Shown: positions 1 through 64,000, numbered from the stretch's first letter. The stretch: 64,000 nt of DNA from an uncultured Pseudomonadota bacterium (GCA_963736005.1 CAVTNB010000001.1:1056001-1120000); one strand, 5' to 3'. Made by a program: numbers and translations. The notes: generated by a model from the letters alone, not told the origin.

Positions 1-1
1 C

Positions 2-448
2 ATGTTGACTGCTAAGTCGGATATCAAGGACCGGGTCACCGGACTCGAACTTGGCGCGGACGACTACGTCCCCAAACCTTTTGCGTTTCCCGAACTCGTC
101 AGCCGTTTGGAAGCCGCGCTGCGCCGGCCGCATATTTCAGTACCGGAGTTTCTTCGGTTCGAGGATCTCAGCGTGAATCTCAAAACGCGCGAGGTGACGC
201 GAGACGGCAAGTCGATTTCGTTGACGAACAAAGAATTTACTCTCCTCACCACACTCATGCGCGAACCTCGCCGGATTTTCAGCAAAGACGAGCTGCTAGG
301 GCTTGTGTGGGGCGAAGACTTCGAAGGCGAAGTGGGCAACGTGGAAACGTATATCTCATATCTTCGCGCGAAGATCGACGCAGATGCGCCGACGAAGCTC
401 ATCCATACCGTCCGGGGCGCTGGCTATTCATTGCGAAGCGCTAAGTAA
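2..448 (+). CDS. OmpR/PhoB-family response regulator, 5'-truncated by the window edge
   Basis: Receiver C-terminal motifs MLTAK and GADDYVPKPF; winged-helix motifs VETYISYLRAKI and IHTVRGAGY. Confidence 0.95.
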   Translation: MLTAKSDIKDRVTGLELGADDYVPKPFAFPELVSRLEAALRRPHISVPEFLRFEDLSVNLKTREVTRDGKSISLTNKEFTLLTTLMREPRRIFSKDELLGLVWGEDFEGEVGNVETYISYLRAKIDADAPTKLIHTVRGAGYSLRSAK

Positions 449-451
449 AAT

Positions 452-530
452 CGAGAGGGGCGATTTTCCAATCACCCCGTACACGCGCGGATAAATTCGC
501 GCGACTACATGCGCCAAATTCGCGCGCTAG
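452..530 (-). repeat. REP cluster: family A (457-478), family B (484-508), degenerate B (511-530)
   Basis: GGGGCGATT-TTCC-AATCACCCC then CGCGCGGATAAATTCGCGCGA-CTAC (GTAG on the minus strand); 452-478 is identical to 52974-53000. Confidence 0.85.
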
Positions 531-856
531 ACGATAACGATATCCGCGAAGCGCATCAAGTCTGAAACTTGCAACAGACCCTGAAGGCGCTCGCCCGCGA
601 TCACAGTGACTTTGTGACCGTTTCGGCTCAGGTCCCTGACCGCTTTGACGAACGTTCCCCAAGCGTTCGAGGCGACGGACTGTGTTCGACGAAGGTCGAG
701 CGCGGCATCTGCATGCGATACGCGCTGGGCGTGTCGTTGGAAGCGACGCATCGCCTTACAGGCATCGGGGCCGAGCACTTCGTCGAACACGAGCGTTGCG
801 GGCACAGCTAATGGGACGTTCGGTTTGTTTGTTGCGTGCATGAAGAGGTTTGACAA
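527..856 (-). CDS. STAS-like (anti-sigma antagonist-like) small protein
   Basis: ALDLRRTQSVASNAWGTFVKAVRDLSRNGHKVTVIA...LLQVSDL resembles the STAS pattern; start uncertain. Confidence 0.55.
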   Translation of the reverse strand: MSNLFMHATNKPNVPLAVPATLVFDEVLGPDACKAMRRFQRHAQRVSHADAALDLRRTQSVASNAWGTFVKAVRDLSRNGHKVTVIAGERLQGLLQVSDLMRFADIVIV

Positions 857-869
857 TCCTTAATGGGCG

Positions 870-896
870 GGCGGCGAATCGGTGTCATTCGCCGCC
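870..896. terminator. GC-rich hairpin downstream of the kinase, in the STAS gene leader
   Basis: GGCGGCGAAT-N7-ATTCGCCGCC, perfect 10-bp stem; no clear U tract. Confidence 0.4.
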
Positions 897-963
897 ACAC
901 AACAAGTGTATCGCGGGATTCTCAAATTTCGCTGAGAAAAAGAATTAAGTTTTCCTGAAGAGA

Positions 964-2451
964 CTAATTTCGGGCCGCGTGCTGCCAGGCGGGAAATCGA
1001 AGCTCGACTGTTGTGCCCTTACCGAGAGACGATTCGAGCGACACCGAACCGCCTGCTCGCTCGACTGCGCGCTCTACGATGGCAAGGCCTAGGCCGGAGC
1101 CGGAGATCGAACCACCCATTTCACCGCGGGAGAATCGTTCGAAGGCTCGCGCGCGAATTTCGGGGGTCATGCCTGGTCCGTCATCGCTCACAGCAATGAA
1201 AACGGAGTCGCCTCGCGCTTTCACGTTTGCTTGGATGTGCGAGCGGGGGGCGTACTTGAGGGCATTGTCGATAAGATTGCCTATGGCTTCGTGCAATTCA
1301 GACTCGGAAACCTGAACGAACGAATCATGCTGCGCCTGCAAGCTAAGCGTTGCGCCATTCGCGAGGGGACGAAACGACTCGACGACGTTTTGGGCAATAT
1401 CAGCGGCGTCGAGAATCTTGACGTCGTGCGGTTCCTGGCTCTCAAGCCGTGTTAGTAAGAGCAGCTTTTGGATGAGTACGCTCATGCGTTTGCCTTGTTC
1501 GTCGATTTCCGAGAAGACGCGAGCGGACATTTCGGCGTCCGTCCGCACGCCTTGGCGCAGCAGCTGCACATAGCCCATGATCACGGCGAGCGGCGTGCGC
1601 AGCTCGTGGCCGGCGTCCGCCACGAACTGGGTAATCTTGCCTTCCACTTCGGTACGCTGCTTCGAGGCTGATTGCATCTCACTCGCGACTTCGTTATAAG
1701 CCTCAACGAGTTCGGACGCATCTTCGTCTTGCGGATCGAATGTTTCAAGACGCGCATAGTCACCATGCGCAAGCCGGAGCAGGCCGGTTCGCAGCCGTTC
1801 CATAGGCCGCAGTGCGCCTGCAAACATCCGGCGCCCAAGCAGCAAGACTAAAACGAAGGTCACTGCTACAAGCGCAAGCGCGACGAGACGCTCGAGGTTT
1901 TGAATTGAGTCGATCGCATCTTGGGTCGGCTGAAAGAGGACCATGCCTCCGCTGATCGGCACAAAGGATATTGGCTCGGTCATCGTCGCGAACGGCCAGC
2001 GAATGAAGGTTATCCCGTGCGCCGTCGGTGGGTGCATGACGTACAGCGTGCCGCGAAAACCAATATCGGGTATCCCGCCGGAGCCGGATGGCAAACCAAC
2101 CGGTGGCCCAGGAGGACTCGCTGGGAAACGTAATGGCCGATCGGCTGCAAGCTCGGCGCTGCCGGCGAGCAGTTTCCCCGAGTTGTCGACAACTGCCGCC
2201 GTGTACCCAGAAGCTGAGGTGATGAGGGCAACGATCTCTTGGGCGATTTGGGTTGGCGTCTTATTTTGGCTTTGCAGATACTGCGCTGTGTGCTGAACGT
2301 CGTCTGCAATCCGGGCGCGGGCGTTGGCATCAAACCATAAGTTGGGAGCTACCAGGCTCAGCCCCCAGGACATGATCGCGAAAACCAGCAGCGAGCAGAC
2401 AGCCGCGATCGCAGCGAGCCCAAGACTAGAGGTCCAGCTTCGTCGAGTCAC
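964..2451 (-). CDS. HAMP-domain sensor histidine kinase
   Basis: Two TM segments, H-box DAGHELRTPL, N-box NLIDNALKY, G-boxes DDGPG and GSGLGLAIV. Confidence 0.95.
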   Translation of the reverse strand: MTRRSWTSSLGLAAIAAVCSLLVFAIMSWGLSLVAPNLWFDANARARIADDVQHTAQYLQSQNKTPTQIAQEIVALITSASGYTAAVVDNSGKLLAGSAELAADRPLRFPASPPGPPVGLPSGSGGIPDIGFRGTLYVMHPPTAHGITFIRWPFATMTEPISFVPISGGMVLFQPTQDAIDSIQNLERLVALALVAVTFVLVLLLGRRMFAGALRPMERLRTGLLRLAHGDYARLETFDPQDEDASELVEAYNEVASEMQSASKQRTEVEGKITQFVADAGHELRTPLAVIMGYVQLLRQGVRTDAEMSARVFSEIDEQGKRMSVLIQKLLLLTRLESQEPHDVKILDAADIAQNVVESFRPLANGATLSLQAQHDSFVQVSESELHEAIGNLIDNALKYAPRSHIQANVKARGDSVFIAVSDDGPGMTPEIRARAFERFSRGEMGGSISGSGLGLAIVERAVERAGGSVSLESSLGKGTTVELRFPAWQHAARN

Positions 2452-2459
2452 GTTTTCTT

Positions 2460-2511
2460 ATTCTACCCTTTGCGTTCCATTCTTGCGCATGAGTCTGGGA
2501 CCCGGCTGGGA
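2460..2511 (-). promoter_or_regulatory. Putative kinase promoter: TCCCAG-N5-TCCCAG direct repeat and -10 TAGAAT
   Basis: CTGGGA at 2495-2500 and 2506-2511 (11-bp period, typical of OmpR-family boxes); TAGAAT at 2465-2460, 8 nt before the GTG start. Confidence 0.5.
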
Positions 2512-2516
2512 ATGGC

Positions 2517-3953
2517 CTAATCTTCGCGCGAAAAGCTCACGTCTTGCACGTCGCCGTTCGAGCCCAGTTGCACCCAGTAACTGACGACGGCTGAGGGGTA
2601 GAACAAACGGTAGATCTCGGACACACCCTCAGTATGGGCATCTCGACCGAGAAAAATCATTCGCTTTAGTCTTCCGTACCCCGCGAGCATGCGTTGCAGG
2701 GCGGCAACGTGCAGTGGCGTCATTTGCTTGTTCAAATCCGGCGTCAATTTCGTCGAATCCAGGCGTCCAGCGGTCAATTCCGCCAAGACGATTTGGGCCA
2801 GCCTGGTCGCTCTTGGATTCTCTCCGGCGACCGATGTCAATTCGACCGCGTGTTCTGCCAGACTCGGATGTTCGAAAATTGCGAAGATCTCGCGCGCGAG
2901 GAACTCCTCATTGAATCCATCGGTATTGCTGAGCAAGATGACGACAAAGCGGTCATCGGGGAACGTGACGTTCTCACCCGAGTATCCCGTCCACTCGCCT
3001 TGATGCGCGATCTCGCGATGCCCGTATGCCGAGTCGATCCCCAACCCGAACCCATAGTTGTACGTCGTTTCGGCGCCGTGTGGACCCGGGGTCATCATCA
3101 TCTTAAGCAATTTCTCGTTGACGACCCGTCCGGAATCGAGCGCGTCGTCCCACTTCACTAAGTCGAGGGCCGTTGTGTTGACACCGCCATCCGGGTAGTC
3201 GAGAATCGACACGCCCTGTGGCGGCGTCAACGTAGTCCGACCGTTGACGACCGTGTAGCCGAGAGCGCCATCTGGCATGTTGATGGGGGTCGTCCCTATG
3301 CTGGTTGCACGCAGCTGCAGCGGCATGATGATGCGCTTGGTTAGAAAGGTATCGAACGGCATGCCGCTTGCTTTGCTGACGATAATTCCCGCCAAGACAT
3401 AGTTGCTGTTGGAGTACTCATACCTCGCGCCAGGCGGGAAGCGTAGCGGTGCTTTTTCAACCGCGGCGAGAATCTTCGGCAGCGAAAGAGAATTGGCGTC
3501 GAGGAGGTCGAGATAGTCGGCCAAGCCTGACGTGTGATTGAGCAGATTGCGAATCGTGATCCGCTCGCCGTTTGGGAAACCGGGGAGAAAGCGAGAAATG
3601 GGATCATCCACGTTGAGCTTACCGTCTTGTTGGAGAAGCATCACACACGCGGCCGTGAACTGCTTGGTCATCGACGCGATGTTGTAGATGGTCTGTGGCG
3701 TGGCAGGCAAGCGTTTTGCGAGATTGCGGTATCCGTAGGCTTGGGCGTAGAGCACCACCCCGTTGCGAGCTACTGCCAGCGACAAGCTGGCGAGGTGCTG
3801 GTGCTGGAGCGCCCCGTTTGCGAGGGCGTCAACTTGCGGCCTCCAAGCAGGTGTTGGCGTTGCAGCCGTTGTGGCCAATGCGCCGTGACGGCATGCGCTG
3901 ATCAAGAGCGCAAGCCCGCAGATGACAAGGAGAGCGATGTTCTGTCGCTTCAT
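2517..3953 (-). CDS. Serine hydrolase (beta-lactamase/AmpC-like), probable lipoprotein
   Basis: SxxK motif ASMTK, LLNHTSG, YxN motif YSNSNY; lipobox LISAC. Confidence 0.9.
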   Translation of the reverse strand: MKRQNIALLVICGLALLISACRHGALATTAATPTPAWRPQVDALANGALQHQHLASLSLAVARNGVVLYAQAYGYRNLAKRLPATPQTIYNIASMTKQFTAACVMLLQQDGKLNVDDPISRFLPGFPNGERITIRNLLNHTSGLADYLDLLDANSLSLPKILAAVEKAPLRFPPGARYEYSNSNYVLAGIIVSKASGMPFDTFLTKRIIMPLQLRATSIGTTPINMPDGALGYTVVNGRTTLTPPQGVSILDYPDGGVNTTALDLVKWDDALDSGRVVNEKLLKMMMTPGPHGAETTYNYGFGLGIDSAYGHREIAHQGEWTGYSGENVTFPDDRFVVILLSNTDGFNEEFLAREIFAIFEHPSLAEHAVELTSVAGENPRATRLAQIVLAELTAGRLDSTKLTPDLNKQMTPLHVAALQRMLAGYGRLKRMIFLGRDAHTEGVSEIYRLFYPSAVVSYWVQLGSNGDVQDVSFSRED

Positions 3954-4000
3954 GCGCGGTCATTTTTCCACGCAGCGTCGAAGTTCCGGCCCTTTGGCTT

Positions 4001-5050
4001 CTATGGGACCCGGTTCGCGGGCGGAGTCGCATGCAACCCCGGCAGCACGCTATCGATACTACTGGGCGATCGGGTATTGGTGCGCGCGAGCATGTCGTGC
4101 CAGGCGCGTCCAAAAGCATCCTTGATCGTGCCTATAGAGTGCAAGCCGCCGGGTTGTTCATAATAATGCGCGTCGATACCGCTCGCAAGAAGCATGTCGT
4201 AGTTTTTCTTCATGTAGCCCTGCGGTACGATAGGGTCGTTCGAGCCGACGACCAAAAAGACCGGAACGCGTTGCAGTCCGTGCAGAGCGGCGGTAATATC
4301 CTCAGTCACCATGCCGCCTGAGGCGGCTAAGACCGCGGCCCAGACATCCGGGTGCTTCGGACCGACGATGAAAACGCCGTAGCCGCCCATCGAGTGACCC
4401 GCAAGATAGATGCGATGCGGATCGACGTTGAACGCTTGGCGTCCGACGTCTACGGCGGCATACACGTCGGTTGAAGCAGGATCGACATACTGGCTATCCC
4501 CGCGGGCATACGGCGCGATGACAATCGTCCCGCCGGCGTCCGCGGCGGCGCGCACCCACGGCGAAGCGATCATATCGTTCTCAGAGTCGCCTCGTCCGTG
4601 TAAAAGCACGACAAGCGGGGTTGGCTTTTTCGGGTCGTACGAGTGTGGCACATAGGCAGCAAGCGGCTGCATGGTGCCGTCCGCGGGCGTTTTGTAGACA
4701 GTGTCATCGGCGCCACGCACGGCGGCGAGTGGATGAAAGCGGCCGGTGGCAAGCTGGTCGACCAGACTTGCGTCGAGCCTCGCCAAGTAGGTGTTGTACT
4801 CGAGAAAATCGGCGGCGCTCATCCAAGGCGGTTTTGCTGCAGGCTCGATGCCCGAAGAATCGGAGTCGATTCGCGCCTCGAGGTCGACCGCGATGCCTGA
4901 GCGCGCATTAATCTGGGAAAAAGATTGGATGAGTTCGGTGTGGGCCGCGGTCATTTGATCTCGTAGCCCTTGCGTTGCGTCAGGTGCGGCGAGCGCAACT
5001 GAAGCGGTGACGGCGAGCGTGCAAACTGCGGCGAGAGTACGAGCACCCAT
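4001..5050 (-). CDS. Secreted alpha/beta-hydrolase (PHB depolymerase/esterase-like)
   Basis: Signal peptide; LLHGRG; nucleophile elbow GHSMGG; TATAAT 10 nt upstream of the ATG. Confidence 0.85.
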   Translation of the reverse strand: MGARTLAAVCTLAVTASVALAAPDATQGLRDQMTAAHTELIQSFSQINARSGIAVDLEARIDSDSSGIEPAAKPPWMSAADFLEYNTYLARLDASLVDQLATGRFHPLAAVRGADDTVYKTPADGTMQPLAAYVPHSYDPKKPTPLVVLLHGRGDSENDMIASPWVRAAADAGGTIVIAPYARGDSQYVDPASTDVYAAVDVGRQAFNVDPHRIYLAGHSMGGYGVFIVGPKHPDVWAAVLAASGGMVTEDITAALHGLQRVPVFLVVGSNDPIVPQGYMKKNYDMLLASGIDAHYYEQPGGLHSIGTIKDAFGRAWHDMLARTNTRSPSSIDSVLPGLHATPPANRVP

Positions 5051-5093
5051 GGTTTACTTGATTATACCACGCGTGCCAATGAGAATGGGCTTA

Positions 5094-5161
5094 CGCGCGA
5101 ATAAATCCGCGCGATGATGTGGGGAATTTGCCAAAAAGCGGACCTAAAGGTCAGCTGCTAC
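5094..5161 (-). repeat. REP family B (5094-5114) and family C (5138-5161)
   Basis: CGCGCGAATAAATCCGCGCG and GCGGACC-TAAA-GGTCAGCTG-CTAC. Confidence 0.8.
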
Positions 5162-8158
5162 ATTAACGAGTGGAAGGTCTGGGCCGCTCGTGCGTAAGCA
5201 GTTTTGAGCGATGCCGCGATTTGGGCTTGGGTCTGTGTTGGTGCTTGGTAGGAACTGCTGGAGATGCGGCCGATAAGATCCAGCAAACGATCGCGCAGGC
5301 CGGCCGGGACGCCGAGATCTTCAACGTTTTTCGCATCGTACGTCAACTGCGCCCGAAACGCGACGAGCGAAGCGCGCTTTATGCCCCAGGTTGGGTGCCC
5401 GCAACTGCTTGTCGATCTGGTTGAGCATCGCATCGACCCCTCCCAGTTCACCAAAAAGCTCGGCTAGGGTCGCGTGGCGCTGTTGCAGTTGATCGAGCGT
5501 GCTCGGGTCGCGCGGATCCGCCTTGACCACGACTTGCTGTTGCTGGGTAATGCCATCCACCTGCAGACGCACTGTGTACGTCCCCGGCAACACTTCTGCT
5601 CCGGTTCCGGGTCCCTGATTGTCTTTGAACGTGCCAAGCCACTTCGTTGGTCCATCTTCGGTGAGGTCCCATGCGGTGCGGTTGAATCCCGCAACGCGTG
5701 GCACGCTCTTGCCGCTTAAATGGCGAACGACATGTCCCTGTGCGTCCAAGATTTGAATGCTGGCCGCGCGGTGCGTGCTCGAAGCCAGCGCATAGGTGAT
5801 GAGCGCTCCATATTTTACGTTAGGGCCGTGGAAAATGTTACTCGGCAATGTGTTATCTGTGAACGAGTTGATTGGACTCCACTGCCACCAGCGATACGCA
5901 TCGCGCGGTGCAAAGAGCGTCACCGTGCTGCTCGTGGTCGAACTCAATTGTTGCAGTGGCCGCAGATCGTCAAACACCCACACCCCACGGCCATGCGTCG
6001 CCACCAACAGATCGTTGCGCTGCGGTTGGATTTCGAGGTCGTACACGGCGCTGGCTGGCATATTCAGCCGCAGCGAGCGCCAGTGCCCACCGCCGTCCCA
6101 TGATGCCCACACGCCACGTCGCGTACCTGCGTACAAGAGGTTGGCATTTTGCGGATCTTGGCGGATGCTTCGGACGAAGAGGTCGTTCGGGAGATCGCTT
6201 GAGATCGACCGCCACGTCGCGCCGTAGTCGTGCGTTGCGAAAAGATGGGGACTATCATCGCCAAGCATATGGTTGTCGACCGCGATGAAGGCGGTGGCTG
6301 CGTTCTGGCGGCTCGCCTCGACCGTCGCCACGCGTCCCCAATACGGTGCCGCATGCGGCGTGACGTTAGCCCAATGGATGCCGCCGTCGCGGGTCAACTG
6401 CACGAGGCCGTCGTCCGTTCCCACCCAGAGCGTCGCGTTATCAACCGGCGATGGAGCGATCGTGAGAATCGTATCTGAGGTTTCTGCTCCCGACGTGTCC
6501 GCGTCGATCGGACCGCCCGGGGTCTGCTGGTGCGCTCTCACGTTGCGGGTGAGGTCCGGGCTGATCATGGTCCAGGATTGGCCGCGATCGGAACTTTCGA
6601 ACACGGTATTGCCGCCGACCAACGCTTTTCCATCTGCCGTAAACGCGATGGGTGAGTCCCAGTTGAAGCGGTGCGCGAGCGTGCTCGCGGCAAGGCCGCC
6701 ATTCAGTTCGGCATCGGGCGAGACCTCATACGCTTGCTGCGTCCGCGAGTCCCAAAGATACACTTGGCCAGAACCGCTCGCGGTTGAGGTGGACCAGATG
6801 AGATGCTGATCTAGGGGATCGTACACTGCCCACATGCCGTCCCCAGGTCCGATTGTCCACCAGTCGCGATTCAACACCCCGAGACCGCTGTCGCTATTGG
6901 AAGGCCCGCACCACGAGCTGTCATCTTGCAGACCGACACACACGTGGTAATTCGGCAGCGCGTTGTCGAAACCAACGTGATACGTTTGCGAGAAAGGCAA
7001 GTCATACGGTTGACGCCAGGTCGAGCCGCTGTCTGATGAGAGGATGGCGCCTTCGTCGGTTCCCACAGCGACGCGTCGGCCGTCGGCCGACCACCACACG
7101 GCGTGATAGTCCCAGCCTGCGTTTGCGGAAATCACGTGAAAGCTGCGGCCGCCGTTGATCGACATTGAAAGTTCGAGCCCCACGCTGATGAGACGGTCAG
7201 GATTCGCCGGATCCAAGGTGATGCGACTGAAGTAAAAAGGCCGCGCGCCCACCAGATAACTGTGTGGCATCAGGCGCCATGATGCGCCTCCATTATCTGA
7301 GCGCCACACATCACCAGCCTTTGATTGGATGATCGCATACACGCGACCATTTGAGCCAGCAGAGATACCAATGCGGCCCATCGGACCATCGGGCAAGCCA
7401 TGACCGCTAAGCTTGCGCCAGCTGTTGCCGCCGTCGTCGGACCGAAACAGGCCGTCTTGCAAACCGCCGCTGATCATCGTCCAGGGTTTGCGGCGAAGTT
7501 GATAGAGGCCGGCGAAAATTGTGTCGGGCGAATTCGGTACGCGCGCGAGATCCGAAACACCCGTCGAAGGGCCGACGAAGAGAGCCCGCCGCCAGTTCAC
7601 GCCGCCGTCTGAGGTAACGTAGACTCCCCGCATTTGACTATCGCGAAAGATTTGTCCGAGGACGCCGACGACAACTCGGCGCGAATCGCGCGGGTCGATG
7701 GAGATGCTCGAGATGGATCCCGCATCGTCAAGTCCCAGGTGCTTCCAGGTCTTGCCGCCGTCTGTGGAGTGCCAGATGCCGTCGCCCGTCGCGACGGTGT
7801 TACGCGGGTTCGATTCGCCTGTGCCGACCCAGATATCATTCGCGTTGTTCGGCGCTATCGCGATGGCGCCGATGGCAGCCGCGCTCGCTTGGTCGAAGAT
7901 TGGCGTCCACGTCGAACCACCGTCGCTGCTTTTGAACACGCCACCGTCGGCGCCACCAGCGAAATAGAGCTGATCGTCCAGATTCGTCCCGATGACGGCC
8001 GTCGTTCGGCCGACCCCAATGGCTGGACCAATGCCGCGATAGGAAAGCCCGGTCAAGCTTGGTGTCGCGGCGGCAGCTGCGCGCCACATTCCAAGGAAGA
8101 GTGCAAGCACGAAAACCAAGAGCACAGATAGGTTAAGGCGTCTCGTCATAGTCACCAT
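5158..8158 (-). pseudogene. Secreted VPS10/BNR Asp-box beta-propeller glycosyl-hydrolase-like protein with an apparent frameshift near 5380
   Basis: 945-aa ORF 5321-8158 has many S-x-D-G-G-x-T/S-W Asp boxes; a family-like helical tail (RAQLTYDAKNVEDL...YQAPT) continues in another frame to the stop at 5158. Confidence 0.7.
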
Positions 8159-8203
8159 AAATAATTCGCGTCGCTTTGAAAAACCTTTGAACGCTTCATC
8201 AGG

Positions 8204-10075
8204 TTAGACGTAGTTGGCAAGAACGAGCGTGACTGCTCTTTGCACACCGGCCCGCTCGAGCGTGAGCTGCACGAGCGTGCCTGGTGCATCGTGCAAGATC
8301 GTGCGCAGCAAAAGTAGACCGACGCTTGCGGCTGGAGCCTTATTGACCTCTACGATCAGATCGCCGGCTTTGATCCCAACACGTGCGGCCGGCGTGCCAG
8401 GGAGCGCGTCGATCACCCGAATCCCGGCCTTAGTCTGCACGAGCACGAGACCGGAGCGATCGTAGGTGTCCGGCCGATCGTAGGACTCATTCGGTTTGAG
8501 ATACATGATTTGGGGACGGTAGGCAAAAGTTACGGTGAATCGCTTGAGCATGCCGCTGCCGATGTTGCCTGCGGTCCCCGGTTCGGTGGTCGCGCCGGCA
8601 GTGTCTTGGGAGAGGGTCGCGACGACACTCTTGACGGGCACTGGGCCAATGTTGAAAAGGGGCAACCGGATCAGCGCTCCATACGATGGCCCACCTAAGC
8701 CGTAGCCCGTAATCCCTCGCACGCTTGCGAGCGGGAGGTTGTGCGCGACGACAAACGGCGTGTAGACGACCAGGGAGTTGCGATCGCCCGTATCGATAAT
8801 GAAGCTGCCAGCAAGCTCCCCAGAGCTTGCTGCAAGCGATGCAAAACTGCCCTGCACCTGGGGAATCGTTTGGTCGTACACAAACGAAAGAGCGGATCCG
8901 AGATTGCCCGGGCTCATCGCTCGTGCCAACGTGAGCCGGCTACTTTGGTAATCGACCGTCGTGATGAAGCGTCGCAACACCTCGAAGCCGACGATGCCTT
9001 GGATTTTGACACCTTCAATAGCTTGCATGACGTGGTCGATGGCAAGCACGGCACACGATTGATGCTTAAGCGTCGCACCGCCAAGCTGCAAGGTGTCAAC
9101 CCAGGTGAAACCCGCCGTGACTCGATTCGCACCGGCACCCATTCCTTGCAATGAACCAGCTCCAACTCTCCCGACGCGTGCAGCGACCTGCGGCGTGATG
9201 ACGCATTGACCGCCGGTATCAAAAACCACGAGGAAAGGACCCTGGCCGTTGATTTTGACGTGGACGTAAATGTGATTGTTGATAAGCTTAAAGGGAACCG
9301 TTGTTGCATTCCCACCTGCAATCGAGGCATCGGTTATCGTCGTCACCGGGATCGTAAACCCGCCCGCTACGTTTTCGTTAAGTTCGACACGCGTCACCGT
9401 CGTATGAATCTCGTTGCCTTGGGAGGCCAGCGTTATTGCAAAAGGCAGGGCTGTGCCGCCGACGGCTCGGTAATCGGAAAACGTCGCGGTGGAATTGCGA
9501 CCGTTCGGTATGTGAACGACTTCGTTTGCAATGAGGTACGTCTTCCGGTTGAACGAAATGTCCACAGGGAACCCATTTTTGGGTTCGGCATGGATCACGT
9601 AGTAGGATCCATTCGCATCTGCGGAGAGTCCGACGTAGGAGAGACTGCCCGGCCAGCGGTTCGGATACAAAAACGAGTACGAGGTGAGGTACGCCTGGGT
9701 TGCTGCAGCGTGCAGCGAGGTGTAGTCGCCGACCGGCCACGAATCGCCCGTAGCGTCCTGCGCCCACAACGTCTTACCGTCGAATCCACCCGCGTTCGAG
9801 ATCGGCCCTAGCGATTGCCGCTGGAGCGAATTGCCGTTTTGCAGATCGTCGTACTGCTGGCCGGTACCCGAGATGCCTCCCACGACCAAACGCTGGGTCC
9901 AGTGGATGGAGCGTACGCCATCAAGCGCATCGCCCCCCAGGGCAGCTTTGGCACCGGCTAGGACGCGGGCAACCGCCCCATTCGGCATTGCGTTCGCTGC
10001 TGCGAAATGAGGTGCGAGAAAGAATCCGACAAGTGCGAGGCAGAGAATGCCTGCCGTTGATCGATGTCTCATCAC
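8204..10075 (-). CDS. Secreted aspartyl protease with two retropepsin-like domains and a C-terminal PDZ domain
   Basis: Signal peptide; VFDTGG and IIDTGD motifs; PGTPAARVGIKAGDLIVEVN. Confidence 0.9.
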   Translation of the reverse strand: MMRHRSTAGILCLALVGFFLAPHFAAANAMPNGAVARVLAGAKAALGGDALDGVRSIHWTQRLVVGGISGTGQQYDDLQNGNSLQRQSLGPISNAGGFDGKTLWAQDATGDSWPVGDYTSLHAAATQAYLTSYSFLYPNRWPGSLSYVGLSADANGSYYVIHAEPKNGFPVDISFNRKTYLIANEVVHIPNGRNSTATFSDYRAVGGTALPFAITLASQGNEIHTTVTRVELNENVAGGFTIPVTTITDASIAGGNATTVPFKLINNHIYVHVKINGQGPFLVVFDTGGQCVITPQVAARVGRVGAGSLQGMGAGANRVTAGFTWVDTLQLGGATLKHQSCAVLAIDHVMQAIEGVKIQGIVGFEVLRRFITTVDYQSSRLTLARAMSPGNLGSALSFVYDQTIPQVQGSFASLAASSGELAGSFIIDTGDRNSLVVYTPFVVAHNLPLASVRGITGYGLGGPSYGALIRLPLFNIGPVPVKSVVATLSQDTAGATTEPGTAGNIGSGMLKRFTVTFAYRPQIMYLKPNESYDRPDTYDRSGLVLVQTKAGIRVIDALPGTPAARVGIKAGDLIVEVNKAPAASVGLLLLRTILHDAPGTLVQLTLERAGVQRAVTLVLANYV

Positions 10076-10094
10076 GTTCTCCTACAAAATGGCA

Positions 10095-10162
10095 ACGTGG
10101 TGGGCGATTTTCCAATCGCCCCCTACATCCATGGTACCGTGGTGGGCGGTTTCCAATCGCCC
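10095..10162 (-). repeat. Tandem pair of REP family A
   Basis: GGGCGATTTTCCAATCGCCCCCTAC (10102-10126) and GGGCGGTTTCCAATCGCCC (10144-10162), each preceded by CGTGGT. Confidence 0.85.
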
Positions 10163-10170
10163 GTTATCGT

Positions 10171-11043
10171 TTAAGCGTAGGCGTCCTGGAGCGAAGCCAA
10201 GCTGGGATCGATCGTCTCGATCGGCAGCAGCGCAATGGGAGGGCTCTCCTGACGCAGAGTCAGGTCTTCGAGCGTGGGGCGCGTTTCGCGGTAAAAAATG
10301 CCAAGCGGAATTTTGCCGGGCTGCATGAGGGTTGCGAACGCTTTCGCCCGATCGCGGACGTCGTAATCGGCAATGTCTTCCACGTGGTAGACGTTTTCTT
10401 TGAACCACTTATATGTGTTAACTTTGTTGAAAGTCACGCACGGCGACATTACTTCTACGAGCCCAAAGCCTGGATGGCGGACAGCCTCTTTGATCATCTC
10501 CGTCATCTGCTTTGGTTCCGAAGAGAAGCCGCGCGCAATGAACGTGCCTCCTGCTGCGAGCGCGATGGCCAGTCCATTGATCGGCGCATCGGGATTGCCT
10601 TGCGGGTGCGGACCAGCCACGAAGCCGAGCATGCTGGTGGGAGACGATTGTCCCTTCGTCAACCCGTAGGTCTGATTATCCATGACGATGTACGTCATGT
10701 TCGGGTTACGCCTGACCGCGTGGAGAAAATGCCCGGCCCCGATCGCGTAGCCATCGCCGTCGCCCCCTGCGACGATGACGGTGAGATCCTTGTTCGCAAG
10801 CTTGACGGCAGTTGCCGTGGGCAATGCACGACCGTGGACCCCATGAAAGGCGTATGAATGCAGGTAGCCTGAAATCTTTCCGGAGCAGCCAATGCCAGAG
10901 ATGAAGGCGACATTGCGAGGTTCGAGGGCGAGATCGGCGCACGCTTGCTTCAATGCGGCCAACACGCCAAAATCACCGCAGCCGGCACACCACCAGGATG
11001 GGGTAGCGGTCGCGAAGTCTTTCGGACTCAGAACGGTTGCCAT
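10171..11043 (-). CDS. korB: 2-oxoacid:ferredoxin oxidoreductase beta subunit (substrate not determinable)
   Basis: WCAGCGDFG, SGIGCSG, HGRALP, TPP motif GGDGDG, YGLTKGQ, SPCVTFN. Confidence 0.93.
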   Translation of the reverse strand: MATVLSPKDFATATPSWWCAGCGDFGVLAALKQACADLALEPRNVAFISGIGCSGKISGYLHSYAFHGVHGRALPTATAVKLANKDLTVIVAGGDGDGYAIGAGHFLHAVRRNPNMTYIVMDNQTYGLTKGQSSPTSMLGFVAGPHPQGNPDAPINGLAIALAAGGTFIARGFSSEPKQMTEMIKEAVRHPGFGLVEVMSPCVTFNKVNTYKWFKENVYHVEDIADYDVRDRAKAFATLMQPGKIPLGIFYRETRPTLEDLTLRQESPPIALLPIETIDPSLASLQDAYA

Positions 11044-11056
11044 TTATTTTTCCTTT

Positions 11057-11078
11057 TGTCGCGAATGAATTCGCGACA
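11057..11078 (-). repeat. REP family B variant between korA and korB
   Basis: TGTCGCGAATGAATTCGCGACA. Confidence 0.7.
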
Positions 11079-11083
11079 CGATC

Positions 11084-12910
11084 TTATCTAGCGGCTATGC
11101 CGGCGGGCAATCTCATCTCGCGGTTGACGGCGTCGATGATCTCGATCGGACGGAACGGGCGACCATTGTACTTGCGCACGGAATGCATGTGGGGCAGTGG
11201 ACCCGTGACGTAGCGAATCAACCGCTCGAGCTGACCGCTGATATTGTTCTCGATGATAAAGATGTGCGCTGCGCCGGCGATAAAATTACGCACTTCGTCT
11301 TCGGGGAACGGCCACAGTGTACGGAGTTGCAGGAACCTCGTGGGCATGCCTGAGGCGGCCAGTCGTTCCTGTGCTTCTGAGATGGGACCTCGGTTCGCAC
11401 CAAATCCGATGAAGGCGATGGCGGCTTTCGGATCACCGAAGCTATTGGCTTTGGGGAGATCTGGGCGCATGGAGACGAGCTTATGCATACGCTTTTCCAT
11501 CATGCGCGCGCGATTGGTCGCATCTTCTGTGATCACGCCCTCTTCGTTGTGCTCGGAGCCCGGAGAGAGATGCATGCCGCCTTCGACACCTGGAACGACG
11601 CGCGGCGAGACGCCGTCATCGGTGAACGCGAAGCGCTTGTATTCGCCAAAAGTCACGCCCCCGTTGCGCACGAGTTTGCCCCTATCTACGGCAAGACCGT
11701 CCAACTCCAAGCGCGGAATCGACTCTTTGCTTTGGCACAGCGCTTGCTCGGTCAGCACAAAGACGGGCAACTGATACTTTTCAGCGATATTGAACGCCGT
11801 GACCGTGAGGTAAAACGATTCTTCAACCGTACCTGGTACGATGACGACCTTGGGGATCTCGCCATGGCCCGAGAAGATAATATGGTTGAGGTTGCTCTGC
11901 TCGGTTTTCGTGGGCATGCCCGTTGAGGGGCCCGCTCGCGCGCACTCGATGACGACGATTGGGGTCTCGACCACACCTGCCAGGCCGATCCCCTCCGTCA
12001 TCAATGCTTGACCAGGACCAGAGGTTGCCGTCATTGCCCTCACGCCGGCATAAGCCGCGCCGATGGTCATGTTGATGGCGGCCAGCTCGTCTTCTGCTTG
12101 CACGACGATTCCGCCGTAACGAGGCGCATGCTTGGCCATCCACTCCAAAACGTCCGTGGCGGGGGTAATCGGGTAGCCTGCCATAAAGCGGCAGCCAGCG
12201 ACGAGGGCGCCGTAACCGATGGCGTCGTTGCCCATCATGAGAAGCCGGTCGCCGTCTTTGCGTGCATGCAGCCCATAGCCCGATGGCCGGTTGAAATTAT
12301 CTTTGACGAAGCGCTCGCCGGCTTCGATCGCACCAATATTTTGTCCGACGACTTTTTCGCCTTTGCGCTCGTACTGCTTCGTGACCACTTCCCGCACGAT
12401 TGCCGGGTCCATGCCGATGAGCTGGGCCAGCACGCCGAGCGAGATGGTGTTGCGCACGAGCTCTAGACCCAGCTGCTGCTTGGCGATGTTCGCGAGCGGT
12501 ACTTCATAGAAGTAGATGTCGTCTCGCCGGACTGCATCGGTGAGCTTCTCGGACGAGTTGTCGAAGACGACAAAGCCGCCGGGGCGCATTTCACTAATGT
12601 GTTTTTCAACGCACTCGAGATCAAACGCGACGATGGCATCGACCATATCGGCCAGGCCCCAGTGGCGGTGCTCGGTGGCTCGAATCACGTAGTTCGTGTG
12701 GCCGCCTCGGATCCGCGACGGGAAATCCTTGAACGTGTACAGCTCAAGCCCCATGCGCTTGAAGACGGTCGCTATGAGATCGCCCGTGGTCAAACTGCCG
12801 TCCCCGGCTTGGCCGCCGAAGAGAACCTCGATGTTGTTTGTGATCACTATAACTGGGTTATCGGCCTTTTGTGTCAGATTGGCGGCTGGGAGCGCGCGAA
12901 CTCTTGACAT
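11084..12910 (-). CDS. korA: 2-oxoacid:ferredoxin oxidoreductase alpha subunit (gamma-alpha fusion); start may be GTG at 12847
   Basis: GGQAGDG, SRIRGGH, AGYPITPAT, QAEDELAA, TATSGPG, RAGPSTGMPTK. Confidence 0.93.
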   Translation of the reverse strand: MSRVRALPAANLTQKADNPVIVITNNIEVLFGGQAGDGSLTTGDLIATVFKRMGLELYTFKDFPSRIRGGHTNYVIRATEHRHWGLADMVDAIVAFDLECVEKHISEMRPGGFVVFDNSSEKLTDAVRRDDIYFYEVPLANIAKQQLGLELVRNTISLGVLAQLIGMDPAIVREVVTKQYERKGEKVVGQNIGAIEAGERFVKDNFNRPSGYGLHARKDGDRLLMMGNDAIGYGALVAGCRFMAGYPITPATDVLEWMAKHAPRYGGIVVQAEDELAAINMTIGAAYAGVRAMTATSGPGQALMTEGIGLAGVVETPIVVIECARAGPSTGMPTKTEQSNLNHIIFSGHGEIPKVVIVPGTVEESFYLTVTAFNIAEKYQLPVFVLTEQALCQSKESIPRLELDGLAVDRGKLVRNGGVTFGEYKRFAFTDDGVSPRVVPGVEGGMHLSPGSEHNEEGVITEDATNRARMMEKRMHKLVSMRPDLPKANSFGDPKAAIAFIGFGANRGPISEAQERLAASGMPTRFLQLRTLWPFPEDEVRNFIAGAAHIFIIENNISGQLERLIRYVTGPLPHMHSVRKYNGRPFRPIEIIDAVNREMRLPAGIAAR

Positions 12911-13047
12911 GTGTCCATTGCGCGCTCGCCGACATATTAGGTTTCCAAGCCGCGCAGCGGCTTCCTGCGGGCGTTTGCGGCGGCCAGCTACAACGGACGC
13001 TGCTTGCGAAGGCGCGCGTGGAGCAATCAACGTAGAGGACTAGGGCA

Positions 13048-13869
13048 ATGAGTCAAAACCGCCAAGAACCTGACTTTAACACCCTCGCTGTCGACTATGC
13101 GAAGTTTCGCACATCGTACTCCGAAGAATTGTTCGACACCATTCTTGAGTATGCGCGCGTGCCGCTCGGGGGACGCGTCTTGGACCTCGCTTGCGGCACC
13201 GGTTTGGGAATGCTTGCGTACCTGCGTCGCGGATTCTCGGTCTGCGGCGTCGATGTTGCCGAAGGTATGATCGAAGAAGCACGCAAGAGCTTGCCAAGCG
13301 ACGCCGGCGTCGAATTTCGCATCGGACCGGCTGAGGAACTGCCGCTCCAGGACGCCTCCTTCGATCTCGTGTCATGCGCACAAGCGTTTCACTGGTTTGA
13401 GCCGCATCGCGCGTTCGCAGAGTGCGCCCGCGTGCTAAAGCCAGGCGGCGCACTCGCCATTTTTTGGAAGCATGCCGCCCGAGGTGATGTGCTGACCGAG
13501 GCATGCGAGCGCATCGTCTGTGATTGGCTGGGCGAGGAGGCGATGCGCCAGACTCGCGATCATGCAGACGAACACGAATCGGGCTGGAGCGTATTTTGGC
13601 AATACGTTGCGCCTCGTACAGACCCAACGGGTGAGCGGTTGTTGTGCGATGGTGAAAAGAGAGTGGTCGAGTTCTTTTTCCCCCGCACTCCAGACGAGTT
13701 TGTTGGATACCAACGCTCGCGCGAAAAGATTCGCAAGGTCCTTGGGGTGAGACGGGAAGAGTTTCTAGAGGAGCTCGATCGCCGTTTGCGTGCCCGTGGA
13801 GACATGAACGAGCCAGTTCAGCAGCGGCAGATTCAGTACGTTTTTCTCGCGCGCAAACCTAAAAAGTAG
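13048..13869 (+). CDS. Class I SAM-dependent methyltransferase
   Basis: VLDLACGTG, AEELPL, AQAFHWF, RVLKPGG. Confidence 0.92.
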   Translation: MSQNRQEPDFNTLAVDYAKFRTSYSEELFDTILEYARVPLGGRVLDLACGTGLGMLAYLRRGFSVCGVDVAEGMIEEARKSLPSDAGVEFRIGPAEELPLQDASFDLVSCAQAFHWFEPHRAFAECARVLKPGGALAIFWKHAARGDVLTEACERIVCDWLGEEAMRQTRDHADEHESGWSVFWQYVAPRTDPTGERLLCDGEKRVVEFFFPRTPDEFVGYQRSREKIRKVLGVRREEFLEELDRRLRARGDMNEPVQQRQIQYVFLARKPKK

Positions 13870-13890
13870 TCTCGCAAATTTATTCGCGAG
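13866..13890 (+). repeat. REP family B in the minority orientation; its GTAG contains the methyltransferase stop
   Basis: GTAG-TCTCGCAAATTTATTCGCGAG. Confidence 0.8.
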
Positions 13891-13895
13891 TCAAA

Positions 13896-14297
13896 CTACG
13901 CGCGGGGCATTGCGAAACCGATTTGCCGACGATGCTGCTCTTCTTCTATGAATTCGGCAATCCGTTTCTCGCCCTTTGGCTCGACGTCAAGGAAGCTCAA
14001 ACCGCAGAGCCACTGAAAGCCACGCTCGTCCTTCATTGCGTGCACGACGATGGCTGTTAAGTGGTAATGGTCAGCGACGCCGATGCTAAACTCCAGGGTG
14101 ACCATGTCCCCGGGCCGCAGGCGCTGCGCGAGCGTGATGCGCGCGCCTCCGCCGCTCAACTGGTTGAGCATGACCGAGCGAACCTCGCCTTTGGCAAGCA
14201 TGATTCTTGCCGGCTCGCTCATCAAAATGCGCTGCCAGCGCCGGACATAGTTCCGAGGCTGACTGGTGGAGAACATTTTCCGCAAGGAATTCAACAT
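13896..14297 (-). CDS. Single-domain PilZ protein
   Basis: RRWQR (RxxxR) and NQLSGGGA (D/N-x-S-x-x-G-like) motifs; CGLSF. Confidence 0.85.
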   Translation of the reverse strand: MLNSLRKMFSTSQPRNYVRRWQRILMSEPARIMLAKGEVRSVMLNQLSGGGARITLAQRLRPGDMVTLEFSIGVADHYHLTAIVVHAMKDERGFQWLCGLSFLDVEPKGEKRIAEFIEEEQHRRQIGFAMPRA

Positions 14298-14493
14298 CCT
14301 GAATTCTCTCTGCCGGCGATCACGCTTTGCCTACCTTCGTTGACAGTGGGACCAGCGGCAAACGTGATTTGTGTCACGCGCTGACTGTGATGGGCGGTGT
14401 GCATGTGCGCGCGTTTCATATGCAAAGTCATGGAAATAATTATACTCGATCGCGGTCGAGCGTGCTTGAGGACCCAATGAGAAAATCTGGGTT

Positions 14494-14913
14494 TTAGGAC
14501 CCGGCCTCGTGCGACGCCTGGTCGGCGGTTTGAGTCGCCCTGCGGCGGGATTGCTCGGCAGCGATGTAGGTGGCGATCCATTGGGTCTCGTGCGCGCGCA
14601 GCCCGAGAAAACAAAGACCGCACGCGAAATAGTAGCCCGAGTTTTCCTTTAACGAATAGACGATGCGGGCGATGATGCTTTGGCGCCCGCCTGCGCCATG
14701 ATCGAATTCCAGCTCGATGTTGTCGCCGGCCCGCAGAGGCATGGTTGTTTGAACTCGTGCGCCCCCGACCGAAAGCTGATTGACGATGACGGGCTGATCG
14801 CTGCCATCTGGCAGCCTGACCTGCGCTGGTTCAGCGATGGCGATGCGCGGCCAGCGCCGAGAATAGCGATCGGGCGGCCTCTTGAGGAGTAATCGTTTCA
14901 ACGTGTCAAGCAA
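14494..14913 (-). CDS. Single-domain PilZ protein, paralogue of 13896-14297
   Basis: RRWPR and NQLSVGGA motifs; CGLCF. Confidence 0.85.
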   Translation of the reverse strand: MLDTLKRLLLKRPPDRYSRRWPRIAIAEPAQVRLPDGSDQPVIVNQLSVGGARVQTTMPLRAGDNIELEFDHGAGGRQSIIARIVYSLKENSGYYFACGLCFLGLRAHETQWIATYIAAEQSRRRATQTADQASHEAGS

Positions 14914-15096
14914 TGCGCAATAGCCCCGTTGACGAAAAGACCCGTTGGCGAAGCGCTTTGTGTCATGACGGACGTCATATGAGCGAAGGCGCTAGCGCCT
15001 ATGGTCGCCTTGCAAGGCGCAGACAGGGCGACGAGCCTTGTAATGGAAGCGGCCAGACGTACGTCTTATCGGCGTGAGTAGCTGGTTTGCATCCAC

Positions 15097-15687
15097 ATGA
15101 CAAAGCCGGAAAGAGTCCTGGCTCTCGCCGGTATCGGCGTCATCGCAAGTGCGGTTCTGTTGGTCACCTACGTGACCCACTCGAACGCCGATTCCCAGCC
15201 GAGCGGCTGCGGCGCGCAGCGAGCGAAGCTCGAGCAGACGCTCGATCAAGTCCGATTCGCCATGTCTGCCCAACATGCGGTCTCGAGCGCGCTCGAGTAT
15301 TCGGATCAATCACGGCTGGCTTACTATAATGACATTGCCGCGATGCGCCGACAGCTCGCCGGTTCGAACCATAGCTCAGTTCAGCACGATCTCGTGCAGG
15401 CTTCGGTTCTTCTGAGCGACCAAGAAGCACCCATCTCACAGGCGCACGCGATCACCGCGCAAGCCAAGCATGAATTGCAGGGCGCTTTGCCGCTGGTCAA
15501 CGAAGCCGCGCAGGATCTGCAAGAAGGCGATTGCAGCGCGTTAACCCTCACCATGGAGCGCTCGGGCTGGCCCAAGGACCATCTCCTCGGTCAGTTGGCG
15601 TCCGCCGCGCGCCTCAACAGCGTCGTGAGCGAGCAACTCGACTCAGCGCTCGCACTGATCACGCACGCGCAGCATTTCGTTCGCTAA
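15097..15687 (+). CDS. Hypothetical membrane-anchored or secreted helical protein
   Basis: N-terminal hydrophobic segment, Ala/Leu/Gln-rich helices, two Cys. Confidence 0.65.
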   Translation: MTKPERVLALAGIGVIASAVLLVTYVTHSNADSQPSGCGAQRAKLEQTLDQVRFAMSAQHAVSSALEYSDQSRLAYYNDIAAMRRQLAGSNHSSVQHDLVQASVLLSDQEAPISQAHAITAQAKHELQGALPLVNEAAQDLQEGDCSALTLTMERSGWPKDHLLGQLASAARLNSVVSEQLDSALALITHAQHFVR

Positions 15688-15699
15688 ACGGATACCGAA

Positions 15700-15753
15700 C
15701 GCGCGAATAAATTCGCGCGACTACAGTCGATGGCGGCGCGCCATCGCCCCTAC
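15700..15753 (-). repeat. REP family B (15700-15724) and an A-like variant (15728-15753) between convergent genes
   Basis: CGCGCGAATAAATTCGCGCGA-CTAC and CGATGGCG-GCG-CGCCATCG-CCCCTAC. Confidence 0.85.
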
Positions 15754-16679
15754 GTGATGCGATGGGCGGCCGCGGTTTGCGCGATACCGTCCGCGTAGCT
15801 TGTCTTGCGGATCGGTCCGAGAACCAAGGCGAGCTTGCTATCGTCGAGGATGACTGGGTCGCTCTGCAGATACTGCATTTCAACGAGTTCGCGCATCACG
15901 GGGTTGAAGAGGCCGACGACCCGCAACATCGTCGTCGTGACGACACGCAACTTGAGCTGCTGTCCGAATTGCTTGTAGATACGCGTGGCAAACTCGCGCG
16001 TCGTGGTCGTTCCTGGCCCTGCCACGTTGTACGCCGTTCCGTAGACATCATCTCTTGCAGACAAGTCGAGGACCACAGGACCGACATCGTGCGTATACAG
16101 CCATTCGTGAGGCCGGTCGATGGGCGCAAAAACGGGTGCGGGCTTGCCGTCGCGCGCGGCTTTGAAGATCTCATTCGCGACGCTGTTTTCCGCGTCGGCC
16201 GAGTAAAAGTCGGGAAGGCGCAGAACGAGCGTTCCAAGTGCGGAGGAATTGGCAGCCAGCGCAAGGTCCTCTTGCTGCTTGCGCATGCGTCCTTTATAGG
16301 TTTGCGGATTGCGAGAGTGCGTCTCATTAACCAGCGTTGCGGTCGGCTTGCCGTAGCTGTAGACGTTTGAGATCACAATGAGTTTGCGGACGTTTTGCGC
16401 GCGCGCAGCGTCAACGGTCCGCTGCATGAGGAGTGGATGCAGCTCGAAGTGGTTATAGGGAACTCCGACAGCATGGACGATCGTATCCAACCCAGCAGCC
16501 GCGCGACTCGCGTCAGCTGGGTCGGTGAGGTCGGCGGCGACCTGCTCGTGAGCAGAACCAAAAGCCGATTGCAGCGCTGCTGCGCGCCTCCCCACGACTC
16601 GTACAGGCACGCCCCGTCGTTGTGCTTGCGCTGCGACTGCCTTTCCAATGGCGCCAGCAGCTCCGAATATTCCGAGCAT
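15750..16679 (-). CDS. NAD(P)-dependent epimerase/dehydratase (atypical SDR)
   Basis: GAAGAIG Rossmann motif, NVYSYG, LRLPDFY. Confidence 0.88.
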   Translation of the reverse strand: MLGIFGAAGAIGKAVAAQAQRRGVPVRVVGRRAAALQSAFGSAHEQVAADLTDPADASRAAAGLDTIVHAVGVPYNHFELHPLLMQRTVDAARAQNVRKLIVISNVYSYGKPTATLVNETHSRNPQTYKGRMRKQQEDLALAANSSALGTLVLRLPDFYSADAENSVANEIFKAARDGKPAPVFAPIDRPHEWLYTHDVGPVVLDLSARDDVYGTAYNVAGPGTTTTREFATRIYKQFGQQLKLRVVTTTMLRVVGLFNPVMRELVEMQYLQSDPVILDDSKLALVLGPIRKTSYADGIAQTAAAHRIT

Positions 16680-16705
16680 CGCCCGCTACGCTTTGGGTGG
16701 TGGGA

Positions 16706-18256
16706 TTAGTCGGGTTTGGAGAACCAACCCGAAGGCTCCACAGCCAAGTTCACGTTGATCTGCTTGACTTCAGTATACGCCTCGAAACCGTACGTACCGA
16801 GTTCCCGGCCGATGCCCGACTGTTTGTAGCCGCCCCATGGCGCTTCATTATATGTGGGGTGATAGGTGTTGATCCAGGTTATGCCGGCTCGCAGTTTGCG
16901 GATGACACGATGAGCCTTTGCGATGTCGTTCGTGAAGACGCCGCCGGCCAATCCGTAGATGGTATCGTTGGCGAGTTTGATCGCCTCTTTCTCATCCTTA
17001 AAAGTTTGCACGACGAGCACCGGGCCAAAGATCTCTTCTTGAACGATCCTCATGTCCGGCTTGGTATGCGTGAAGATCGTTGGCTCGATAAAGTTGCCCT
17101 TGCGCCCCAGCTCTCCTGGCAGACGGCCCCCACCGCACTCAAGCTTGGCGCCTTCTTCTATGCCTGTCTTAATGTAGGCTTCGATCTTTTCCTCATGCGC
17201 GCGACTGACAATCGGCCCCATTTCGGTTTGGGGATCGAAACCATCTCCCACACGGATTTGTTTTGCTCGATCGACGACCGCCTTCACGAATTTGTCGGCA
17301 ATCGACTGTTCCACGAGCAGCCTCGATCCTGCCGAACAGACTTGACCGGCGTTGGCGAAGATGCCAAACAGCGCGTAATCAACTGCGGTGTCGAAGTCGG
17401 CGTCAGCGAACACGATGTTTGGTGATTTGCCGCCCAACTCGAGCGAAATCTTCTTGAGATTGCCGACGGCGGCTTGCATGATCGCACGGCCCGTCTTCGT
17501 GCCGCCAGTGAACGCAACTTTGTCAACCAGCTCGCTGGCTGCAATCGCATGGCCGACGACTGGGCCCGACCCGAGGACAATATTGACGACGCCCTTGGGG
17601 AAGTCCAACTCCTCGATCCAGGTCGCGAGGCGAAGAGCGGTCAGGGGCGTCAGTTCCGATGGCTTGAGCACGCAGGTATTGCCAGCCGCAAGCGCAGGTG
17701 CGAGCTTCCATGATGCCATCAACAAGGGATAGTTCCAGGGAATAATCTGTCCGCACACACCGATTGGTTCGCGCACCACCATTGTCTGAGATGCCGCAGG
17801 GACATCGAAAGTCTGGCCGCTTGGTTTGGTCGCAAGCCCGGCATAGTAGCGGAAACAGTTAGCGGCATCCGCCATGTCGTATTCCGTCTCGCGCAGGGGC
17901 TTGCCGTTATTGAGCGTCTCGATGCGCGAAAGCTCGGTCGCGTTTTCATCGATGCGTTCGGCGAGACGAAAGAGCAATTTCGCGCGATCTTGCGCGAGTG
18001 AATCACCCCACGGTCCTTCGTAGAACGCTTTGTGAGCGGCCCGGATGGCGCGCTCGGCATCTTCTTTCGTTCCCTCTGCGACCTTTGCAATTACCTCGCC
18101 GTTCGCCGGGTTCACGAGATCGCGGGTTCCACCATCGGAGGCAGCGGTCCATTCGCCGCCGATCCACATGAGAAATGCGTCGCCCTTGCGTTTGAGATTC
18201 TTGAACAGCTCCGCGGCACGAGGCGCGGAACTCGGCTTGGCTTCAGCGGTTGCCAT
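16706..18256 (-). CDS. NAD-dependent aldehyde dehydrogenase (aminoaldehyde/betaine-aldehyde type)
   Basis: IPWNYP, LKPSE, FTGGT, LELGGKSP, GQVCSAGSR, EEIFGPV; AAGGA upstream of the ATG at 18256. Confidence 0.93.
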   Translation of the reverse strand: MATAEAKPSSAPRAAELFKNLKRKGDAFLMWIGGEWTAASDGGTRDLVNPANGEVIAKVAEGTKEDAERAIRAAHKAFYEGPWGDSLAQDRAKLLFRLAERIDENATELSRIETLNNGKPLRETEYDMADAANCFRYYAGLATKPSGQTFDVPAASQTMVVREPIGVCGQIIPWNYPLLMASWKLAPALAAGNTCVLKPSELTPLTALRLATWIEELDFPKGVVNIVLGSGPVVGHAIAASELVDKVAFTGGTKTGRAIMQAAVGNLKKISLELGGKSPNIVFADADFDTAVDYALFGIFANAGQVCSAGSRLLVEQSIADKFVKAVVDRAKQIRVGDGFDPQTEMGPIVSRAHEEKIEAYIKTGIEEGAKLECGGGRLPGELGRKGNFIEPTIFTHTKPDMRIVQEEIFGPVLVVQTFKDEKEAIKLANDTIYGLAGGVFTNDIAKAHRVIRKLRAGITWINTYHPTYNEAPWGGYKQSGIGRELGTYGFEAYTEVKQINVNLAVEPSGWFSKPD

Positions 18257-18316
18257 TTTCTTGATTCCTTTTCGACTTGGTTGAAATCGGTTAAGGCGTT
18301 TGCCAGCCAATCACCG

Positions 18317-19735
18317 CTACATTGCGGCGAGGCACTCCGCCAACGCCTTGCAGACGTAATCCGCCTGGTCCTCTGTCAGTGTCAGCGGCGGCTCGACCCG
18401 AATGACGCGGGCGTTGACGAGCGTGCCCGAGACAAGCACGCCGCGGTCGAGCATGGCTTTGCTGAGTTTGAAGCCTAGCTGGTCGTTGGGGAACTCCATT
18501 GCCATGAGCATGCCCTTGCCACGAAGATCGATGATGATATTGCTGTACCCTCGTGCCGCCTCGCGCAGGCCCGCAAGCATGCGATCGCCCATGCGCGCGG
18601 CTCGTTCGGGCAGCCGCTCCTCGATGAGGACATTGATTGTCGCAAGTGCCGCCGCACACGCGAGCGGGTTGCCCCCGAACGTCGTCGTGTGCAAGAACGG
18701 GTTGCCAAATAAGCGCGAGAAAACAGCTTTGGTGCCCACCACTGCGCCGGCCGGCATAACTCCGCCGCCAAATGCTTTGGCCAGACACATGAGATCAGGA
18801 GCGACACCCCAATGCTCGCAGCAGAACATCTTGCCGGTGCGGCCCATCCCGGTCTGCACTTCGTCCAAAATAAGCAGCGCCCCGAACTCATCGCAGAGTG
18901 CGCGCACACCGGGGAGGTAGTCGTCGCTCGGAATATTGACGCCGCCCTCACCTTGAATCGGCTCTAAGATCACGGCGCCAACTTCTTCTCCGACCGTCTT
19001 GAGCGTCTGCATGCGCCACCGTAACGCGGCGAGATCGTTGAAGGGCACGTGCTCGATGTTGGGCAGCATAGCCCCGAACGGACGGCGAAACTCGCCCTTT
19101 GCGCTGACGGAGAGCGCGCCCATGCTCTTACCGTGAAAGCCTTTCGTCGCCGCAACAATTGTTTGCTTCGCCGGATCGAAAGCGCGCGCGAGCTTGAGTG
19201 CGGCTTCGATCGTCTCGGTTCCGCTATTGCAGAAAAACGCGTATTCAAGGTTGCCCGGCGTGAGCATGGCAAGTGCCTTCGCGAGCATCGCGCGCAGTGG
19301 ATCGAGCAAGTCTTGGCTGTGCAAGGCCTGCCGTTTGAGCTGGTCCGTGACGGCCTTGACGACCTTGGGGTGGCGATGACCGACATTGTAAATTCCAAAA
19401 CCGCCGAGGCAATCGATATATTCCTTGCCGGCGACATCTCGATATGCATTCGCTCCGGCGTCGCCCCATTCGACGACCGCTGCGGCGTGCTCAACAGCCG
19501 TGGCCTTACGGTATTCGAGAAACCCCGGATTGACATGGTCGCGGAAGCCCTTGACCGTTTCCGCGATGACCCACTCCGCGTCGTCCGCGTCGATCTCCGG
19601 CTTCGCGATAAGATCGAGCACGCGCTGCGTGTAGGCAAAGACCTCTGCATCCGGGCGCTTGCCGTGCGTGTTGCGGTCGGAGTCGATCTGAAGATCAGCT
19701 GCTTTATTTTTCTTTTGACTATCGATAATTTGCAT
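18317..19735 (-). CDS. patA: Putrescine aminotransferase (class III PLP)
   Basis: HVNPGFLEYRK, IDCLGGFGI, HSQDLLDPLRAMLAK and PFLHTTTFGGNPLACAAA match E. coli PatA/YgjG as I recall it; PLP Lys in CLAKAFGGG. Confidence 0.88.
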   Translation of the reverse strand: MQIIDSQKKNKAADLQIDSDRNTHGKRPDAEVFAYTQRVLDLIAKPEIDADDAEWVIAETVKGFRDHVNPGFLEYRKATAVEHAAAVVEWGDAGANAYRDVAGKEYIDCLGGFGIYNVGHRHPKVVKAVTDQLKRQALHSQDLLDPLRAMLAKALAMLTPGNLEYAFFCNSGTETIEAALKLARAFDPAKQTIVAATKGFHGKSMGALSVSAKGEFRRPFGAMLPNIEHVPFNDLAALRWRMQTLKTVGEEVGAVILEPIQGEGGVNIPSDDYLPGVRALCDEFGALLILDEVQTGMGRTGKMFCCEHWGVAPDLMCLAKAFGGGVMPAGAVVGTKAVFSRLFGNPFLHTTTFGGNPLACAAALATINVLIEERLPERAARMGDRMLAGLREAARGYSNIIIDLRGKGMLMAMEFPNDQLGFKLSKAMLDRGVLVSGTLVNARVIRVEPPLTLTEDQADYVCKALAECLAAM

Positions 19736-19752
19736 GATGCCTTTTCGTTGTT

Positions 19753-21039
19753 TTAGGTTAGGACGGCGGAGACCGCCTCGTCGAGGCGATCCAACGCGCT
19801 CTCGAGATCTTCTTTGTCGATGATGAGCGGCACGAGCACTCGAATGATGTTGCGTTTCACACCGGCGGCCATGAGCAGCAATCCTCGACCGCGCGCTTCT
19901 TCGCCAATGCGCTGCACGATTGCAGACCCGGTCATCTTGCCATGGTCTTGGAATTCGAGCGCTCTCATTGCGCCGAGGCCGCGCACGTCCCCGATGGCGC
20001 GATGCTGCCGCTTGAGCTCGTTGAACCTGTGTTCGAGCCGCTTGCCGATTTCCACGGCGCGCTCGAGAAGATGGTCTTCCTCAATGATATCGAGGACAGC
20101 CAGCGCTGCTGCACATGCTAGCGGATTCCCCCCAAATGTTCCACCAAGTCCACCAGCGGTGGGAGCGTCCATGATCTCAGCCTTACCTATGACGCCCGCA
20201 ATGGGAAGCCCGTTGGCGATGCTCTTGGCTACTGTGATCAGGTCGGGCTCGACCTCCGCGTGCTCGATCGCGAACATCTTCCCGGTGCGCCCATAGCCTG
20301 ACTGAATCTCATCCGCAACCAGCACGATGCCGTGCTCCAGCGTGATCGCCCGCAGCGCCTTGAGGAACTCGATCGGAGCAGGCACAAACCCGCCTTCGCC
20401 AAGCACTGGCTCGATGACCATCGCAGCGATGCGATTGGGCGCGACTTCTGATTCGAACAGCTCGTTGAGCGCCTCGAGCGCCCTGCGAGCGCTCCAGCCA
20501 TGGAATTCGTAGGGATAAGGTACGTGGTAAACCTCGTTGGCGAAGGGCCCAAAATTTTGCTTGTATGGATTGTTCTCGCCCGTCATCGTGAGCGCCAACA
20601 ACGTTCGCCCGTGAAAACTATGATGAAACGCAACCACGGCCGGGCGCCCAGTGTGCATGCGGGCGATCTTGATCGCGTTCTCAACGGCCTCCGCGCCTGT
20701 GGTCACAAAGAATGTCTTCTTCTTCGACGGACCAGGCGCGAGCTTGTTCAAACGCTCCGCCAACTCCACATAGCCTTCGTACATTGCAACTTGGAAGCAC
20801 GTGTGCGTAAAGCGCTCGAGCTGTTCGGCCACGGCCTTGCGCACTTTGGGATGAGAGTGGCCGACATTGACCACCCCGATCCCGCCAACAAAATCGATGT
20901 ATTCCTTGCCGTCGACATCCCAAAGCTTCTCACCGAGCGCGCGGGCAGCAAAAATTGGATGCGTGTTCCCTACGCCTCGTGGAATTTCAGACGCGCGTAA
21001 ATCGAGCAGTGCCTTTGTTTGCGACGCCGCGAGGGCCAT
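19753..21039 (-). CDS. gabT: 4-aminobutyrate:2-oxoglutarate aminotransferase
   Basis: FTHTCFQV, TGAEAVENAIKIAR, EPVLGEGGF, ADEIQSG, GGLGGTFGGNP. Confidence 0.92.
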   Translation of the reverse strand: MALAASQTKALLDLRASEIPRGVGNTHPIFAARALGEKLWDVDGKEYIDFVGGIGVVNVGHSHPKVRKAVAEQLERFTHTCFQVAMYEGYVELAERLNKLAPGPSKKKTFFVTTGAEAVENAIKIARMHTGRPAVVAFHHSFHGRTLLALTMTGENNPYKQNFGPFANEVYHVPYPYEFHGWSARRALEALNELFESEVAPNRIAAMVIEPVLGEGGFVPAPIEFLKALRAITLEHGIVLVADEIQSGYGRTGKMFAIEHAEVEPDLITVAKSIANGLPIAGVIGKAEIMDAPTAGGLGGTFGGNPLACAAALAVLDIIEEDHLLERAVEIGKRLEHRFNELKRQHRAIGDVRGLGAMRALEFQDHGKMTGSAIVQRIGEEARGRGLLLMAAGVKRNIIRVLVPLIIDKEDLESALDRLDEAVSAVLT

Positions 21040-21056
21040 GGTCTACCTTTCGAACC

Positions 21057-21081
21057 GTCGCGAATAAATTCGCGACACTAC
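21057..21081 (-). repeat. REP family B in the gabT 5' leader
   Basis: GTCGCGAATAAATTCGCGAC-ACTAC. Confidence 0.8.
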
Positions 21082-21111
21082 ATTTTGGGCGTTAAATGGG
21101 GGTTCAATTAA

Positions 21112-21187
21112 AGTGTACCTGGTTGCGGGGGCAAAAACTATGTAAGTAGAATACAAAAATAGCACCGATATTCATATGGGATTACAA
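21112..21187 (-). promoter_or_regulatory. gabT promoter: putative PucR-family operator(s) and -10 TACACT
   Basis: Minus strand TTGT-ATTCTACTT-ACAT (21156-21140), 22-bp gap, TACACT (21117-21112); weaker site TTGT-N9-TGAA 31 bp upstream. Confidence 0.7.
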
Positions 21188-21189
21188 GA

Positions 21190-22791
21190 ATGACCGTTCG
21201 CGAGGCTCTAACCCTGAATTCCCTCGCTTCAGCCAAGGTTGTAGCTGGGCAAGATGGCTTGGGGCGGGACGTCCAGTGGGCTCACGTGGTCGACATGCCG
21301 GATCCTGCGCCTTGGGTGAGGCCTGGTCAGTTGTTGCTCACGACTGGATTTGCATGGCCAACGCAAGAGCGCGAGGTAACGTCGCTGGTTCGGCTTTTGT
21401 GCAATCGAGGACTCGCAGCCGTGGGCCTCGCGGTGCCGGGCTATCTCAAGAAATTTCCCGACACGGCCCGTGAGGAAGCTGACAAACTTAGTCTTCCCTT
21501 GATCGAGATTCCCTTTGAAGTACCCTTCGCGCAGATCACCGAGGAACTGCACCGCACGATTCTAGCCGAACAATACAAGATTATCGAGCGTTCGGAGCAG
21601 ATCCACCGGACGTTGACCCGCGCTGCGGCAGAGGGTAGCAATCTGAGCGATCTCGCGCGCACGCTTGGGGAATTGCTCGATCGTTCCGTTACTCTTGAAG
21701 ATCCCGAAGGCAAGCTGTTGGCGTCCTACTCGACCGAGGACGATGCAAAAGATGCAATCCGTCGCCAAACCCTAGACGATAAACAAACTCCGGCTCATCT
21801 CACCCAGGCATTAGAGGCGGCAGGGATGATGGACGACATCCGCGCGAGCACCGGTCCCTTGCGCATTGCGGCGATGCCCGATCTTGGTTTGGGAGCTCGT
21901 GTGGTCTGCCCCATCAGGCTGGGCTCCGAACTTATCGGTCTCGTGTGGATCATCGAGGGCGAGAAGAAACTCTCCGAACTTGACTTTCGCGCAGCCGAGC
22001 ACGCGGCGCTTGTGGCCGCCGTCCACGTGGCGCACCAGCGCGAACTGGCGATGACGGAAGCCCGCTTGGGCTATGCATCCTTTCTGTCACTGCTCGAGGC
22101 TGAAGATGACGACCCTCAAGCCATTGAACGGGCAAGGCTCGTCGGGTTTGACCCAGATGGGAGCCACCGCGTGGGCATCTGTGTGATCGCCGAGCCGCTC
22201 CCCCTCACCCGCGATGGATTTCTGCACCGAGAACGTGTGGCAAACCAGCTTGCCCGCATGTTGCGCAGCACGGGTACGAAACCGCTCCTCACCGCGTCAC
22301 TCAACCATGTTACCTTCCTGTTGCCCGAAGGGGTGGACGAAGGTTCCCTGTGGTCCGGCCTGGGCGATCCCTCAGTGCGCATGGTGCTTGGCCGCTCCCA
22401 CCCGGGGACCGCCGGGGCCAGGCGCAGCTATCGCGAAGCACGGTCTCTTTTAAGTTACACGGATGGCTCCACCGTTCGCATGTTTGAAGACGCGCTGGTT
22501 CCTCGGGTTTTGATGGGAGACGCAAGCGCCCACGAGGCGTTCATCGATCATATTTTTGGGCCGCTGCAGAAACGCAAAGATGGTGCCATGCTGCAGTCTG
22601 TCTTGCTGGCGCTCGCGAAGCACGGCTTCGCTTTAAAGACGACGTCTGAGGCGCTTGGCATCCACCAAAATACGCTACGCTACCGACTCGGCAAGGCACT
22701 GGAGGTTTTGCGCGTCGACCTTGACGACCCAGAGGCTCGTTTTCAGCTTCAATTGGCCGCCAGAATTTTGGATTTTTCGAATAAGAAATAA
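21190..22791 (+). CDS. PucR-family transcriptional regulator
   Basis: N-terminal WAHVVDMPDPAPWVRPGQLLLTTG; central GAF-like region; C-terminal HTH LGIHQNTLRYRL. Confidence 0.92.
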   Translation: MTVREALTLNSLASAKVVAGQDGLGRDVQWAHVVDMPDPAPWVRPGQLLLTTGFAWPTQEREVTSLVRLLCNRGLAAVGLAVPGYLKKFPDTAREEADKLSLPLIEIPFEVPFAQITEELHRTILAEQYKIIERSEQIHRTLTRAAAEGSNLSDLARTLGELLDRSVTLEDPEGKLLASYSTEDDAKDAIRRQTLDDKQTPAHLTQALEAAGMMDDIRASTGPLRIAAMPDLGLGARVVCPIRLGSELIGLVWIIEGEKKLSELDFRAAEHAALVAAVHVAHQRELAMTEARLGYASFLSLLEAEDDDPQAIERARLVGFDPDGSHRVGICVIAEPLPLTRDGFLHRERVANQLARMLRSTGTKPLLTASLNHVTFLLPEGVDEGSLWSGLGDPSVRMVLGRSHPGTAGARRSYREARSLLSYTDGSTVRMFEDALVPRVLMGDASAHEAFIDHIFGPLQKRKDGAMLQSVLLALAKHGFALKTTSEALGIHQNTLRYRLGKALEVLRVDLDDPEARFQLQLAARILDFSNKK

Positions 22792-22844
22792 CAGGTAAAT
22801 TGTCCGGCAGATACATAGTCTTAACGACCTGTTAAGAGTACACT
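22768..22844 (+). promoter_or_regulatory. TonB-dependent receptor promoter: putative PucR-family operator(s) and -10 TACACT
   Basis: TTGT-CCGGCAGAT-ACAT (22800-22816), 22-bp gap, TACACT (22839-22844); weaker TTGG-N9-ATAA at 22768-22784. Confidence 0.7.
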
Positions 22845-22862
22845 GGTTGGGGCGGTAGAGGA

Positions 22863-22886
22863 GCGGATCTAAAGGTCCGCTGCTAC
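22863..22886 (-). repeat. REP family C in the receptor 5' leader
   Basis: GCGGATC-TAAA-GGTCCGCTG-CTAC. Confidence 0.8.
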
Positions 22887-22930
22887 ACTAGATTTCTTAG
22901 CGTTCGTTGCGTTCTAAGGGAGATGAGCCT

Positions 22931-25900
22931 GTGTCGCTTCGCAAGCTAGCGGTTGTCGCATTTGCCATCGCGTTGTTCGGATTGTCGGCGCTTCCCGGCT
23001 CCGCTGGAACCACCGGTGGTATTCACGGAAGGGTGGCTGACATTACTAGCGGGCAACCCATTGCCGGGGCAGATGTCACCGCAGCGTCTCCGTCGCAAAC
23101 TGAAACGCGGTCGACCGACAGCTTGGGGTACTACGCGTTCATTTCGCTGGCGCCCGACACGTATACCGTCACCGCGAAAAAGGATGGCTACACGCTCGAG
23201 CAAGTTCCCGGCGTCACGGTCATCTCCGACCAGAACCGCGCGGTTGATATCAAGATGCAGTCAGCGCTCAAGACGATTGCACGCGTCGCAATTCGGGCGA
23301 CCGGAGGCCTCGTTCGCTCAGGCGTCGTGAGCGACGTTTATTCCATCAACGCAGCCCAGCAAAAAGTGGCTGCTCCCCTCGGTGGGGCTGGAGCGTTGAA
23401 CCAATCCTACGGGGCCATCGCGAGCGCGCCGGGCGTCAACTACGATCAAGGCCAGCAGGGCTGGTACCAAAATGTTTATATCCGCGGTGGAGACATCGAT
23501 CAAGTTGCCTATGAGTTCGATGGCGTTCCGGTCATTCGCGAATCTGACCAAGGCGCGGTCACGACACTGACGAGCTTGGGGCAAGCGGAGGTACAGGTGT
23601 ACACAGGCGGCACTCCCGCCTCTGCCGATGCACCGGGCCTCGCAGGCTACATCAACCAAGTTGTCAAGAGCGGCTCCTACCCAGGGTATGCAAGTTTCAC
23701 TGGCGGCATCGGTGGGCCGACGCTCTACAATAAGGGCACCTTGGAAGTAGGAGGCGCAACCCCAGATCGGCGTTTCTCATACTACGTGGGCACGCAACTC
23801 GTCGCGCAGGATTACCGCTTTGGCGACCAGTTCAACGGCGCGAGCAACCCGCTTTTTTTCTATCCGATCGGGATCGGGAATCAGTTTCCGCCTCCCGCAG
23901 GCCCGTTTGCAGCAATCCCAACTCCGTTAAACACCGCCGTCTGGGACGGGTCCTCCCAGTGGTTGTTCGGGCCGGGCACTGCAAACGCGATCGCGAGTGT
24001 CGGCGATCAGGAAACGATTGCTAACTTCCATTTTGGGCTGCCACACCGTCACGACTCGAGCACAGACGACATCCAGCTGCTCTACGATAACAGCCTGATC
24101 GTCCAAAAGTTCTATGGATCGGCGTTCGATCAGGGCCTTCCCGCAATTGTGGCTGAGAACGGAGCGCCACTAGGTTACTTTGATGGCTATGCCTACAACG
24201 GGCAAGTGTTCGCGCCGCCCGTGGCTGGACTCGTGGGGCCAGACTTATTCCCGAATTCGCCGCAAAATCGTGCGCAGTTTTCGCAACTGCCAATCCTAGA
24301 GCGTGAGGGCTCCCAAAATGGTGTTGCGCTCAGCAAGTTTCAGTACCAACGCAATATTAATGAGAGATCTTATCTGCGCTTTGACGCATATACGGACTAT
24401 GCAACCTGGTTCATCAGCGGGCCGGTGAGCGCCAATTTGCCTTTCGGGGGCCAGCTCCCGGACTACGAGGTGAACGAGCATAAATATGGCGGCAAGCTCG
24501 ACTACTCGAATCAGCTCAACGACAAGAATCTCCTCGAGCTTACCGCTTCGTATCTTACCGCACATCTCGAGACGTTCTCGGGTCAGTTCGGCACATTCTT
24601 GGATTACGCGGAGCCTACATCAAATCTCGTCGATGCACGTGGCAATTGCTACGATTTCACAACAGGGAATTTTGCGGATTGTTTTCCACAGTTGGCGCCC
24701 GCTGGCTATCCGAACCCGACATCGCAGGGCTGCTTCAATCCTGTGCTTGGATGCACGGGGCTTGTTCCGGGGATGCCGCCGCCGGGCAGCCCGGCAGCAA
24801 ACAACAGCGCACGCTGGCTCGTCACCGAACCTGGGCCCAAAGCGCAGATCGACACAGTCAAGCCGTATTTCTCAGGCTTCTCCGCCAACGATCAGTGGCG
24901 ACCGAACGACAAGCTGACGATGAATATCGGTGCGCGAGTCGATCTTTTCGACTACCGGCTCGACGACTTGGTCGACGGCTATCCTGCGCGCGCCTTCTGG
25001 TACGCCGCGTACAACCGCGAGAATTGTTTTGGCCCCGGCTTCAACGCGCCGTACCTGGGTGCGCTGAACGCAGCAACCGGCGCTTTTGCGTGCAATCTCG
25101 GTGGCACGCACACGAACCTGCAAAATTTCGGCGGAGGTACGATCTCGGAACGAATCTGGCAGCCCCGCTTCGGCGCAACGTATTCGGTCAATCCCGACCT
25201 GGTCTTGCGCGCGACCTACGGACGGTACGCACGACCAGCTGCCACCTCGTATCAAGAGTACAACGTCATTCAGCAAGACTCGCCACAGTTTATCAGTACT
25301 TTCCTCAACATGGGTTACAATACGCCCATCCACTACCTGCACGCAGATACGGCGAACAACTTCGATTTCTCAGTCGAAAAGCGTCTGCATGGTACCGATA
25401 TGTCGTTCAAGTTGACGCCATATTATCGCACCACGCAGGGGCAAATTCAGTTCTTGTCTTTGAACGCGCAAGGCGTGTTAGCCGGTGTGAATGCGGGGCA
25501 GCAAAACTCGTACGGAGTAGAGTTCGCGTTCGACAAAGGCAACTTTTCGACTGACGGATTTGCGATGCAGGCCTCGCTCACGTATCTCAACAGCACGATC
25601 AAGTACGGCCCCCAACCGAACGGCCAAAATGTCATCGACCTCTTGAACAACTTCATCGAACAATACAATTCGTTCACGTCCGCATGCGTGACGCCAAACC
25701 CGACAATTTGCGGCGCCTTTGGCGCGAACAACGCACACCCAACCTTTACCAACGGGACGACTGGCGTGGTGACAACCAATCCGTACTACAACCTAGCACC
25801 GCAGCCACTATTCGATCGCAACGCGCGCTACACGACCTACAGCACGATCCCGGCACCTTTCAATAATGCCAACAGTTTTGCGACCCCATTCGCGACCTCG

Positions 25901-26437
25901 CTGATCCTCAACTACAAGCATCAAAAGTGGTCGGTGACACCAAGCTTTACCTACAGCATTGGGGCATCGTATGGGTCGCCGCTCGTGTGGCCCGGGTACG
26001 ATCCAAGCTCGTGTGGCAACGTTTCCGCCGTCTCGCAACCAGCTCCAGACCTAACGCCAATGGGTTGCGCGAGCTCTATCTTCATACCAGATAAGTATAC
26101 AGGTCACTTTGATGCTCTCGGCGCCTTCCAACAGCCGTCACGGCTAACAGCAAACCTTGCCATTGGTCTGCACGTAAGCGATCGCATTGATGCGACGCTC
26201 ACCGGTTCGAGCTTGATCGATCGCTGCTGGCAGCGTGGCTTCCCATGGGATTCTCAAACGACGTGCGTCTATGGCCAACTCGCGTCGAACTTGCTTGCAC
26301 CGGCGGGCAACTTCGTGGCCAATCCGCCAATCCAGCTGGCTTACCCGTATGGCAGTTGGTACAATAATACAGAAATCGGCCAAGAGGGGCAGAAGTCGCC
26401 CACTACTTGGTCGCTGGAAACGACGTTTAAGCTCTAG
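22931..26437 (+). CDS. TonB-dependent receptor-like outer-membrane protein with an N-terminal carboxypeptidase-regulatory-like domain
   Basis: Signal peptide; GTTGGIHGRV...LAPDTYTVTAKKDGY; plug-like YIRGG...YEFDGVP...GYINQVVKSG; barrel motifs NDQWRPND and QPRFGATY; C-terminal TFKL; GTG start assumed. Confidence 0.85.
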   Translation: MSLRKLAVVAFAIALFGLSALPGSAGTTGGIHGRVADITSGQPIAGADVTAASPSQTETRSTDSLGYYAFISLAPDTYTVTAKKDGYTLEQVPGVTVISDQNRAVDIKMQSALKTIARVAIRATGGLVRSGVVSDVYSINAAQQKVAAPLGGAGALNQSYGAIASAPGVNYDQGQQGWYQNVYIRGGDIDQVAYEFDGVPVIRESDQGAVTTLTSLGQAEVQVYTGGTPASADAPGLAGYINQVVKSGSYPGYASFTGGIGGPTLYNKGTLEVGGATPDRRFSYYVGTQLVAQDYRFGDQFNGASNPLFFYPIGIGNQFPPPAGPFAAIPTPLNTAVWDGSSQWLFGPGTANAIASVGDQETIANFHFGLPHRHDSSTDDIQLLYDNSLIVQKFYGSAFDQGLPAIVAENGAPLGYFDGYAYNGQVFAPPVAGLVGPDLFPNSPQNRAQFSQLPILEREGSQNGVALSKFQYQRNINERSYLRFDAYTDYATWFISGPVSANLPFGGQLPDYEVNEHKYGGKLDYSNQLNDKNLLELTASYLTAHLETFSGQFGTFLDYAEPTSNLVDARGNCYDFTTGNFADCFPQLAPAGYPNPTSQGCFNPVLGCTGLVPGMPPPGSPAANNSARWLVTEPGPKAQIDTVKPYFSGFSANDQWRPNDKLTMNIGARVDLFDYRLDDLVDGYPARAFWYAAYNRENCFGPGFNAPYLGALNAATGAFACNLGGTHTNLQNFGGGTISERIWQPRFGATYSVNPDLVLRATYGRYARPAATSYQEYNVIQQDSPQFISTFLNMGYNTPIHYLHADTANNFDFSVEKRLHGTDMSFKLTPYYRTTQGQIQFLSLNAQGVLAGVNAGQQNSYGVEFAFDKGNFSTDGFAMQASLTYLNSTIKYGPQPNGQNVIDLLNNFIEQYNSFTSACVTPNPTICGAFGANNAHPTFTNGTTGVVTTNPYYNLAPQPLFDRNARYTTYSTIPAPFNNANSFATPFATSLILNYKHQKWSVTPSFTYSIGASYGSPLVWPGYDPSSCGNVSAVSQPAPDLTPMGCASSIFIPDKYTGHFDALGAFQQPSRLTANLAIGLHVSDRIDATLTGSSLIDRCWQRGFPWDSQTTCVYGQLASNLLAPAGNFVANPPIQLAYPYGSWYNNTEIGQEGQKSPTTWSLETTFKL

Positions 26438-26446
26438 TCGCGCTAC

Positions 26447-26498
26447 GTAGCGGGCGACTGTAAAGTCGCCCTCGTCGTTGCGCGAATTTGTTCGCGCA
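26447..26498 (+). repeat. GTAG REP variant (26447-26471) and family B copy (26479-26498), minority orientation
   Basis: GTAG-C-GGGCGAC-TGTAAA-GTCGCCC and TGCGCGAATTTGTTCGCGCA. Confidence 0.75.
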
Positions 26499-26512
26499 CG
26501 TGAGGAGGCTCC

Positions 26513-28138
26513 ATGGCGCGCACCGCCTTGACGAATTTGTTCCAACGCCTGCACGCCGTGCACGCAGAGGCAGCGCATTCTGGTTTAGCGGTGGACGCGG
26601 TCGACGAGCTCCAGCGCACCCGGCGGCTGCGGCGTGCCGAGTTTCTTGCGGGCGCGGCGAGCGCCGGGGCCACACTTCTGGCTGCCTGCTCGTCGAAGCC
26701 CGCGCAGACTGTCATGAAGTCGGCGGGTGCACCACGAATTCTCATCATCGGAGGCGGTCTCGCCGGTGCGTCCTGCGCATATCGGTTGTGGAAAGCCGGC
26801 GTGCCCTTTACGCTGTGCGAAGCCAACTCAGCGTTTGGCGGACGCACGTGGACGTTGCGCAATTTCTTTGACGCCGGGCAGCTGGTCGAGCACGGCGGTG
26901 AGTTCGTATCGAGCGAGCACACCGCTTTGCGCGACTTGTGCGCCGAGCTTGACCTTCCGCTTGAGGATCTGCGCGCCGCGCAGCCACGGGATACCGAAGA
27001 AATTTACTATGTACGCGGCGAGAAGTATACGTGGTCGGAGATGCTGCGCGACTACGCGCCGATCTATCCCTCCATTGCAAATGCGGCCAAAGCGGCCCCG
27101 TTTCCCACGCTCTATAACCACTACACGCCGGCTGGTCTTCGCTACGATCGCATGTCGGCGCGCGAATTCATCGTCTCGACGATTCCCGGTGGTCTTAACT
27201 CGAGAATCGGTTGGTTGATGGACCTCAACGTCACAACCGAGAACGGCGGAGACTCAACCGACCAGAGCTCGCTCGAATACATCTACATGCTCGGGTACAT
27301 GCAAGCCCTGACCGGCCACAAACATCAGGCATTCTATTTGGTTGGCACCGACGAGCGCTATCACGTGATCGGAGGCAACGATCAAGTGGTCGGCACGATG
27401 ATCAAGCGCTTACCCCAGGCTAGCCTGTTTCCCAATCATGCTCTCGTCTCGCTCGTCCGGCGATCCGACGGCTCGTACACTGCCACGTTCAAATCTGCAC
27501 TGCAAACGACCGAGTTGCACGCAGATCATGTAGTGCTGGCGTTGCCCTTCACAACGCTGCGCAACTGTGATGTTGCGCGAGCAGGCTTTGAGCCCCGCAA
27601 GATCATGTCGATCGACAAACTGGGCATGGGGACGAACACAAAGATGCACGTGCAATTTCGCAATCGCCTCTGGTACACGCTCGGCTACAACGGCTACACC
27701 TATGCCGATAAGGATTTCCAACAGACATGGGAGGCTTCACGCCACCAAGCGGGTGAGGCGGGCATTCTGACGAGCTATTACGGAGGGTCGTGGGGAGCAA
27801 GCTTCAAAGCGCCGTCGTTTGGGCCGGCCTCTCCCCCATACGTCAACGAATTTCTCACCGGTCTCGAACCGATTTATCCGGGGAGCAGCAAAGCCCAAAA
27901 TGGCAAAGCGTACATGGACTACTGGACCGGCGATCCATGGCATCATGGATCGTACTCGTACGGGCGGGTTGGACAATATACAACGTTCATCGGCATCGAA
28001 CCGGTGCGCCAAGGCAACGTGCACTTCTGCGGCGAGCACTGCTCGATTAATTTTGGCGGCTTTATGAACGGTGCGGTGGAAACAGGTCAACGCGTTGCAG
28101 CGGTCATCGCCAAGGAAGTCGGCGCGCAAGCTGCGTGA
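26513..28138 (+). CDS. Flavin monoamine/polyamine oxidase family protein with a Tat-like/lipoprotein leader
   Basis: IIGGGLAG...EA...GGR, EHGGEF, HFCGEH...GFMNGAVETG; leader RRAEFLAG...LLAAC; GAGGAGG RBS. Confidence 0.9.
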   Translation: MARTALTNLFQRLHAVHAEAAHSGLAVDAVDELQRTRRLRRAEFLAGAASAGATLLAACSSKPAQTVMKSAGAPRILIIGGGLAGASCAYRLWKAGVPFTLCEANSAFGGRTWTLRNFFDAGQLVEHGGEFVSSEHTALRDLCAELDLPLEDLRAAQPRDTEEIYYVRGEKYTWSEMLRDYAPIYPSIANAAKAAPFPTLYNHYTPAGLRYDRMSAREFIVSTIPGGLNSRIGWLMDLNVTTENGGDSTDQSSLEYIYMLGYMQALTGHKHQAFYLVGTDERYHVIGGNDQVVGTMIKRLPQASLFPNHALVSLVRRSDGSYTATFKSALQTTELHADHVVLALPFTTLRNCDVARAGFEPRKIMSIDKLGMGTNTKMHVQFRNRLWYTLGYNGYTYADKDFQQTWEASRHQAGEAGILTSYYGGSWGASFKAPSFGPASPPYVNEFLTGLEPIYPGSSKAQNGKAYMDYWTGDPWHHGSYSYGRVGQYTTFIGIEPVRQGNVHFCGEHCSINFGGFMNGAVETGQRVAAVIAKEVGAQAA

Positions 28139-28140
28139 CG

Positions 28141-28167
28141 AGGGGCGATTTTCCAATCGCCCCCTAC
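28141..28167 (-). repeat. REP family A; its GTAG contains the pepE stop
   Basis: AGGGGCGATT-TTCC-AATCGCCCC-CTAC. Confidence 0.9.
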
Positions 28168-28868
28168 AAGAGGATCTCTGGCTTGATCGATTCTTCTATG
28201 AGTTTGCCGGTGTGCAGGCGCAAACGGTACGCTCGCGCGCGCTGACGTGAGGTAACGATCCGTTCCAAGCGGTCATCGCGGTAGACAAGGGCAACGTTGT
28301 CGTCGGCAGCATAACCTCCAGGCAATCTACCTGACCTCACAAGCTGCCGGTACACCGGACGGCGCTTTGGCTCGCTGTCGTAATGCGGACAGAAACTCCC
28401 TCGTAAAAAGCCAAGACATCGCAGTGGCGCGTAACGACCAGGATACGAATCAGTCACCCCGCCTGAAAACCAGCACAACCCACCCGCGCTTTGACCCGCA
28501 AGCACAATGCCTCGCTCGTAGGCGGTGCGCATCGCCACGTCCAGACCCCACGCTTTCCAGAGGATCAACAAATTGCGTGTGTTACCCCCGCCGACATAGA
28601 TGACATCGTGCTTGAGAACAAATGAATGCAACGGCTCGAGTGGCTGCGCGTACAGGGAGAGGTGAGAAGGTTTTGCTCCGAGCTTCTTGGCCATTTTGTA
28701 GAACGTCGCGATGACGGTTTCCGAGTCTCCGACGGCGGTAGCGACACAGCACACGCGGGGTGACTCGCGCCCGGATTGCTCGAGCACGTATGCACACAAT
28801 GTTGGGTCAGGCTTCGTCGTGGAGAAGCCCCCGCCACCAATCGCGATAATGGTTCTTGCACGGCGCAT
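28164..28868 (-). CDS. pepE: Peptidase E (family S51)
   Basis: IAIGGGG, YVGGGNT, GQSAG nucleophile, SFCPHY. Confidence 0.88.
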   Translation of the reverse strand: MRRARTIIAIGGGGFSTTKPDPTLCAYVLEQSGRESPRVCCVATAVGDSETVIATFYKMAKKLGAKPSHLSLYAQPLEPLHSFVLKHDVIYVGGGNTRNLLILWKAWGLDVAMRTAYERGIVLAGQSAGGLCWFSGGVTDSYPGRYAPLRCLGFLRGSFCPHYDSEPKRRPVYRQLVRSGRLPGGYAADDNVALVYRDDRLERIVTSRQRARAYRLRLHTGKLIEESIKPEILL

Positions 28869-28895
28869 GGAATTCGATACGATAGGCGAATTCCA
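28868..28895. promoter_or_regulatory. Perfect 9-bp inverted repeat between divergent pepE and GNAT genes
   Basis: TGGAATTCG-N10-CGAATTCCA. Confidence 0.55.
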
Positions 28896-28905
28896 AGCTC
28901 CGCTT

Positions 28906-29367
28906 ATGTCGTACCTCATTCGTGAACTTTCCATCGCCGAGCTGCCCGTGGTCACGGATCTCCGGCACGCAATGATTCGAGAGATCGAGGGAGAGGATTT
29001 GGATCTTGAGATTCCAGGGTGGCGCGAACGCTACGTCGCTTTTTTTGAAGGACATGCCCGCAAGTCTCGGGGGGCAGTCTGGGCAGCCGAGCAGGACGGG
29101 CATATCATTGGAATCGCCGCGGCTTATATGCCGACCAATCATCGGTCCGCAATCGTTGGCAGCGAGCAACTGTATATCTGCAACGTGTACGTCGTGCCCG
29201 CGCGGCGCCGTCAAGGGATTGGCAAAGCCTTGACGCTGCACGCGGTAGAATGGGCGCGCACGAAGCATTGCGACGTGGTGCGCCTGCGGACTTCGCGGAT
29301 GGGACGCCCGTTGTATGAGTCGGCAGGGTTCGAGCCATCCGACGAGATGGAGCTTTTTCTCAGGTAG
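28906..29367 (+). CDS. GNAT N-acetyltransferase
   Basis: NVYVVPARRRQGIG acetyl-CoA motif; GRPLYESAGF. Confidence 0.9.
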   Translation: MSYLIRELSIAELPVVTDLRHAMIREIEGEDLDLEIPGWRERYVAFFEGHARKSRGAVWAAEQDGHIIGIAAAYMPTNHRSAIVGSEQLYICNVYVVPARRRQGIGKALTLHAVEWARTKHCDVVRLRTSRMGRPLYESAGFEPSDEMELFLR

Positions 29368-29481
29368 TTCTCAGATTGGTGGGCGACTTGACAGTCGACC
29401 GCTACATGAGCTTATGGCTCGCAGCGCGAAGATGCTGTTATTATGGAAAATCCTTCGTCTTCTCCAGCAGCGGTGCTCTAC

Positions 29482-29757
29482 ATGCGCCTGCACGTGTGGA
29501 GCTTCGCACTCGCTTGCGCGATCACTGCGTTACTTCTCGGCCTCATCGCGTGGCCCATTCACGCTATGATGATGGCACGTGCGGCCGTCAAATATGGGGT
29601 GTACCGCGGACCTTGGCACAACATGGCAGGACCGCACGCTCCGATGATGATGCATCACGGCTTTGGCGCTTGGCATCTGCTGATTTTTATGGTGGCGGCT
29701 GGCGTCGGGGGTGCGATTCTCGCCGCACTGTACAACGCGTTTGCGGTGCGGCGCTAA
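29482..29757 (+). CDS. Small His/Met-rich two-TM membrane protein; start may be 29443
   Basis: Two hydrophobic segments flank HAMMM...WHNMAGPHAPMMMHHG. Confidence 0.65.
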   Translation: MRLHVWSFALACAITALLLGLIAWPIHAMMMARAAVKYGVYRGPWHNMAGPHAPMMMHHGFGAWHLLIFMVAAGVGGAILAALYNAFAVRR

Positions 29758-31187
29758 GCGCTTAGCTCCTCAACTTCGCTCACCAGGTCCGCCTGAATTG
29801 CCTTGATCGTGTCGGGCTGGCGCATGCAGACGTACGCGAATCGCGCGAGCCCAATCGCAAGCAACGCTAAAAACACATACGGCAAGACGTTGTAGGGCGG
29901 CGCGGGCACCGGATAGACGCTGCCAATGGTTGCGATCGCCAGCATCGCGATGGACAAAATCGCCATGACGATGGGCGTCGCGCTCATTTCTCCCCGTCGA
30001 CGCAAGTAGAGCGGCGAGCCGATCGACACTAAGATGTAAGCGAACAAAAAGCCGAACGTCGCAACGGACCCCAGGTAGCCAAACGCGTCGAGCAGTGCCG
30101 CGTGCGAGATGATCAGGCCCAGCGGCGCCAGCAGGACGACGGCCGCCGCAATGGTCACCGCGACGTGGGGTGTTGCATGCACCTCGTGCGTGCCGGCCGC
30201 AGACGCATGCACGAGTCCATGTTTCGACATTGCGAAGATCACTCGCGCGCCGGCGTTGATGCATGCCAACGCACAGGCGAAAAAGCCGACGGTCGCGCCG
30301 GCCGCAAACAGGGTACCCAGGAGAGGAAGTCCAGCGATGTGCGAGAGCACGTTGAGCGGCGCATTTGACTGGCCAAGCGAGGTCGACTGGCCTTGGAAAG
30401 CATCGACGAGTGTGTACGACATGAAGGTGAAGAACGCACCGACGGCTATCACGGTCACGAGCACGGATCGGGGAATGGTACGCAACGGATTGCGCGCCTC
30501 ATGCCCGAGCGCGGTGGCACTCTCAAATCCGACGAAGCTAAAAAACGCAAGCACAAGCCCCTGGAGCATGGCTTTGGGTGACGCTCCCACAAGCGAGAAC
30601 TGCGCAGTGTCATACAACCGGCCGGTCTTGACGTAAAAAGCAAACGCGAGCAGCAGCACGACGCCGACCGAAAAAAACTCCAGACCTAACATGAATTTCG
30701 TCGAGAGTTCGATATCTCTGTACGCCAGGTACCATGCCCCGACGGCCACCGCGATCATGACGACCACCGTCACCACAAGACCCGCATTGTATCCAGAGAG
30801 GGCGTGCATGAGGACGGCAACGTAGTTGGCGGCTCCGCACAACGTCGCTCCACCGGTGATCAGATAGGCGATCACGAGCGACCAACCCGATATGACGCCC
30901 CAGGTTGGTCCCATCCCCTGCGCAACGAAGGTGTAGAGCGCGCCTGGCGAGGCCGACCGTTTTGCGAACTGGTTGATATGGTAGGTGACCAAGAGCAGGG
31001 CAACCGTTGAGAATGCATAGGTCAGCCATAACCCGCCGCCCGTAATAGCGAAGACCGCTGGAATGATGAGGGCCGGTGTCGCGGATGGCGCGATGTTGGC
31101 AACGGACTGGGCCACCACTTCAATGAAGGACAGGCAGTTGCGGCGCAGACCCGCTTGGGGAATGGGCAACAGTCCTTCTTTGATCAT
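29754..31187 (-). CDS. APC-family amino acid/polyamine permease
   Basis: About 12 TM; AQSVANIAP, SPGALYTF, FVGFESA. Confidence 0.92.
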   Translation of the reverse strand: MIKEGLLPIPQAGLRRNCLSFIEVVAQSVANIAPSATPALIIPAVFAITGGGLWLTYAFSTVALLLVTYHINQFAKRSASPGALYTFVAQGMGPTWGVISGWSLVIAYLITGGATLCGAANYVAVLMHALSGYNAGLVVTVVVMIAVAVGAWYLAYRDIELSTKFMLGLEFFSVGVVLLLAFAFYVKTGRLYDTAQFSLVGASPKAMLQGLVLAFFSFVGFESATALGHEARNPLRTIPRSVLVTVIAVGAFFTFMSYTLVDAFQGQSTSLGQSNAPLNVLSHIAGLPLLGTLFAAGATVGFFACALACINAGARVIFAMSKHGLVHASAAGTHEVHATPHVAVTIAAAVVLLAPLGLIISHAALLDAFGYLGSVATFGFLFAYILVSIGSPLYLRRRGEMSATPIVMAILSIAMLAIATIGSVYPVPAPPYNVLPYVFLALLAIGLARFAYVCMRQPDTIKAIQADLVSEVEELSA

Positions 31188-31220
31188 GCTCTCCCTCGTT
31201 TGGGTGCAGTGATGAACGAA

Positions 31221-31245
31221 CGCGCGAATAAATTCGCGCGACTAC
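31221..31245 (-). repeat. REP family B, perfect copy
   Basis: CGCGCGAATAAATTCGCGCGA-CTAC, identical to 15700-15724. Confidence 0.9.
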
Positions 31246-31264
31246 CCGACATACCTGGCCCGTT

Positions 31265-32089
31265 CTAGTTCAACGAGCCCGTGCGATACCCGCGCGTATC
31301 GATTTCCACTCGTTTGTAGCCGACACTGCGCAATGCCTGACCAATGTGGCGGTGCGCGCTTTGAAGCTGTTCGATTCGATCGGCCGGCACTTCAATACGT
31401 GCGGTCGAGCCATAGTGGCGCACGCGCACGACGTCGTAGCCAAGTGCGCGCAGATAGCGCTCGGCGAGATCGATCCTTCGCAAGTCTTCTGCGTTGATGG
31501 CGGTCCCATGTGGCACGCGAGACGACAGGCACGGCGTCGCAGGCTTGTCGTGCACGACCAAGCCAAGTCGCTTCGCAAGGTCGCGAATGGCAGCCTTGCC
31601 TAGGCCTGCTTGCGCGAGCGGGCTGCGAACGCCGAGCCTTCGGCCAGCTTCTTGACCGGGGCGGTAGTCTTGCGGGGTGCGCCCGTCGTCTGCGTTCGAG
31701 CCATCGAGGACGTAGGCGTATCCACGCTCGCGTGCGATGGCGACGAGCCGCGAAAATAATTCGTCCTTACAATAGAAGCAGCGGTTCTTCGGGTTCGAGA
31801 TATAGTTTGGATTGTCAAACTCATGCGTCTCGATGATCTCGTGGGAGACGCCTATCTGCTTGGCGAGCTCCGCCGCCGCTTCGATTTCCCCTTGGGCGAT
31901 CGAGGACGAGCTGCCCGTAATGGCGAGAACGTTGTCGTGCAGCTCCTCATGTGCGACGGCGAGCAGCGTTGCGCTATCTACGCCACCGGAATACGCGACC
32001 ACGACTGCTGTGAGGTCGCGAAGAATTTCGCGTAGTTTGGTTTCGGCGATTGGTCGCGAAGACACGTGCGACACTACATCACCTTGCAC
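31265..32089 (-). CDS. larE: ATP-dependent sulfur transferase LarE (nickel-pincer nucleotide biosynthesis)
   Basis: PP-loop AYSGGVDS, NRCFYCK, DGSNADD...DYRPG, PCLSSRVP, ARIEVP, GYRTGSLN. Confidence 0.92.
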   Translation of the reverse strand: MQGDVVSHVSSRPIAETKLREILRDLTAVVVAYSGGVDSATLLAVAHEELHDNVLAITGSSSSIAQGEIEAAAELAKQIGVSHEIIETHEFDNPNYISNPKNRCFYCKDELFSRLVAIARERGYAYVLDGSNADDGRTPQDYRPGQEAGRRLGVRSPLAQAGLGKAAIRDLAKRLGLVVHDKPATPCLSSRVPHGTAINAEDLRRIDLAERYLRALGYDVVRVRHYGSTARIEVPADRIEQLQSAHRHIGQALRSVGYKRVEIDTRGYRTGSLN

Positions 32090-32739
32090 GCGAGGTGGTT
32101 GATCCGCGATGCGACGCAGGCTGCGCCAAATCCGTTGTCGATATTCACAACGCTGACGCCCACCGCGCAGGCGTTAAGCATAGCAAGGAGCGCTGCGATG
32201 CCTTGATACGAGGCACCATATCCCACGCTCGTCGGCGTTGCAATGACCGGTTTGTCGGTGAGGCCAGCGATGACCGAGGGAAGAGCGCCATCCATGCCGG
32301 CCACGGCGACGATTGCATTCGCCGAGCGCAGCAAGTCGCGGTGGTTGAGAACGCGGTGCAGTCCAGCGACCCCCACGTCGTTGACCCGCGTGACGCAATT
32401 GCCCATGAGATCCAGCGAGATAGCTGCTTCCGCCGCCACCGGCGCGTCCGCGGTTCCAGCGGAGATGACGGCAACTGATCCCACGCGCGGCAGCGGGCGC
32501 ATCTCACAGGCGATAATCCGTGCTTCTTCATAAAACAGCGCCGCGGGAAGCAGCGATCGCACGGCCGCAAAGGTCGATCCGGACGCGCGCGTTGCCATGA
32601 CCACCGGCGCGCTCTCGGCGAGCGAAACGGCGATGTTGGCGATCTGTTCGTCGCTCTTGCCGGGGCAAAAGATGACTTCGGGGAAGCCCGTGCGCTCGGC
32701 CCGCTCGTGATCGAGGGTTGCGAAACCATCCTCAGGCAT
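32074..32739 (-). CDS. larB: NPN biosynthesis carboxylase/hydrolase LarB (PurE-like)
   Basis: LDHERAERTGFPEVIFCPGK, AGTAD, DVGVAGLHR, AGMDGALPS, PTSVGYGA, VNIDNGFGAA. Confidence 0.93.
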   Translation of the reverse strand: MPEDGFATLDHERAERTGFPEVIFCPGKSDEQIANIAVSLAESAPVVMATRASGSTFAAVRSLLPAALFYEEARIIACEMRPLPRVGSVAVISAGTADAPVAAEAAISLDLMGNCVTRVNDVGVAGLHRVLNHRDLLRSANAIVAVAGMDGALPSVIAGLTDKPVIATPTSVGYGASYQGIAALLAMLNACAVGVSVVNIDNGFGAACVASRINHLACKVM

Positions 32740-32776
32740 GCTCTGGGCTTTGAATGTTCGAGGGGATTCCCTGCAC

Positions 32777-32794
32777 TCGCGAACAAACTCGCGA
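32777..32794 (-). repeat. Degenerate REP family B
   Basis: TCGCGAACAAACTCGCGA. Confidence 0.5.
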
Positions 32795-32802
32795 CCGTAC
32801 GT

Positions 32803-34314
32803 ATGTCGCTGAAGCAGCTTTTTACTTCACAGCCGCTGGATCGCGTTCGACCTGACGAGGAAGGTCCAAAACTGCGGCGTGTTTTAGGTTGGCCCGGACT
32901 TCTTGCCATTGGGTTAGGCACCATGCTCGGCGGGATCTTTACCACCATCGGGGTGGGCGCGCAAGCTGCCGGACCGGGCGTCATCATGGGCTTCCTCGTC
33001 TCAGGCGTTGCGTGCATTTTCGTTGCACTTTGCTATGCGGAGTTCGCCTCGATGGTACCGGTGGCAGGTAGCGCGTACACGTACGCCTACGCGACGCTGG
33101 GCGAGATTGTCGCCTGGGTGATCGGCTGGGATCTCATTTTAGAGTACGGCATCAGCGCCGCTCCGGTGGCGTCTTCGTGGTCTGGCTACGTTCAGGATTT
33201 GTTGGGGAGCGTCGGCATCAGACTTCCCCAATGGGCGCACATAGCGAAACTCGATGCGACTGCGGTTCCAGTTCACCTCGGGCCGTGGCATTTCAATATG
33301 CTCAATTCGATCAATTTGGCGGGCTCGCAGATCGACGTCGTCGCCGCGCTCGGCGTGCTTGGCATGAGTATCCTGCTCGCCATCGGCATTAAGGAGTCAG
33401 CCGGAACCAACGCAGCATTCGTCATTCTCCAAGTGGTTGCGTTCGTCGTCTTTATCGTCGGCTGCATCGCTTTTGTTTCTCCAAAGCATCTCCATCCGTT
33501 TTCCCCATTCGGCACGCGCGGAATCGTGCAAAGCGCGGCCCTGGTCTTCTTCGCCTACATTGGTTTCGATACGGTAACCGTCGCGTCTGAGGAGTCGAAG
33601 AATCCTCGACGCGATGTGCCGATCGGGATCATCGGCTCGCTGGTTGTCGGCGGCATTCTTTACATGATCATCGCGTACATCACGGTCGGTATCGTGCCCT
33701 GGCAGCACATCGAGTCGAACTCAGCCATGAGTCAGGCAGCGCGATTGGCGGGCAATGCTCCTATTTTTGTCGCCTTTGTCACGATTGGTGCCATCGCCGG
33801 CAACATCTCCGTCATGTTGACCTCTCTGCTCGGTCAAACCCGGATTTTCTACGTCATGGCGCGCGACCAACTGTTGCCCGAGGTTGTATCGAGGATTCAC
33901 CCGCGCTTTCATACACCGGCACGTATGACGATGATCACCGGCGTCATCGTCGCCATTATGGCTGCCATCATTCCGCTCGAGAAGCTCCTCGAGCTGGTTA
34001 ACATCGGAACGCTCTCCGCATTTTCCATTGTCTGTCTGGGCGTTTTGATATTGCGTTTCACGCATCCCAACGCAAATCGTCCTTTCAAGGCGCCGGCCGG
34101 TCCTCTCGTGGCAGTTCTGGGACTGCTCATGTGTTTGTATCTCATCGTCTTCGGACTAGCCGTGCCGACGCTCATTCGCTTTGTCGTGTGGTTTGCCGTT
34201 GGCATCGTCATTTATGCATTCTACGGGTACCGTCACAGCCGGCTGCGAACGGAGGTTCTTGCAAACAAGATCGCGGCCGATCCGTCGCAGGGAGGGCAAA
34301 ATGGAACCGCTTGA
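32803..34314 (+). CDS. APC-family amino acid permease (cationic amino acid transporter-like)
   Basis: ALCYAEFASMVPVAGSAYTY, FFAYIGFD, GQTRIFYVMARD. Confidence 0.93.
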   Translation: MSLKQLFTSQPLDRVRPDEEGPKLRRVLGWPGLLAIGLGTMLGGIFTTIGVGAQAAGPGVIMGFLVSGVACIFVALCYAEFASMVPVAGSAYTYAYATLGEIVAWVIGWDLILEYGISAAPVASSWSGYVQDLLGSVGIRLPQWAHIAKLDATAVPVHLGPWHFNMLNSINLAGSQIDVVAALGVLGMSILLAIGIKESAGTNAAFVILQVVAFVVFIVGCIAFVSPKHLHPFSPFGTRGIVQSAALVFFAYIGFDTVTVASEESKNPRRDVPIGIIGSLVVGGILYMIIAYITVGIVPWQHIESNSAMSQAARLAGNAPIFVAFVTIGAIAGNISVMLTSLLGQTRIFYVMARDQLLPEVVSRIHPRFHTPARMTMITGVIVAIMAAIIPLEKLLELVNIGTLSAFSIVCLGVLILRFTHPNANRPFKAPAGPLVAVLGLLMCLYLIVFGLAVPTLIRFVVWFAVGIVIYAFYGYRHSRLRTEVLANKIAADPSQGGQNGTA

Positions 34315-34729
34315 CCTTACCAAGCACCCGCCGCGCAGTCCGCGCGAGACGCTCGCCGGTCTCACGTGGTTGCCACGCACCATTGACAAGATGCGCGCGC
34401 TGCTTCCCGGAGGAAATATCGGTTCTTATAACCTTCCGGGTAGCAGCACCCGCATGCTCGCCGCAATCGGCATCGAGCCAGATCAACTTCAAGCGGTCGT
34501 CGCACGGGCCAAATCCGAGGATGAGGTGGCCAATTGGGTGCTCGCACATACCGACTCCTCAAAATTCGGCGACATGAATAAAGCAGCTGCCGAGCGATCT
34601 ATCAATGACATCGAGCCCGAGCGACGCGCCCGTTTCGCAGAGATGTACCCGCATCACGCGACGGTCTCGAGCGGGCTGATTTTTGACATCATCGATCACG
34701 ACGATGCCAAGCTCTTCGGCAAGGCATGA
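34301..34729 (+). CDS. DUF5069-like protein
   Basis: MEPLDLTKHPPRSPRETLAGLTWLPRTIDKMRA; C-terminal FDIIDHDD; GGAGG RBS. Confidence 0.8.
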   Translation: MEPLDLTKHPPRSPRETLAGLTWLPRTIDKMRALLPGGNIGSYNLPGSSTRMLAAIGIEPDQLQAVVARAKSEDEVANWVLAHTDSSKFGDMNKAAAERSINDIEPERRARFAEMYPHHATVSSGLIFDIIDHDDAKLFGKA

Positions 34730-35214
34730 GCGGAAGCACTCACAAGCGGATTAAGCCTCGTTCTCTTGCCGACTACCTCGCCGTGATGAGCCGCGCCGTC
34801 TATCAGGCCGGCTTGAGCTGGGCGCTCATCGATCGCCAGTGGGATGCGCTCTGCGATGCCTTCGAAGGTTTTGACCCGTCTCGGGTTTCGCGGTACGAGA
34901 CCAAAGACGTCAACCGCATCATGACGCTTCCGGGCATCCTGCATAGCGAGCGCAAGATCAAGGCAACCATACACAACGCACGGACCATGCTCGAACTCGA
35001 GCGCGAGCATGGTGGTTTTCGCGCGTATCTTCGGTCCCGCAAGACGTATGGGGCCACGCTCTCAGACCTCAAGAAACGTTTTGCCAATGTAGGCGATGTG
35101 AGCGCTTACTACTTTCTCTTTCGCGTTGGCGAGCGCGTGCCGTCATTTGGACGGTGGATCAAAACCGTTGAGGGAGAGCACCCAAGAGTACGCGAGATGG
35201 TGAGTTCGGGATAG
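34726..35214 (+). CDS. DNA-3-methyladenine glycosylase I (Tag)-like protein, short form
   Basis: QAGLSW, AFEGFDP, KIKATIHNAR, LKKRF. Confidence 0.8.
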   Translation: MSGSTHKRIKPRSLADYLAVMSRAVYQAGLSWALIDRQWDALCDAFEGFDPSRVSRYETKDVNRIMTLPGILHSERKIKATIHNARTMLELEREHGGFRAYLRSRKTYGATLSDLKKRFANVGDVSAYYFLFRVGERVPSFGRWIKTVEGEHPRVREMVSSG

Positions 35215-35220
35215 GCGGCC

Positions 35221-35640
35221 TCAGCGGCACGCGTAGCGCAAATCGACCCAAAAAAACGATAGGCCGACCACGGCGAGCACGAGGCTGATCGGCAGCAGCG
35301 TGACGCACGCTTCGCCGATCCACAGGGGAATGGCGCGTGCATAGGCCTTTTGTTTCGGCAGCAGCGTAAGGGCCATGATCGCTATGCCCGCTGCCATGAT
35401 CAATGGGATCCACCGAAGCTCGTGGCCGAGGCGCGCGATGGATGGCGTCTCACAGCGACGCCACACAAGCAGCAGGAGCAAGAAAAAGTCGATAAGCCAG
35501 CGGAGTGTGGCGGCAACGAAGACAGCGTAACCGAGCCACGGCAAAAAAAAGCCTGGGTGTGCGGGGGTCATCAAAAGACGGTAGCGCTCGCGCACGCCTT
35601 GCGTATACTTCGACCAAAAGAGCGCAAAACGATAGATCAC
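35221..35640 (-). CDS. Hypothetical membrane protein
   Basis: Several hydrophobic segments; fills the gap between neighbours. Confidence 0.55.
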   Translation of the reverse strand: MIYRFALFWSKYTQGVRERYRLLMTPAHPGFFLPWLGYAVFVAATLRWLIDFFLLLLLVWRRCETPSIARLGHELRWIPLIMAAGIAIMALTLLPKQKAYARAIPLWIGEACVTLLPISLVLAVVGLSFFWVDLRYACR

Positions 35641-35667
35641 ACCTGCGCTCCAATCGCCCTGGGCGAC

Positions 35668-35693
35668 GGGGCGATTTGCCGATCGCCCCCTAC
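35668..35693 (-). repeat. REP family A variant
   Basis: GGGGCGATTTGCCGATCGCCCC-CTAC. Confidence 0.8.
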
Positions 35694-35708
35694 AATATTA
35701 TTTCGTGT

Positions 35709-36176
35709 TTATTTGGTACAGGAAGTTTGCCCGGCCAAGTTGCCGTTGCGCCAGATAGCGATACCCATTCGGTTGGGACCGTTTCGTGTAATGACCTGGC
35801 GCTGCGATCGAGCGCTGCCGCGGTTGGTGTAGGTTCCCGTGTAGGTCATGGTGTTGCCCTGCCAGCCTGCCGAGGTCATCGTCCAATAACCGCCGCTGCT
35901 GTCGACGCCGACGTTGACCCACCCACCTCCGACTGCATCGCTATAGACAAACGAGTGCGAAATGTTGCCATTGCCTTGGCTTCGATACGTCAACCAGGGA
36001 CCAAACTCAGGAGTAATATTGAGATTTCCACTCGTACACCGCCAAGAACCCGCGAAGAATGGCTGACCGCCCGCTGCCGCGACCATCGTCTTCGTGTTGA
36101 GTTCGTGAGCCGATGCAATGGTCGCGAGCGCAGCAAGGAAGAGCGCCATAAAGAGCGACGTGAGAATGCGATTCAT
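35709..36176 (-). CDS. Secreted beta-rich hypothetical protein
   Basis: Signal peptide ending ASA; GSWRC...CTK; GAGGAG RBS. Confidence 0.75.
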   Translation of the reverse strand: MNRILTSLFMALFLAALATIASAHELNTKTMVAAAGGQPFFAGSWRCTSGNLNITPEFGPWLTYRSQGNGNISHSFVYSDAVGGGWVNVGVDSSGGYWTMTSAGWQGNTMTYTGTYTNRGSARSQRQVITRNGPNRMGIAIWRNGNLAGQTSCTK

Positions 36177-36322
36177 CAGATATCTCCTCATGATGAGACA
36201 TTGCATTGTGAAGGGCAGAAAGCGTTCGGTTTTGGTGCGCTGCACTCTTGCAGGAGCGCTTCGCGAACCGTGTAAAGCCAGCTCAAAGAGCCACCGCTCC
36301 TGCATGGTTTGGGGGCGCAAAA

Positions 36323-37414
36323 ATGCGATCCGTTTTCACCTTGCCCTTTCCCCTGGTCGTCGTATTGCTGCTCGCGGTCTGCGGGCAGGCGCGCGCGGAT
36401 TCAACCGTCGTCGACGAGACAGGGCTCATGACGCAAAATGCGATCGCACAGATCGACAATCGCAACAGCTTGCTCCAGAACAACACCGGCACGTTTGTGG
36501 GCGTGCTTGTCCAGCACGGCACGGGTAGCGAAACCGCACTCGACGCAGCCAACGTGGCCACGAAAGCGTTGGGTCAAAAGTTTGGCGCCCTCATCTGGGT
36601 TGCAACAGATTCACAAAAGGCGGATATCGTCTTCGCCGATCAGGCGCTCAAATGGATCACCCCAGACCAACAGCGGGCTTTGCGAAGCCAACTCGCCACC
36701 TCGTTGCGGTATTGTTGCCCAAGCGATACCATTCCCGATGTCGTCGACAATATCGCCACTGCGCTCGAGAACGGCGCGAAAATTCCGACCGATCCTCGCA
36801 ACTACATTCGCGACGATCTCGGGCTCCTCGACGCCGCACACGTCTCGAGCATTGCGGCGCGCGAAGAACAACTTGAATCGACAACGGGCAAGGGGATCGG
36901 CGTTATTTTGATGGAGGAGCAACCGGGCACGACCTCAAGTGCGCTCGCGCTCTCTGACGCCCAGTCGCTCAACGTGAAGGGCGCCATTGCGGCCGTTATT
37001 TGGGTGGCGAGAAACAACGGCACGGTGACGTTCAACATGATCACCACTCCTGCGTACGTCGATGCAATTCCCGACTCAGCCGCCAACAACATCAACGCAA
37101 GTTTTCAGGCAGACATGCAGAGCGGGCAACTCGCAGATGCAATCGGCGCGGCGGTCGACCGAACCGCGGCCGCACTCGAGGCAAGTTCAACGCCCATGCC
37201 CTCTATCGCGCCATTGCAAAGCCCCGAAAATCCCGCAGCGAGCGGCTCCCCCTGGGAAACCGTTGGGGCAACGCCAGCTGGAGCGCCCAACCCAACGACC
37301 GTGCAATCCGGCACGTCAAGCACTTCAAGCGCATCAACTGCGTTCTTGCTCCTCATCGGCTTCGCAGTGCTCATCTTGATCGTGACCATGGCGCTACGTC
37401 GCCGCAACCAATAG
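36323..37414 (+). CDS. Tandem TPM-domain membrane-anchored protein
   Basis: Two repeats beginning VVDETGLM and IRDDLGLL; Pro/Ser/Thr linker; C-terminal TM followed by RRR. Confidence 0.75.
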   Translation: MRSVFTLPFPLVVVLLLAVCGQARADSTVVDETGLMTQNAIAQIDNRNSLLQNNTGTFVGVLVQHGTGSETALDAANVATKALGQKFGALIWVATDSQKADIVFADQALKWITPDQQRALRSQLATSLRYCCPSDTIPDVVDNIATALENGAKIPTDPRNYIRDDLGLLDAAHVSSIAAREEQLESTTGKGIGVILMEEQPGTTSSALALSDAQSLNVKGAIAAVIWVARNNGTVTFNMITTPAYVDAIPDSAANNINASFQADMQSGQLADAIGAAVDRTAAALEASSTPMPSIAPLQSPENPAASGSPWETVGATPAGAPNPTTVQSGTSSTSSASTAFLLLIGFAVLILIVTMALRRRNQ

Positions 37415-37418
37415 GACG

Positions 37419-38810
37419 CTAACGGGCGGTCGGGGCAGGGTGGATCGTGCCTTTTTTGTGCGCAGCTTTGAGGGCCGCGTAATCTCGCTCGGTTTGGTTG
37501 GCGTATTGCCGAGCGAAGCGTGCGATCGCCCGATCGAACCGGTCACTCGCGCCGAGATACCCACTGATGACGGCCGCATCTCCAGTTCGAGCGTGCGCAC
37601 GCGCTAGAATCGTTCCGCAGACCTGCGCGTAGGCGATAAACGACCGACCGGTCAGCTGTTCCAGCTCGATGGAGGCCTTCATGTCGCGGAGCTGGCGCAC
37701 GTAATAGTCACGCCCGCGATACGATGTCCATCCCAGAAACGCGTCGCTGGCCGCCTGCATGATGCGCTGCCCGGTGACTACTCGCTGACCTTGGTTGCGA
37801 AAGGGGCTCTGATTTTTGGGGGTTTCCAGGACGGAGTGATTCGCTTCTTTCGTTTGTAAGATGAGCGCATCGTCTTTCCCCGCCATGAAGAGCAGCACAC
37901 CGCAGCGCGTTCCGACACTGCCGACGCCCACGACTTTGACCGCCATGTCCACAAGTTGGTAGCGGTCGAAGAGAACCCGCACGTCGGCGCGCAGGCTGTC
38001 GCGATATTTATCGATGACGGAGTGCATGATTTGGCTGTGTGCATGATCCGTGACCGAATGATACACAAATGGAGGATTGTCGATGAATCGGCGCACAGCG
38101 TTGCGACTCTCCGTCATCTTCCCGAGAATGACATCAGGCGTGCGGCCGCGCACCCGCAGCGCACCGCGTTCCAACGATTGGAGCTGACCCGAGGTCTGGG
38201 CGATATCTTTGAGGATATCCTCGACATCCAGGTGCGAATACCAGACTTGCAATGCAGTCTTGTTTGCAAGTCTTGCCATGTGTTCTCGGTAGTGACGCGT
38301 GGCCGAGAGCGCTGCATCATCACAACAATCACCGTCGAAATTGGTGGAGCGACCGGCCACGACAATGCTCGCTGCAAGACGCTTGACATCAAATTCCCAC
38401 GGCGCGAAAAGAGTCTCGTCGAAATCGTTGATATCGAAAACGAAATTGCGTTCTGGCGTTGCATACCCGCCAAAGTTTGCAAGGTGACAATCGCCGCATG
38501 CGTTCACCTGGTAGCCGGTCAGCGGCAGCTTGGCAAGGTCGTGCGCCATCACCACTGCGGCGCCCCGCATGAACGCAAAAGGTGATTGGAGCATCCGCGC
38601 GTAGCGGATTGGTACGAGACTTTTCACGCGTTGGCGGTTCTGCTGCCTGAGCAGCTCGATTGGGTCCGGCCGGCCTGGCCATGGAGCCCACTGCCCCTGC
38701 GCTGCCCTGGGAACCTTAGCGCGCAACGCTTTACCGTGCGCTTGGCGCTCTTTGATCGTGGGAAGCCCGCTTGCGTAAGGCTTGCGAGCCGGTCTTGCGA
38801 TGCGAGCCAA
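37419..38810 (-). CDS. DUF2252 family protein
   Basis: SPFAFMRGAA, CGDCHLANFG, FDINDFDE, KVVGVGSVGTR, YVRQLRDMK, LARAHARTGD. Confidence 0.9.
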   Translation of the reverse strand: MARIARPARKPYASGLPTIKERQAHGKALRAKVPRAAQGQWAPWPGRPDPIELLRQQNRQRVKSLVPIRYARMLQSPFAFMRGAAVVMAHDLAKLPLTGYQVNACGDCHLANFGGYATPERNFVFDINDFDETLFAPWEFDVKRLAASIVVAGRSTNFDGDCCDDAALSATRHYREHMARLANKTALQVWYSHLDVEDILKDIAQTSGQLQSLERGALRVRGRTPDVILGKMTESRNAVRRFIDNPPFVYHSVTDHAHSQIMHSVIDKYRDSLRADVRVLFDRYQLVDMAVKVVGVGSVGTRCGVLLFMAGKDDALILQTKEANHSVLETPKNQSPFRNQGQRVVTGQRIMQAASDAFLGWTSYRGRDYYVRQLRDMKASIELEQLTGRSFIAYAQVCGTILARAHARTGDAAVISGYLGASDRFDRAIARFARQYANQTERDYAALKAAHKKGTIHPAPTAR

Positions 38811-38865
38811 GGGCGTGCCTCCAGTTGGATGAAACGCAAGGGCCTCCGGACAATTACTTCAGCCC

Positions 38866-40239
38866 GTGTTCAAAATCCCTATCCGCGTCGTGCTCCTCGT
38901 CTGCGCCGTCAGCGCGATCGCTGCTCGCGGCGATTTTCCAATCGCCGCATCCAGCCGCGCGGACGCGGCGACGATGACCTGTGACTACTCGTTCATTGTC
39001 CACCAGCCGATCTACCAGCTCGTCGCGCCCCAGGAAAGCGGCACCGACGTCTCGCTCGCCACGCCGCTTGGGATTCAGTCTGACGGAAGCTTTTCCACGA
39101 TCAAGCAGGTCGAGCTCGTGCCCGATAGCGGATCGCCGATCGTCTTGACACCTCGTTTTACACCCTACACGCCGCCAAGCATCTTGCACAAGAGTCGAAA
39201 CTTTGCGAGCCCCGCCTCCGCCATTGTGACGATGCCGCTACCGAGGCTCAAGCCCTCCACAACGTACGATGTCGTTTTTTCGGTGACCACCCTCGCTGCG
39301 CCGTCCGGTTGCCCAAAAACGCTGACGGAGCACATCGCTCGCTTCACGACGGAATCGGCAACCTCGCTCGACGCCATAGCCCTCGCACATGAAGCGGCTG
39401 CCCCACCGTCCGGTAACAAGCTCTCCGGATCGGACATTTTCGATAACGCGCTGCACACGCTGCGCACGTTTGACTACCCGCCGGTGGTTTCGTTCATCGT
39501 CACGTCACGCTCGACGATCGGCGGCAAGCCGTTCATCGAAGAATTCCGGTCGAGTTTGCGAACGAGTGATGGAATAGTGATCACGCACTCCGTGCCAGTG
39601 GTCACGACGAACCAGCCTGAAAATCCGTGGGGATGGCGCATCAACATTCCAATCCTTAGTGCGCTTTTTCCGAGCCAGCGAAAGGGTAATTATTCGCAAC
39701 CGTTTGGCGTTCCCGAAATCTCACCCACCTACGCCTTCGGGCTCTTGCCACGCAAGCCCACGGAGTTCCCAGGAATGCGCACCTCCGATGATGAGGACTC
39801 TGGTGTCAGATCCCTCGGTCGCGTGCTCTCGATCGCCCGCGACTACGAAGCTGAGCTGTTGGATGTCGAGCCTTATCGCAATCGCTACGTCTATCACCTG
39901 AAGCTGACGCCAATCGATAGACCTGACTACTACCGTTTGCGCGAAGCTTGGGTTGATACGCAAGGCTTCATCATTTGGAAGCTGCGCAGCGCGGGAATCT
40001 TTGACGAAGGGCCGGCGACGACCGTACCGTGGGATGCGGAGTACACGGTCGCGGACGGCCACTGGTTCATGGCCTCGGAATATACGGCGTCCACCATTAA
40101 GACCGGTGGTTTGTTGAGCAACTCACCACCGGTGAATTACGACGGCATGAGCTACACATTTTCGGACTTTGCGTATCCACAGGATACCATGGACCTCGAC
40201 TTCTTCAGTGAAGTCAAGACGGACGCGGTCCAATACTAG
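38866..40239 (+). CDS. Secreted hypothetical protein, two beta-rich domains
   Basis: 457-aa ORF with a signal peptide; a REP-A copy lies in frame at 38927-38948. Confidence 0.75.
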   Translation: MFKIPIRVVLLVCAVSAIAARGDFPIAASSRADAATMTCDYSFIVHQPIYQLVAPQESGTDVSLATPLGIQSDGSFSTIKQVELVPDSGSPIVLTPRFTPYTPPSILHKSRNFASPASAIVTMPLPRLKPSTTYDVVFSVTTLAAPSGCPKTLTEHIARFTTESATSLDAIALAHEAAAPPSGNKLSGSDIFDNALHTLRTFDYPPVVSFIVTSRSTIGGKPFIEEFRSSLRTSDGIVITHSVPVVTTNQPENPWGWRINIPILSALFPSQRKGNYSQPFGVPEISPTYAFGLLPRKPTEFPGMRTSDDEDSGVRSLGRVLSIARDYEAELLDVEPYRNRYVYHLKLTPIDRPDYYRLREAWVDTQGFIIWKLRSAGIFDEGPATTVPWDAEYTVADGHWFMASEYTASTIKTGGLLSNSPPVNYDGMSYTFSDFAYPQDTMDLDFFSEVKTDAVQY

Positions 40240-40267
40240 CGCGATCCCACCTGAGGGAGGAAGAAGA

Positions 40268-40699
40268 ATGCCACAGAGGACTGCGCAGGCGCAATGGACG
40301 GGTGACCTGCGCTCCGGTTCGGGCCACATGAAATTTGGCGGCGGAGCATTTGACGGCGCGTACTCGTTTGATTCTCGCTTTGGCGACGGCAAGGGAACGA
40401 ATCCAGAAGAACTGATTGCGGCAGCGCATGCGGGCTGCTTCACGATGGCGACCGCGGGCGGCCTTACCAAGGGCGGTTTCAAGCCGGAACGTTTGGCCAC
40501 CGTCGCGACAGTGCACCTCGAATCCGAAAGCGGTGGTTTTTCCATTCGACGGATAGATCTCAAGATGGACGCTTCGGTGCCGGGCATCGACGACGCAACG
40601 TTTCAAAAAATCGTTGCTGACGCAAAGAAAGGCTGCCCTGTTTCGCGGGCACTTGCCGGCGTGCCGGAAATCACGGCGCAGGCGACCCTGACAAAATAG
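40268..40699 (+). CDS. osmC: OsmC-family peroxiredoxin
   Basis: YSFDSRF, GTNPEELIAAAHAGCFTMA, AKKGCPVSRAL; GGAGG RBS. Confidence 0.93.
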   Translation: MPQRTAQAQWTGDLRSGSGHMKFGGGAFDGAYSFDSRFGDGKGTNPEELIAAAHAGCFTMATAGGLTKGGFKPERLATVATVHLESESGGFSIRRIDLKMDASVPGIDDATFQKIVADAKKGCPVSRALAGVPEITAQATLTK

Positions 40700-40724
40700 C
40701 AGCGCTACCCTGGAGGATCTTCCT

Positions 40725-41918
40725 GTGAAAACCATCTTGATGGTGCTTGCCTTGGTATTTGTCATAAGTCGACCCGCGTGGGCGGCCGGCGGCGACAACG
40801 CGTTGCGCTCGGCGTTGACCGCAGATCTGAGCAACTACCTGGCAAGCCGGGCGAAGATCGAGCACATCTCCGCTGCTTCGTTGAGCGTCGATCTTCACGA
40901 CTCCACCTCAAACATCAATGTAGCAGCGGGAACCACGCAATATGGCGGCGGCAAGCCGGTGACCCCAAATAATCTCTTCCAGATCGGCAGCAACACCAAG
41001 GCCTTTACCTCCTCGATTCTTTTGCAGCTCGAGGCCGAAGGCAAACTCTCAATTGACGACCCGCTCGGGAAGTTTCTCCCTCAGTACCCGGCGTGGAAAG
41101 ACATCACGATTCGCCGTCTCCTCGATATGACGAGTCCAATTCCGACGTACGACGATACCGACTCGTTTATGGACGCCGTTGTGGCGCAGCCATATCGCAA
41201 GTTCACGACAGCCGACCTTGTCCATTATTGTTACCCCGGAACCCCAGGCGCGCCCAAGCCGCAGCACGGCTGGTACTATTCAAATACCAACTACATCCTC
41301 TCGGAAATGATCATCGAAAAGGTCACGGGCCAAAGCTACGAATCAGAAGTGCAAAGTCGCATCATTAACGCCATCCCGCTCGAAGACATGTACTACAGCC
41401 CTCATCTTTACCCATCCGCGGTTGCCATCCGCACGGTCTCTGGATACTTCTACAACCACACCCCGGAGAATAAACACCTAGCCCCGCTTTTGAATAAAGA
41501 CGTTCGGCTCTACAGTGTGTCGTGGGCCCAAGGCGCGGGGGCTGCAGTTGGATCACCTGAGGCGATGACCCATTGGGTGCGCGCGCTGTATCAAAGCCCG
41601 ACCTTCCTGCCCGCCGTGCAACGTCGCGAGATGATGACCATCGTGTCGCTGGCAACCGGAAAACCCATCGCAAGGACATCGCTTACGGACCCGCGTGCCT
41701 TTGGGTTAGGAGTCGCTCAACTGACAGAAAAGGAAACGGGGACAATCTGGTTCTACGAGGGCGAGACCCTAGGCTACCGCATGTTGTACGGCTACTTTCC
41801 AAAGCAGGACGTGGTGCTCGATGTCGGGCTCAACAGCCAGCCCGATGGAAACCAAGACAAAATTGGCATGCTCTTTACTTCGATTTATAAAACGCTGCAC
41901 GCGGCCGGTAAAATGTAA
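40725..41918 (+). CDS. Secreted serine hydrolase (D-Ala-D-Ala carboxypeptidase/beta-lactamase-like)
   Basis: GSNTK (SxxK), YYSNTNY; signal peptide. Confidence 0.9.
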   Translation: MKTILMVLALVFVISRPAWAAGGDNALRSALTADLSNYLASRAKIEHISAASLSVDLHDSTSNINVAAGTTQYGGGKPVTPNNLFQIGSNTKAFTSSILLQLEAEGKLSIDDPLGKFLPQYPAWKDITIRRLLDMTSPIPTYDDTDSFMDAVVAQPYRKFTTADLVHYCYPGTPGAPKPQHGWYYSNTNYILSEMIIEKVTGQSYESEVQSRIINAIPLEDMYYSPHLYPSAVAIRTVSGYFYNHTPENKHLAPLLNKDVRLYSVSWAQGAGAAVGSPEAMTHWVRALYQSPTFLPAVQRREMMTIVSLATGKPIARTSLTDPRAFGLGVAQLTEKETGTIWFYEGETLGYRMLYGYFPKQDVVLDVGLNSQPDGNQDKIGMLFTSIYKTLHAAGKM

Positions 41919-41924
41919 AAAAAG

Positions 41925-41950
41925 AGGGGCGATCTTTCAATCGCCCCTAC
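41925..41950 (-). repeat. REP family A variant between convergent genes
   Basis: AGGGGCGATCTTTCAATCGCCCCTAC. Confidence 0.85.
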
Positions 41951-41966
41951 TTGATCCTCCTTGGCC

Positions 41967-44252
41967 CTACTTGCCGTGTGGCCGCTGAGGTCTAGTCGGG
42001 TTGCCGCTAGACTGGCGCTGAAACTGCGGACGCGGTGCATTCACATTGCCGCCTCGTTGCGGATAGTTATTCGAATAGGTCGGGTACCCGCGGTATCCAG
42101 TTCCAACGGAAGATGCCGGGTGGTCGTTGTAGGTCCCGTTGAAGCGAGTCCAGGGCGAACTCGGCATCGCCGACGATGGCACGCTGTGGTATGAGCCTAT
42201 CGCGTGCGGCATTGAGCCGGTCGAAGGGAGAGTTCTCGCCCCCGATCCGACTGCGTGAGTTGAACTCCCGTTGAAGCGAGTCCAGGGCGAACTCGGCATC
42301 GCCGACGATGGCACGCTGTGGTATGAGCCTATCGCGTGCGGCATTGAGCCGGTCGAAGGGAGAGTTCTCGCCCCCGATCCGACTGCGTGAGTTGAACTCC
42401 CGTTGAAGCGAGTCCACGGAGAACTCGGCGTCAACGACGATGGCGCGCCTTGGAATGAGCGTCCCGTCTGCGAATTGCCGGTCGCATGGAAAGTCCTCGG
42501 AGTCGATCCAACCCCGCGCGTTGCACCTCCGTTGAAGCGCGTCGCGTTGGGGAGAGCTGCCGGCATGGCCCCGGCCGCGCTACTTCCGGCACCATGACTT
42601 GCGTTGAACCTGCTCCACTCCGCGGATGGGCCCGATCGCGTTGTGATACGGCTGGGTTGGGTAGGCTTCATTGAATTCGTCATCGCCGGATTCGTCGCCG
42701 TCGAGACGTGAGGACCAATCCCGACGTCCATCGCTGTGCCGCGCGCGGAGCCGAAGCGCCCCCATGCCGACGATGGTGCGCCGCCGGAGTTGAGTTTGGC
42801 AATCGGAGTGCCAGACCGTTCGCTGATCGGCTTGCCGACTGTGCCACCGCTTTGACGTCCGAGGAAACCAGTTTGCGTCTTCGGTTGCAACGCCATGACA
42901 TGGAAGCGGGGCGAAAGCGGTTGCGTCCTGGCAATCGGCATGGGTCTGTCGCTGAACCGCATGTTGCCTTTGCCAGGCTGGATTGGCAACGTGCTCTTCA
43001 GAAGTCCAACGTTTTGAAGGTCGTGTGCGTTCACGGGCAAGTAGTGGTGTGCTGACGATCCGTTCTGGAAATCGCGCACCGTTATTGATGCAATCGCTGC
43101 GTGCGGCCCGCGCGCATTGCGATAGATCTTCGTGACGTTGACGTTCGTAATGTTGATGTTCGTGATGTTGATGTTGGTGATGTTGGCGCCGAAGCCAGAC
43201 CCCCACCACGGGTAAAACGGCTCATACGGTGCGAGCGGCACCCACGCGACATTGCTAAACCCAAAGCCGACGCTGAAACCAAAACCGCTGCCATACCCAA
43301 AGAAGGCGACGGCGCCTGGGCAGTAGGCGACAGGTGCATACACAGGACCGGGCCACCATGCCCACCCATAGCCGTTAGCATAAAACCAACGCCCATAGTG
43401 ATATGGCGCCCAACCCCACGGCTCGTATCCAACCCACGTCCAACCATAGTATGGTGCCCAAGCCCAGCGGCCGTCTTGATAGGGTGCCCAATCGGACTGG
43501 TCGCTGTATGGAACCCACACGTTGCCGTAGTCAGAGACCCAAACCCAATGTCCGTAAGAATCAAGGTCATCCAGACCGACGATATCTTGATTGGCATATT
43601 GGTCTGCAGATGAAGGCTGCTCGTATTGATCGCGCTGCGCATTCCAAGAATCGAAATCGTCGTACGCGACCGTATCGATCGTGCTGACCTGGGGATTGGA
43701 CGATGATCCTTTGACGAGAACCGTCGTCCCTGAGTCGATCGTTTGCGAGCCTTGTGGCCCTATGAGGTCCGCTTGGCCGGAACGCACGGTAAAAATAGTA
43801 CTCCCACTGCTGTCGACTGTAACGCGGTAGCTACCGGGTTCGTCTGGTCGAATCGTGATGGACGGCGTGTCGAGCGCGATGTTTGCATCCGAAGAGTGCA
43901 GCACGCGCACATCGACCGTACCCGCTGCAAGTTGCAGTTGATGGTCATTTGCATCGAGCTTCGAGAAGCGCACTTGAGCGTCCGCGGCGATGCGTACGAA
44001 ATCTGCGTTGTCGATCTGCACTTCAGCGTGAGAGCCAGAACCGGTCGAGAGGTAGTCTCCAACGCTTATAGGTGCATTGACGACGGCCGCTTCGGTGTCT
44101 CCATTATCGCCGTGCTGCACGGTGATCGTCCCGTTCACAACGCTGACGCGGGCGACGCCGCTTCCGCTGTCTGCAAGTGCCGGAACTGAAGCGAGACCGA
44201 CCACAAGGATGGCAGCTAGGGCCATGCCTAGCTTGACGAATGCATTTTTCAT
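41967..44252 (-). CDS. Secreted FecR-like plus Trp/Tyr/Pro-rich (DUF6600-like) protein with a disordered repetitive tail
   Basis: VARVSVVNG...GDYLST...AEVQID; LDSYGHW, WAPYQDGRW, WGWAPYHYGRW. Confidence 0.85.
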   Translation of the reverse strand: MKNAFVKLGMALAAILVVGLASVPALADSGSGVARVSVVNGTITVQHGDNGDTEAAVVNAPISVGDYLSTGSGSHAEVQIDNADFVRIAADAQVRFSKLDANDHQLQLAAGTVDVRVLHSSDANIALDTPSITIRPDEPGSYRVTVDSSGSTIFTVRSGQADLIGPQGSQTIDSGTTVLVKGSSSNPQVSTIDTVAYDDFDSWNAQRDQYEQPSSADQYANQDIVGLDDLDSYGHWVWVSDYGNVWVPYSDQSDWAPYQDGRWAWAPYYGWTWVGYEPWGWAPYHYGRWFYANGYGWAWWPGPVYAPVAYCPGAVAFFGYGSGFGFSVGFGFSNVAWVPLAPYEPFYPWWGSGFGANITNINITNINITNVNVTKIYRNARGPHAAIASITVRDFQNGSSAHHYLPVNAHDLQNVGLLKSTLPIQPGKGNMRFSDRPMPIARTQPLSPRFHVMALQPKTQTGFLGRQSGGTVGKPISERSGTPIAKLNSGGAPSSAWGRFGSARGTAMDVGIGPHVSTATNPAMTNSMKPTQPSRITTRSGPSAEWSRFNASHGAGSSAAGAMPAALPNATRFNGGATRGVGSTPRTFHATGNSQTGRSFQGAPSSLTPSSPWTRFNGSSTHAVGSGARTLPSTGSMPHAIGSYHSVPSSAMPSSPWTRFNGSSTHAVGSGARTLPSTGSMPHAIGSYHSVPSSAMPSSPWTRFNGTYNDHPASSVGTGYRGYPTYSNNYPQRGGNVNAPRPQFQRQSSGNPTRPQRPHGK
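42134..42416. repeat. Perfect 132-bp (44-codon) tandem duplication inside the CDS
   Basis: TCCCGTTGAAGCGAGTCCA recurs at 42134, 42266 and 42398 with identical intervening sequence. Confidence 0.95.
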
Positions 44253-44338
44253 GGGGCAACTCCTGGGGGCAACCGCGTGGGTCCACCTCGCCCATCCTGC
44301 CCTACCTTCTACTAAACGAATTCTGCTTGGGAAACGTT

Positions 44339-44875
44339 TTACCCGTCAGCGGGGGCATCCAGCTGGTACTTCCTGAGAAGATAGACACGCAATCCCAGGA
44401 TGACCCCCAGGGCCAAAGCGAGGAGTAGCGCGCTCAGCTGGCTCGCTAGGTCGCCTTTGGGCGGCATCGGCACCGTGCCCGCTGCCACCGAGCCGTTCTG
44501 AATTGCCGGGAGGATGGAAGTGCCCCTGATGAGCAGCCGCGCGCCAATGACTGCGACAAAAATCGCCGCTCCGATGGGCTTGGCCTTCGTATACATCACG
44601 TGCGCGGCGCGGTCGATCCTGACCGTGGTATGCGTGCCCTGGTACCAGCCAATCGCCCCGCCAACCACAAGCAGCCCGAGAGCGAGCGCAACGTCGACCG
44701 GGGTCGTGAAGCCATCAAAAACGAGCGCCCAAATGGTGAGGGCCAAAAAGATCGCGGGGGCGATCCACATCGACCCAACCTTAATCCGTTGCTCCCTGGT
44801 CGCTCGCCAGATGCGAAGACCGATGACAAGCATAATCGCCACAATGACGATAAGTGTGAGCTCTGTTTGACTCAT
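44339..44875 (-). CDS. CcdC/DUF1453-like membrane protein
   Basis: RIWRATREQRIK...MWIAP; about five TM segments. Confidence 0.7.
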   Translation of the reverse strand: MSQTELTLIVIVAIMLVIGLRIWRATREQRIKVGSMWIAPAIFLALTIWALVFDGFTTPVDVALALGLLVVGGAIGWYQGTHTTVRIDRAAHVMYTKAKPIGAAIFVAVIGARLLIRGTSILPAIQNGSVAAGTVPMPPKGDLASQLSALLLALALGVILGLRVYLLRKYQLDAPADG

Positions 44876-44960
44876 GACAAGCCTTTCGAGCCGGCCTTTG
44901 TCATCTCCGGCCTGCGGGAAGCTGGATGGCTTGCGCGCTCCGAGGTGGAAGAAATAGATT

Positions 44961-45467
44961 ATGATGCACTTTGCAAACCGGACAACCTTAGCGTTCGCGT
45001 GCGTGGCTATTTTGGCCACGCTCTCCATGGGCGCAAGCTATGTTAGTTACTTGGCAATCAGCCTGCAGCCCGGCGACCAGATCAGCGTGCACATCGATGG
45101 AACAACGCTCTCTTCTTCATCTTCCAACCCGGGTGACACGTTCCAAATTGTGGCCGCGGAACCGTTCCTGGCGCAAGGCAACGTCGCCGTTATCTCGGGC
45201 GCCGTCGGACAAGGTCACGTCGTCTCAATCGCACCGGCGAAAAATGGTAAGCCGGCCGCCGTGGCCATCCAACTCGATTGGATTACTTCAGTCGACGGTC
45301 AGCACGTTCCAATCGCGGCCACCAAGAAAGGTGATCCCCTCATTTTTGGCGCTGGTGGCCCCTATGAGAAAAACTATTCCAAAGACAAACCGGTAACAGT
45401 GGGCTCCGATCTTTTGTTTATGGCGTATGTAACTCAGCAGGTCTCGGTTCAGGTTAATCCGACGTAG
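44961..45467 (+). CDS. Secreted beta-rich hypothetical protein (TrbI/VirB10-like fold suspected)
   Basis: Signal peptide; LSSSSSNPGDTF...GAVGQGHVV...LDWITSVDG. Confidence 0.65.
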   Translation: MMHFANRTTLAFACVAILATLSMGASYVSYLAISLQPGDQISVHIDGTTLSSSSSNPGDTFQIVAAEPFLAQGNVAVISGAVGQGHVVSIAPAKNGKPAAVAIQLDWITSVDGQHVPIAATKKGDPLIFGAGGPYEKNYSKDKPVTVGSDLLFMAYVTQQVSVQVNPT

Positions 45468-45861
45468 TTTTTGGGAAGTGTGCGGCGAGCTCGCCTCCGA
45501 TTGCCTCGATGCCATGGATGAGTCCGCGGCTAAGATCTTCGGTTTTGATCTTCTGGCTCATTGAACGAGCAAGTTGGTCCCAAAAGCTTTGTCCGAGTTT
45601 TTGATGAATCCCGGCATCTCCAACCACTGCAAACTCCCGCTTTGAGGGCGCGACAAAGAGCAAAACGCTGTTGCGATGATGGCTGCGGTGCATGTCGAGC
45701 TTGGCAAACGCCTGCGCGGCCGCTGCGATGATGTCTCCGCGGGAAGGGGATGAGAGCACCACGACAACCTTGCCGGTGGTGTGAGCTTCTGCTACGCGAA
45801 TCGCTGCGGCGATTTGGTCCTCGTCGACGTAGCGCGCGAGATGATGTTTTGGCTTCACCAA
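45454..45861 (-). CDS. TPM-domain protein (YgcG partner)
   Basis: IAAAIRVAEAHTTGKV, RNSVLLFVA, FAVVGDAGIH. Confidence 0.88.
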   Translation of the reverse strand: MVKPKHHLARYVDEDQIAAAIRVAEAHTTGKVVVVLSSPSRGDIIAAAAQAFAKLDMHRSHHRNSVLLFVAPSKREFAVVGDAGIHQKLGQSFWDQLARSMSQKIKTEDLSRGLIHGIEAIGGELAAHFPKTTSD

Positions 45862-46607
45862 CCCCCCGATGCTCCGCCACCGCCACCCATGCCCCCGCCG
45901 CCGCTGAACCCGCCGCCACCGCCTGAAAAGCCTCCGCTAAAGCCGCCCCAACCGGCGCCGCTCCAGCCAGATCCGATAACATACGGACCGCGACGGCCCG
46001 CGGCTCGACGGATCAACGAGCTCATGATGAAAAAGATGACGAGAAAGGCGAGGATGCCCCATAAACCCCCGTTGTCCGAACTTGTGGAAGGTCGATAGGG
46101 CCGTGCCGACGCGCCTCCTTCGCCACCGATCGTCGCAAGGATATCCGAAACCGCGGACGTGACCGCTCCGTCTGGATCGTTCGCTCGCATCTGCGGTTCG
46201 ACGTCATTGCGAATGATTTGCGACGAAATGGCGTCGGTGAGTTGGCCTTCGAGTCCGTAGCCAACCTCGATGCGGACTTTGCGATCTTGCGTGAACAAAA
46301 AGAGGACGGCACCGTCGTCGAGACCTTTGCGGCCGACCTTCCAAGCCGTGAATGCGCGAATGGTCCAATCTTCAAGCGGCACGTCGCCGGTTGATGGACC
46401 AATCCAGACAAGGACTTGATGTCCCGTGGTCTTCTCGTAGTTTGCGAGGCGCTGGTTGAGGCTGTCGCTTGTGGACGATGAAAGCACCCCAACGTTGTCG
46501 GTCACCCACTGCGTGGGCGATGGCGGTATCGGGACTTGATCCGCCAGCGCACGCGCGCTGAGTGCAACCGCGGCGATGGCGGCAAGCAGGGTCAGGTAGA
46601 TCCGCAT
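45855..46607 (-). CDS. YgcG-like TPM-domain protein with a Gly-rich tail
   Basis: WKVGRKGLDDG, RIEVGYGLEG, FSGGGG...GGGASGGW. Confidence 0.92.
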   Translation of the reverse strand: MRIYLTLLAAIAAVALSARALADQVPIPPSPTQWVTDNVGVLSSSTSDSLNQRLANYEKTTGHQVLVWIGPSTGDVPLEDWTIRAFTAWKVGRKGLDDGAVLFLFTQDRKVRIEVGYGLEGQLTDAISSQIIRNDVEPQMRANDPDGAVTSAVSDILATIGGEGGASARPYRPSTSSDNGGLWGILAFLVIFFIMSSLIRRAAGRRGPYVIGSGWSGAGWGGFSGGFSGGGGGFSGGGGMGGGGGASGGW

Positions 46608-46610
46608 CCT

Positions 46611-47228
46611 TTAGAACTGCACCTGCGGAGCGGTCTGCGCACCAGGCTGAGCTTTAAAGTATTCCTTGGCCGGAAAGCGATTGCCGAACAATCCGACGAT
46701 CGCAATGGTCGGGAACGACTGGCGCGTCGTATTGTACTGCCGGGCGATGTCGTTATAACGCATGCGCTCCACCGCGATCCGATTCTCTGTACCTTCGAGT
46801 TGTGACTGAAGCGTCAGGAAATTCTCGCTTGCTTTGAGATCTGGATAGTTCTCAACGACGGCGAGCAGACGAGCAAGCGTCGCGGACAGACCATCTTGGG
46901 CGGCTTGAAATTTGGCAAAGTTTTGCGGATCGCTTGTCACGTTTGCGGGGATCGCTTGCGTCACTTGCCCAACTTTAGCGCGCGCTTGCGCAACCGCGAT
47001 GTACGTACTTTTTTCGAAATTCGCGGCGCCTTTGACTGTGGCGACGAGATTAGGGATGAGGTCGGCACGCCGCTGGTAGACATTCTCTACCTGAGCCCAT
47101 TGCGTGTCGACGGCCTGACTGAGAGTCACCAAATTGTTGTACGTGCCGACAATCCAAAATCCGACGATGGCAATGAGGACGACGACCGCGATCAAACACC
47201 CGAGCGCCCCGCGACTTCCCATTCTCAT
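46611..47228 (-). CDS. lemA: LemA family protein
   Basis: YQRRADLIPNLVATVKG, ENYPDLKA, QLEGTENRIAVERMRYN. Confidence 0.95.
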   Translation of the reverse strand: MRMGSRGALGCLIAVVVLIAIVGFWIVGTYNNLVTLSQAVDTQWAQVENVYQRRADLIPNLVATVKGAANFEKSTYIAVAQARAKVGQVTQAIPANVTSDPQNFAKFQAAQDGLSATLARLLAVVENYPDLKASENFLTLQSQLEGTENRIAVERMRYNDIARQYNTTRQSFPTIAIVGLFGNRFPAKEYFKAQPGAQTAPQVQF

Positions 47229-47285
47229 GTGCTCCTCATGTCAGTGGGTAAGAAGAGTAACCGTGACGGGTGAACTTCAGGGAGT

Positions 47286-48311
47286 ATGATGATGACCCTG
47301 CCAGAAAAGGAATCCGAAGGTCGGCTGCGACGCCTTGGTCGCCCGAATAAATTCGCGCAACTACATTTTGCGTTCGTGGCCCTCGCGCTGATCACCCTGG
47401 GCGCAGCCTATCCCGTCAAGACGATCGACTCGATCACTCTGCGCGACGCGCAGCGTCAGCGTGACATTCCACTGAAAATCTACTATCCGGCAGGTCAAAA
47501 GGATGTGCCGCTCATTATCTTTTCGCACGGCTATGGGGGCAATAAGGACGGTTACGTCTATTTAGGAGCAGGTTGGGCGAGTGCTGGCTATGCCGTTATT
47601 CTCCCTACGCACGAGGGTGGGGATCGCCAAGCGGCCATGGCCGGCGGCTACACAGCCATGTTTAAAGGAGAGTCGGTAGTGACTTCTTCGCAGCTGGACG
47701 ATAACGCGCACGACATCTCGTTTATCATTTCCTCGCTGCCCGATATCGAGCGACGCGCTCCGGAGCTGGATGGCGTCATCGACACGAAGCGGATCGGCGT
47801 TGCGGGCCACTCCATGGGTGCCGGTACGACGCTCGTTCTCGCGGGGGCCACGCTGCCTGGATCAAGCGCGCTCGCGAGCGACCCACGACCCCTCGCGTTC
47901 CTCGCCATATCGCCCCAGGGGATGTTTTCGAGCGCCGATGCGCATCGCTGGGATGGGATCGTGCGGCCCACCCTGACCCTCTACGGATCGAGCGACGAGG
48001 GCGAGCAGCATCAAGCGCCGAGTTGGCGTCTCGATCCGTTCGAGCATATGCCGCCCGGCAATAAATACAATCTCATCGTCGACGGCGCGAACCACTTTTC
48101 GTTTGCCGACGCAGCCAAGGCGCCCGCCGTCGCCGCGATGCTGGCGCACGGGCAGACGCGCGACATGAATCAAATTCATGACTATGTTGTCCGAACGACG
48201 TTAATCTTTTGGAATGCCTATTTAGGCAACGACAGCGCAGCGTTGGCGCAGTTGCGCTCCGGGCAACCACTCATTCCCGAAGAACCAATTGGCGCGCTAA
48301 GTGTAAAATAA
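47286..48311 (+). CDS. Secreted alpha/beta-hydrolase (chlorophyllase/PAF-acetylhydrolase-like)
   Basis: IIFSHGYGG, AGHSMGA, GANHFSF; REP-B in frame at 47340-47364. Confidence 0.85.
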   Translation: MMMTLPEKESEGRLRRLGRPNKFAQLHFAFVALALITLGAAYPVKTIDSITLRDAQRQRDIPLKIYYPAGQKDVPLIIFSHGYGGNKDGYVYLGAGWASAGYAVILPTHEGGDRQAAMAGGYTAMFKGESVVTSSQLDDNAHDISFIISSLPDIERRAPELDGVIDTKRIGVAGHSMGAGTTLVLAGATLPGSSALASDPRPLAFLAISPQGMFSSADAHRWDGIVRPTLTLYGSSDEGEQHQAPSWRLDPFEHMPPGNKYNLIVDGANHFSFADAAKAPAVAAMLAHGQTRDMNQIHDYVVRTTLIFWNAYLGNDSAALAQLRSGQPLIPEEPIGALSVK

Positions 48312-48326
48312 AGACGCGAGTTAAAA

Positions 48327-48380
48327 AGGGGCGATTTTCCAATCGCCCCCTACCAGGCGGACCTAAAGGTCCGCCGCTAC
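48327..48380 (-). repeat. REP family A (48327-48353) and family C (48356-48380) between convergent genes
   Basis: AGGGGCGATTTTCCAATCGCCCCCTAC and GGCGGACC-TAAA-GGTCCGCCG-CTAC. Confidence 0.9.
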
Positions 48381-48382
48381 AT

Positions 48383-48751
48383 TTACTTGCGCTGGTGGAG
48401 CATGAACGAGTTTCCCTCGGTGTCTTCAACCCCGATCATGTGGCAGACTTCGGATTCGAACGGCTCGTCGTCGAGAAACTTTACGTCGTGTTTGCGCAGC
48501 TCGGCTACTGCTTCCTTAAGATTGGGAACCGCGAAGAACACGCCGGCGCTGGGATGCCAGCTTCCGTCGCTCATCTTCCAGACGCCGAACGTCGCACCGT
48601 CGCCGAGCTCGAATTCTGCGCCTTGATCGCCTTCCCATGAGGGTTCCAGGCCGAGGATGTCCTTGTAAAACTTGGTCGCGCGTTTCGGATCTTTCACCAG
48701 GTAGGCGTGAATGTCAATCCCGGTCGCCTTAATGCCCGTGGCTGTCGCCAT
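48383..48751 (-). CDS. VOC/glyoxalase family protein
   Basis: VKDPKRATKFYKDILGL, FAVPNL, DTEGNSFMLH. Confidence 0.9.
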   Translation of the reverse strand: MATATGIKATGIDIHAYLVKDPKRATKFYKDILGLEPSWEGDQGAEFELGDGATFGVWKMSDGSWHPSAGVFFAVPNLKEAVAELRKHDVKFLDDEPFESEVCHMIGVEDTEGNSFMLHQRK

Positions 48752-48810
48752 GAGGATGCCTTCCTTTCAGATGTGCGTCTAAGGGATAACCCATCCTAGC
48801 GCATGAAAGG

Positions 48811-48825
48811 TGACACCTAATGTCA
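48811..48825. promoter_or_regulatory. Putative WYL-regulator operator TGACA-N5-TGTCA
   Basis: Perfect palindrome between divergent genes; TAGGAT -10-like hexamers at 48798-48793 (-) and 48835-48840 (+). Confidence 0.65.
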
Positions 48826-48849
48826 TATATTCCATAGGATACTGAAATC

Positions 48850-49794
48850 ATGAAATCTGGCCGTTTGCTCGCCATGCTGCTTCTGCTCCAAGCCAAGGGG
48901 CGGGCCTGCGCGCGTGAGCTGGCAGAGCAGTTAGAGGTTTCCAAGCGTACGGTCTATCGCGATCTTGATGCGCTCAGTTCGGCTGGCGTCCCCGTTCATG
49001 CCGAAAGGGGTGTTTCGGGCGGGATCGTCTTGGCTGACGGCTATCGCAAAGCGCTGACCCAGTTCAGCGAGGACGAATTGCGGGCTTTATTCATTTCAGG
49101 CGACAATCCGCTGGCCGACATTGGCTTGAGCGATAAACTACCGCTCGCGCTCGCAAAGCTGGTGGGTGCGCTGCCTGATGCGCAGCGCCGCGCCGTTGAG
49201 ATGGCTCGCCATCGAATCTACCTCGACCCCCGGCGCTGGAAGCAAGCGGCGCAACCACGAGAACATTTGGCCACCTTGAGGGTTGCAATTTGGGAAAACC
49301 GGCGGGTTGAACTTTATTACAAAGATCAAAATCGAGCGCAGACCGAGAGAGTGATCGAGCCCCTGGGCTTGGTCGCCAAAGCCGGTATCTGGTATCTCGT
49401 CGCGCGCTCTGGTTCGGAAATGCGGACCTTTCGAGCCGAGCGTATCATCAACGTCAAGGAACTCGACCAGCATTTCGAGCGACCCATCGATTTCGACTTG
49501 GTCGGATTCTGGCGCGAGTGGGCTCAAAAATTCGAAGAAAGCCTTCCGACGTACTCTGTCTTGCTGCGAGTACCGAGTGCTGCAATTGACGACGTAACGG
49601 CATACTGGGAATCGCAGGTGCTTGAGAGCAAAGCTCGATCGGAATCCTTACTGGTGAAAATCGTTTTTCCGGCGACTGAGGTTGCGGTGCATCAACTCGT
49701 CGCCTGGGGAAGAAAAGTCGAGATCGTAGAACCCCAGGAGCTTCGTGAACTCGTGCTGCAACGAGCGCGCGACGTTCTCGCGCATTACGCCTAG
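48850..49794 (+). CDS. YafY-family HTH-WYL-WCX transcriptional regulator
   Basis: ELAEQLEVSKRTVYRDLDAL; IEPLGLV...WYLVA...RTFRAERI. Confidence 0.93.
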   Translation: MKSGRLLAMLLLLQAKGRACARELAEQLEVSKRTVYRDLDALSSAGVPVHAERGVSGGIVLADGYRKALTQFSEDELRALFISGDNPLADIGLSDKLPLALAKLVGALPDAQRRAVEMARHRIYLDPRRWKQAAQPREHLATLRVAIWENRRVELYYKDQNRAQTERVIEPLGLVAKAGIWYLVARSGSEMRTFRAERIINVKELDQHFERPIDFDLVGFWREWAQKFEESLPTYSVLLRVPSAAIDDVTAYWESQVLESKARSESLLVKIVFPATEVAVHQLVAWGRKVEIVEPQELRELVLQRARDVLAHYA

Positions 49795-49835
49795 CAACAG
49801 GGTGTCCGCCGTTGCGGGCGAAGCTGCACGAATCT

Positions 49836-50960
49836 ATGAAATTGGCCTGGTTTTCTCTTTGCGCGGCGATCGCGCTTGCGACGGTCGGATTCTTCGCGCT
49901 TTCCACGGGTGGCGTGGGGGCGCCGAGTCCTGCTGCATCTGCCGCCGCGCAAGACACTCCCACTCCGCCGCTCACGATCTATGCTCGCGTTGGTAATCAG
50001 CACCCGAGCACGCTCGCTCCCCAGGGTCCGGGCTTGCTGCTCATGGGCGGTGGCGCCACGGTTGACTCTTCTTTCGTGTGGATGCACGACACGATCGTCG
50101 GTTCGCATTCCGTCCGGGGCGGCGATGTGGTCGTTCTGACGGCCTCCGAGGGAGATATCTACACCGCGTACATCATGCGGGTTGCCCCTTTCAATTCCGT
50201 GCGATCGATCAGCTTAGGCCCCGGGGCAACCAAAGCCGACCTCGAGCAAGCAGCTGACTATGTCGACCATGCTCAAGGCGTCTTCTTCTCAGGCGGCGAT
50301 CAATCGCACTACGTTCGATGGAAGGGCTCGCCGCTGATTGCCGCCGTCCAGCGCCTGTACGATCGCGGAGGTGTGGTTGGAGGCACGAGCGCTGGCCTGG
50401 CGATTCTGGGTGAGTATGCGTATGATTCGGTTGCGGCGGACGCAGCCGGTGGAGACGTCGAAGCCAGGACAACCAATGCGATGGCGGATCCGAGCGAACC
50501 AATCATAAGCTTCACCCACGATCTCTTCACCTTTCCGCCGCTGCGCCATATCATTACGGATACGCACTTGGTTCCTCGCAATCGACTGGGGCGGCTCATG
50601 GTGTTCCTCGCGCGTTTGCAAGAGCAATCCTCGAGCGATCTCATGGGTGTCGGTGTGAGTCAGGGGACGGCAATCGTTATTGACCGACATGGGATCGGCA
50701 CGCTCAAGCTGGAGCATCACCAAGGCGCCGCGTTGTTGGTTCGGTTGACTGAAGCGACGCCAATCGTTGCCGGAAAGCCCTTTATCGCCAAAAATATTCG
50801 CATCACGCTGCTCAATCGCGAAGGCGAACAGATTGATTTCAATACGTGGTGCGCCGCCGCACCCACGTACTTTGTGAGTGTTGACGGCCGGAAAGCACCG
50901 TTCTACAACCCGCCCGATCCCTACACTGCGCCGCCAAACGCTACGATTCCCAAATGTTAG
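49836..50960 (+). CDS. Secreted cyanophycinase-like peptidase (family S51)
   Basis: LLMGGG, FFSGGDQ, GGTSAG, ITDTH...RNRLGRL; signal peptide. Confidence 0.85.
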   Translation: MKLAWFSLCAAIALATVGFFALSTGGVGAPSPAASAAAQDTPTPPLTIYARVGNQHPSTLAPQGPGLLLMGGGATVDSSFVWMHDTIVGSHSVRGGDVVVLTASEGDIYTAYIMRVAPFNSVRSISLGPGATKADLEQAADYVDHAQGVFFSGGDQSHYVRWKGSPLIAAVQRLYDRGGVVGGTSAGLAILGEYAYDSVAADAAGGDVEARTTNAMADPSEPIISFTHDLFTFPPLRHIITDTHLVPRNRLGRLMVFLARLQEQSSSDLMGVGVSQGTAIVIDRHGIGTLKLEHHQGAALLVRLTEATPIVAGKPFIAKNIRITLLNREGEQIDFNTWCAAAPTYFVSVDGRKAPFYNPPDPYTAPPNATIPKC

Positions 50961-50985
50961 CGGGGACCTAAAGGTCCGCTGCTAC
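50960..50985 (-). repeat. REP family C between convergent genes
   Basis: GGACC-TAAA-GGTCCGCTG-CTAC. Confidence 0.85.
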
Positions 50986-50986
50986 A

Positions 50987-52918
50987 TTATTTGAGGTAGC
51001 GATCGAACCAAGCAAGCCAGCGTCTGTAGGCGTCTGCTTCTCGAGTAGGACCCTGAGGCAAGTGACCAGACGTGGGATACGCGTAAAATTCCACTGGGAC
51101 GCCATTGTCCTTTAGGGCGTGAAACATTTCGTATGATTCGACGATAGGCACGCGGACGTCGTAGACGTTGCATAGGATCAGCGTGGGCGTGTGAATGTTC
51201 TGATAGAACGTAATGGGAGACTGGCTACGCCACAATGTCAGCGCATTACCCTTATAAGGAGAGGACTGGGTGAACATAAGACGGTCGGCATCGATGTCGT
51301 CCGCAATGGAGTAGTCCACGACCAAATCGTTGACGGCGGCGCCTGCCACCGCGGCGCGCCAAATGTTGTAGTGACCTTCCAACCACGAGGTGAGTTGACC
51401 GCCATACGACCAGCCGGAAACCGCGATGCGCGATTCGTCAACGATGCCCATCCGTTCGACCGCGGCAATCCCCGCCATCACGTCTTGCCCTGGACCGGTG
51501 TTTGGATCGTTGAAGATCGCACGAAGGTAGGCATTTCCCAAATCGGTGCTACCCCGGTAATTCGGTGCGAATACAAGGTAGCCGTGGCTTGCAGCCAACT
51601 GGTAAAAATCTGAAAATGCCACCGTGGAGCTTTCATTGGGTCCTCCGTGGATGCGCAGCACAAGCGGGTAGCGGCGACCACGAATATAGTCGGGCGGATA
51701 CGTCAACACGCCGTCTTCCTCAAGACCGTCGGCTGATCGCCACGCGACACGAGTCACGCTGCCGAGCCGCAGCGTTGCGACAGGGTCATTGAACGAGGTC
51801 AGCCGCTGCGGCACCGGGCTGCCCGGCACGAGCACGTATAGCTCGTCCGGATGACGTTTTTGATCGCCGATGAACGCAATCGTGCCGTCTCGCGCGACGC
51901 TTCCCAACGATTGGATCTGCGCCGCCACGACCGTTCCCATCGGCAAGCGCCGGAAGCTCCCATCGACTCTTTGGAGCAACAGCGGCGCCTGCGTTCGATC
52001 GTCCACTTGCTCGAGCAAAGCGTTGCCTCTCGGCATCCAAGCAAGCGTGGAACCCTGACGATCGAGGGCGAGGGAGATGTCGCGGTCGTTTGCGCCGGCG
52101 GACTCTTGGAGCCACACATCGTCTTGATTCACTGGATCGCTAGCGCGCACGTGCAAGTACGCAATATGCGATCCATCCGGGGAATAGAGCGCTTGATCTT
52201 CATAACTCCGATGAGGCGTTGCGTAAGTGGATTCACCGGTCGCCACATTCAATCGGGCTGCGTACGCCAGATCGTGAAGACCGTGGACAGCTGGCGCGCA
52301 CTCGTACAAGATAAAACGCCCGTCCGGCGACCACGACAGCGGTGAATCGATGGCGCTGAGCGGACCCTGGGTGAGCCTGCGCTCTTGGCCGTGACGGTCT
52401 ACGATCCAAATGTGAAATGGGCGCGCTTCTTCCTCGGCGAGATATGCGTTGTCATCAACGCGGAACCCGTCGTCGTACGCTGCGGCTCCGCTTTTTGGAG
52501 CAACCTCATTCTGGCGCGTGAAGGCAATCGACATGCCGCGTGGATCCCACGCAATCTGCTCGACGCTTGAGCCGCCGCGTGTCGTTTCGACCTTGGTTCC
52601 GGAGATAGGATTGATAAGAAAGATCTGGCTTACACCGTTTGCGTCGTCGATAACTGCCGCAAGTTGAGAACCGTCGGGCGACCAGGCGAGATTGCCGATG
52701 GAGGTGTGACCTGCACTTGCGGAGCGCAGCTCCTTCGAACGCCGATCGTAGATCTCAAGCGTATCGTCATAGCGATTGCGATTCAAGTCGACGCGGGAAG
52801 CCACGAAGGCGATGCGTGCTCCATCTGGTGAGATGGTGGCGTTCGAGAGGCTCACCAACTGTTGAAGATCCTGGAGCGAGAACGTGGCGGAAGCGAACAA
52901 AATGATTAATGCAAGCAT
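50987..52918 (-). CDS. S9 family peptidase (acylaminoacyl/dipeptidyl aminopeptidase-like)
   Basis: WSPDG propeller repeats, IHGGP, NYRGS, GWSYGG, DVRVP, SGH; GAGGA RBS. Confidence 0.93.
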   Translation of the reverse strand: MLALIILFASATFSLQDLQQLVSLSNATISPDGARIAFVASRVDLNRNRYDDTLEIYDRRSKELRSASAGHTSIGNLAWSPDGSQLAAVIDDANGVSQIFLINPISGTKVETTRGGSSVEQIAWDPRGMSIAFTRQNEVAPKSGAAAYDDGFRVDDNAYLAEEEARPFHIWIVDRHGQERRLTQGPLSAIDSPLSWSPDGRFILYECAPAVHGLHDLAYAARLNVATGESTYATPHRSYEDQALYSPDGSHIAYLHVRASDPVNQDDVWLQESAGANDRDISLALDRQGSTLAWMPRGNALLEQVDDRTQAPLLLQRVDGSFRRLPMGTVVAAQIQSLGSVARDGTIAFIGDQKRHPDELYVLVPGSPVPQRLTSFNDPVATLRLGSVTRVAWRSADGLEEDGVLTYPPDYIRGRRYPLVLRIHGGPNESSTVAFSDFYQLAASHGYLVFAPNYRGSTDLGNAYLRAIFNDPNTGPGQDVMAGIAAVERMGIVDESRIAVSGWSYGGQLTSWLEGHYNIWRAAVAGAAVNDLVVDYSIADDIDADRLMFTQSSPYKGNALTLWRSQSPITFYQNIHTPTLILCNVYDVRVPIVESYEMFHALKDNGVPVEFYAYPTSGHLPQGPTREADAYRRWLAWFDRYLK

Positions 52919-52934
52919 TTCCTCTATTTTCAAG

Positions 52935-53030
52935 CGCGCGAATAAATCGCGTGACTACATTGGAATAAATTCGCGAGAGGGGCGATTTTCCAATCACCCC
53001 ACGTTCGTGGACCTAAAGGTCCGCTGCTAC
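52935..53030 (-). repeat. Mosaic REP cluster B, partial B, A, C
   Basis: B at 52935-52958, GAATAAATTCGCG at 52963-52975, A at 52978-53000, C at 53007-53030. Confidence 0.9.
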
Positions 53031-53031
53031 G

Positions 53032-56000
53032 TTACAATTTGAATTGGACCTGGAAGAACAGCTGCGTCGGAAGCGGCAGGTTGAAGGAGTTGACGTCTCC
53101 ATATGCAGGCGCGTAGGGAACTGAGAAGTACTGATTGAGCGGCACGCCGTTGGCCTTTGTGTCGTTAGGGCTGGCACCATTCCAAAAGTTGCTGATAAAG
53201 AACTTGTTGTATGCGTACCCACAGGCAAGACTATTGGGCGGGTATACCTTGGTCCATGGCTCTGAAGAGCCGCCAAAACAGCTATTCACTAGATTTACGA
53301 CACTGAGGTTGGCCGTGGTGCGCGGACTAATATCGTACTGCAGTTGCAAGCCCAGATTGAACTGCCACGGCTGTCGATACTGCCCGAAGGTGGGGAACGT
53401 ACCCGTGTAAGGACTCGGAATCCAAAGATAACCAGGTGTCGTGCCGCTGGCTCCAACTGCTGCCTTGCCGCAAGAAGTATAGTCTGCGGTCAGAGGATTG
53501 GACGCATCGGGAATTCCAAGCGTGCCCTGGTTGGCCGTGCATGTGCGGGGATCGAGTCCTTGGAAATCGCCCGGCGTACCGTAGAGTGCTCCCTCGTTGA
53601 GCGAAAAGGCAGGCGTCATCGAGAATTTGTCGTGGCGATAGCTCAGAACGGCGCTCAACGTGTTGGGCGAGATATACGGAAAGTCTAGCCCCGACGGATA
53701 CCAGCCGTTGCGGTCCAACAGCGGCTGTGGCGACATGTTGTAATAGGGATTCAAGATTGAGGTTGATGCGCACGATGGATCCGCCGTGCCAGTTCCAGTA
53801 TCGTCATAGCAGGGCGAACCGCCACCGGCCTTGGTCAGCATGTTGAAATTTTGAATATCTTCATTGTAGGGATCGACCGCATTCACGGAGGTGCCCGCAT
53901 AATTGTTCCATTTTTCTACGGAGTTTGTGTAGGTGTATGAAACTAGCCCAGAAAGACCGTTCTTGTTGAAGTCACCCTTCGTGAACTCAATCTCGAGGCC
54001 GACATTGCGCTCTGTGCCAGCATTAAACGACGGGGAAACGCCGAACAGCGTTGGGATGCTGATCGTCTCGTAGAGCTGATTGGTCGCCCAGCGGAAGAAC
54101 GGCGTCACCTTGATCGCCATGTCCGTGCCCGGAAATGCGCGCTCGTACGACGCGTCATAATTATTCGAGAACTGTGCCTGGGCGGCATGGAATGGCGTGT
54201 TATAGCCAAACTGAAGGAAGCCGATGAGCTCGGCGGCTAGATTCGGCTCGAGGCTGTTGTACTCGACTTCGTAGTTCTGCGGCTCTTGAGCGAATCTGCC
54301 CGCCGAGAAGCGAAGCACCGTATTCGAATTGAGCGTGTCGGTGAGCCCAAAGCGCGGCGAGAAGTACGACTGCGTGTAGTTTGCGGGGACCACATCGGAC
54401 AAAAGTATGTGTCCATTTTGTCCGTCAGGATGGACCGTCTGCACACCTCCGACCACCGGACACGTGAACGAGACGTAGGGGCTCACGCTGCCCAAAAATT
54501 GCGGCGGCTCCGGAACGATCACCGGCTGGAAGGTAACGGGGTTGTAGCAGAATTCTTTCTGCGCGGCAGCGTACCAGAAGTTCTTGTCGGGTGAGGCGAC
54601 CGGAGTGATGACATACTCGTCGCGGTCAAAGCGAAGGCTTGTCGTGATGTCGAGCTGTCCGTTGGGTTTCCAGTCGTCGCTCAGCGAAAAGTTGCCGAGT
54701 TCGGGCTTGATCGAGTTGATCTCGCCCTGGTTGCCCGTGAAGGTCAACCGCCAAGCCGCGCTTTGGGCGCAGGCTGGTGGAGGAATCGGGTCATTGGCCC
54801 CCCCCGCGCAGGTGACGTTTTCCGGATTTCCCAAGGTCGAGAGCCCGGTGGGGTCTCCGAAACTGCCTTGGGTGATTGGGTCGTTGCACGGCGCTACCTG
54901 GCCCGCGGTAACGTTGTCAACGCCATTAGCCAGCATCCCATCAGCCGCGGCAAAGCATTGCGTGCCGTTTGTCAGGTTGCTCACCTGCTGCCCTGAGCTG
55001 TTAAAATCGTTAAAGTTGTAGTAACGAAGAGTTCGCGACTCCAGATAATTCAGTGTCGCGACGAGCTCGTGCTTTGCGGATACTTGGTTTGCGTACTGAA
55101 GCTCACCACCGCGCGTATGCGCGTCCAGCTCGTAGTCAAAGTTTGTGCCGCCGAGATTTGCGCCGGAGATGCCATCTTGAATGGCGCCGCTGCGATTCGT
55201 ATTGGAGTAAAAAATGTAACCAAAGGCGCGCAAATAGGACGTGTCACTCATGTTGTCCTGGTATTGTGCCTTCACGACACTTGCTTGATCCCATCGGCCA
55301 TCGCGATAACCAAGAGGGAGGGGCGCGATGACGCCGTTCGGACAACTGCCGGGAACCCCCGACACATTGAGGCAGCGATCGGGTGGTGAACCCGGGAAGG
55401 CGTATCCGATAGGCGGCACGTTGGCGAGCCCGAGAAACGGTGTTCCCGCTGGATACGTGTAAAAATCAGGCCATTGCGGCGTACCCACGTATCCCTGCGT
55501 TATGAGCGCACCGAGTATCGGCTGGCCGTCACCTTGACTGCTGTAATATTGTTGAAATTGCGCAGAATTTGAGTACAGTAACTGGACGTCGTTCATCCCG
55601 CTGTCGTGCTTGTGCGGGATGCCGAAGTGAAAATTGTTTACGACCTCTCGACCTACGATGGCCGATGCATAGTCCGCGTTTGGCGAATAATAGCTGAAAC
55701 ATCCCGGGTCACTTGTGACAATCGATGTTGCGGGATTCGTATAGAGGTTGGGGTTATTCGGATTGCACGTAGGGTACACGGCAGGCCAAAATGGGAGGAA
55801 GGTCGTGACGTTATCAGGATAGGTTGACGGAAATTCATTGACTTGTTGGGCGCCGTTTGCGTTCGTGAGATAACGGAAGTCTTGATTGTAACCGCTTACC
55901 CCGACGTAGTATGAAAAGAGGTGGTTGTCGGTTGCACCTCCGGTTTCAAAGGAAAGGTCGTTGTACAACGCCGGAGAGCCGGCGCGAGCGGAGAGGTTTG

Positions 56001-56778
56001 TGAAACCGGGATACGTGCCAGACTTTACAACTTGGTTGATGAACCCGGCTAGCCCGGTTGCGTTGGAACTGGCGCTCCCGCCGCCAGTGTAGATCTGAAG
56101 CTCTTCTTGGCCGAGCGTCGACGCCGAATGCGAAGGGTAGTTGTCGAATGTTCGGTTCATAGGGACGCCGTCATACTCGTATCCGATTTGATCGTAATAC
56201 CCACCCCGTATATATACTGTCTGATTGACGCCCAATTGGTTCGGCGGCACAAACGCGCCTGGCATTGCGGCAATTGCGGAGTACGCATTATTGAGGCCCC
56301 CTCCACCACCCAGTGTCGAGGCGGCCGACGTCGTGGCCACATTGACCGAGTATACGTCAGTGGTGGTCCCGGGCCGTACGGGATTGAGCGAGGAACGCGA
56401 GATCACAAGGATCGTTCCCAGGCTTTTTGCGGCGGGCAACAACCGCAGAGCGACATTTTGGGACTGATCTGCGTAGACGCTAATGCCGGTGGTGCTGGCA
56501 GACTGATAACCATCCTTTGCCGCAGTCAGCGAATACGTGTCAGGAATCAGCGAGAGAAAAACGAATCTGCCCGAAGCATCTGTGTGCGCGGTCGAAGTCT
56601 GCGAGGGGCTCGCAGCCGTGACGTTTGCGTCTGCAATTGGCGCGCCGGTGTCGGCTGAAGAAACTTCGCCACCGAGCGTCCCGGTGGTTCCGGCTCGGGC
56701 AACGCCCGTATACGCCCCCAAAAGGACGCACGCGGCGCCCAAAATACTAATGAGCCTGCGCCCAAACCACTTGCACAT
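53032..56778 (-). CDS. TonB-dependent receptor-like outer-membrane protein, paralogue of 22931-26437
   Basis: GTTGTLGG...LIPDTYSLTAAKDGY, YIRGG...YEYDGVP, GFINQVVKSG, FSPRFG; C-terminal VQFKL; GGAGG RBS. Confidence 0.85.
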   Translation of the reverse strand: MCKWFGRRLISILGAACVLLGAYTGVARAGTTGTLGGEVSSADTGAPIADANVTAASPSQTSTAHTDASGRFVFLSLIPDTYSLTAAKDGYQSASTTGISVYADQSQNVALRLLPAAKSLGTILVISRSSLNPVRPGTTTDVYSVNVATTSAASTLGGGGGLNNAYSAIAAMPGAFVPPNQLGVNQTVYIRGGYYDQIGYEYDGVPMNRTFDNYPSHSASTLGQEELQIYTGGGSASSNATGLAGFINQVVKSGTYPGFTNLSARAGSPALYNDLSFETGGATDNHLFSYYVGVSGYNQDFRYLTNANGAQQVNEFPSTYPDNVTTFLPFWPAVYPTCNPNNPNLYTNPATSIVTSDPGCFSYYSPNADYASAIVGREVVNNFHFGIPHKHDSGMNDVQLLYSNSAQFQQYYSSQGDGQPILGALITQGYVGTPQWPDFYTYPAGTPFLGLANVPPIGYAFPGSPPDRCLNVSGVPGSCPNGVIAPLPLGYRDGRWDQASVVKAQYQDNMSDTSYLRAFGYIFYSNTNRSGAIQDGISGANLGGTNFDYELDAHTRGGELQYANQVSAKHELVATLNYLESRTLRYYNFNDFNSSGQQVSNLTNGTQCFAAADGMLANGVDNVTAGQVAPCNDPITQGSFGDPTGLSTLGNPENVTCAGGANDPIPPPACAQSAAWRLTFTGNQGEINSIKPELGNFSLSDDWKPNGQLDITTSLRFDRDEYVITPVASPDKNFWYAAAQKEFCYNPVTFQPVIVPEPPQFLGSVSPYVSFTCPVVGGVQTVHPDGQNGHILLSDVVPANYTQSYFSPRFGLTDTLNSNTVLRFSAGRFAQEPQNYEVEYNSLEPNLAAELIGFLQFGYNTPFHAAQAQFSNNYDASYERAFPGTDMAIKVTPFFRWATNQLYETISIPTLFGVSPSFNAGTERNVGLEIEFTKGDFNKNGLSGLVSYTYTNSVEKWNNYAGTSVNAVDPYNEDIQNFNMLTKAGGGSPCYDDTGTGTADPSCASTSILNPYYNMSPQPLLDRNGWYPSGLDFPYISPNTLSAVLSYRHDKFSMTPAFSLNEGALYGTPGDFQGLDPRTCTANQGTLGIPDASNPLTADYTSCGKAAVGASGTTPGYLWIPSPYTGTFPTFGQYRQPWQFNLGLQLQYDISPRTTANLSVVNLVNSCFGGSSEPWTKVYPPNSLACGYAYNKFFISNFWNGASPNDTKANGVPLNQYFSVPYAPAYGDVNSFNLPLPTQLFFQVQFKL

Positions 56779-56810
56779 GCTTGACCTCCAAGACTGCAGT
56801 CAAATACTAC

Positions 56811-56826
56811 GTTCCATTATAGGAAC
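56811..56826 (-). promoter_or_regulatory. -10 TATAAT flanked by a GTTCC/GGAAC inverted repeat
   Basis: GTTCC-ATTATA-GGAAC upstream of the receptor gene. Confidence 0.5.
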
Positions 56827-56857
56827 AAGAGGCGAACGTATCTATCCTGGAATTCCG

Positions 56858-59593
56858 CTATGGGCTCGCCGCTTTGGGCCAATAACCCGCGAGTTGCGCG
56901 CGAGTTTTCACATTCAGGCGGGCGAAAATCTGCGAAATGTGGTGTTCCACGGTATGTTCGCTGATGCGCAACCCCGCGGCTATGGCTCGATTGGTCTGCC
57001 CCTTTGCTACCAGCGCTGCAATTTGTGCCTGCCGCGCGGTCAGTACGAGCGCGCGAGGTTTCTCTCGTCCGGCTCTCAGTCTCTGGGTGTCGCGCGCATC
57101 GCCAATGGCGCGATAGCGTCTCAGGGCCTCGTCCTCGCGGCCTGCCAGTTCGATCGCGATTGCTTGATAGAAACGATGACCCACGCGCGACATGGCCGCC
57201 GCCGCAGCCGCGGCAAGTCGAACCGACCTGGGAGAAACACTGCGATGCGCGACCAGTGCCTCAAAGAGCAGGCGATAGGCTCGTTTGACCCGCGGTCGCG
57301 CCGTCGAGGAGGCTAGGAGCGCTCTGGCAGCCGAGAGGTCCTCCGCCGGGCCCAACCGAGCAATTGAAAGAAAAAACGGCCAACACCGATGCGCGCGACG
57401 AACGTGCTCGTGTGTGGTGTGCAATACCTCAACGGCCTCTGCTCGCAAGCCTTGCCCCTCTTTGAGCTCAGCCAACGCTGCCGCAACCGAGCCAACTCGC
57501 TGCATTTCGCCCGAACGCACGGCGAACTCGAGCGCCCGTGGATCCGCGCAGGCGGTTAAGAGTCCCCGGTCCTCGAGCAGCAGGCCAACCCAAATGCCGA
57601 CGCAGGCAGCTTTGGTTTTGAGCGTTGCCGTCGACACGCCGGTTTCGAGCGCCTCCCAAACGAGCGGCCGGGCTAACTGCACTTGACCCGCGAGCACCAG
57701 CGTCCAAGCATAGTTGAGCGCTGAGTATGCCACGCGCCACATCATCCCAGTCCGGCGGGCTTCTTCAACTGCCACGAGGTGACGCTCTTGCGCAAGCGCA
57801 AGGTCGCCGAGGTCGACGGCGCCGAGTGCGAAGTTGTTCTCGATTTGAGAGATGAGTTCGCTGTCGCCAGTGTGCGCTGCCAAGAGCGATGCGGCGCGCA
57901 AATGCTGAAGTGCGGCGCGCGTTCGCCCGAGAAGGGCCAAGGCTTCTCCACGCACTTCATGCCACGCGGCGCGGGTGGCGCTGTCAAGGCGGCGCAGCGC
58001 TCGCTCGACCGTTGCGAGACGACCCAACGCTTGTTCGGGCTCCCCCAACGTCGTGGCAAAACGAGCGGCGGTTAGCACAGCGCGGGCGTGCATGCTCGCG
58101 TCACCGACTCGCTCGAGATCGCCCGCAGCCTGCCCAGCCACTTGGAGCGCCTCAGAGGTGCGTGCGTCCACCCACGCTTGGTCCGCAAACTGCAACATGG
58201 CGTTTGCTGCGCCGTCGCGCTCGCCGAGCAACTCACGTTCCGCGCGGGCGCGCACGAACCACCCAGCGGCCTCATCACCGCAACCATCGATGTAGAGCAA
58301 CGTGCCCAATCGCTCGTAGATCAGGGCGCGCGATGCACCCGTCGGATATGACCAATCCAGCGCCGCGCTGTAGAAGCGGATGGCATCGCGATACGCACGG
58401 GCTTTTGTCGCTGCTTCAGCCGCAGCTTCGTTCCAGCGCCTGGCTTTGTCCGCGTTACGCGCGGCCGACCAATGATAGGCGAGCTCCGCCGAGCGGTCGA
58501 TGGAATCGGCGCGTGCTTCGAGCACTTGGGCGATCCGCGCGTGCAGCGGTGCCGCAAGGGCATGAATGACCTGGTCGGCAAGCGCTTGACGAATCAGGGC
58601 ATGCCGGAACCGAAAGCGTTCGGGATTTGCCTGGTCTTCGCGGATCAGACCGCAGTCGACAGCTCGTTGCAACAGCGCAATCGTGGAGCCGACGCTCCGC
58701 TCCGCGATCGTGCTGAGGAGGGAGACGTCGAAACGTCCGCCCACCAGAGCGGCTCGGGCCAAGATCTCACGCTCGCTCGGATCAAACGGTGCGAGGCGCT
58801 CGGCGAGAATGGCTTGCACGGACAGCGGTACCCGCACGTGGAGATCGAGCGTGCCATTCTCGACTGCAATGCGCGCAAGCTCTTCTGCGAAGAGCGGATT
58901 GCCGTCGGCGAGCTCTTCGATCCGACCAAGCGTCGCGGGGTCGATGTGCAGATCGCGCGCGCGCAACGTTTGGTGGACGAGGCGGCGAATCTCGTTGCGA
59001 CGCATCCCACCCAGGGCGAGCGTACTGAAACCACATCGCGAGGCCGTGCTGCGAAAATCAGCAAGCACAGGATCCCACGTGGTGTGATCGGAGCGCAAAA
59101 TAACGAGCAGAAGGGTGCCGGGCGTGCGCAAGCGCTGCATAAGGAAGCGAAGCAACTCGAGCGTTGCTGGATCTGCGACGTGAACGTCTTCGATCGCGAG
59201 GACGAGCGGCTTGCGCCCACTCTCGCGCTCGATGGCGTTGACGACGGCTGCAAAAAAGGAGGCTTTGTCGAGCGCAGGAGCAGTCGCATTCGTCTGCGCA
59301 AAGGCGCGCCGGTGATCGAGGCGCTCGAGGATCGCAGCGAAAGGTTCGTACGCCGAACCAGCGCCTGAACAGGTCCCGACCACGGTGGATGCCTGATCAT
59401 GCACGGACGCAAGAAACTCGGCGACAAGCCTGGACTTGCCAATGCCAATTTCGCCCTCGACCAGCACAAAGCGCGCCTGCGTCTCGCTCGCTAGGCGTAG
59501 TTGTGCGCGCAAACTATCAAGTTCGTCGCGCCGTCCAACAAATTCATCGCTCGACAGCGGCGACGAAATAATCGCCGAGGCTACAGTAGACAC
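56858..59593 (-). CDS. STAND/AAA-ATPase, TPR-like and LuxR-HTH transcriptional regulator
   Basis: FVGRRDEL, Walker A GEIGIGKS, Walker B IEDVH, GNPLF, FRHALIR; LTARQAQIA...GQTNRAIA...TVEHH. Confidence 0.92.
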   Translation of the reverse strand: MSTVASAIISSPLSSDEFVGRRDELDSLRAQLRLASETQARFVLVEGEIGIGKSRLVAEFLASVHDQASTVVGTCSGAGSAYEPFAAILERLDHRRAFAQTNATAPALDKASFFAAVVNAIERESGRKPLVLAIEDVHVADPATLELLRFLMQRLRTPGTLLLVILRSDHTTWDPVLADFRSTASRCGFSTLALGGMRRNEIRRLVHQTLRARDLHIDPATLGRIEELADGNPLFAEELARIAVENGTLDLHVRVPLSVQAILAERLAPFDPSEREILARAALVGGRFDVSLLSTIAERSVGSTIALLQRAVDCGLIREDQANPERFRFRHALIRQALADQVIHALAAPLHARIAQVLEARADSIDRSAELAYHWSAARNADKARRWNEAAAEAATKARAYRDAIRFYSAALDWSYPTGASRALIYERLGTLLYIDGCGDEAAGWFVRARAERELLGERDGAANAMLQFADQAWVDARTSEALQVAGQAAGDLERVGDASMHARAVLTAARFATTLGEPEQALGRLATVERALRRLDSATRAAWHEVRGEALALLGRTRAALQHLRAASLLAAHTGDSELISQIENNFALGAVDLGDLALAQERHLVAVEEARRTGMMWRVAYSALNYAWTLVLAGQVQLARPLVWEALETGVSTATLKTKAACVGIWVGLLLEDRGLLTACADPRALEFAVRSGEMQRVGSVAAALAELKEGQGLRAEAVEVLHTTHEHVRRAHRCWPFFLSIARLGPAEDLSAARALLASSTARPRVKRAYRLLFEALVAHRSVSPRSVRLAAAAAAAMSRVGHRFYQAIAIELAGREDEALRRYRAIGDARDTQRLRAGREKPRALVLTARQAQIAALVAKGQTNRAIAAGLRISEHTVEHHISQIFARLNVKTRAQLAGYWPKAASP

Positions 59594-59687
59594 CGCTTTT
59601 TCTCCGAGACTCCCTGCTTTGTTGCAGCAAAACGCCCACCCTCCCTCGCGACGCGCAAATTCTCAAAGGGCGCAGGAGCGGGTTCGA

Positions 59688-59708
59688 GCGGACCTAAAGC
59701 GCTGTTAC
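59688..59708 (-). repeat. Degenerate REP family C just upstream of the MATE start
   Basis: GCGGACCTAAAG-CGCTGTTAC. Confidence 0.5.
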
Positions 59709-59710
59709 CT

Positions 59711-61093
59711 ATGCAAGCGGCGCGCCGGCCTGGCGTCAATATCTTCGATCAATCGAAGCCGATGTGGCAATGGTTTGCTATCTTCTTGATCCCGGTGATG
59801 ATCGCCAACATCCTCCAGTCCGCATCGCAGACCTTCAGCACGATCTTCTTGGGTCGGATGATTGGCGTCAATGCGCTGGCGGCGGTGTCGGCCGTTTTCC
59901 CAGTCATTTTCCTCTTGGTTGCCTTCTTGATCGGCTTGGCGAGTGGGAGCACGGTCCTCATTGGGCAAGCGTTCGGCGCCGGCGACGAACATCGGGTGAA
60001 AAAAGTTGCGGGTACGATGCTCGGGGCAACGCTTGGGTTGGGTATCCTCGTTGCAATCGTCGGCAATCTTATTTCGCCTGCGCTCCTTGCCGCGCTGCAT
60101 ACGCCACCCAACATTTTGCCGCAAGCTGACGCCTACGCCCGAGTCATCTTCTTGGTGATGCCAATTATTTTTCCGTATTTGGCGTACACCACATTCATGC
60201 GAGGCACGGGAGACTCGCAAACGCCGCTGTATTCTTTGATCGTGAGCACCGTCCTCACGGTTTTCTTCACCCCCGCATTCATTCGCGGCTGGTTCGGCCT
60301 TCCACAACTTGGTGTGGTGAGCGCCGCGGTTGCCGGCTTGATCAGTCAAGGCGTCGCACTGTTTGCGCTTATCGTTTATCTCGCGCGAATTCGCCACCCG
60401 CTGCGCTTCGACGCCGAAATGGCGCGCGACATGCTCGTGGACTGGCGTGTCTTGTGGCAAGTAGTCAAAATCGGCGTACCGACTGGCGTTCAAGTTATCA
60501 TGGTTTCGCTGGCCGAAATCGCGGTTATTTCCTTTGTCAATCGTTTTGGCTCGAGCGCGACGGCCGCGTATGGCGCGGTGAATCAGGTCGTCAACTACGT
60601 TCAGTTTCCGGCTATATCCATTGGCATCACGGCCTCGATCTTCGGCGCCCAGTGTATCGGTGCGCGCCGCGAGGATTTGCTCGGCACGGTGGTGCGATCG
60701 GCAGTCGGTATGAACTATGTGGTGGGCGGCATTCTCATATCGCTGTGCTACATTTTTGCGTCCGCTATTCTTGGTTGGTTCATCACCGATGTGCACACGC
60801 TGCAGATCGCTCATACCCTCATCATGATTACGCTGTGGTCGTACCTTCTGTTTGGCAACAGCGCTGTGATCAGTGGTGTCGTGCGCGGCAGCGGCGATGT
60901 GATCGTGCCCATGCTCAATGGAATTTTCGCCATTTGGGGTATCGAGGTGCCGGCAGCGTACATTTTGATGCATTATTTCGGATTGAATGGCGTGTGGATG
61001 GGTTACCCCATCTCCTTCGTGGTGGTCCTGACGCTCCAGTATTCGTACTATAACTTCTTCTGGAAACGCCGGATTCACGAGCGGATCATCTAG
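59711..61093 (+). CDS. MATE-family efflux transporter
   Basis: ALAAVS...GQAFGA, RGTGDSQTPL, IGVPTG, RGSGD; about 12 TM. Confidence 0.92.
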   Translation: MQAARRPGVNIFDQSKPMWQWFAIFLIPVMIANILQSASQTFSTIFLGRMIGVNALAAVSAVFPVIFLLVAFLIGLASGSTVLIGQAFGAGDEHRVKKVAGTMLGATLGLGILVAIVGNLISPALLAALHTPPNILPQADAYARVIFLVMPIIFPYLAYTTFMRGTGDSQTPLYSLIVSTVLTVFFTPAFIRGWFGLPQLGVVSAAVAGLISQGVALFALIVYLARIRHPLRFDAEMARDMLVDWRVLWQVVKIGVPTGVQVIMVSLAEIAVISFVNRFGSSATAAYGAVNQVVNYVQFPAISIGITASIFGAQCIGARREDLLGTVVRSAVGMNYVVGGILISLCYIFASAILGWFITDVHTLQIAHTLIMITLWSYLLFGNSAVISGVVRGSGDVIVPMLNGIFAIWGIEVPAAYILMHYFGLNGVWMGYPISFVVVLTLQYSYYNFFWKRRIHERII

Positions 61094-61105
61094 CGGGCCA
61101 GAGCC

Positions 61106-61177
61106 ATCACATTTAGGTACTTGACACGGGCATGGTAAATGTGATATTTAGTCAAGTGACCAAGGCGTATGACTAAA
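61106..61177 (+). promoter_or_regulatory. Promoter (TTGACA at 61121) with two overlapping palindromic systems; probable TetR operator
   Basis: ATCACATTTA (61106-61115) / TAAATGTGAT (61136-61145); TTAGTCA-AG-TGACCAA (61148-61163); TGACTAAA (61170-61177). Confidence 0.6.
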
Positions 61178-61238
61178 CCATAAAATGGCCCTCATAGGCC
61201 CTGGTTCTCTGCTCTCTGCGTAAAGGAGGACCGCCCCC

Positions 61239-61883
61239 ATGGCGACTCAGACCCAAGCCCAACCGAGGGCCACCGGCAAGGCATACGTGCTGCAGGGCAC
61301 GCTGCTCGAGGCCTGTTCGTGCAAGACGCTTTGCCGTTGCTGGATCGGCGAAGATCCCGACGACGGCGCGTGCGATGCCTTCAATGCGTACCACATCGAC
61401 AAAGGCGAGATTAATGGCATCGACGTGTCCGGCCTTACCTACGTTCAGGTCGTGAAGATTCCTGGCAACGTGCTCGTTCCAAAGAGTTGGACGCGCGTCA
61501 CGTATGTTGACGGACGGGCAACAGACGCACAGAAGCAAGCAATCCTGGATGCGTGGCATGGGCGTTTAGGTGGACCGCTTGCCGACTTGAATAGCCTCAT
61601 CAAAGAAGACCTCGCCATCTACACGTTGCCTATCAATCACAAACTCACAGGCGGCGAAGGCACCCTCTCGGTGGGCGACAAGATCCGCGCGACAATGGCC
61701 CCGTACAAGAGCGCGTATGGCACTGCAACGACGTTGCGCGACAGCATCTTCAGTACGATTGCCGGTGCGCCCGCCTACGTCTCCAAGGCATCCGAGCACG
61801 TCGTGAACATTCCGGAGCACAACATGGTCTGGGCGTTTAAAGATCGCAATGCAATCCAAGGCGACTTCCGGTTCGAAGCCTAG
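61239..61883 (+). CDS. DUF1326 family Cys-motif protein
   Basis: EACSCKTLCRCWIGEDPDDGAC; AAAGGAGG RBS. Confidence 0.85.
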   Translation: MATQTQAQPRATGKAYVLQGTLLEACSCKTLCRCWIGEDPDDGACDAFNAYHIDKGEINGIDVSGLTYVQVVKIPGNVLVPKSWTRVTYVDGRATDAQKQAILDAWHGRLGGPLADLNSLIKEDLAIYTLPINHKLTGGEGTLSVGDKIRATMAPYKSAYGTATTLRDSIFSTIAGAPAYVSKASEHVVNIPEHNMVWAFKDRNAIQGDFRFEA

Positions 61884-61885
61884 CC

Positions 61886-62674
61886 ATGGCAAGGATCGCA
61901 GGCTGCGCAAGCAACCCCAAGCGTCATCCTCTTTCGACGCTTGGGATTCTCTTTGCCGTCATTCTTGCAGCCTGGGCGCTGTGCATATGGGCGGAATGGA
62001 GCGGCATTGCCGTTTCGTTCCACCATCACGCGCTGTACGAGAGTGGCCGGCCGTTCTGGTCGTCCGCGCTCATCATGCTCGGCGCTTGGCAAGTGATGAC
62101 AGCGGCGATGATGTTGCCGTCCTCGCTTGGCTTCATCCGGATGTATAGCGCGACCGCGAAGAACGCCCCCGAGTTCCCCGCCACGATCGCGCTCTTTCTG
62201 ACTGCCTACTTTGCCGTGTGGAGCGCTTTTGCACTTGTGGCCTTCGCTGGAGACATGCAAGTGCACCGGGCAGTCGATGCCTGGCCGTGGCTCAACACGC
62301 ATCCGCAAGTCGTGCTTGCCAGCACGCTTCTCCTCGCGGGAATATATCAACTGACTCCGCTCAAAGATGCGTGCTTGAGAGCCTGTCGGCATCCAGGCAT
62401 GTATCTTGCTCGGCACTATCAGCGCGGCATGCTCAATGGATTCGCAATCGGTCTTGGACATGCGCTTTTCTGCTTGGGTTGCTGCTGGGCGCTTATGCTC
62501 GTGATGTTTGCCGCAGGTGTCGCGCATTTGGCTTGGATGGGGGCCCTGGGTGTGGTGATGCTCGTGGAAAAGGGCGCACGACATGGAGAGCGTTTGGTGG
62601 TGCCCGTGGGTGGAGTCCTCGCAGCGCTTGCTCTGATCAGCTTGCTCGCGCCTCACGCGATACCAGGATTATAG
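61886..62674 (+). CDS. DUF2182 family predicted metal-binding integral membrane protein
   Basis: WQVMTAAMMLPS, YQLTPLKDACLRACRHP, CLGCCWALM. Confidence 0.88.
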   Translation: MARIAGCASNPKRHPLSTLGILFAVILAAWALCIWAEWSGIAVSFHHHALYESGRPFWSSALIMLGAWQVMTAAMMLPSSLGFIRMYSATAKNAPEFPATIALFLTAYFAVWSAFALVAFAGDMQVHRAVDAWPWLNTHPQVVLASTLLLAGIYQLTPLKDACLRACRHPGMYLARHYQRGMLNGFAIGLGHALFCLGCCWALMLVMFAAGVAHLAWMGALGVVMLVEKGARHGERLVVPVGGVLAALALISLLAPHAIPGL

Positions 62675-62744
62675 CAGCGAAACTCGCACCCCAGTCTTGT
62701 TGGAGGGACGAACAATCAAAGCAGTGCAGCGTCAACGAGTCGGC

Positions 62745-63350
62745 ATGACGCCCGCGCGCGAGGAAGCCGAGCAGGCTTTTCTCGACGCGGCCGAGCGATT
62801 GCTTGTGAGTGTTGGCTACGGCGGCATTTCCACACGCAAGCTCGCTGAGGAGGCCGGACTCAACCACGGTCTCGTCCACTACTACTTTGGGTCCATGCAA
62901 GAGCTGCTCTTGCAGGTCCTCGAGCGCTTTACCGATCGGTTGATCTCGCGGCAGCGTGCGATGTACGCGAGCAATATGCCCTTCATCGACAAATGGCGCG
63001 AGGCGATGCGCTATCTCGAAGAAGACAACGCGAGCGGCTATGCAAAAGTCTGGTACGAACTGCAGGCACTGGGTTGGAATGATCCAGATATTCGCAAGCG
63101 CGTCGCCAAAGTCGATCAAGCATGGCAACAAGTTGTCACGGAAGCCTTCGACCAAGCAATGGACGAATACAAGCTCGATCGCGAAGAGTTTCCCCTCCGC
63201 GCGATCGTCGCGCTCGTTGCCACCTTCAACGTCGGCATGCATTTGCGCATGCTGTCCGGCATTCGCACCGGCCACAGGGAGCTGCTGGAGTGGATCGAGA
63301 GTTGGTTAGAAAATCTTGAGGCAAACAAGGCAAAGCGAGCGGTGAAATGA
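62745..63350 (+). CDS. TetR/AcrR-family regulator; start uncertain
   Basis: FLDAAERLL...STRKLAEEAGLNHGLVHYYFGS. Confidence 0.92.
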   Translation: MTPAREEAEQAFLDAAERLLVSVGYGGISTRKLAEEAGLNHGLVHYYFGSMQELLLQVLERFTDRLISRQRAMYASNMPFIDKWREAMRYLEEDNASGYAKVWYELQALGWNDPDIRKRVAKVDQAWQQVVTEAFDQAMDEYKLDREEFPLRAIVALVATFNVGMHLRMLSGIRTGHRELLEWIESWLENLEANKAKRAVK

Positions 63351-64000
63351 GAGCGCGGTATCCCGATCGCGAAGGCTTTGCCGAGCGGGAAGGCATCAAA
63401 ATCCACTACGAAGTTTACGGCGACGGGCCGCAGACGGTCTTGTTGCTGCCGCCCTGGTCAATCACGCATTCGCGCGTGTGGAAAGCGCAGGTTCCGTATC
63501 TCACGCGTCATTTTCGCGTCGTCACGTACGATGCGCCCGGCAATGGAAAGTCTGACCGACCACAAGATCCAAAACAGTATACGGATTGGAAGCGAGTAGC
63601 GGATGCGATGGCAGTGATGGGCGCGACTGGCGCGCAGCGGGCAGTGATCGTCGGCATCTGCACCGAGGCGTGGACGGCGACGTTGCTCGCGGGCGAGCAC
63701 CCGCAAGCTGCCTTGGGGTTGGTCTTCTTCTCGCCGGTGTCGCCCTATGGCGAGAGCTTACCCGAGCGCGAAGCTGCGCCATTTGATGCCGTCCTCGACC
63801 AGCACGAAGGCTGGGCCAAAGAGAATCGTCACTATTGGCTGAGCAACTACCGTGATTTCTTGGAGTTTTTCTTCGGGCAAGCCCTGTATGAGCCTCACTC
63901 GACCAAGCAGTTGGAAGATGCGGTGGGCTACGGTCTCGAGACTACTCCTCAAACCCTTCTCGCCACGGTCGACGCGCCCGAATATCTCGCGACCTTGAAG
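63347..64000 (+). CDS. Alpha/beta-fold hydrolase, 3'-truncated by the window edge and absent from the ORF track
   Basis: ATGA overlap with TetR; my translation: MRARYPDREGFAEREGIKIHYEVYGDG...HSRVWKAQVPYL...YDAPGNGKSDRP...VIVGICTEAW. Confidence 0.88.
   Translation, partial: MRARYPDREGFAEREGIKIHYEVYGDGPQTVLLLPPWSITHSRVWKAQVPYLTRHFRVVTYDAPGNGKSDRPQDPKQYTDWKRVADAMAVMGATGAQRAVIVGICTEAWTATLLAGEHPQAALGLVFFSPVSPYGESLPEREAAPFDAVLDQHEGWAKENRHYWLSNYRDFLEFFFGQALYEPHSTKQLEDAVGYGLETTPQTLLATVDAPEYLATLK

Follow-up and report, generated by a model that had tools for sequence, protein, structure and literature searches.

A conserved amine-utilisation locus of Eremiobacterota joins a TonB-dependent transporter and a putatively exported flavin amine oxidase to putrescine/GABA catabolism genes

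Gene content of the locus

The locus lies in the window, i.e. the whole stretch of 64,000 nucleotides that was analysed, and comprises the following features, with positions counted from the first letter of the window.

16706..18310, minus strand: aldehyde dehydrogenase (ALDH), BADH/aminoaldehyde dehydrogenase-like (PF00171, 615 bits)
18317..19735, minus strand: putrescine aminotransferase PatA (equivalog NF008570, 685.8 bits over a cut-off of 612; PF00202)
19753..21039, minus strand: 4-aminobutyrate transaminase GabT (equivalog TIGR00700, 563.2 bits over 506.65)
21112..21156, minus strand: gabT promoter module, with operator-like TTGTATTCTACTTACATAG at 21156-21138, 20 nt, and the -10-like TACACT at 21117-21112
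21190..22791, plus strand: PucR-type transcriptional regulator (PF07905, 112.9 bits; PF17853, GGDEF_2, 57.4 bits; PF13556, HTH_30, 57.9 bits)
22800..22844, plus strand: promoter module of the transporter gene, with TTGTCCGGCAGATACATAG at 22800-22818, 20 nt, and TACACT at 22839-22844
22931..26437, plus strand: TonB-dependent transporter (TBDT) with an N-terminal CarboxypepD_reg β-sandwich (PF13620, 63.4 bits; Plug, PF07715, 27.4 bits over 23.9; TonB_dep_Rec barrel, PF00593, 61.8 bits over 27)
26513..28138, plus strand: flavin amine oxidase (AOX), MAO/putrescine oxidase-like, 541 aa (PF01593, 150.7 bits over 19.8)
28164..29367: S51 peptidase, minus strand (PF03575, 151 bits), and GNAT acetyltransferase, plus strand (PF00583, 58.5 bits)
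29754..31187, minus strand: APC-family permease (PF00324/PF13520)

Open reading frames and domain scans confirmed the six genes from ALDH to AOX at the coordinates given in the first-pass annotation, together with the arrangement described there, in which gabT-patA-ALDH is divergent from the gene for a PucR-type regulator, followed by those for the TBDT and AOX. The best NCBIfam match of the ALDH was the BADH model TIGR01804, at 644.6 bits below its cut-off of 668.6, and the scores with the aminobutyraldehyde dehydrogenase models were also under threshold (NF010000, 509.8 against 615; TIGR03374, 395.9 against 909.3). Translation of this gene may in fact begin at a codon 3' of the TTG. Orthologues of the ALDH, 66–97% identical, have been kept adjoining PatA in related loci.

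The APC-family permease is the probable inner-membrane importer of the module; its orthologue is found directly 3' of AOX in other genera (L003, L006, L007, L011, L013, L014, L042, L044, L049 and others). In the window the S51 peptidase and GNAT genes stand between AOX and the permease, which among the first-sample loci is the case only in L001 and L020, both of the window's own genus. Their membership of the module is uncertain.

The TBDT reading frame (22907-26437, plus strand) encodes 1176 aa from its opening TTG. The GTG at 22931, preceded by GGGAGA, is the likelier start and yields 1168 aa, in agreement with the approximately 1170 aa announced for a receptor-like gene. An AF2 model (pLDDT 80.7) predicts the N-terminal β-sandwich, a plug at about residues 136–245 and then 22 long strands, as in a 22-strand barrel, which bears out the expected receptor architecture. 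The best Foldseek matches of this model were PqqU (9c4o), YncD (6v81), Fiu and PfeA (E 2.5e-27). A candidate TonB box, KTIARVAIRA, was picked by eye and falls into a low-confidence linker (model residues 113-124). Genome-wide, 7 TonB_C and 2 ExbD matches exceeded the cut-offs. The SusD family was absent from the domain matches at the locus, the gene 3' of the TBDT encoding the PF01593 amine oxidase.

The window's genome encodes about 15–20 TBDT paralogues, so that a receptor adjoining any given operon is not rare in itself. Some of these paralogues sit beside peptidases (families M1, M48 and, in two cases, S9), others beside a creatininase-family protein or an APC permease; the notion that every paralogue is paired with an enzyme held only partly, several having no informative neighbour. 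In a FastTree phylogeny, the 32 in-cluster TBDTs, including that of the window, formed one clade (SH-like support 99), while 13 paralogues from the window's genome fell outside it.

The flavin amine oxidase and its leader

AOX carries the FAD-site motif GxGxxG as IIGGGLAG (residues 77-84). Its AF2 model (pLDDT 87.9) was matched best in Foldseek by putrescine oxidase (PuO; 2yg6/2yg3) and MAO (8p84/9h5p), at E 1e-33 and TMt 0.85–0.86, 9h5p being an MAO crystallised with putrescine. Cyclohexylamine oxidase and MAO-A/B were also structurally near, and matches in the ESM Atlas belonged only to generic 'flavin monoamine oxidase family' clusters. Putrescine oxidase and MAOs act on primary amines. The supposed conversion of spermidine or acetylpolyamines to putrescine by the oxidase found no direct support, the nearest relatives being putrescine oxidase and MAOs and not PAO/SMOX: no PAO occurred among the Foldseek matches listed for the model, to rank 50, and maize PAO (1b37) matched the AOX profile more weakly than the MAO/LAAO group did (E 4e-19 against 1e-34).

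In the alignment, K377 and Y481 of AOX are invariant across 37 sequences, and F517 is aligned with the Tyr/Trp of MAO/LAAO in 'GY/W-xxGA'. By analogy with MAO-B, K377 is a candidate for the flavin-N5 Lys and Y481/F517 for the aromatic cage. The Arg of GAMRIP, presumably the residue binding the substrate carboxylate in L-amino-acid oxidases, aligns to profile position 45, which is F131 in the window's AOX (GGEFV) and Met in most homologues. Judged by this alignment, AOX is without the carboxylate-binding Arg, which speaks against an oxidase confined to L-amino acids, the outcome that the first-pass annotation had named as damaging to its proposal. The AOX profile scored an ancestral L-amino-acid oxidase about equally to MAOs (6.7e-35 against 1.9e-34).

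The AOX leader spans about 70 residues and includes a helix conserved at the N-terminus, a signal-like Arg-rich/hydrophobic segment and the lipobox LAAC. The lipobox seen previously is indeed present (...ATLLAAC/SSK, with LLAAC at 55-59) and is preceded by the Arg-rich stretch RRLRRAEFLAGAAS, but its Cys is not common to all orthologues. It has been kept in the window's genus and some neighbours, many orthologues are without it, and in L003-L007 and L014 it is absent, the leaders having AxA-type ends. The twin-Arg region of the window's AOX reads RRLRRAEFLAG; the canonical RRxF[LI] occurs in the orthologues of L006, L007, L011, L014 and L017, and others have one Arg. The Tat-signal models of Pfam and TIGRFAM gave no match to the window's proteins at E ≤ 0.001.

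Shared promoter motif and conserved linkage

The gabT and TBDT promoters have the common architecture that had been proposed for them, namely TTGT-N10-ACATAG, 20 nt and TACACT. The composite operator/-10 pattern, which was derived from the same two sites on which it was counted, had exactly 2 matches in the 2.84-Mb genome, these being the gabT and TBDT promoters, and 0, 0, 1, 0, 0, 0, 0, 0, 0 and 0 matches in ten 1-Mb mononucleotide shuffles. As a regular expression it recurred on the gabT side in 10 of 17 orthologous intergenic regions, and between pucR and the TBDT gene in 10 of 17 as well. A search of sequencing runs listed 7 of DNA type that contain the locus and none of RNA. The regulator, encoded by a single gene copy in the window's genome, has the PucR/GabR-type layout: a PucR N-domain and a C-terminal HTH_30, a gene divergent from gabT, and a predicted operator motif in both promoters.

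Other candidate elements were discarded. A third operator-like match (G000:C2:158503) lies inside an ORF without a -10 partner. The palindrome CGCGAA-N4-TTCGCG, copies of which precede gabT (21059), AOX (26481) and the permease (31223), was rejected as a locus-specific operator because of its excess in the window (13 copies against 1.25 expected) and its 234 exact copies genome-wide, many of the copies lying between convergent genes. A sigma-54 reading of CTGGTTG-GGG was rejected by eye on account of a spacing misfit, and scans for consensus sigma-70 promoters and terminators returned nothing exceeding shuffles.

Forty related loci were fetched in two samples, of which 38 were informative for TBDT adjacency and 35 for patA/gabT/ALDH linkage. 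The TBDT adjoins AOX in 31 of the former, and patA/gabT/ALDH are linked in 29 of the latter; the linkage of the TBDT, AOX and putrescine/GABA genes is more than chance. Receptor, oxidase and patA/gabT are thus kept together across two Eremiobacterota families, as predicted, but the synteny is incomplete in other respects. In the first sample, PucR accompanied the TBDT in 10 of 16 loci and was absent from 6; in the second it was present in most. The TBDT is absent from one genus (L056, L057). Since the latter loci keep PucR-AOX and gabT-patA-ALDH, the receptor is dispensable for the pathway.

Within family f1 the TBDT-AOX gaps measure 10–75 nt. The AOX tree resolved two deep subfamilies (support 99), with subfamily A in the f1 clusters and subfamily B in the f2 clusters, and three f2 genomes hold an extra subfamily-A copy away from the cluster. 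From this distribution, the AOX slot beside the orthologous TBDT has been refilled by a paralogue, and such replacement in place argues for functional coupling. Among relatives lacking AOX, 3 of 5 are also without a PatA orthologue (E ≤ 1e-100), and a fourth has a 47% homologue only. In 7 of the 40 related loci the cluster is adjoined by an omega-aminotransferase, an MMSDH (TIGR01722, 578 and 657 over 448.5) and an APC permease, equipment that the C3 (β-alanine) branch of polyamine breakdown would need.

The AOX family was not encountered beside a TBDT outside this class. By tblastn, a TBDT was absent from 78 of 80 metagenome AOX loci, and a Pfam scan of 60 neighbour proteins from 22 long metagenome AOX loci detected none. 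In three metagenome loci, subfamily-B homologues are accompanied by a class-III aminotransferase, an aminobutyraldehyde dehydrogenase (NF010000, 716 and 727 over 615) and the parts of a Pot-like transporter, namely an ATPase of PotA type (TIGR01187, 369.6 over 355.6), a permease resembling PotB and a binding protein resembling PotD/F. In an unrelated metagenome locus, L124, S51 genes lie near the AOX homologue.

Interpretation and comparison with known systems

The locus is a real, conserved amine-utilisation module, and we consider it probable that it forms a two-operon system for the acquisition and catabolism of amines in a diderm Eremiobacterota bacterium, uncultured and from soil. Of the earlier interpretation, the synteny, the receptor fold and the promoter motif have stood; its spermidine/acetylpolyamine chemistry is without direct support, and neither PucR nor the TBDT is present throughout. 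An outer membrane covered by LPS is described in PMC9758169 for a cultured member of the phylum. The PucR/GabR-type activator, encoded between the operons, would bind one type of operator 20 nt upstream of the TACACT -10 and so activate both gabT-patA-ALDH and, transcribed the opposite way, TBDT-AOX. The TBDT would bring a scarce cationic amine over the outer membrane, most likely a diamine or polyamine akin to putrescine or spermidine. Outside the cytoplasm, the putatively exported flavoprotein, presumably lipid-anchored in the window's genus, would oxidise a C-N bond of the amine, with O2 or a cytochrome as electron acceptor, and yield an aminoaldehyde and ammonium, or a shorter amine. The APC permease may take these products or the intact diamine inward, where PatA, the aminoaldehyde dehydrogenase and GabT would funnel carbon and nitrogen via GABA to succinate semialdehyde. 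If AOX simply oxidised putrescine, PatA would be redundant, a point against this explanation. The ALDH scores under the aminobutyraldehyde dehydrogenase cut-offs also count against it, as do the genus without a TBDT, the lack of TBDTs beside AOX outside this class, the number of TBDT paralogues, the equal profile scores of an ancestral L-amino-acid oxidase and MAOs, the uneven twin-Arg and lipobox signals, and the derivation of the operator pattern from the sites on which it was counted.

The same genes might instead serve nitrogen scavenging in the periplasm, AOX being a broad primary-amine oxidase with ammonium as the main prize and the TBDT raising amine flux without selectivity for polyamines. 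The model would be periplasmic primary-amine deamination by TynA/FeaB of E. coli. We hold this to be unlikely. While the structures nearest to the AOX model are primary-amine oxidases (PuO, MAO-A/B, cyclohexylamine oxidase), the ALDH is broadly BADH-like and under every equivalog cut-off, and one genus does without the TBDT, AOX is tightly and specifically linked to PatA/GabT and not to general aldehyde or aromatic pathways, homologues of it occur alongside polyamine ABC transporters of the Pot type, and a dedicated orthologous TBDT clade has been retained. TBDTs usually handle substrates whose size or scarcity puts them beyond porins, which would suit import of a larger amine conjugate, processed by AOX (in this genus with S51 and GNAT) so that freed putrescine feeds PatA. 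Such a compound could be a siderophore built on a polyamine, a polyamine linked to a hydroxycinnamoyl group or a peptide, or a long-chain polyamine. PatA would be required only if a diamine were released inside, and the insertion of S51 and GNAT, like the S51 genes in L124, fits such processing; the clusters have no hydrolase in common, however, S51/GNAT being limited to one genus, and neither a siderophore nor an iron-regulation or Fur-type element came to light. We regard a conjugate as distinctly improbable.

It is very improbable that the TBDT is a mere neighbour, inherited beside the amine genes but serving the import of some other nutrient, for instance peptides or a metal complex. The abundance of TBDT paralogues, several beside peptidases, would agree with this, as would the genus that lost the TBDT and kept the rest and the missing link between AOX and TBDTs elsewhere. 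Against it stand the operator/-10 motif common to gabT and TBDT and found nowhere else in the genome, the short TBDT-AOX gaps in f1, and the orthologous TBDT that stays beside AOX even after a paralogue has replaced the latter.

Polyamine crossing of the outer membrane is usually ascribed to porins. No polyamine transporter of the TonB-dependent kind is known to us to have been characterised, and a full-text literature search found no TonB-dependent polyamine uptake system. Read as a module for acquiring and breaking down amines, the locus suggests a mode of amine scavenging, via a TBDT and a putatively exported oxidase, that has not been described before. We put forward only tentatively that this is the first TBDT dedicated to polyamines, paired with a periplasmic, Tat-exported AOX in a PUL-like locus with a modular enzyme slot; polyamines would then pass the outer membrane by active, regulated transport and not by diffusion through porins. 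The conserved receptor-oxidase pair tied to putrescine/GABA catabolism provides a specific case in which TBDTs may handle a new class of substrate, and the locus offers a testable regulon of one regulator and two operators. It may further provide a clue to how the oligotrophic, mostly uncultured Eremiobacterota of soils and peat scavenge nitrogen-rich compounds, and the oxidase subfamily swap in place is a clean example of the evolution of such loci.

The putrescine transaminase route of E. coli comprises PatA (YgjG), PatD (YdcW) and GabT. The same chemistry is encoded by gabT-patA-ALDH, PatA and GabT being assigned at equivalog level; unlike in E. coli, the dehydrogenase is BADH-like and under the PatD/ABALDH cut-offs, and the genes form a cluster together with envelope components not present in that species. 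With PuO of Rhodococcus erythropolis (2yg3) and the MAO of Thermoanaerobacterales (8p84/9h5p), AOX shares GxGxxG, a predicted two-domain MAO fold and, by alignment, the candidate aromatic pair Y481 and F517 and the conserved K377, whereas identity is only ~20% and these known enzymes are without a signal sequence such as the leader of AOX. NicA2 and Pnao of Pseudomonas putida S16 are MAO-family enzymes working outside the cytoplasm, in the periplasm, as AOX would; they act on alkaloids and pass electrons to a cytochrome c. The leaders of NicA2 and AOX align in part (22-109 to 43-132), NicA2/Pnao structures (6c71, 7u6l) rank lower against the AOX model (TMt 0.81–0.82), and the present cluster shows no cytochrome c gene.

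SusC/SusD PULs and TBDT 'CUT' loci combine a regulator, a CarboxypepD_reg-type TBDT, a downstream lipoprotein gene and cytoplasmic catabolism. The present locus resembles them in these elements, a candidate lipoprotein gene directly following the TBDT gene, and in a presumed import followed by periplasmic processing; unlike in SusC/SusD systems there is neither a SusD-like protein nor a glycoside hydrolase. The candidate lipoprotein is here a redox enzyme, and the substrate is probably an amine. According to PMC7652997, GabR of C. glutamicum is a PucR-type activator that is divergent from gabTDP and binds intergenic inverted repeats, and the GABA transaminase operon under its control includes a permease. 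As far as that account goes, the likeness lies in a PucR-type regulator divergent from gabT with predicted operator repeats in the intergenic region. Differently from gabTDP, the regulator seems here to control a second, co-directional operon for an outer-membrane transporter and a putatively exported oxidase, and the catabolic operon has PatA and an aminoaldehyde dehydrogenase instead of SSADH. The nicotine clusters of Sphingomonas melonis TY and Pseudomonas geniculata N1, as listed in PMC7688666, contain a TonB-dependent receptor gene, tdr; to that extent they too place a TBDT gene within an amine (alkaloid) catabolic cluster holding flavin amine oxidases, in another pathway and in other taxa.

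Gene content and linkage of the locus

The genes between 16.7 and 31.2 kb were listed from ORF calls and domain scans. The window (58% G+C) is part of contig C1 of a 2.84 Mb genome in 6 contigs that is 84% complete.

16706–18310, minus strand: aldehyde dehydrogenase (ALDH), BADH-like, just under its best NCBIfam cut-off
18317–19735, minus strand: PatA, above the NCBIfam equivalog cut-off
19753–21039, minus strand: GabT, above the NCBIfam equivalog cut-off
21190–22791, plus strand: PucR-type regulator
22907–26437 (ORF), plus strand: TonB-dependent transporter (TBDT) with CarboxypepD_reg, plug and barrel; the likelier start is GTG at 22931, behind GGGAGA
26513–28138, plus strand: flavin amine oxidase (AOX)
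28164–29367: S51 peptidase and GNAT, between AOX and the permease
29754–31187, minus strand: APC permease

When set against ORFs, domain scans and NCBIfam cut-offs, every item in the gene inventory of the first-pass annotation proved correct. The S51 peptidase and GNAT genes are inserted between AOX and the permease in the window's genus only; upstream of the AOX homologue of L124 (6490–7946), an unrelated metagenome locus of high GC, there are two further S51-like genes.

AOX is present in 21 of 22 genomes of the window's own family of Eremiobacterota (f1), in 103 of 206 genomes of a second family (f2) and in 4 of 72 sampled genomes of the phylum's other families, tallies that include six genomes flagged as unpublished. 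Forty loci around AOX matches were fetched and the window's proteins were mapped onto each; two of them (L020 and L045) were too short to judge TBDT adjacency, leaving 38 informative loci. The synteny implied by the amine utilisation locus that had been proposed from the sequence was borne out, with the TBDT inside the cluster in 31 of the 38 and patA/gabT/ALDH linked in 29 of the 35 loci long enough to tell. An in-cluster TBDT is lacking from L008–L010, which are second AOX genes of f2 genomes with another one in the cluster, from L056 and L057 of one genus, where PucR-AOX and gabT-patA-ALDH are kept, and from L058 and L059 of other families, where 30%-identical AOX homologues have no shared neighbours. 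PucR is missing from 6 of the 16 TBDT-bearing loci of the first sample, and there TBDT-AOX is directly divergent from gabT. The APC permease is often found directly 3' of AOX in related loci. A module of omega-aminotransferase, MMSDH and APC permease, as a beta-alanine branch would need, adjoins the cluster in 7/40 related loci; in the window's genome the omega-aminotransferase and MMSDH pair is on a different contig from the locus. Among five relatives without AOX, the PatA orthologue was missing in three at E ≤ 1e-100, one had a 47% PatA homologue only, and one had PatA alone and no cluster. In one related locus (L013; G022:C1:99321–100915) the in-cluster AOX is broken into three overlapping frames, probably a pseudogene produced by frameshifting; the TBDT and the remaining genes there seem intact.

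Eighty metagenome loci with AOX homologues at 33–46% identity were also recovered. Two of them (L111 and L144) repeat the full Eremiobacterial arrangement. No TBDT was found by tblastn in the remaining 78, nor by Pfam among 60 neighbour proteins of 22 long metagenome loci. In L078, L095 and L098, AOX has a Pot-type polyamine ABC transporter on one side and an aminobutyraldehyde dehydrogenase, scoring above its subfamily cut-off, on the other, with a class-III aminotransferase nearby, and several other metagenome loci carry ALDH and/or an aminotransferase, including a GabT of 53% identity in L106. This independent context ties the AOX family to di- or polyamine use, and the link to a TBDT is special to the window's class.

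The receptor and its paralogues

The AF2 model of the TBDT (pLDDT 80.7) comprises a signal helix, a beta-sandwich (29–109), a plug and 22 long strands, in agreement with the plug and 22-strand barrel anticipated in the first-pass annotation. Foldseek searches with this model returned TBDTs exclusively, with PqqU, YncD and Fiu on top. TonB_C gave 7 and ExbD 2 matches above cut-off in the window's genome. PMC9758169 describes an LPS-covered outer membrane in a cultured member of the phylum.

Because the window's genome holds some 15–20 TBDT paralogues (8 full-length, at 38–45% identity), adjacency by itself proves little. In a FastTree phylogeny, the 32 TBDTs from the clusters fall into a single clade (SH-like support 99) with 13 paralogues of the window's genome outside it; the tree covered paralogues of this genome only. 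The paralogue closest to the in-cluster clade (L030; G000:C1:2016000–2032000, in the window's genome) is flanked by a creatininase-family amidohydrolase and by an M48 peptidase and IclR regulator, possibly another nitrogen-compound uptake module. In one f2 genome (L055:7454–16182), two cluster-type TBDTs, both members of the in-cluster clade, flank AOX, one on each side.

The window contains a second regulator-TBDT-enzyme module (50987–59593, minus strand) built in three parts like the amine locus, which may serve peptides:

56858–59593, minus strand: LuxR-type regulator, AAA_16 and GerE
53032–56778, minus strand: paralogous CarboxypepD_reg TBDT
50987–52933, minus strand: S9 prolyl-oligopeptidase with PD40 repeats

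Class, probable export and replacement of the oxidase

The AF2 model of AOX is confident (pLDDT 87.9), and the structures closest to it are putrescine oxidase (PuO; 2yg6, 2yg3) and a Thermoanaerobacterales MAO, whose entry 9h5p contains putrescine. MAO-A/B and cyclohexylamine oxidases come next, and NicA2 and Pnao rank lower. With a profile of 37 AOX homologues, an ancestral L-amino-acid oxidase (LAAO) scored about equal to the MAOs. In LAAOs the carboxylate is bound by the Arg of a 'GAMRIP' motif; the aligned position is F131 in the window's AOX and M in most homologues, while K377 and Y481 are invariant in the alignment of AOX homologues. AOX is an amine oxidase or dehydrogenase of MAO/PuO type, neither an LAAO nor of PAO/SMOX type. 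If it oxidised a primary amine of a diamine as PuO does, PatA would be partly redundant. Cutting a triamine (spermidine, homospermidine) would employ all of the enzymes, but the nearest structures do otherwise. The electron acceptor of AOX may be O2 or a cytochrome, the latter as in NicA2 and Pnao; no cytochrome c gene was found within the cluster.

The N-terminus of AOX, whose ATG stands 5 nt behind a strong GAGGAGG, reads MARTALTNLFQRLHAVHAEAAHSGLAVDAVDELQRTRRLRRAEFLAGAASAGATLLAAC|SSK. An Arg-rich stretch, F-L/I-A-G-A and an Ala/Gly-rich hydrophobic run are all kept, in this order, in the orthologues, and a canonical RRxF[LI] is present in five (L006, L007, L011, L014, L017). A lipobox Cys occurs in the window's genus and some neighbours; others are without it and end in AxA. 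No match to the Tat-signal HMM was reported for the window's AOX in the domain scans. Judged from these leaders, AOX would be exported, with Tat as the likely route since the passenger is a flavoprotein. The Arg-rich signal is preceded by an N-terminal helix of ~35 residues, MART-P/A-L...L-x-R-L...H (residues 1–40, 26513–26630), modelled at pLDDT 73–89, which is common to 35–40%-identical homologues on unrelated metagenome contigs and is seen, besides the window, in L074, L078, L082, L087, L094, L095, L098, L106, L117 and L127. This helix could serve in chaperone binding or as a signal anchor.

The AOX tree (FastTree, midpoint root) resolves into two deep groups, both supported at 99. In-cluster AOX of f1, including the window's, group with out-of-cluster AOX of f2 genomes, and in-cluster AOX of f2 group with another set of metagenome homologues. 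As the neighbouring TBDTs are orthologous and the AOX groups differ, in one lineage a paralogue took over the slot behind the receptor, a swap that is hard to explain unless such an oxidase is needed at that place. Two out-of-cluster subfamily-A AOX genes of f2 lie near a KatG-type catalase-peroxidase (L009:14149–16356) and directly before a multicopper oxidase (L010:8518–10314), which may bear on how H2O2 or electrons are handled.

Promoters and comparison with known systems

The gabT and TBDT promoters have in common TTG[TG]-N9-AC[AG]T[AG][GA], followed after 20–21 nt by a TACACT-like hexamer:

22800–22844, plus strand: shared promoter motif, TBDT side
21156–21112, minus strand: shared promoter motif, gabT side

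The strict composite pattern has 2 matches in the whole genome, which are these sites, against 0, 0, 1, 0, 0, 0, 0, 0, 0 and 0 in ten 1-Mb mononucleotide shuffles; as the pattern was derived from the two sites, the number of genome matches serves to check consistency and is not an independent test. A looser form was found in other genera in 10/17 gabT-side and 10/17 TBDT-side regions, some with rough intergenic boundaries. The TBDT leader contains a stem-loop, GAGCGGA-N7-TCCGCT (22861–22882), past the −10 box and ahead of the start codon, and a hairpin of different sequence occupies the equivalent position in L001 of the same genus. The window has 13 occurrences of the 16-nt palindrome CGCGAA-N4-TTCGCG (mostly CGCGAATAAATTCGCG) with ≤1 mismatch versus 1.25 expected (486, 5096, 11060, 13720, 13873, 15702, 20269, 21059, 26481, 31223, 32017, 32778 and 47342), and the 2.84-Mb genome has 234 exact copies. 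Most are intergenic, often in operon gaps or between convergent genes, and the palindrome resembles a REP-like or terminator-like hairpin or a global-factor site.

The locus is a real, conserved and putatively co-regulated module, and its best reading is a regulated amine pathway running from the envelope to the cytoplasm. Full-text literature searches found, among the matches listed, no paper describing a TonB-dependent polyamine uptake system. The module adds a new variant to TBDT-linked nutrient loci. A TonB-dependent receptor gene, tdr, is listed in two nicotine clusters in a figure legend of PMC7688666, and the arrangement of GabR-gabTDP in C. glutamicum, described in PMC7652997, parallels that of the window's locus.
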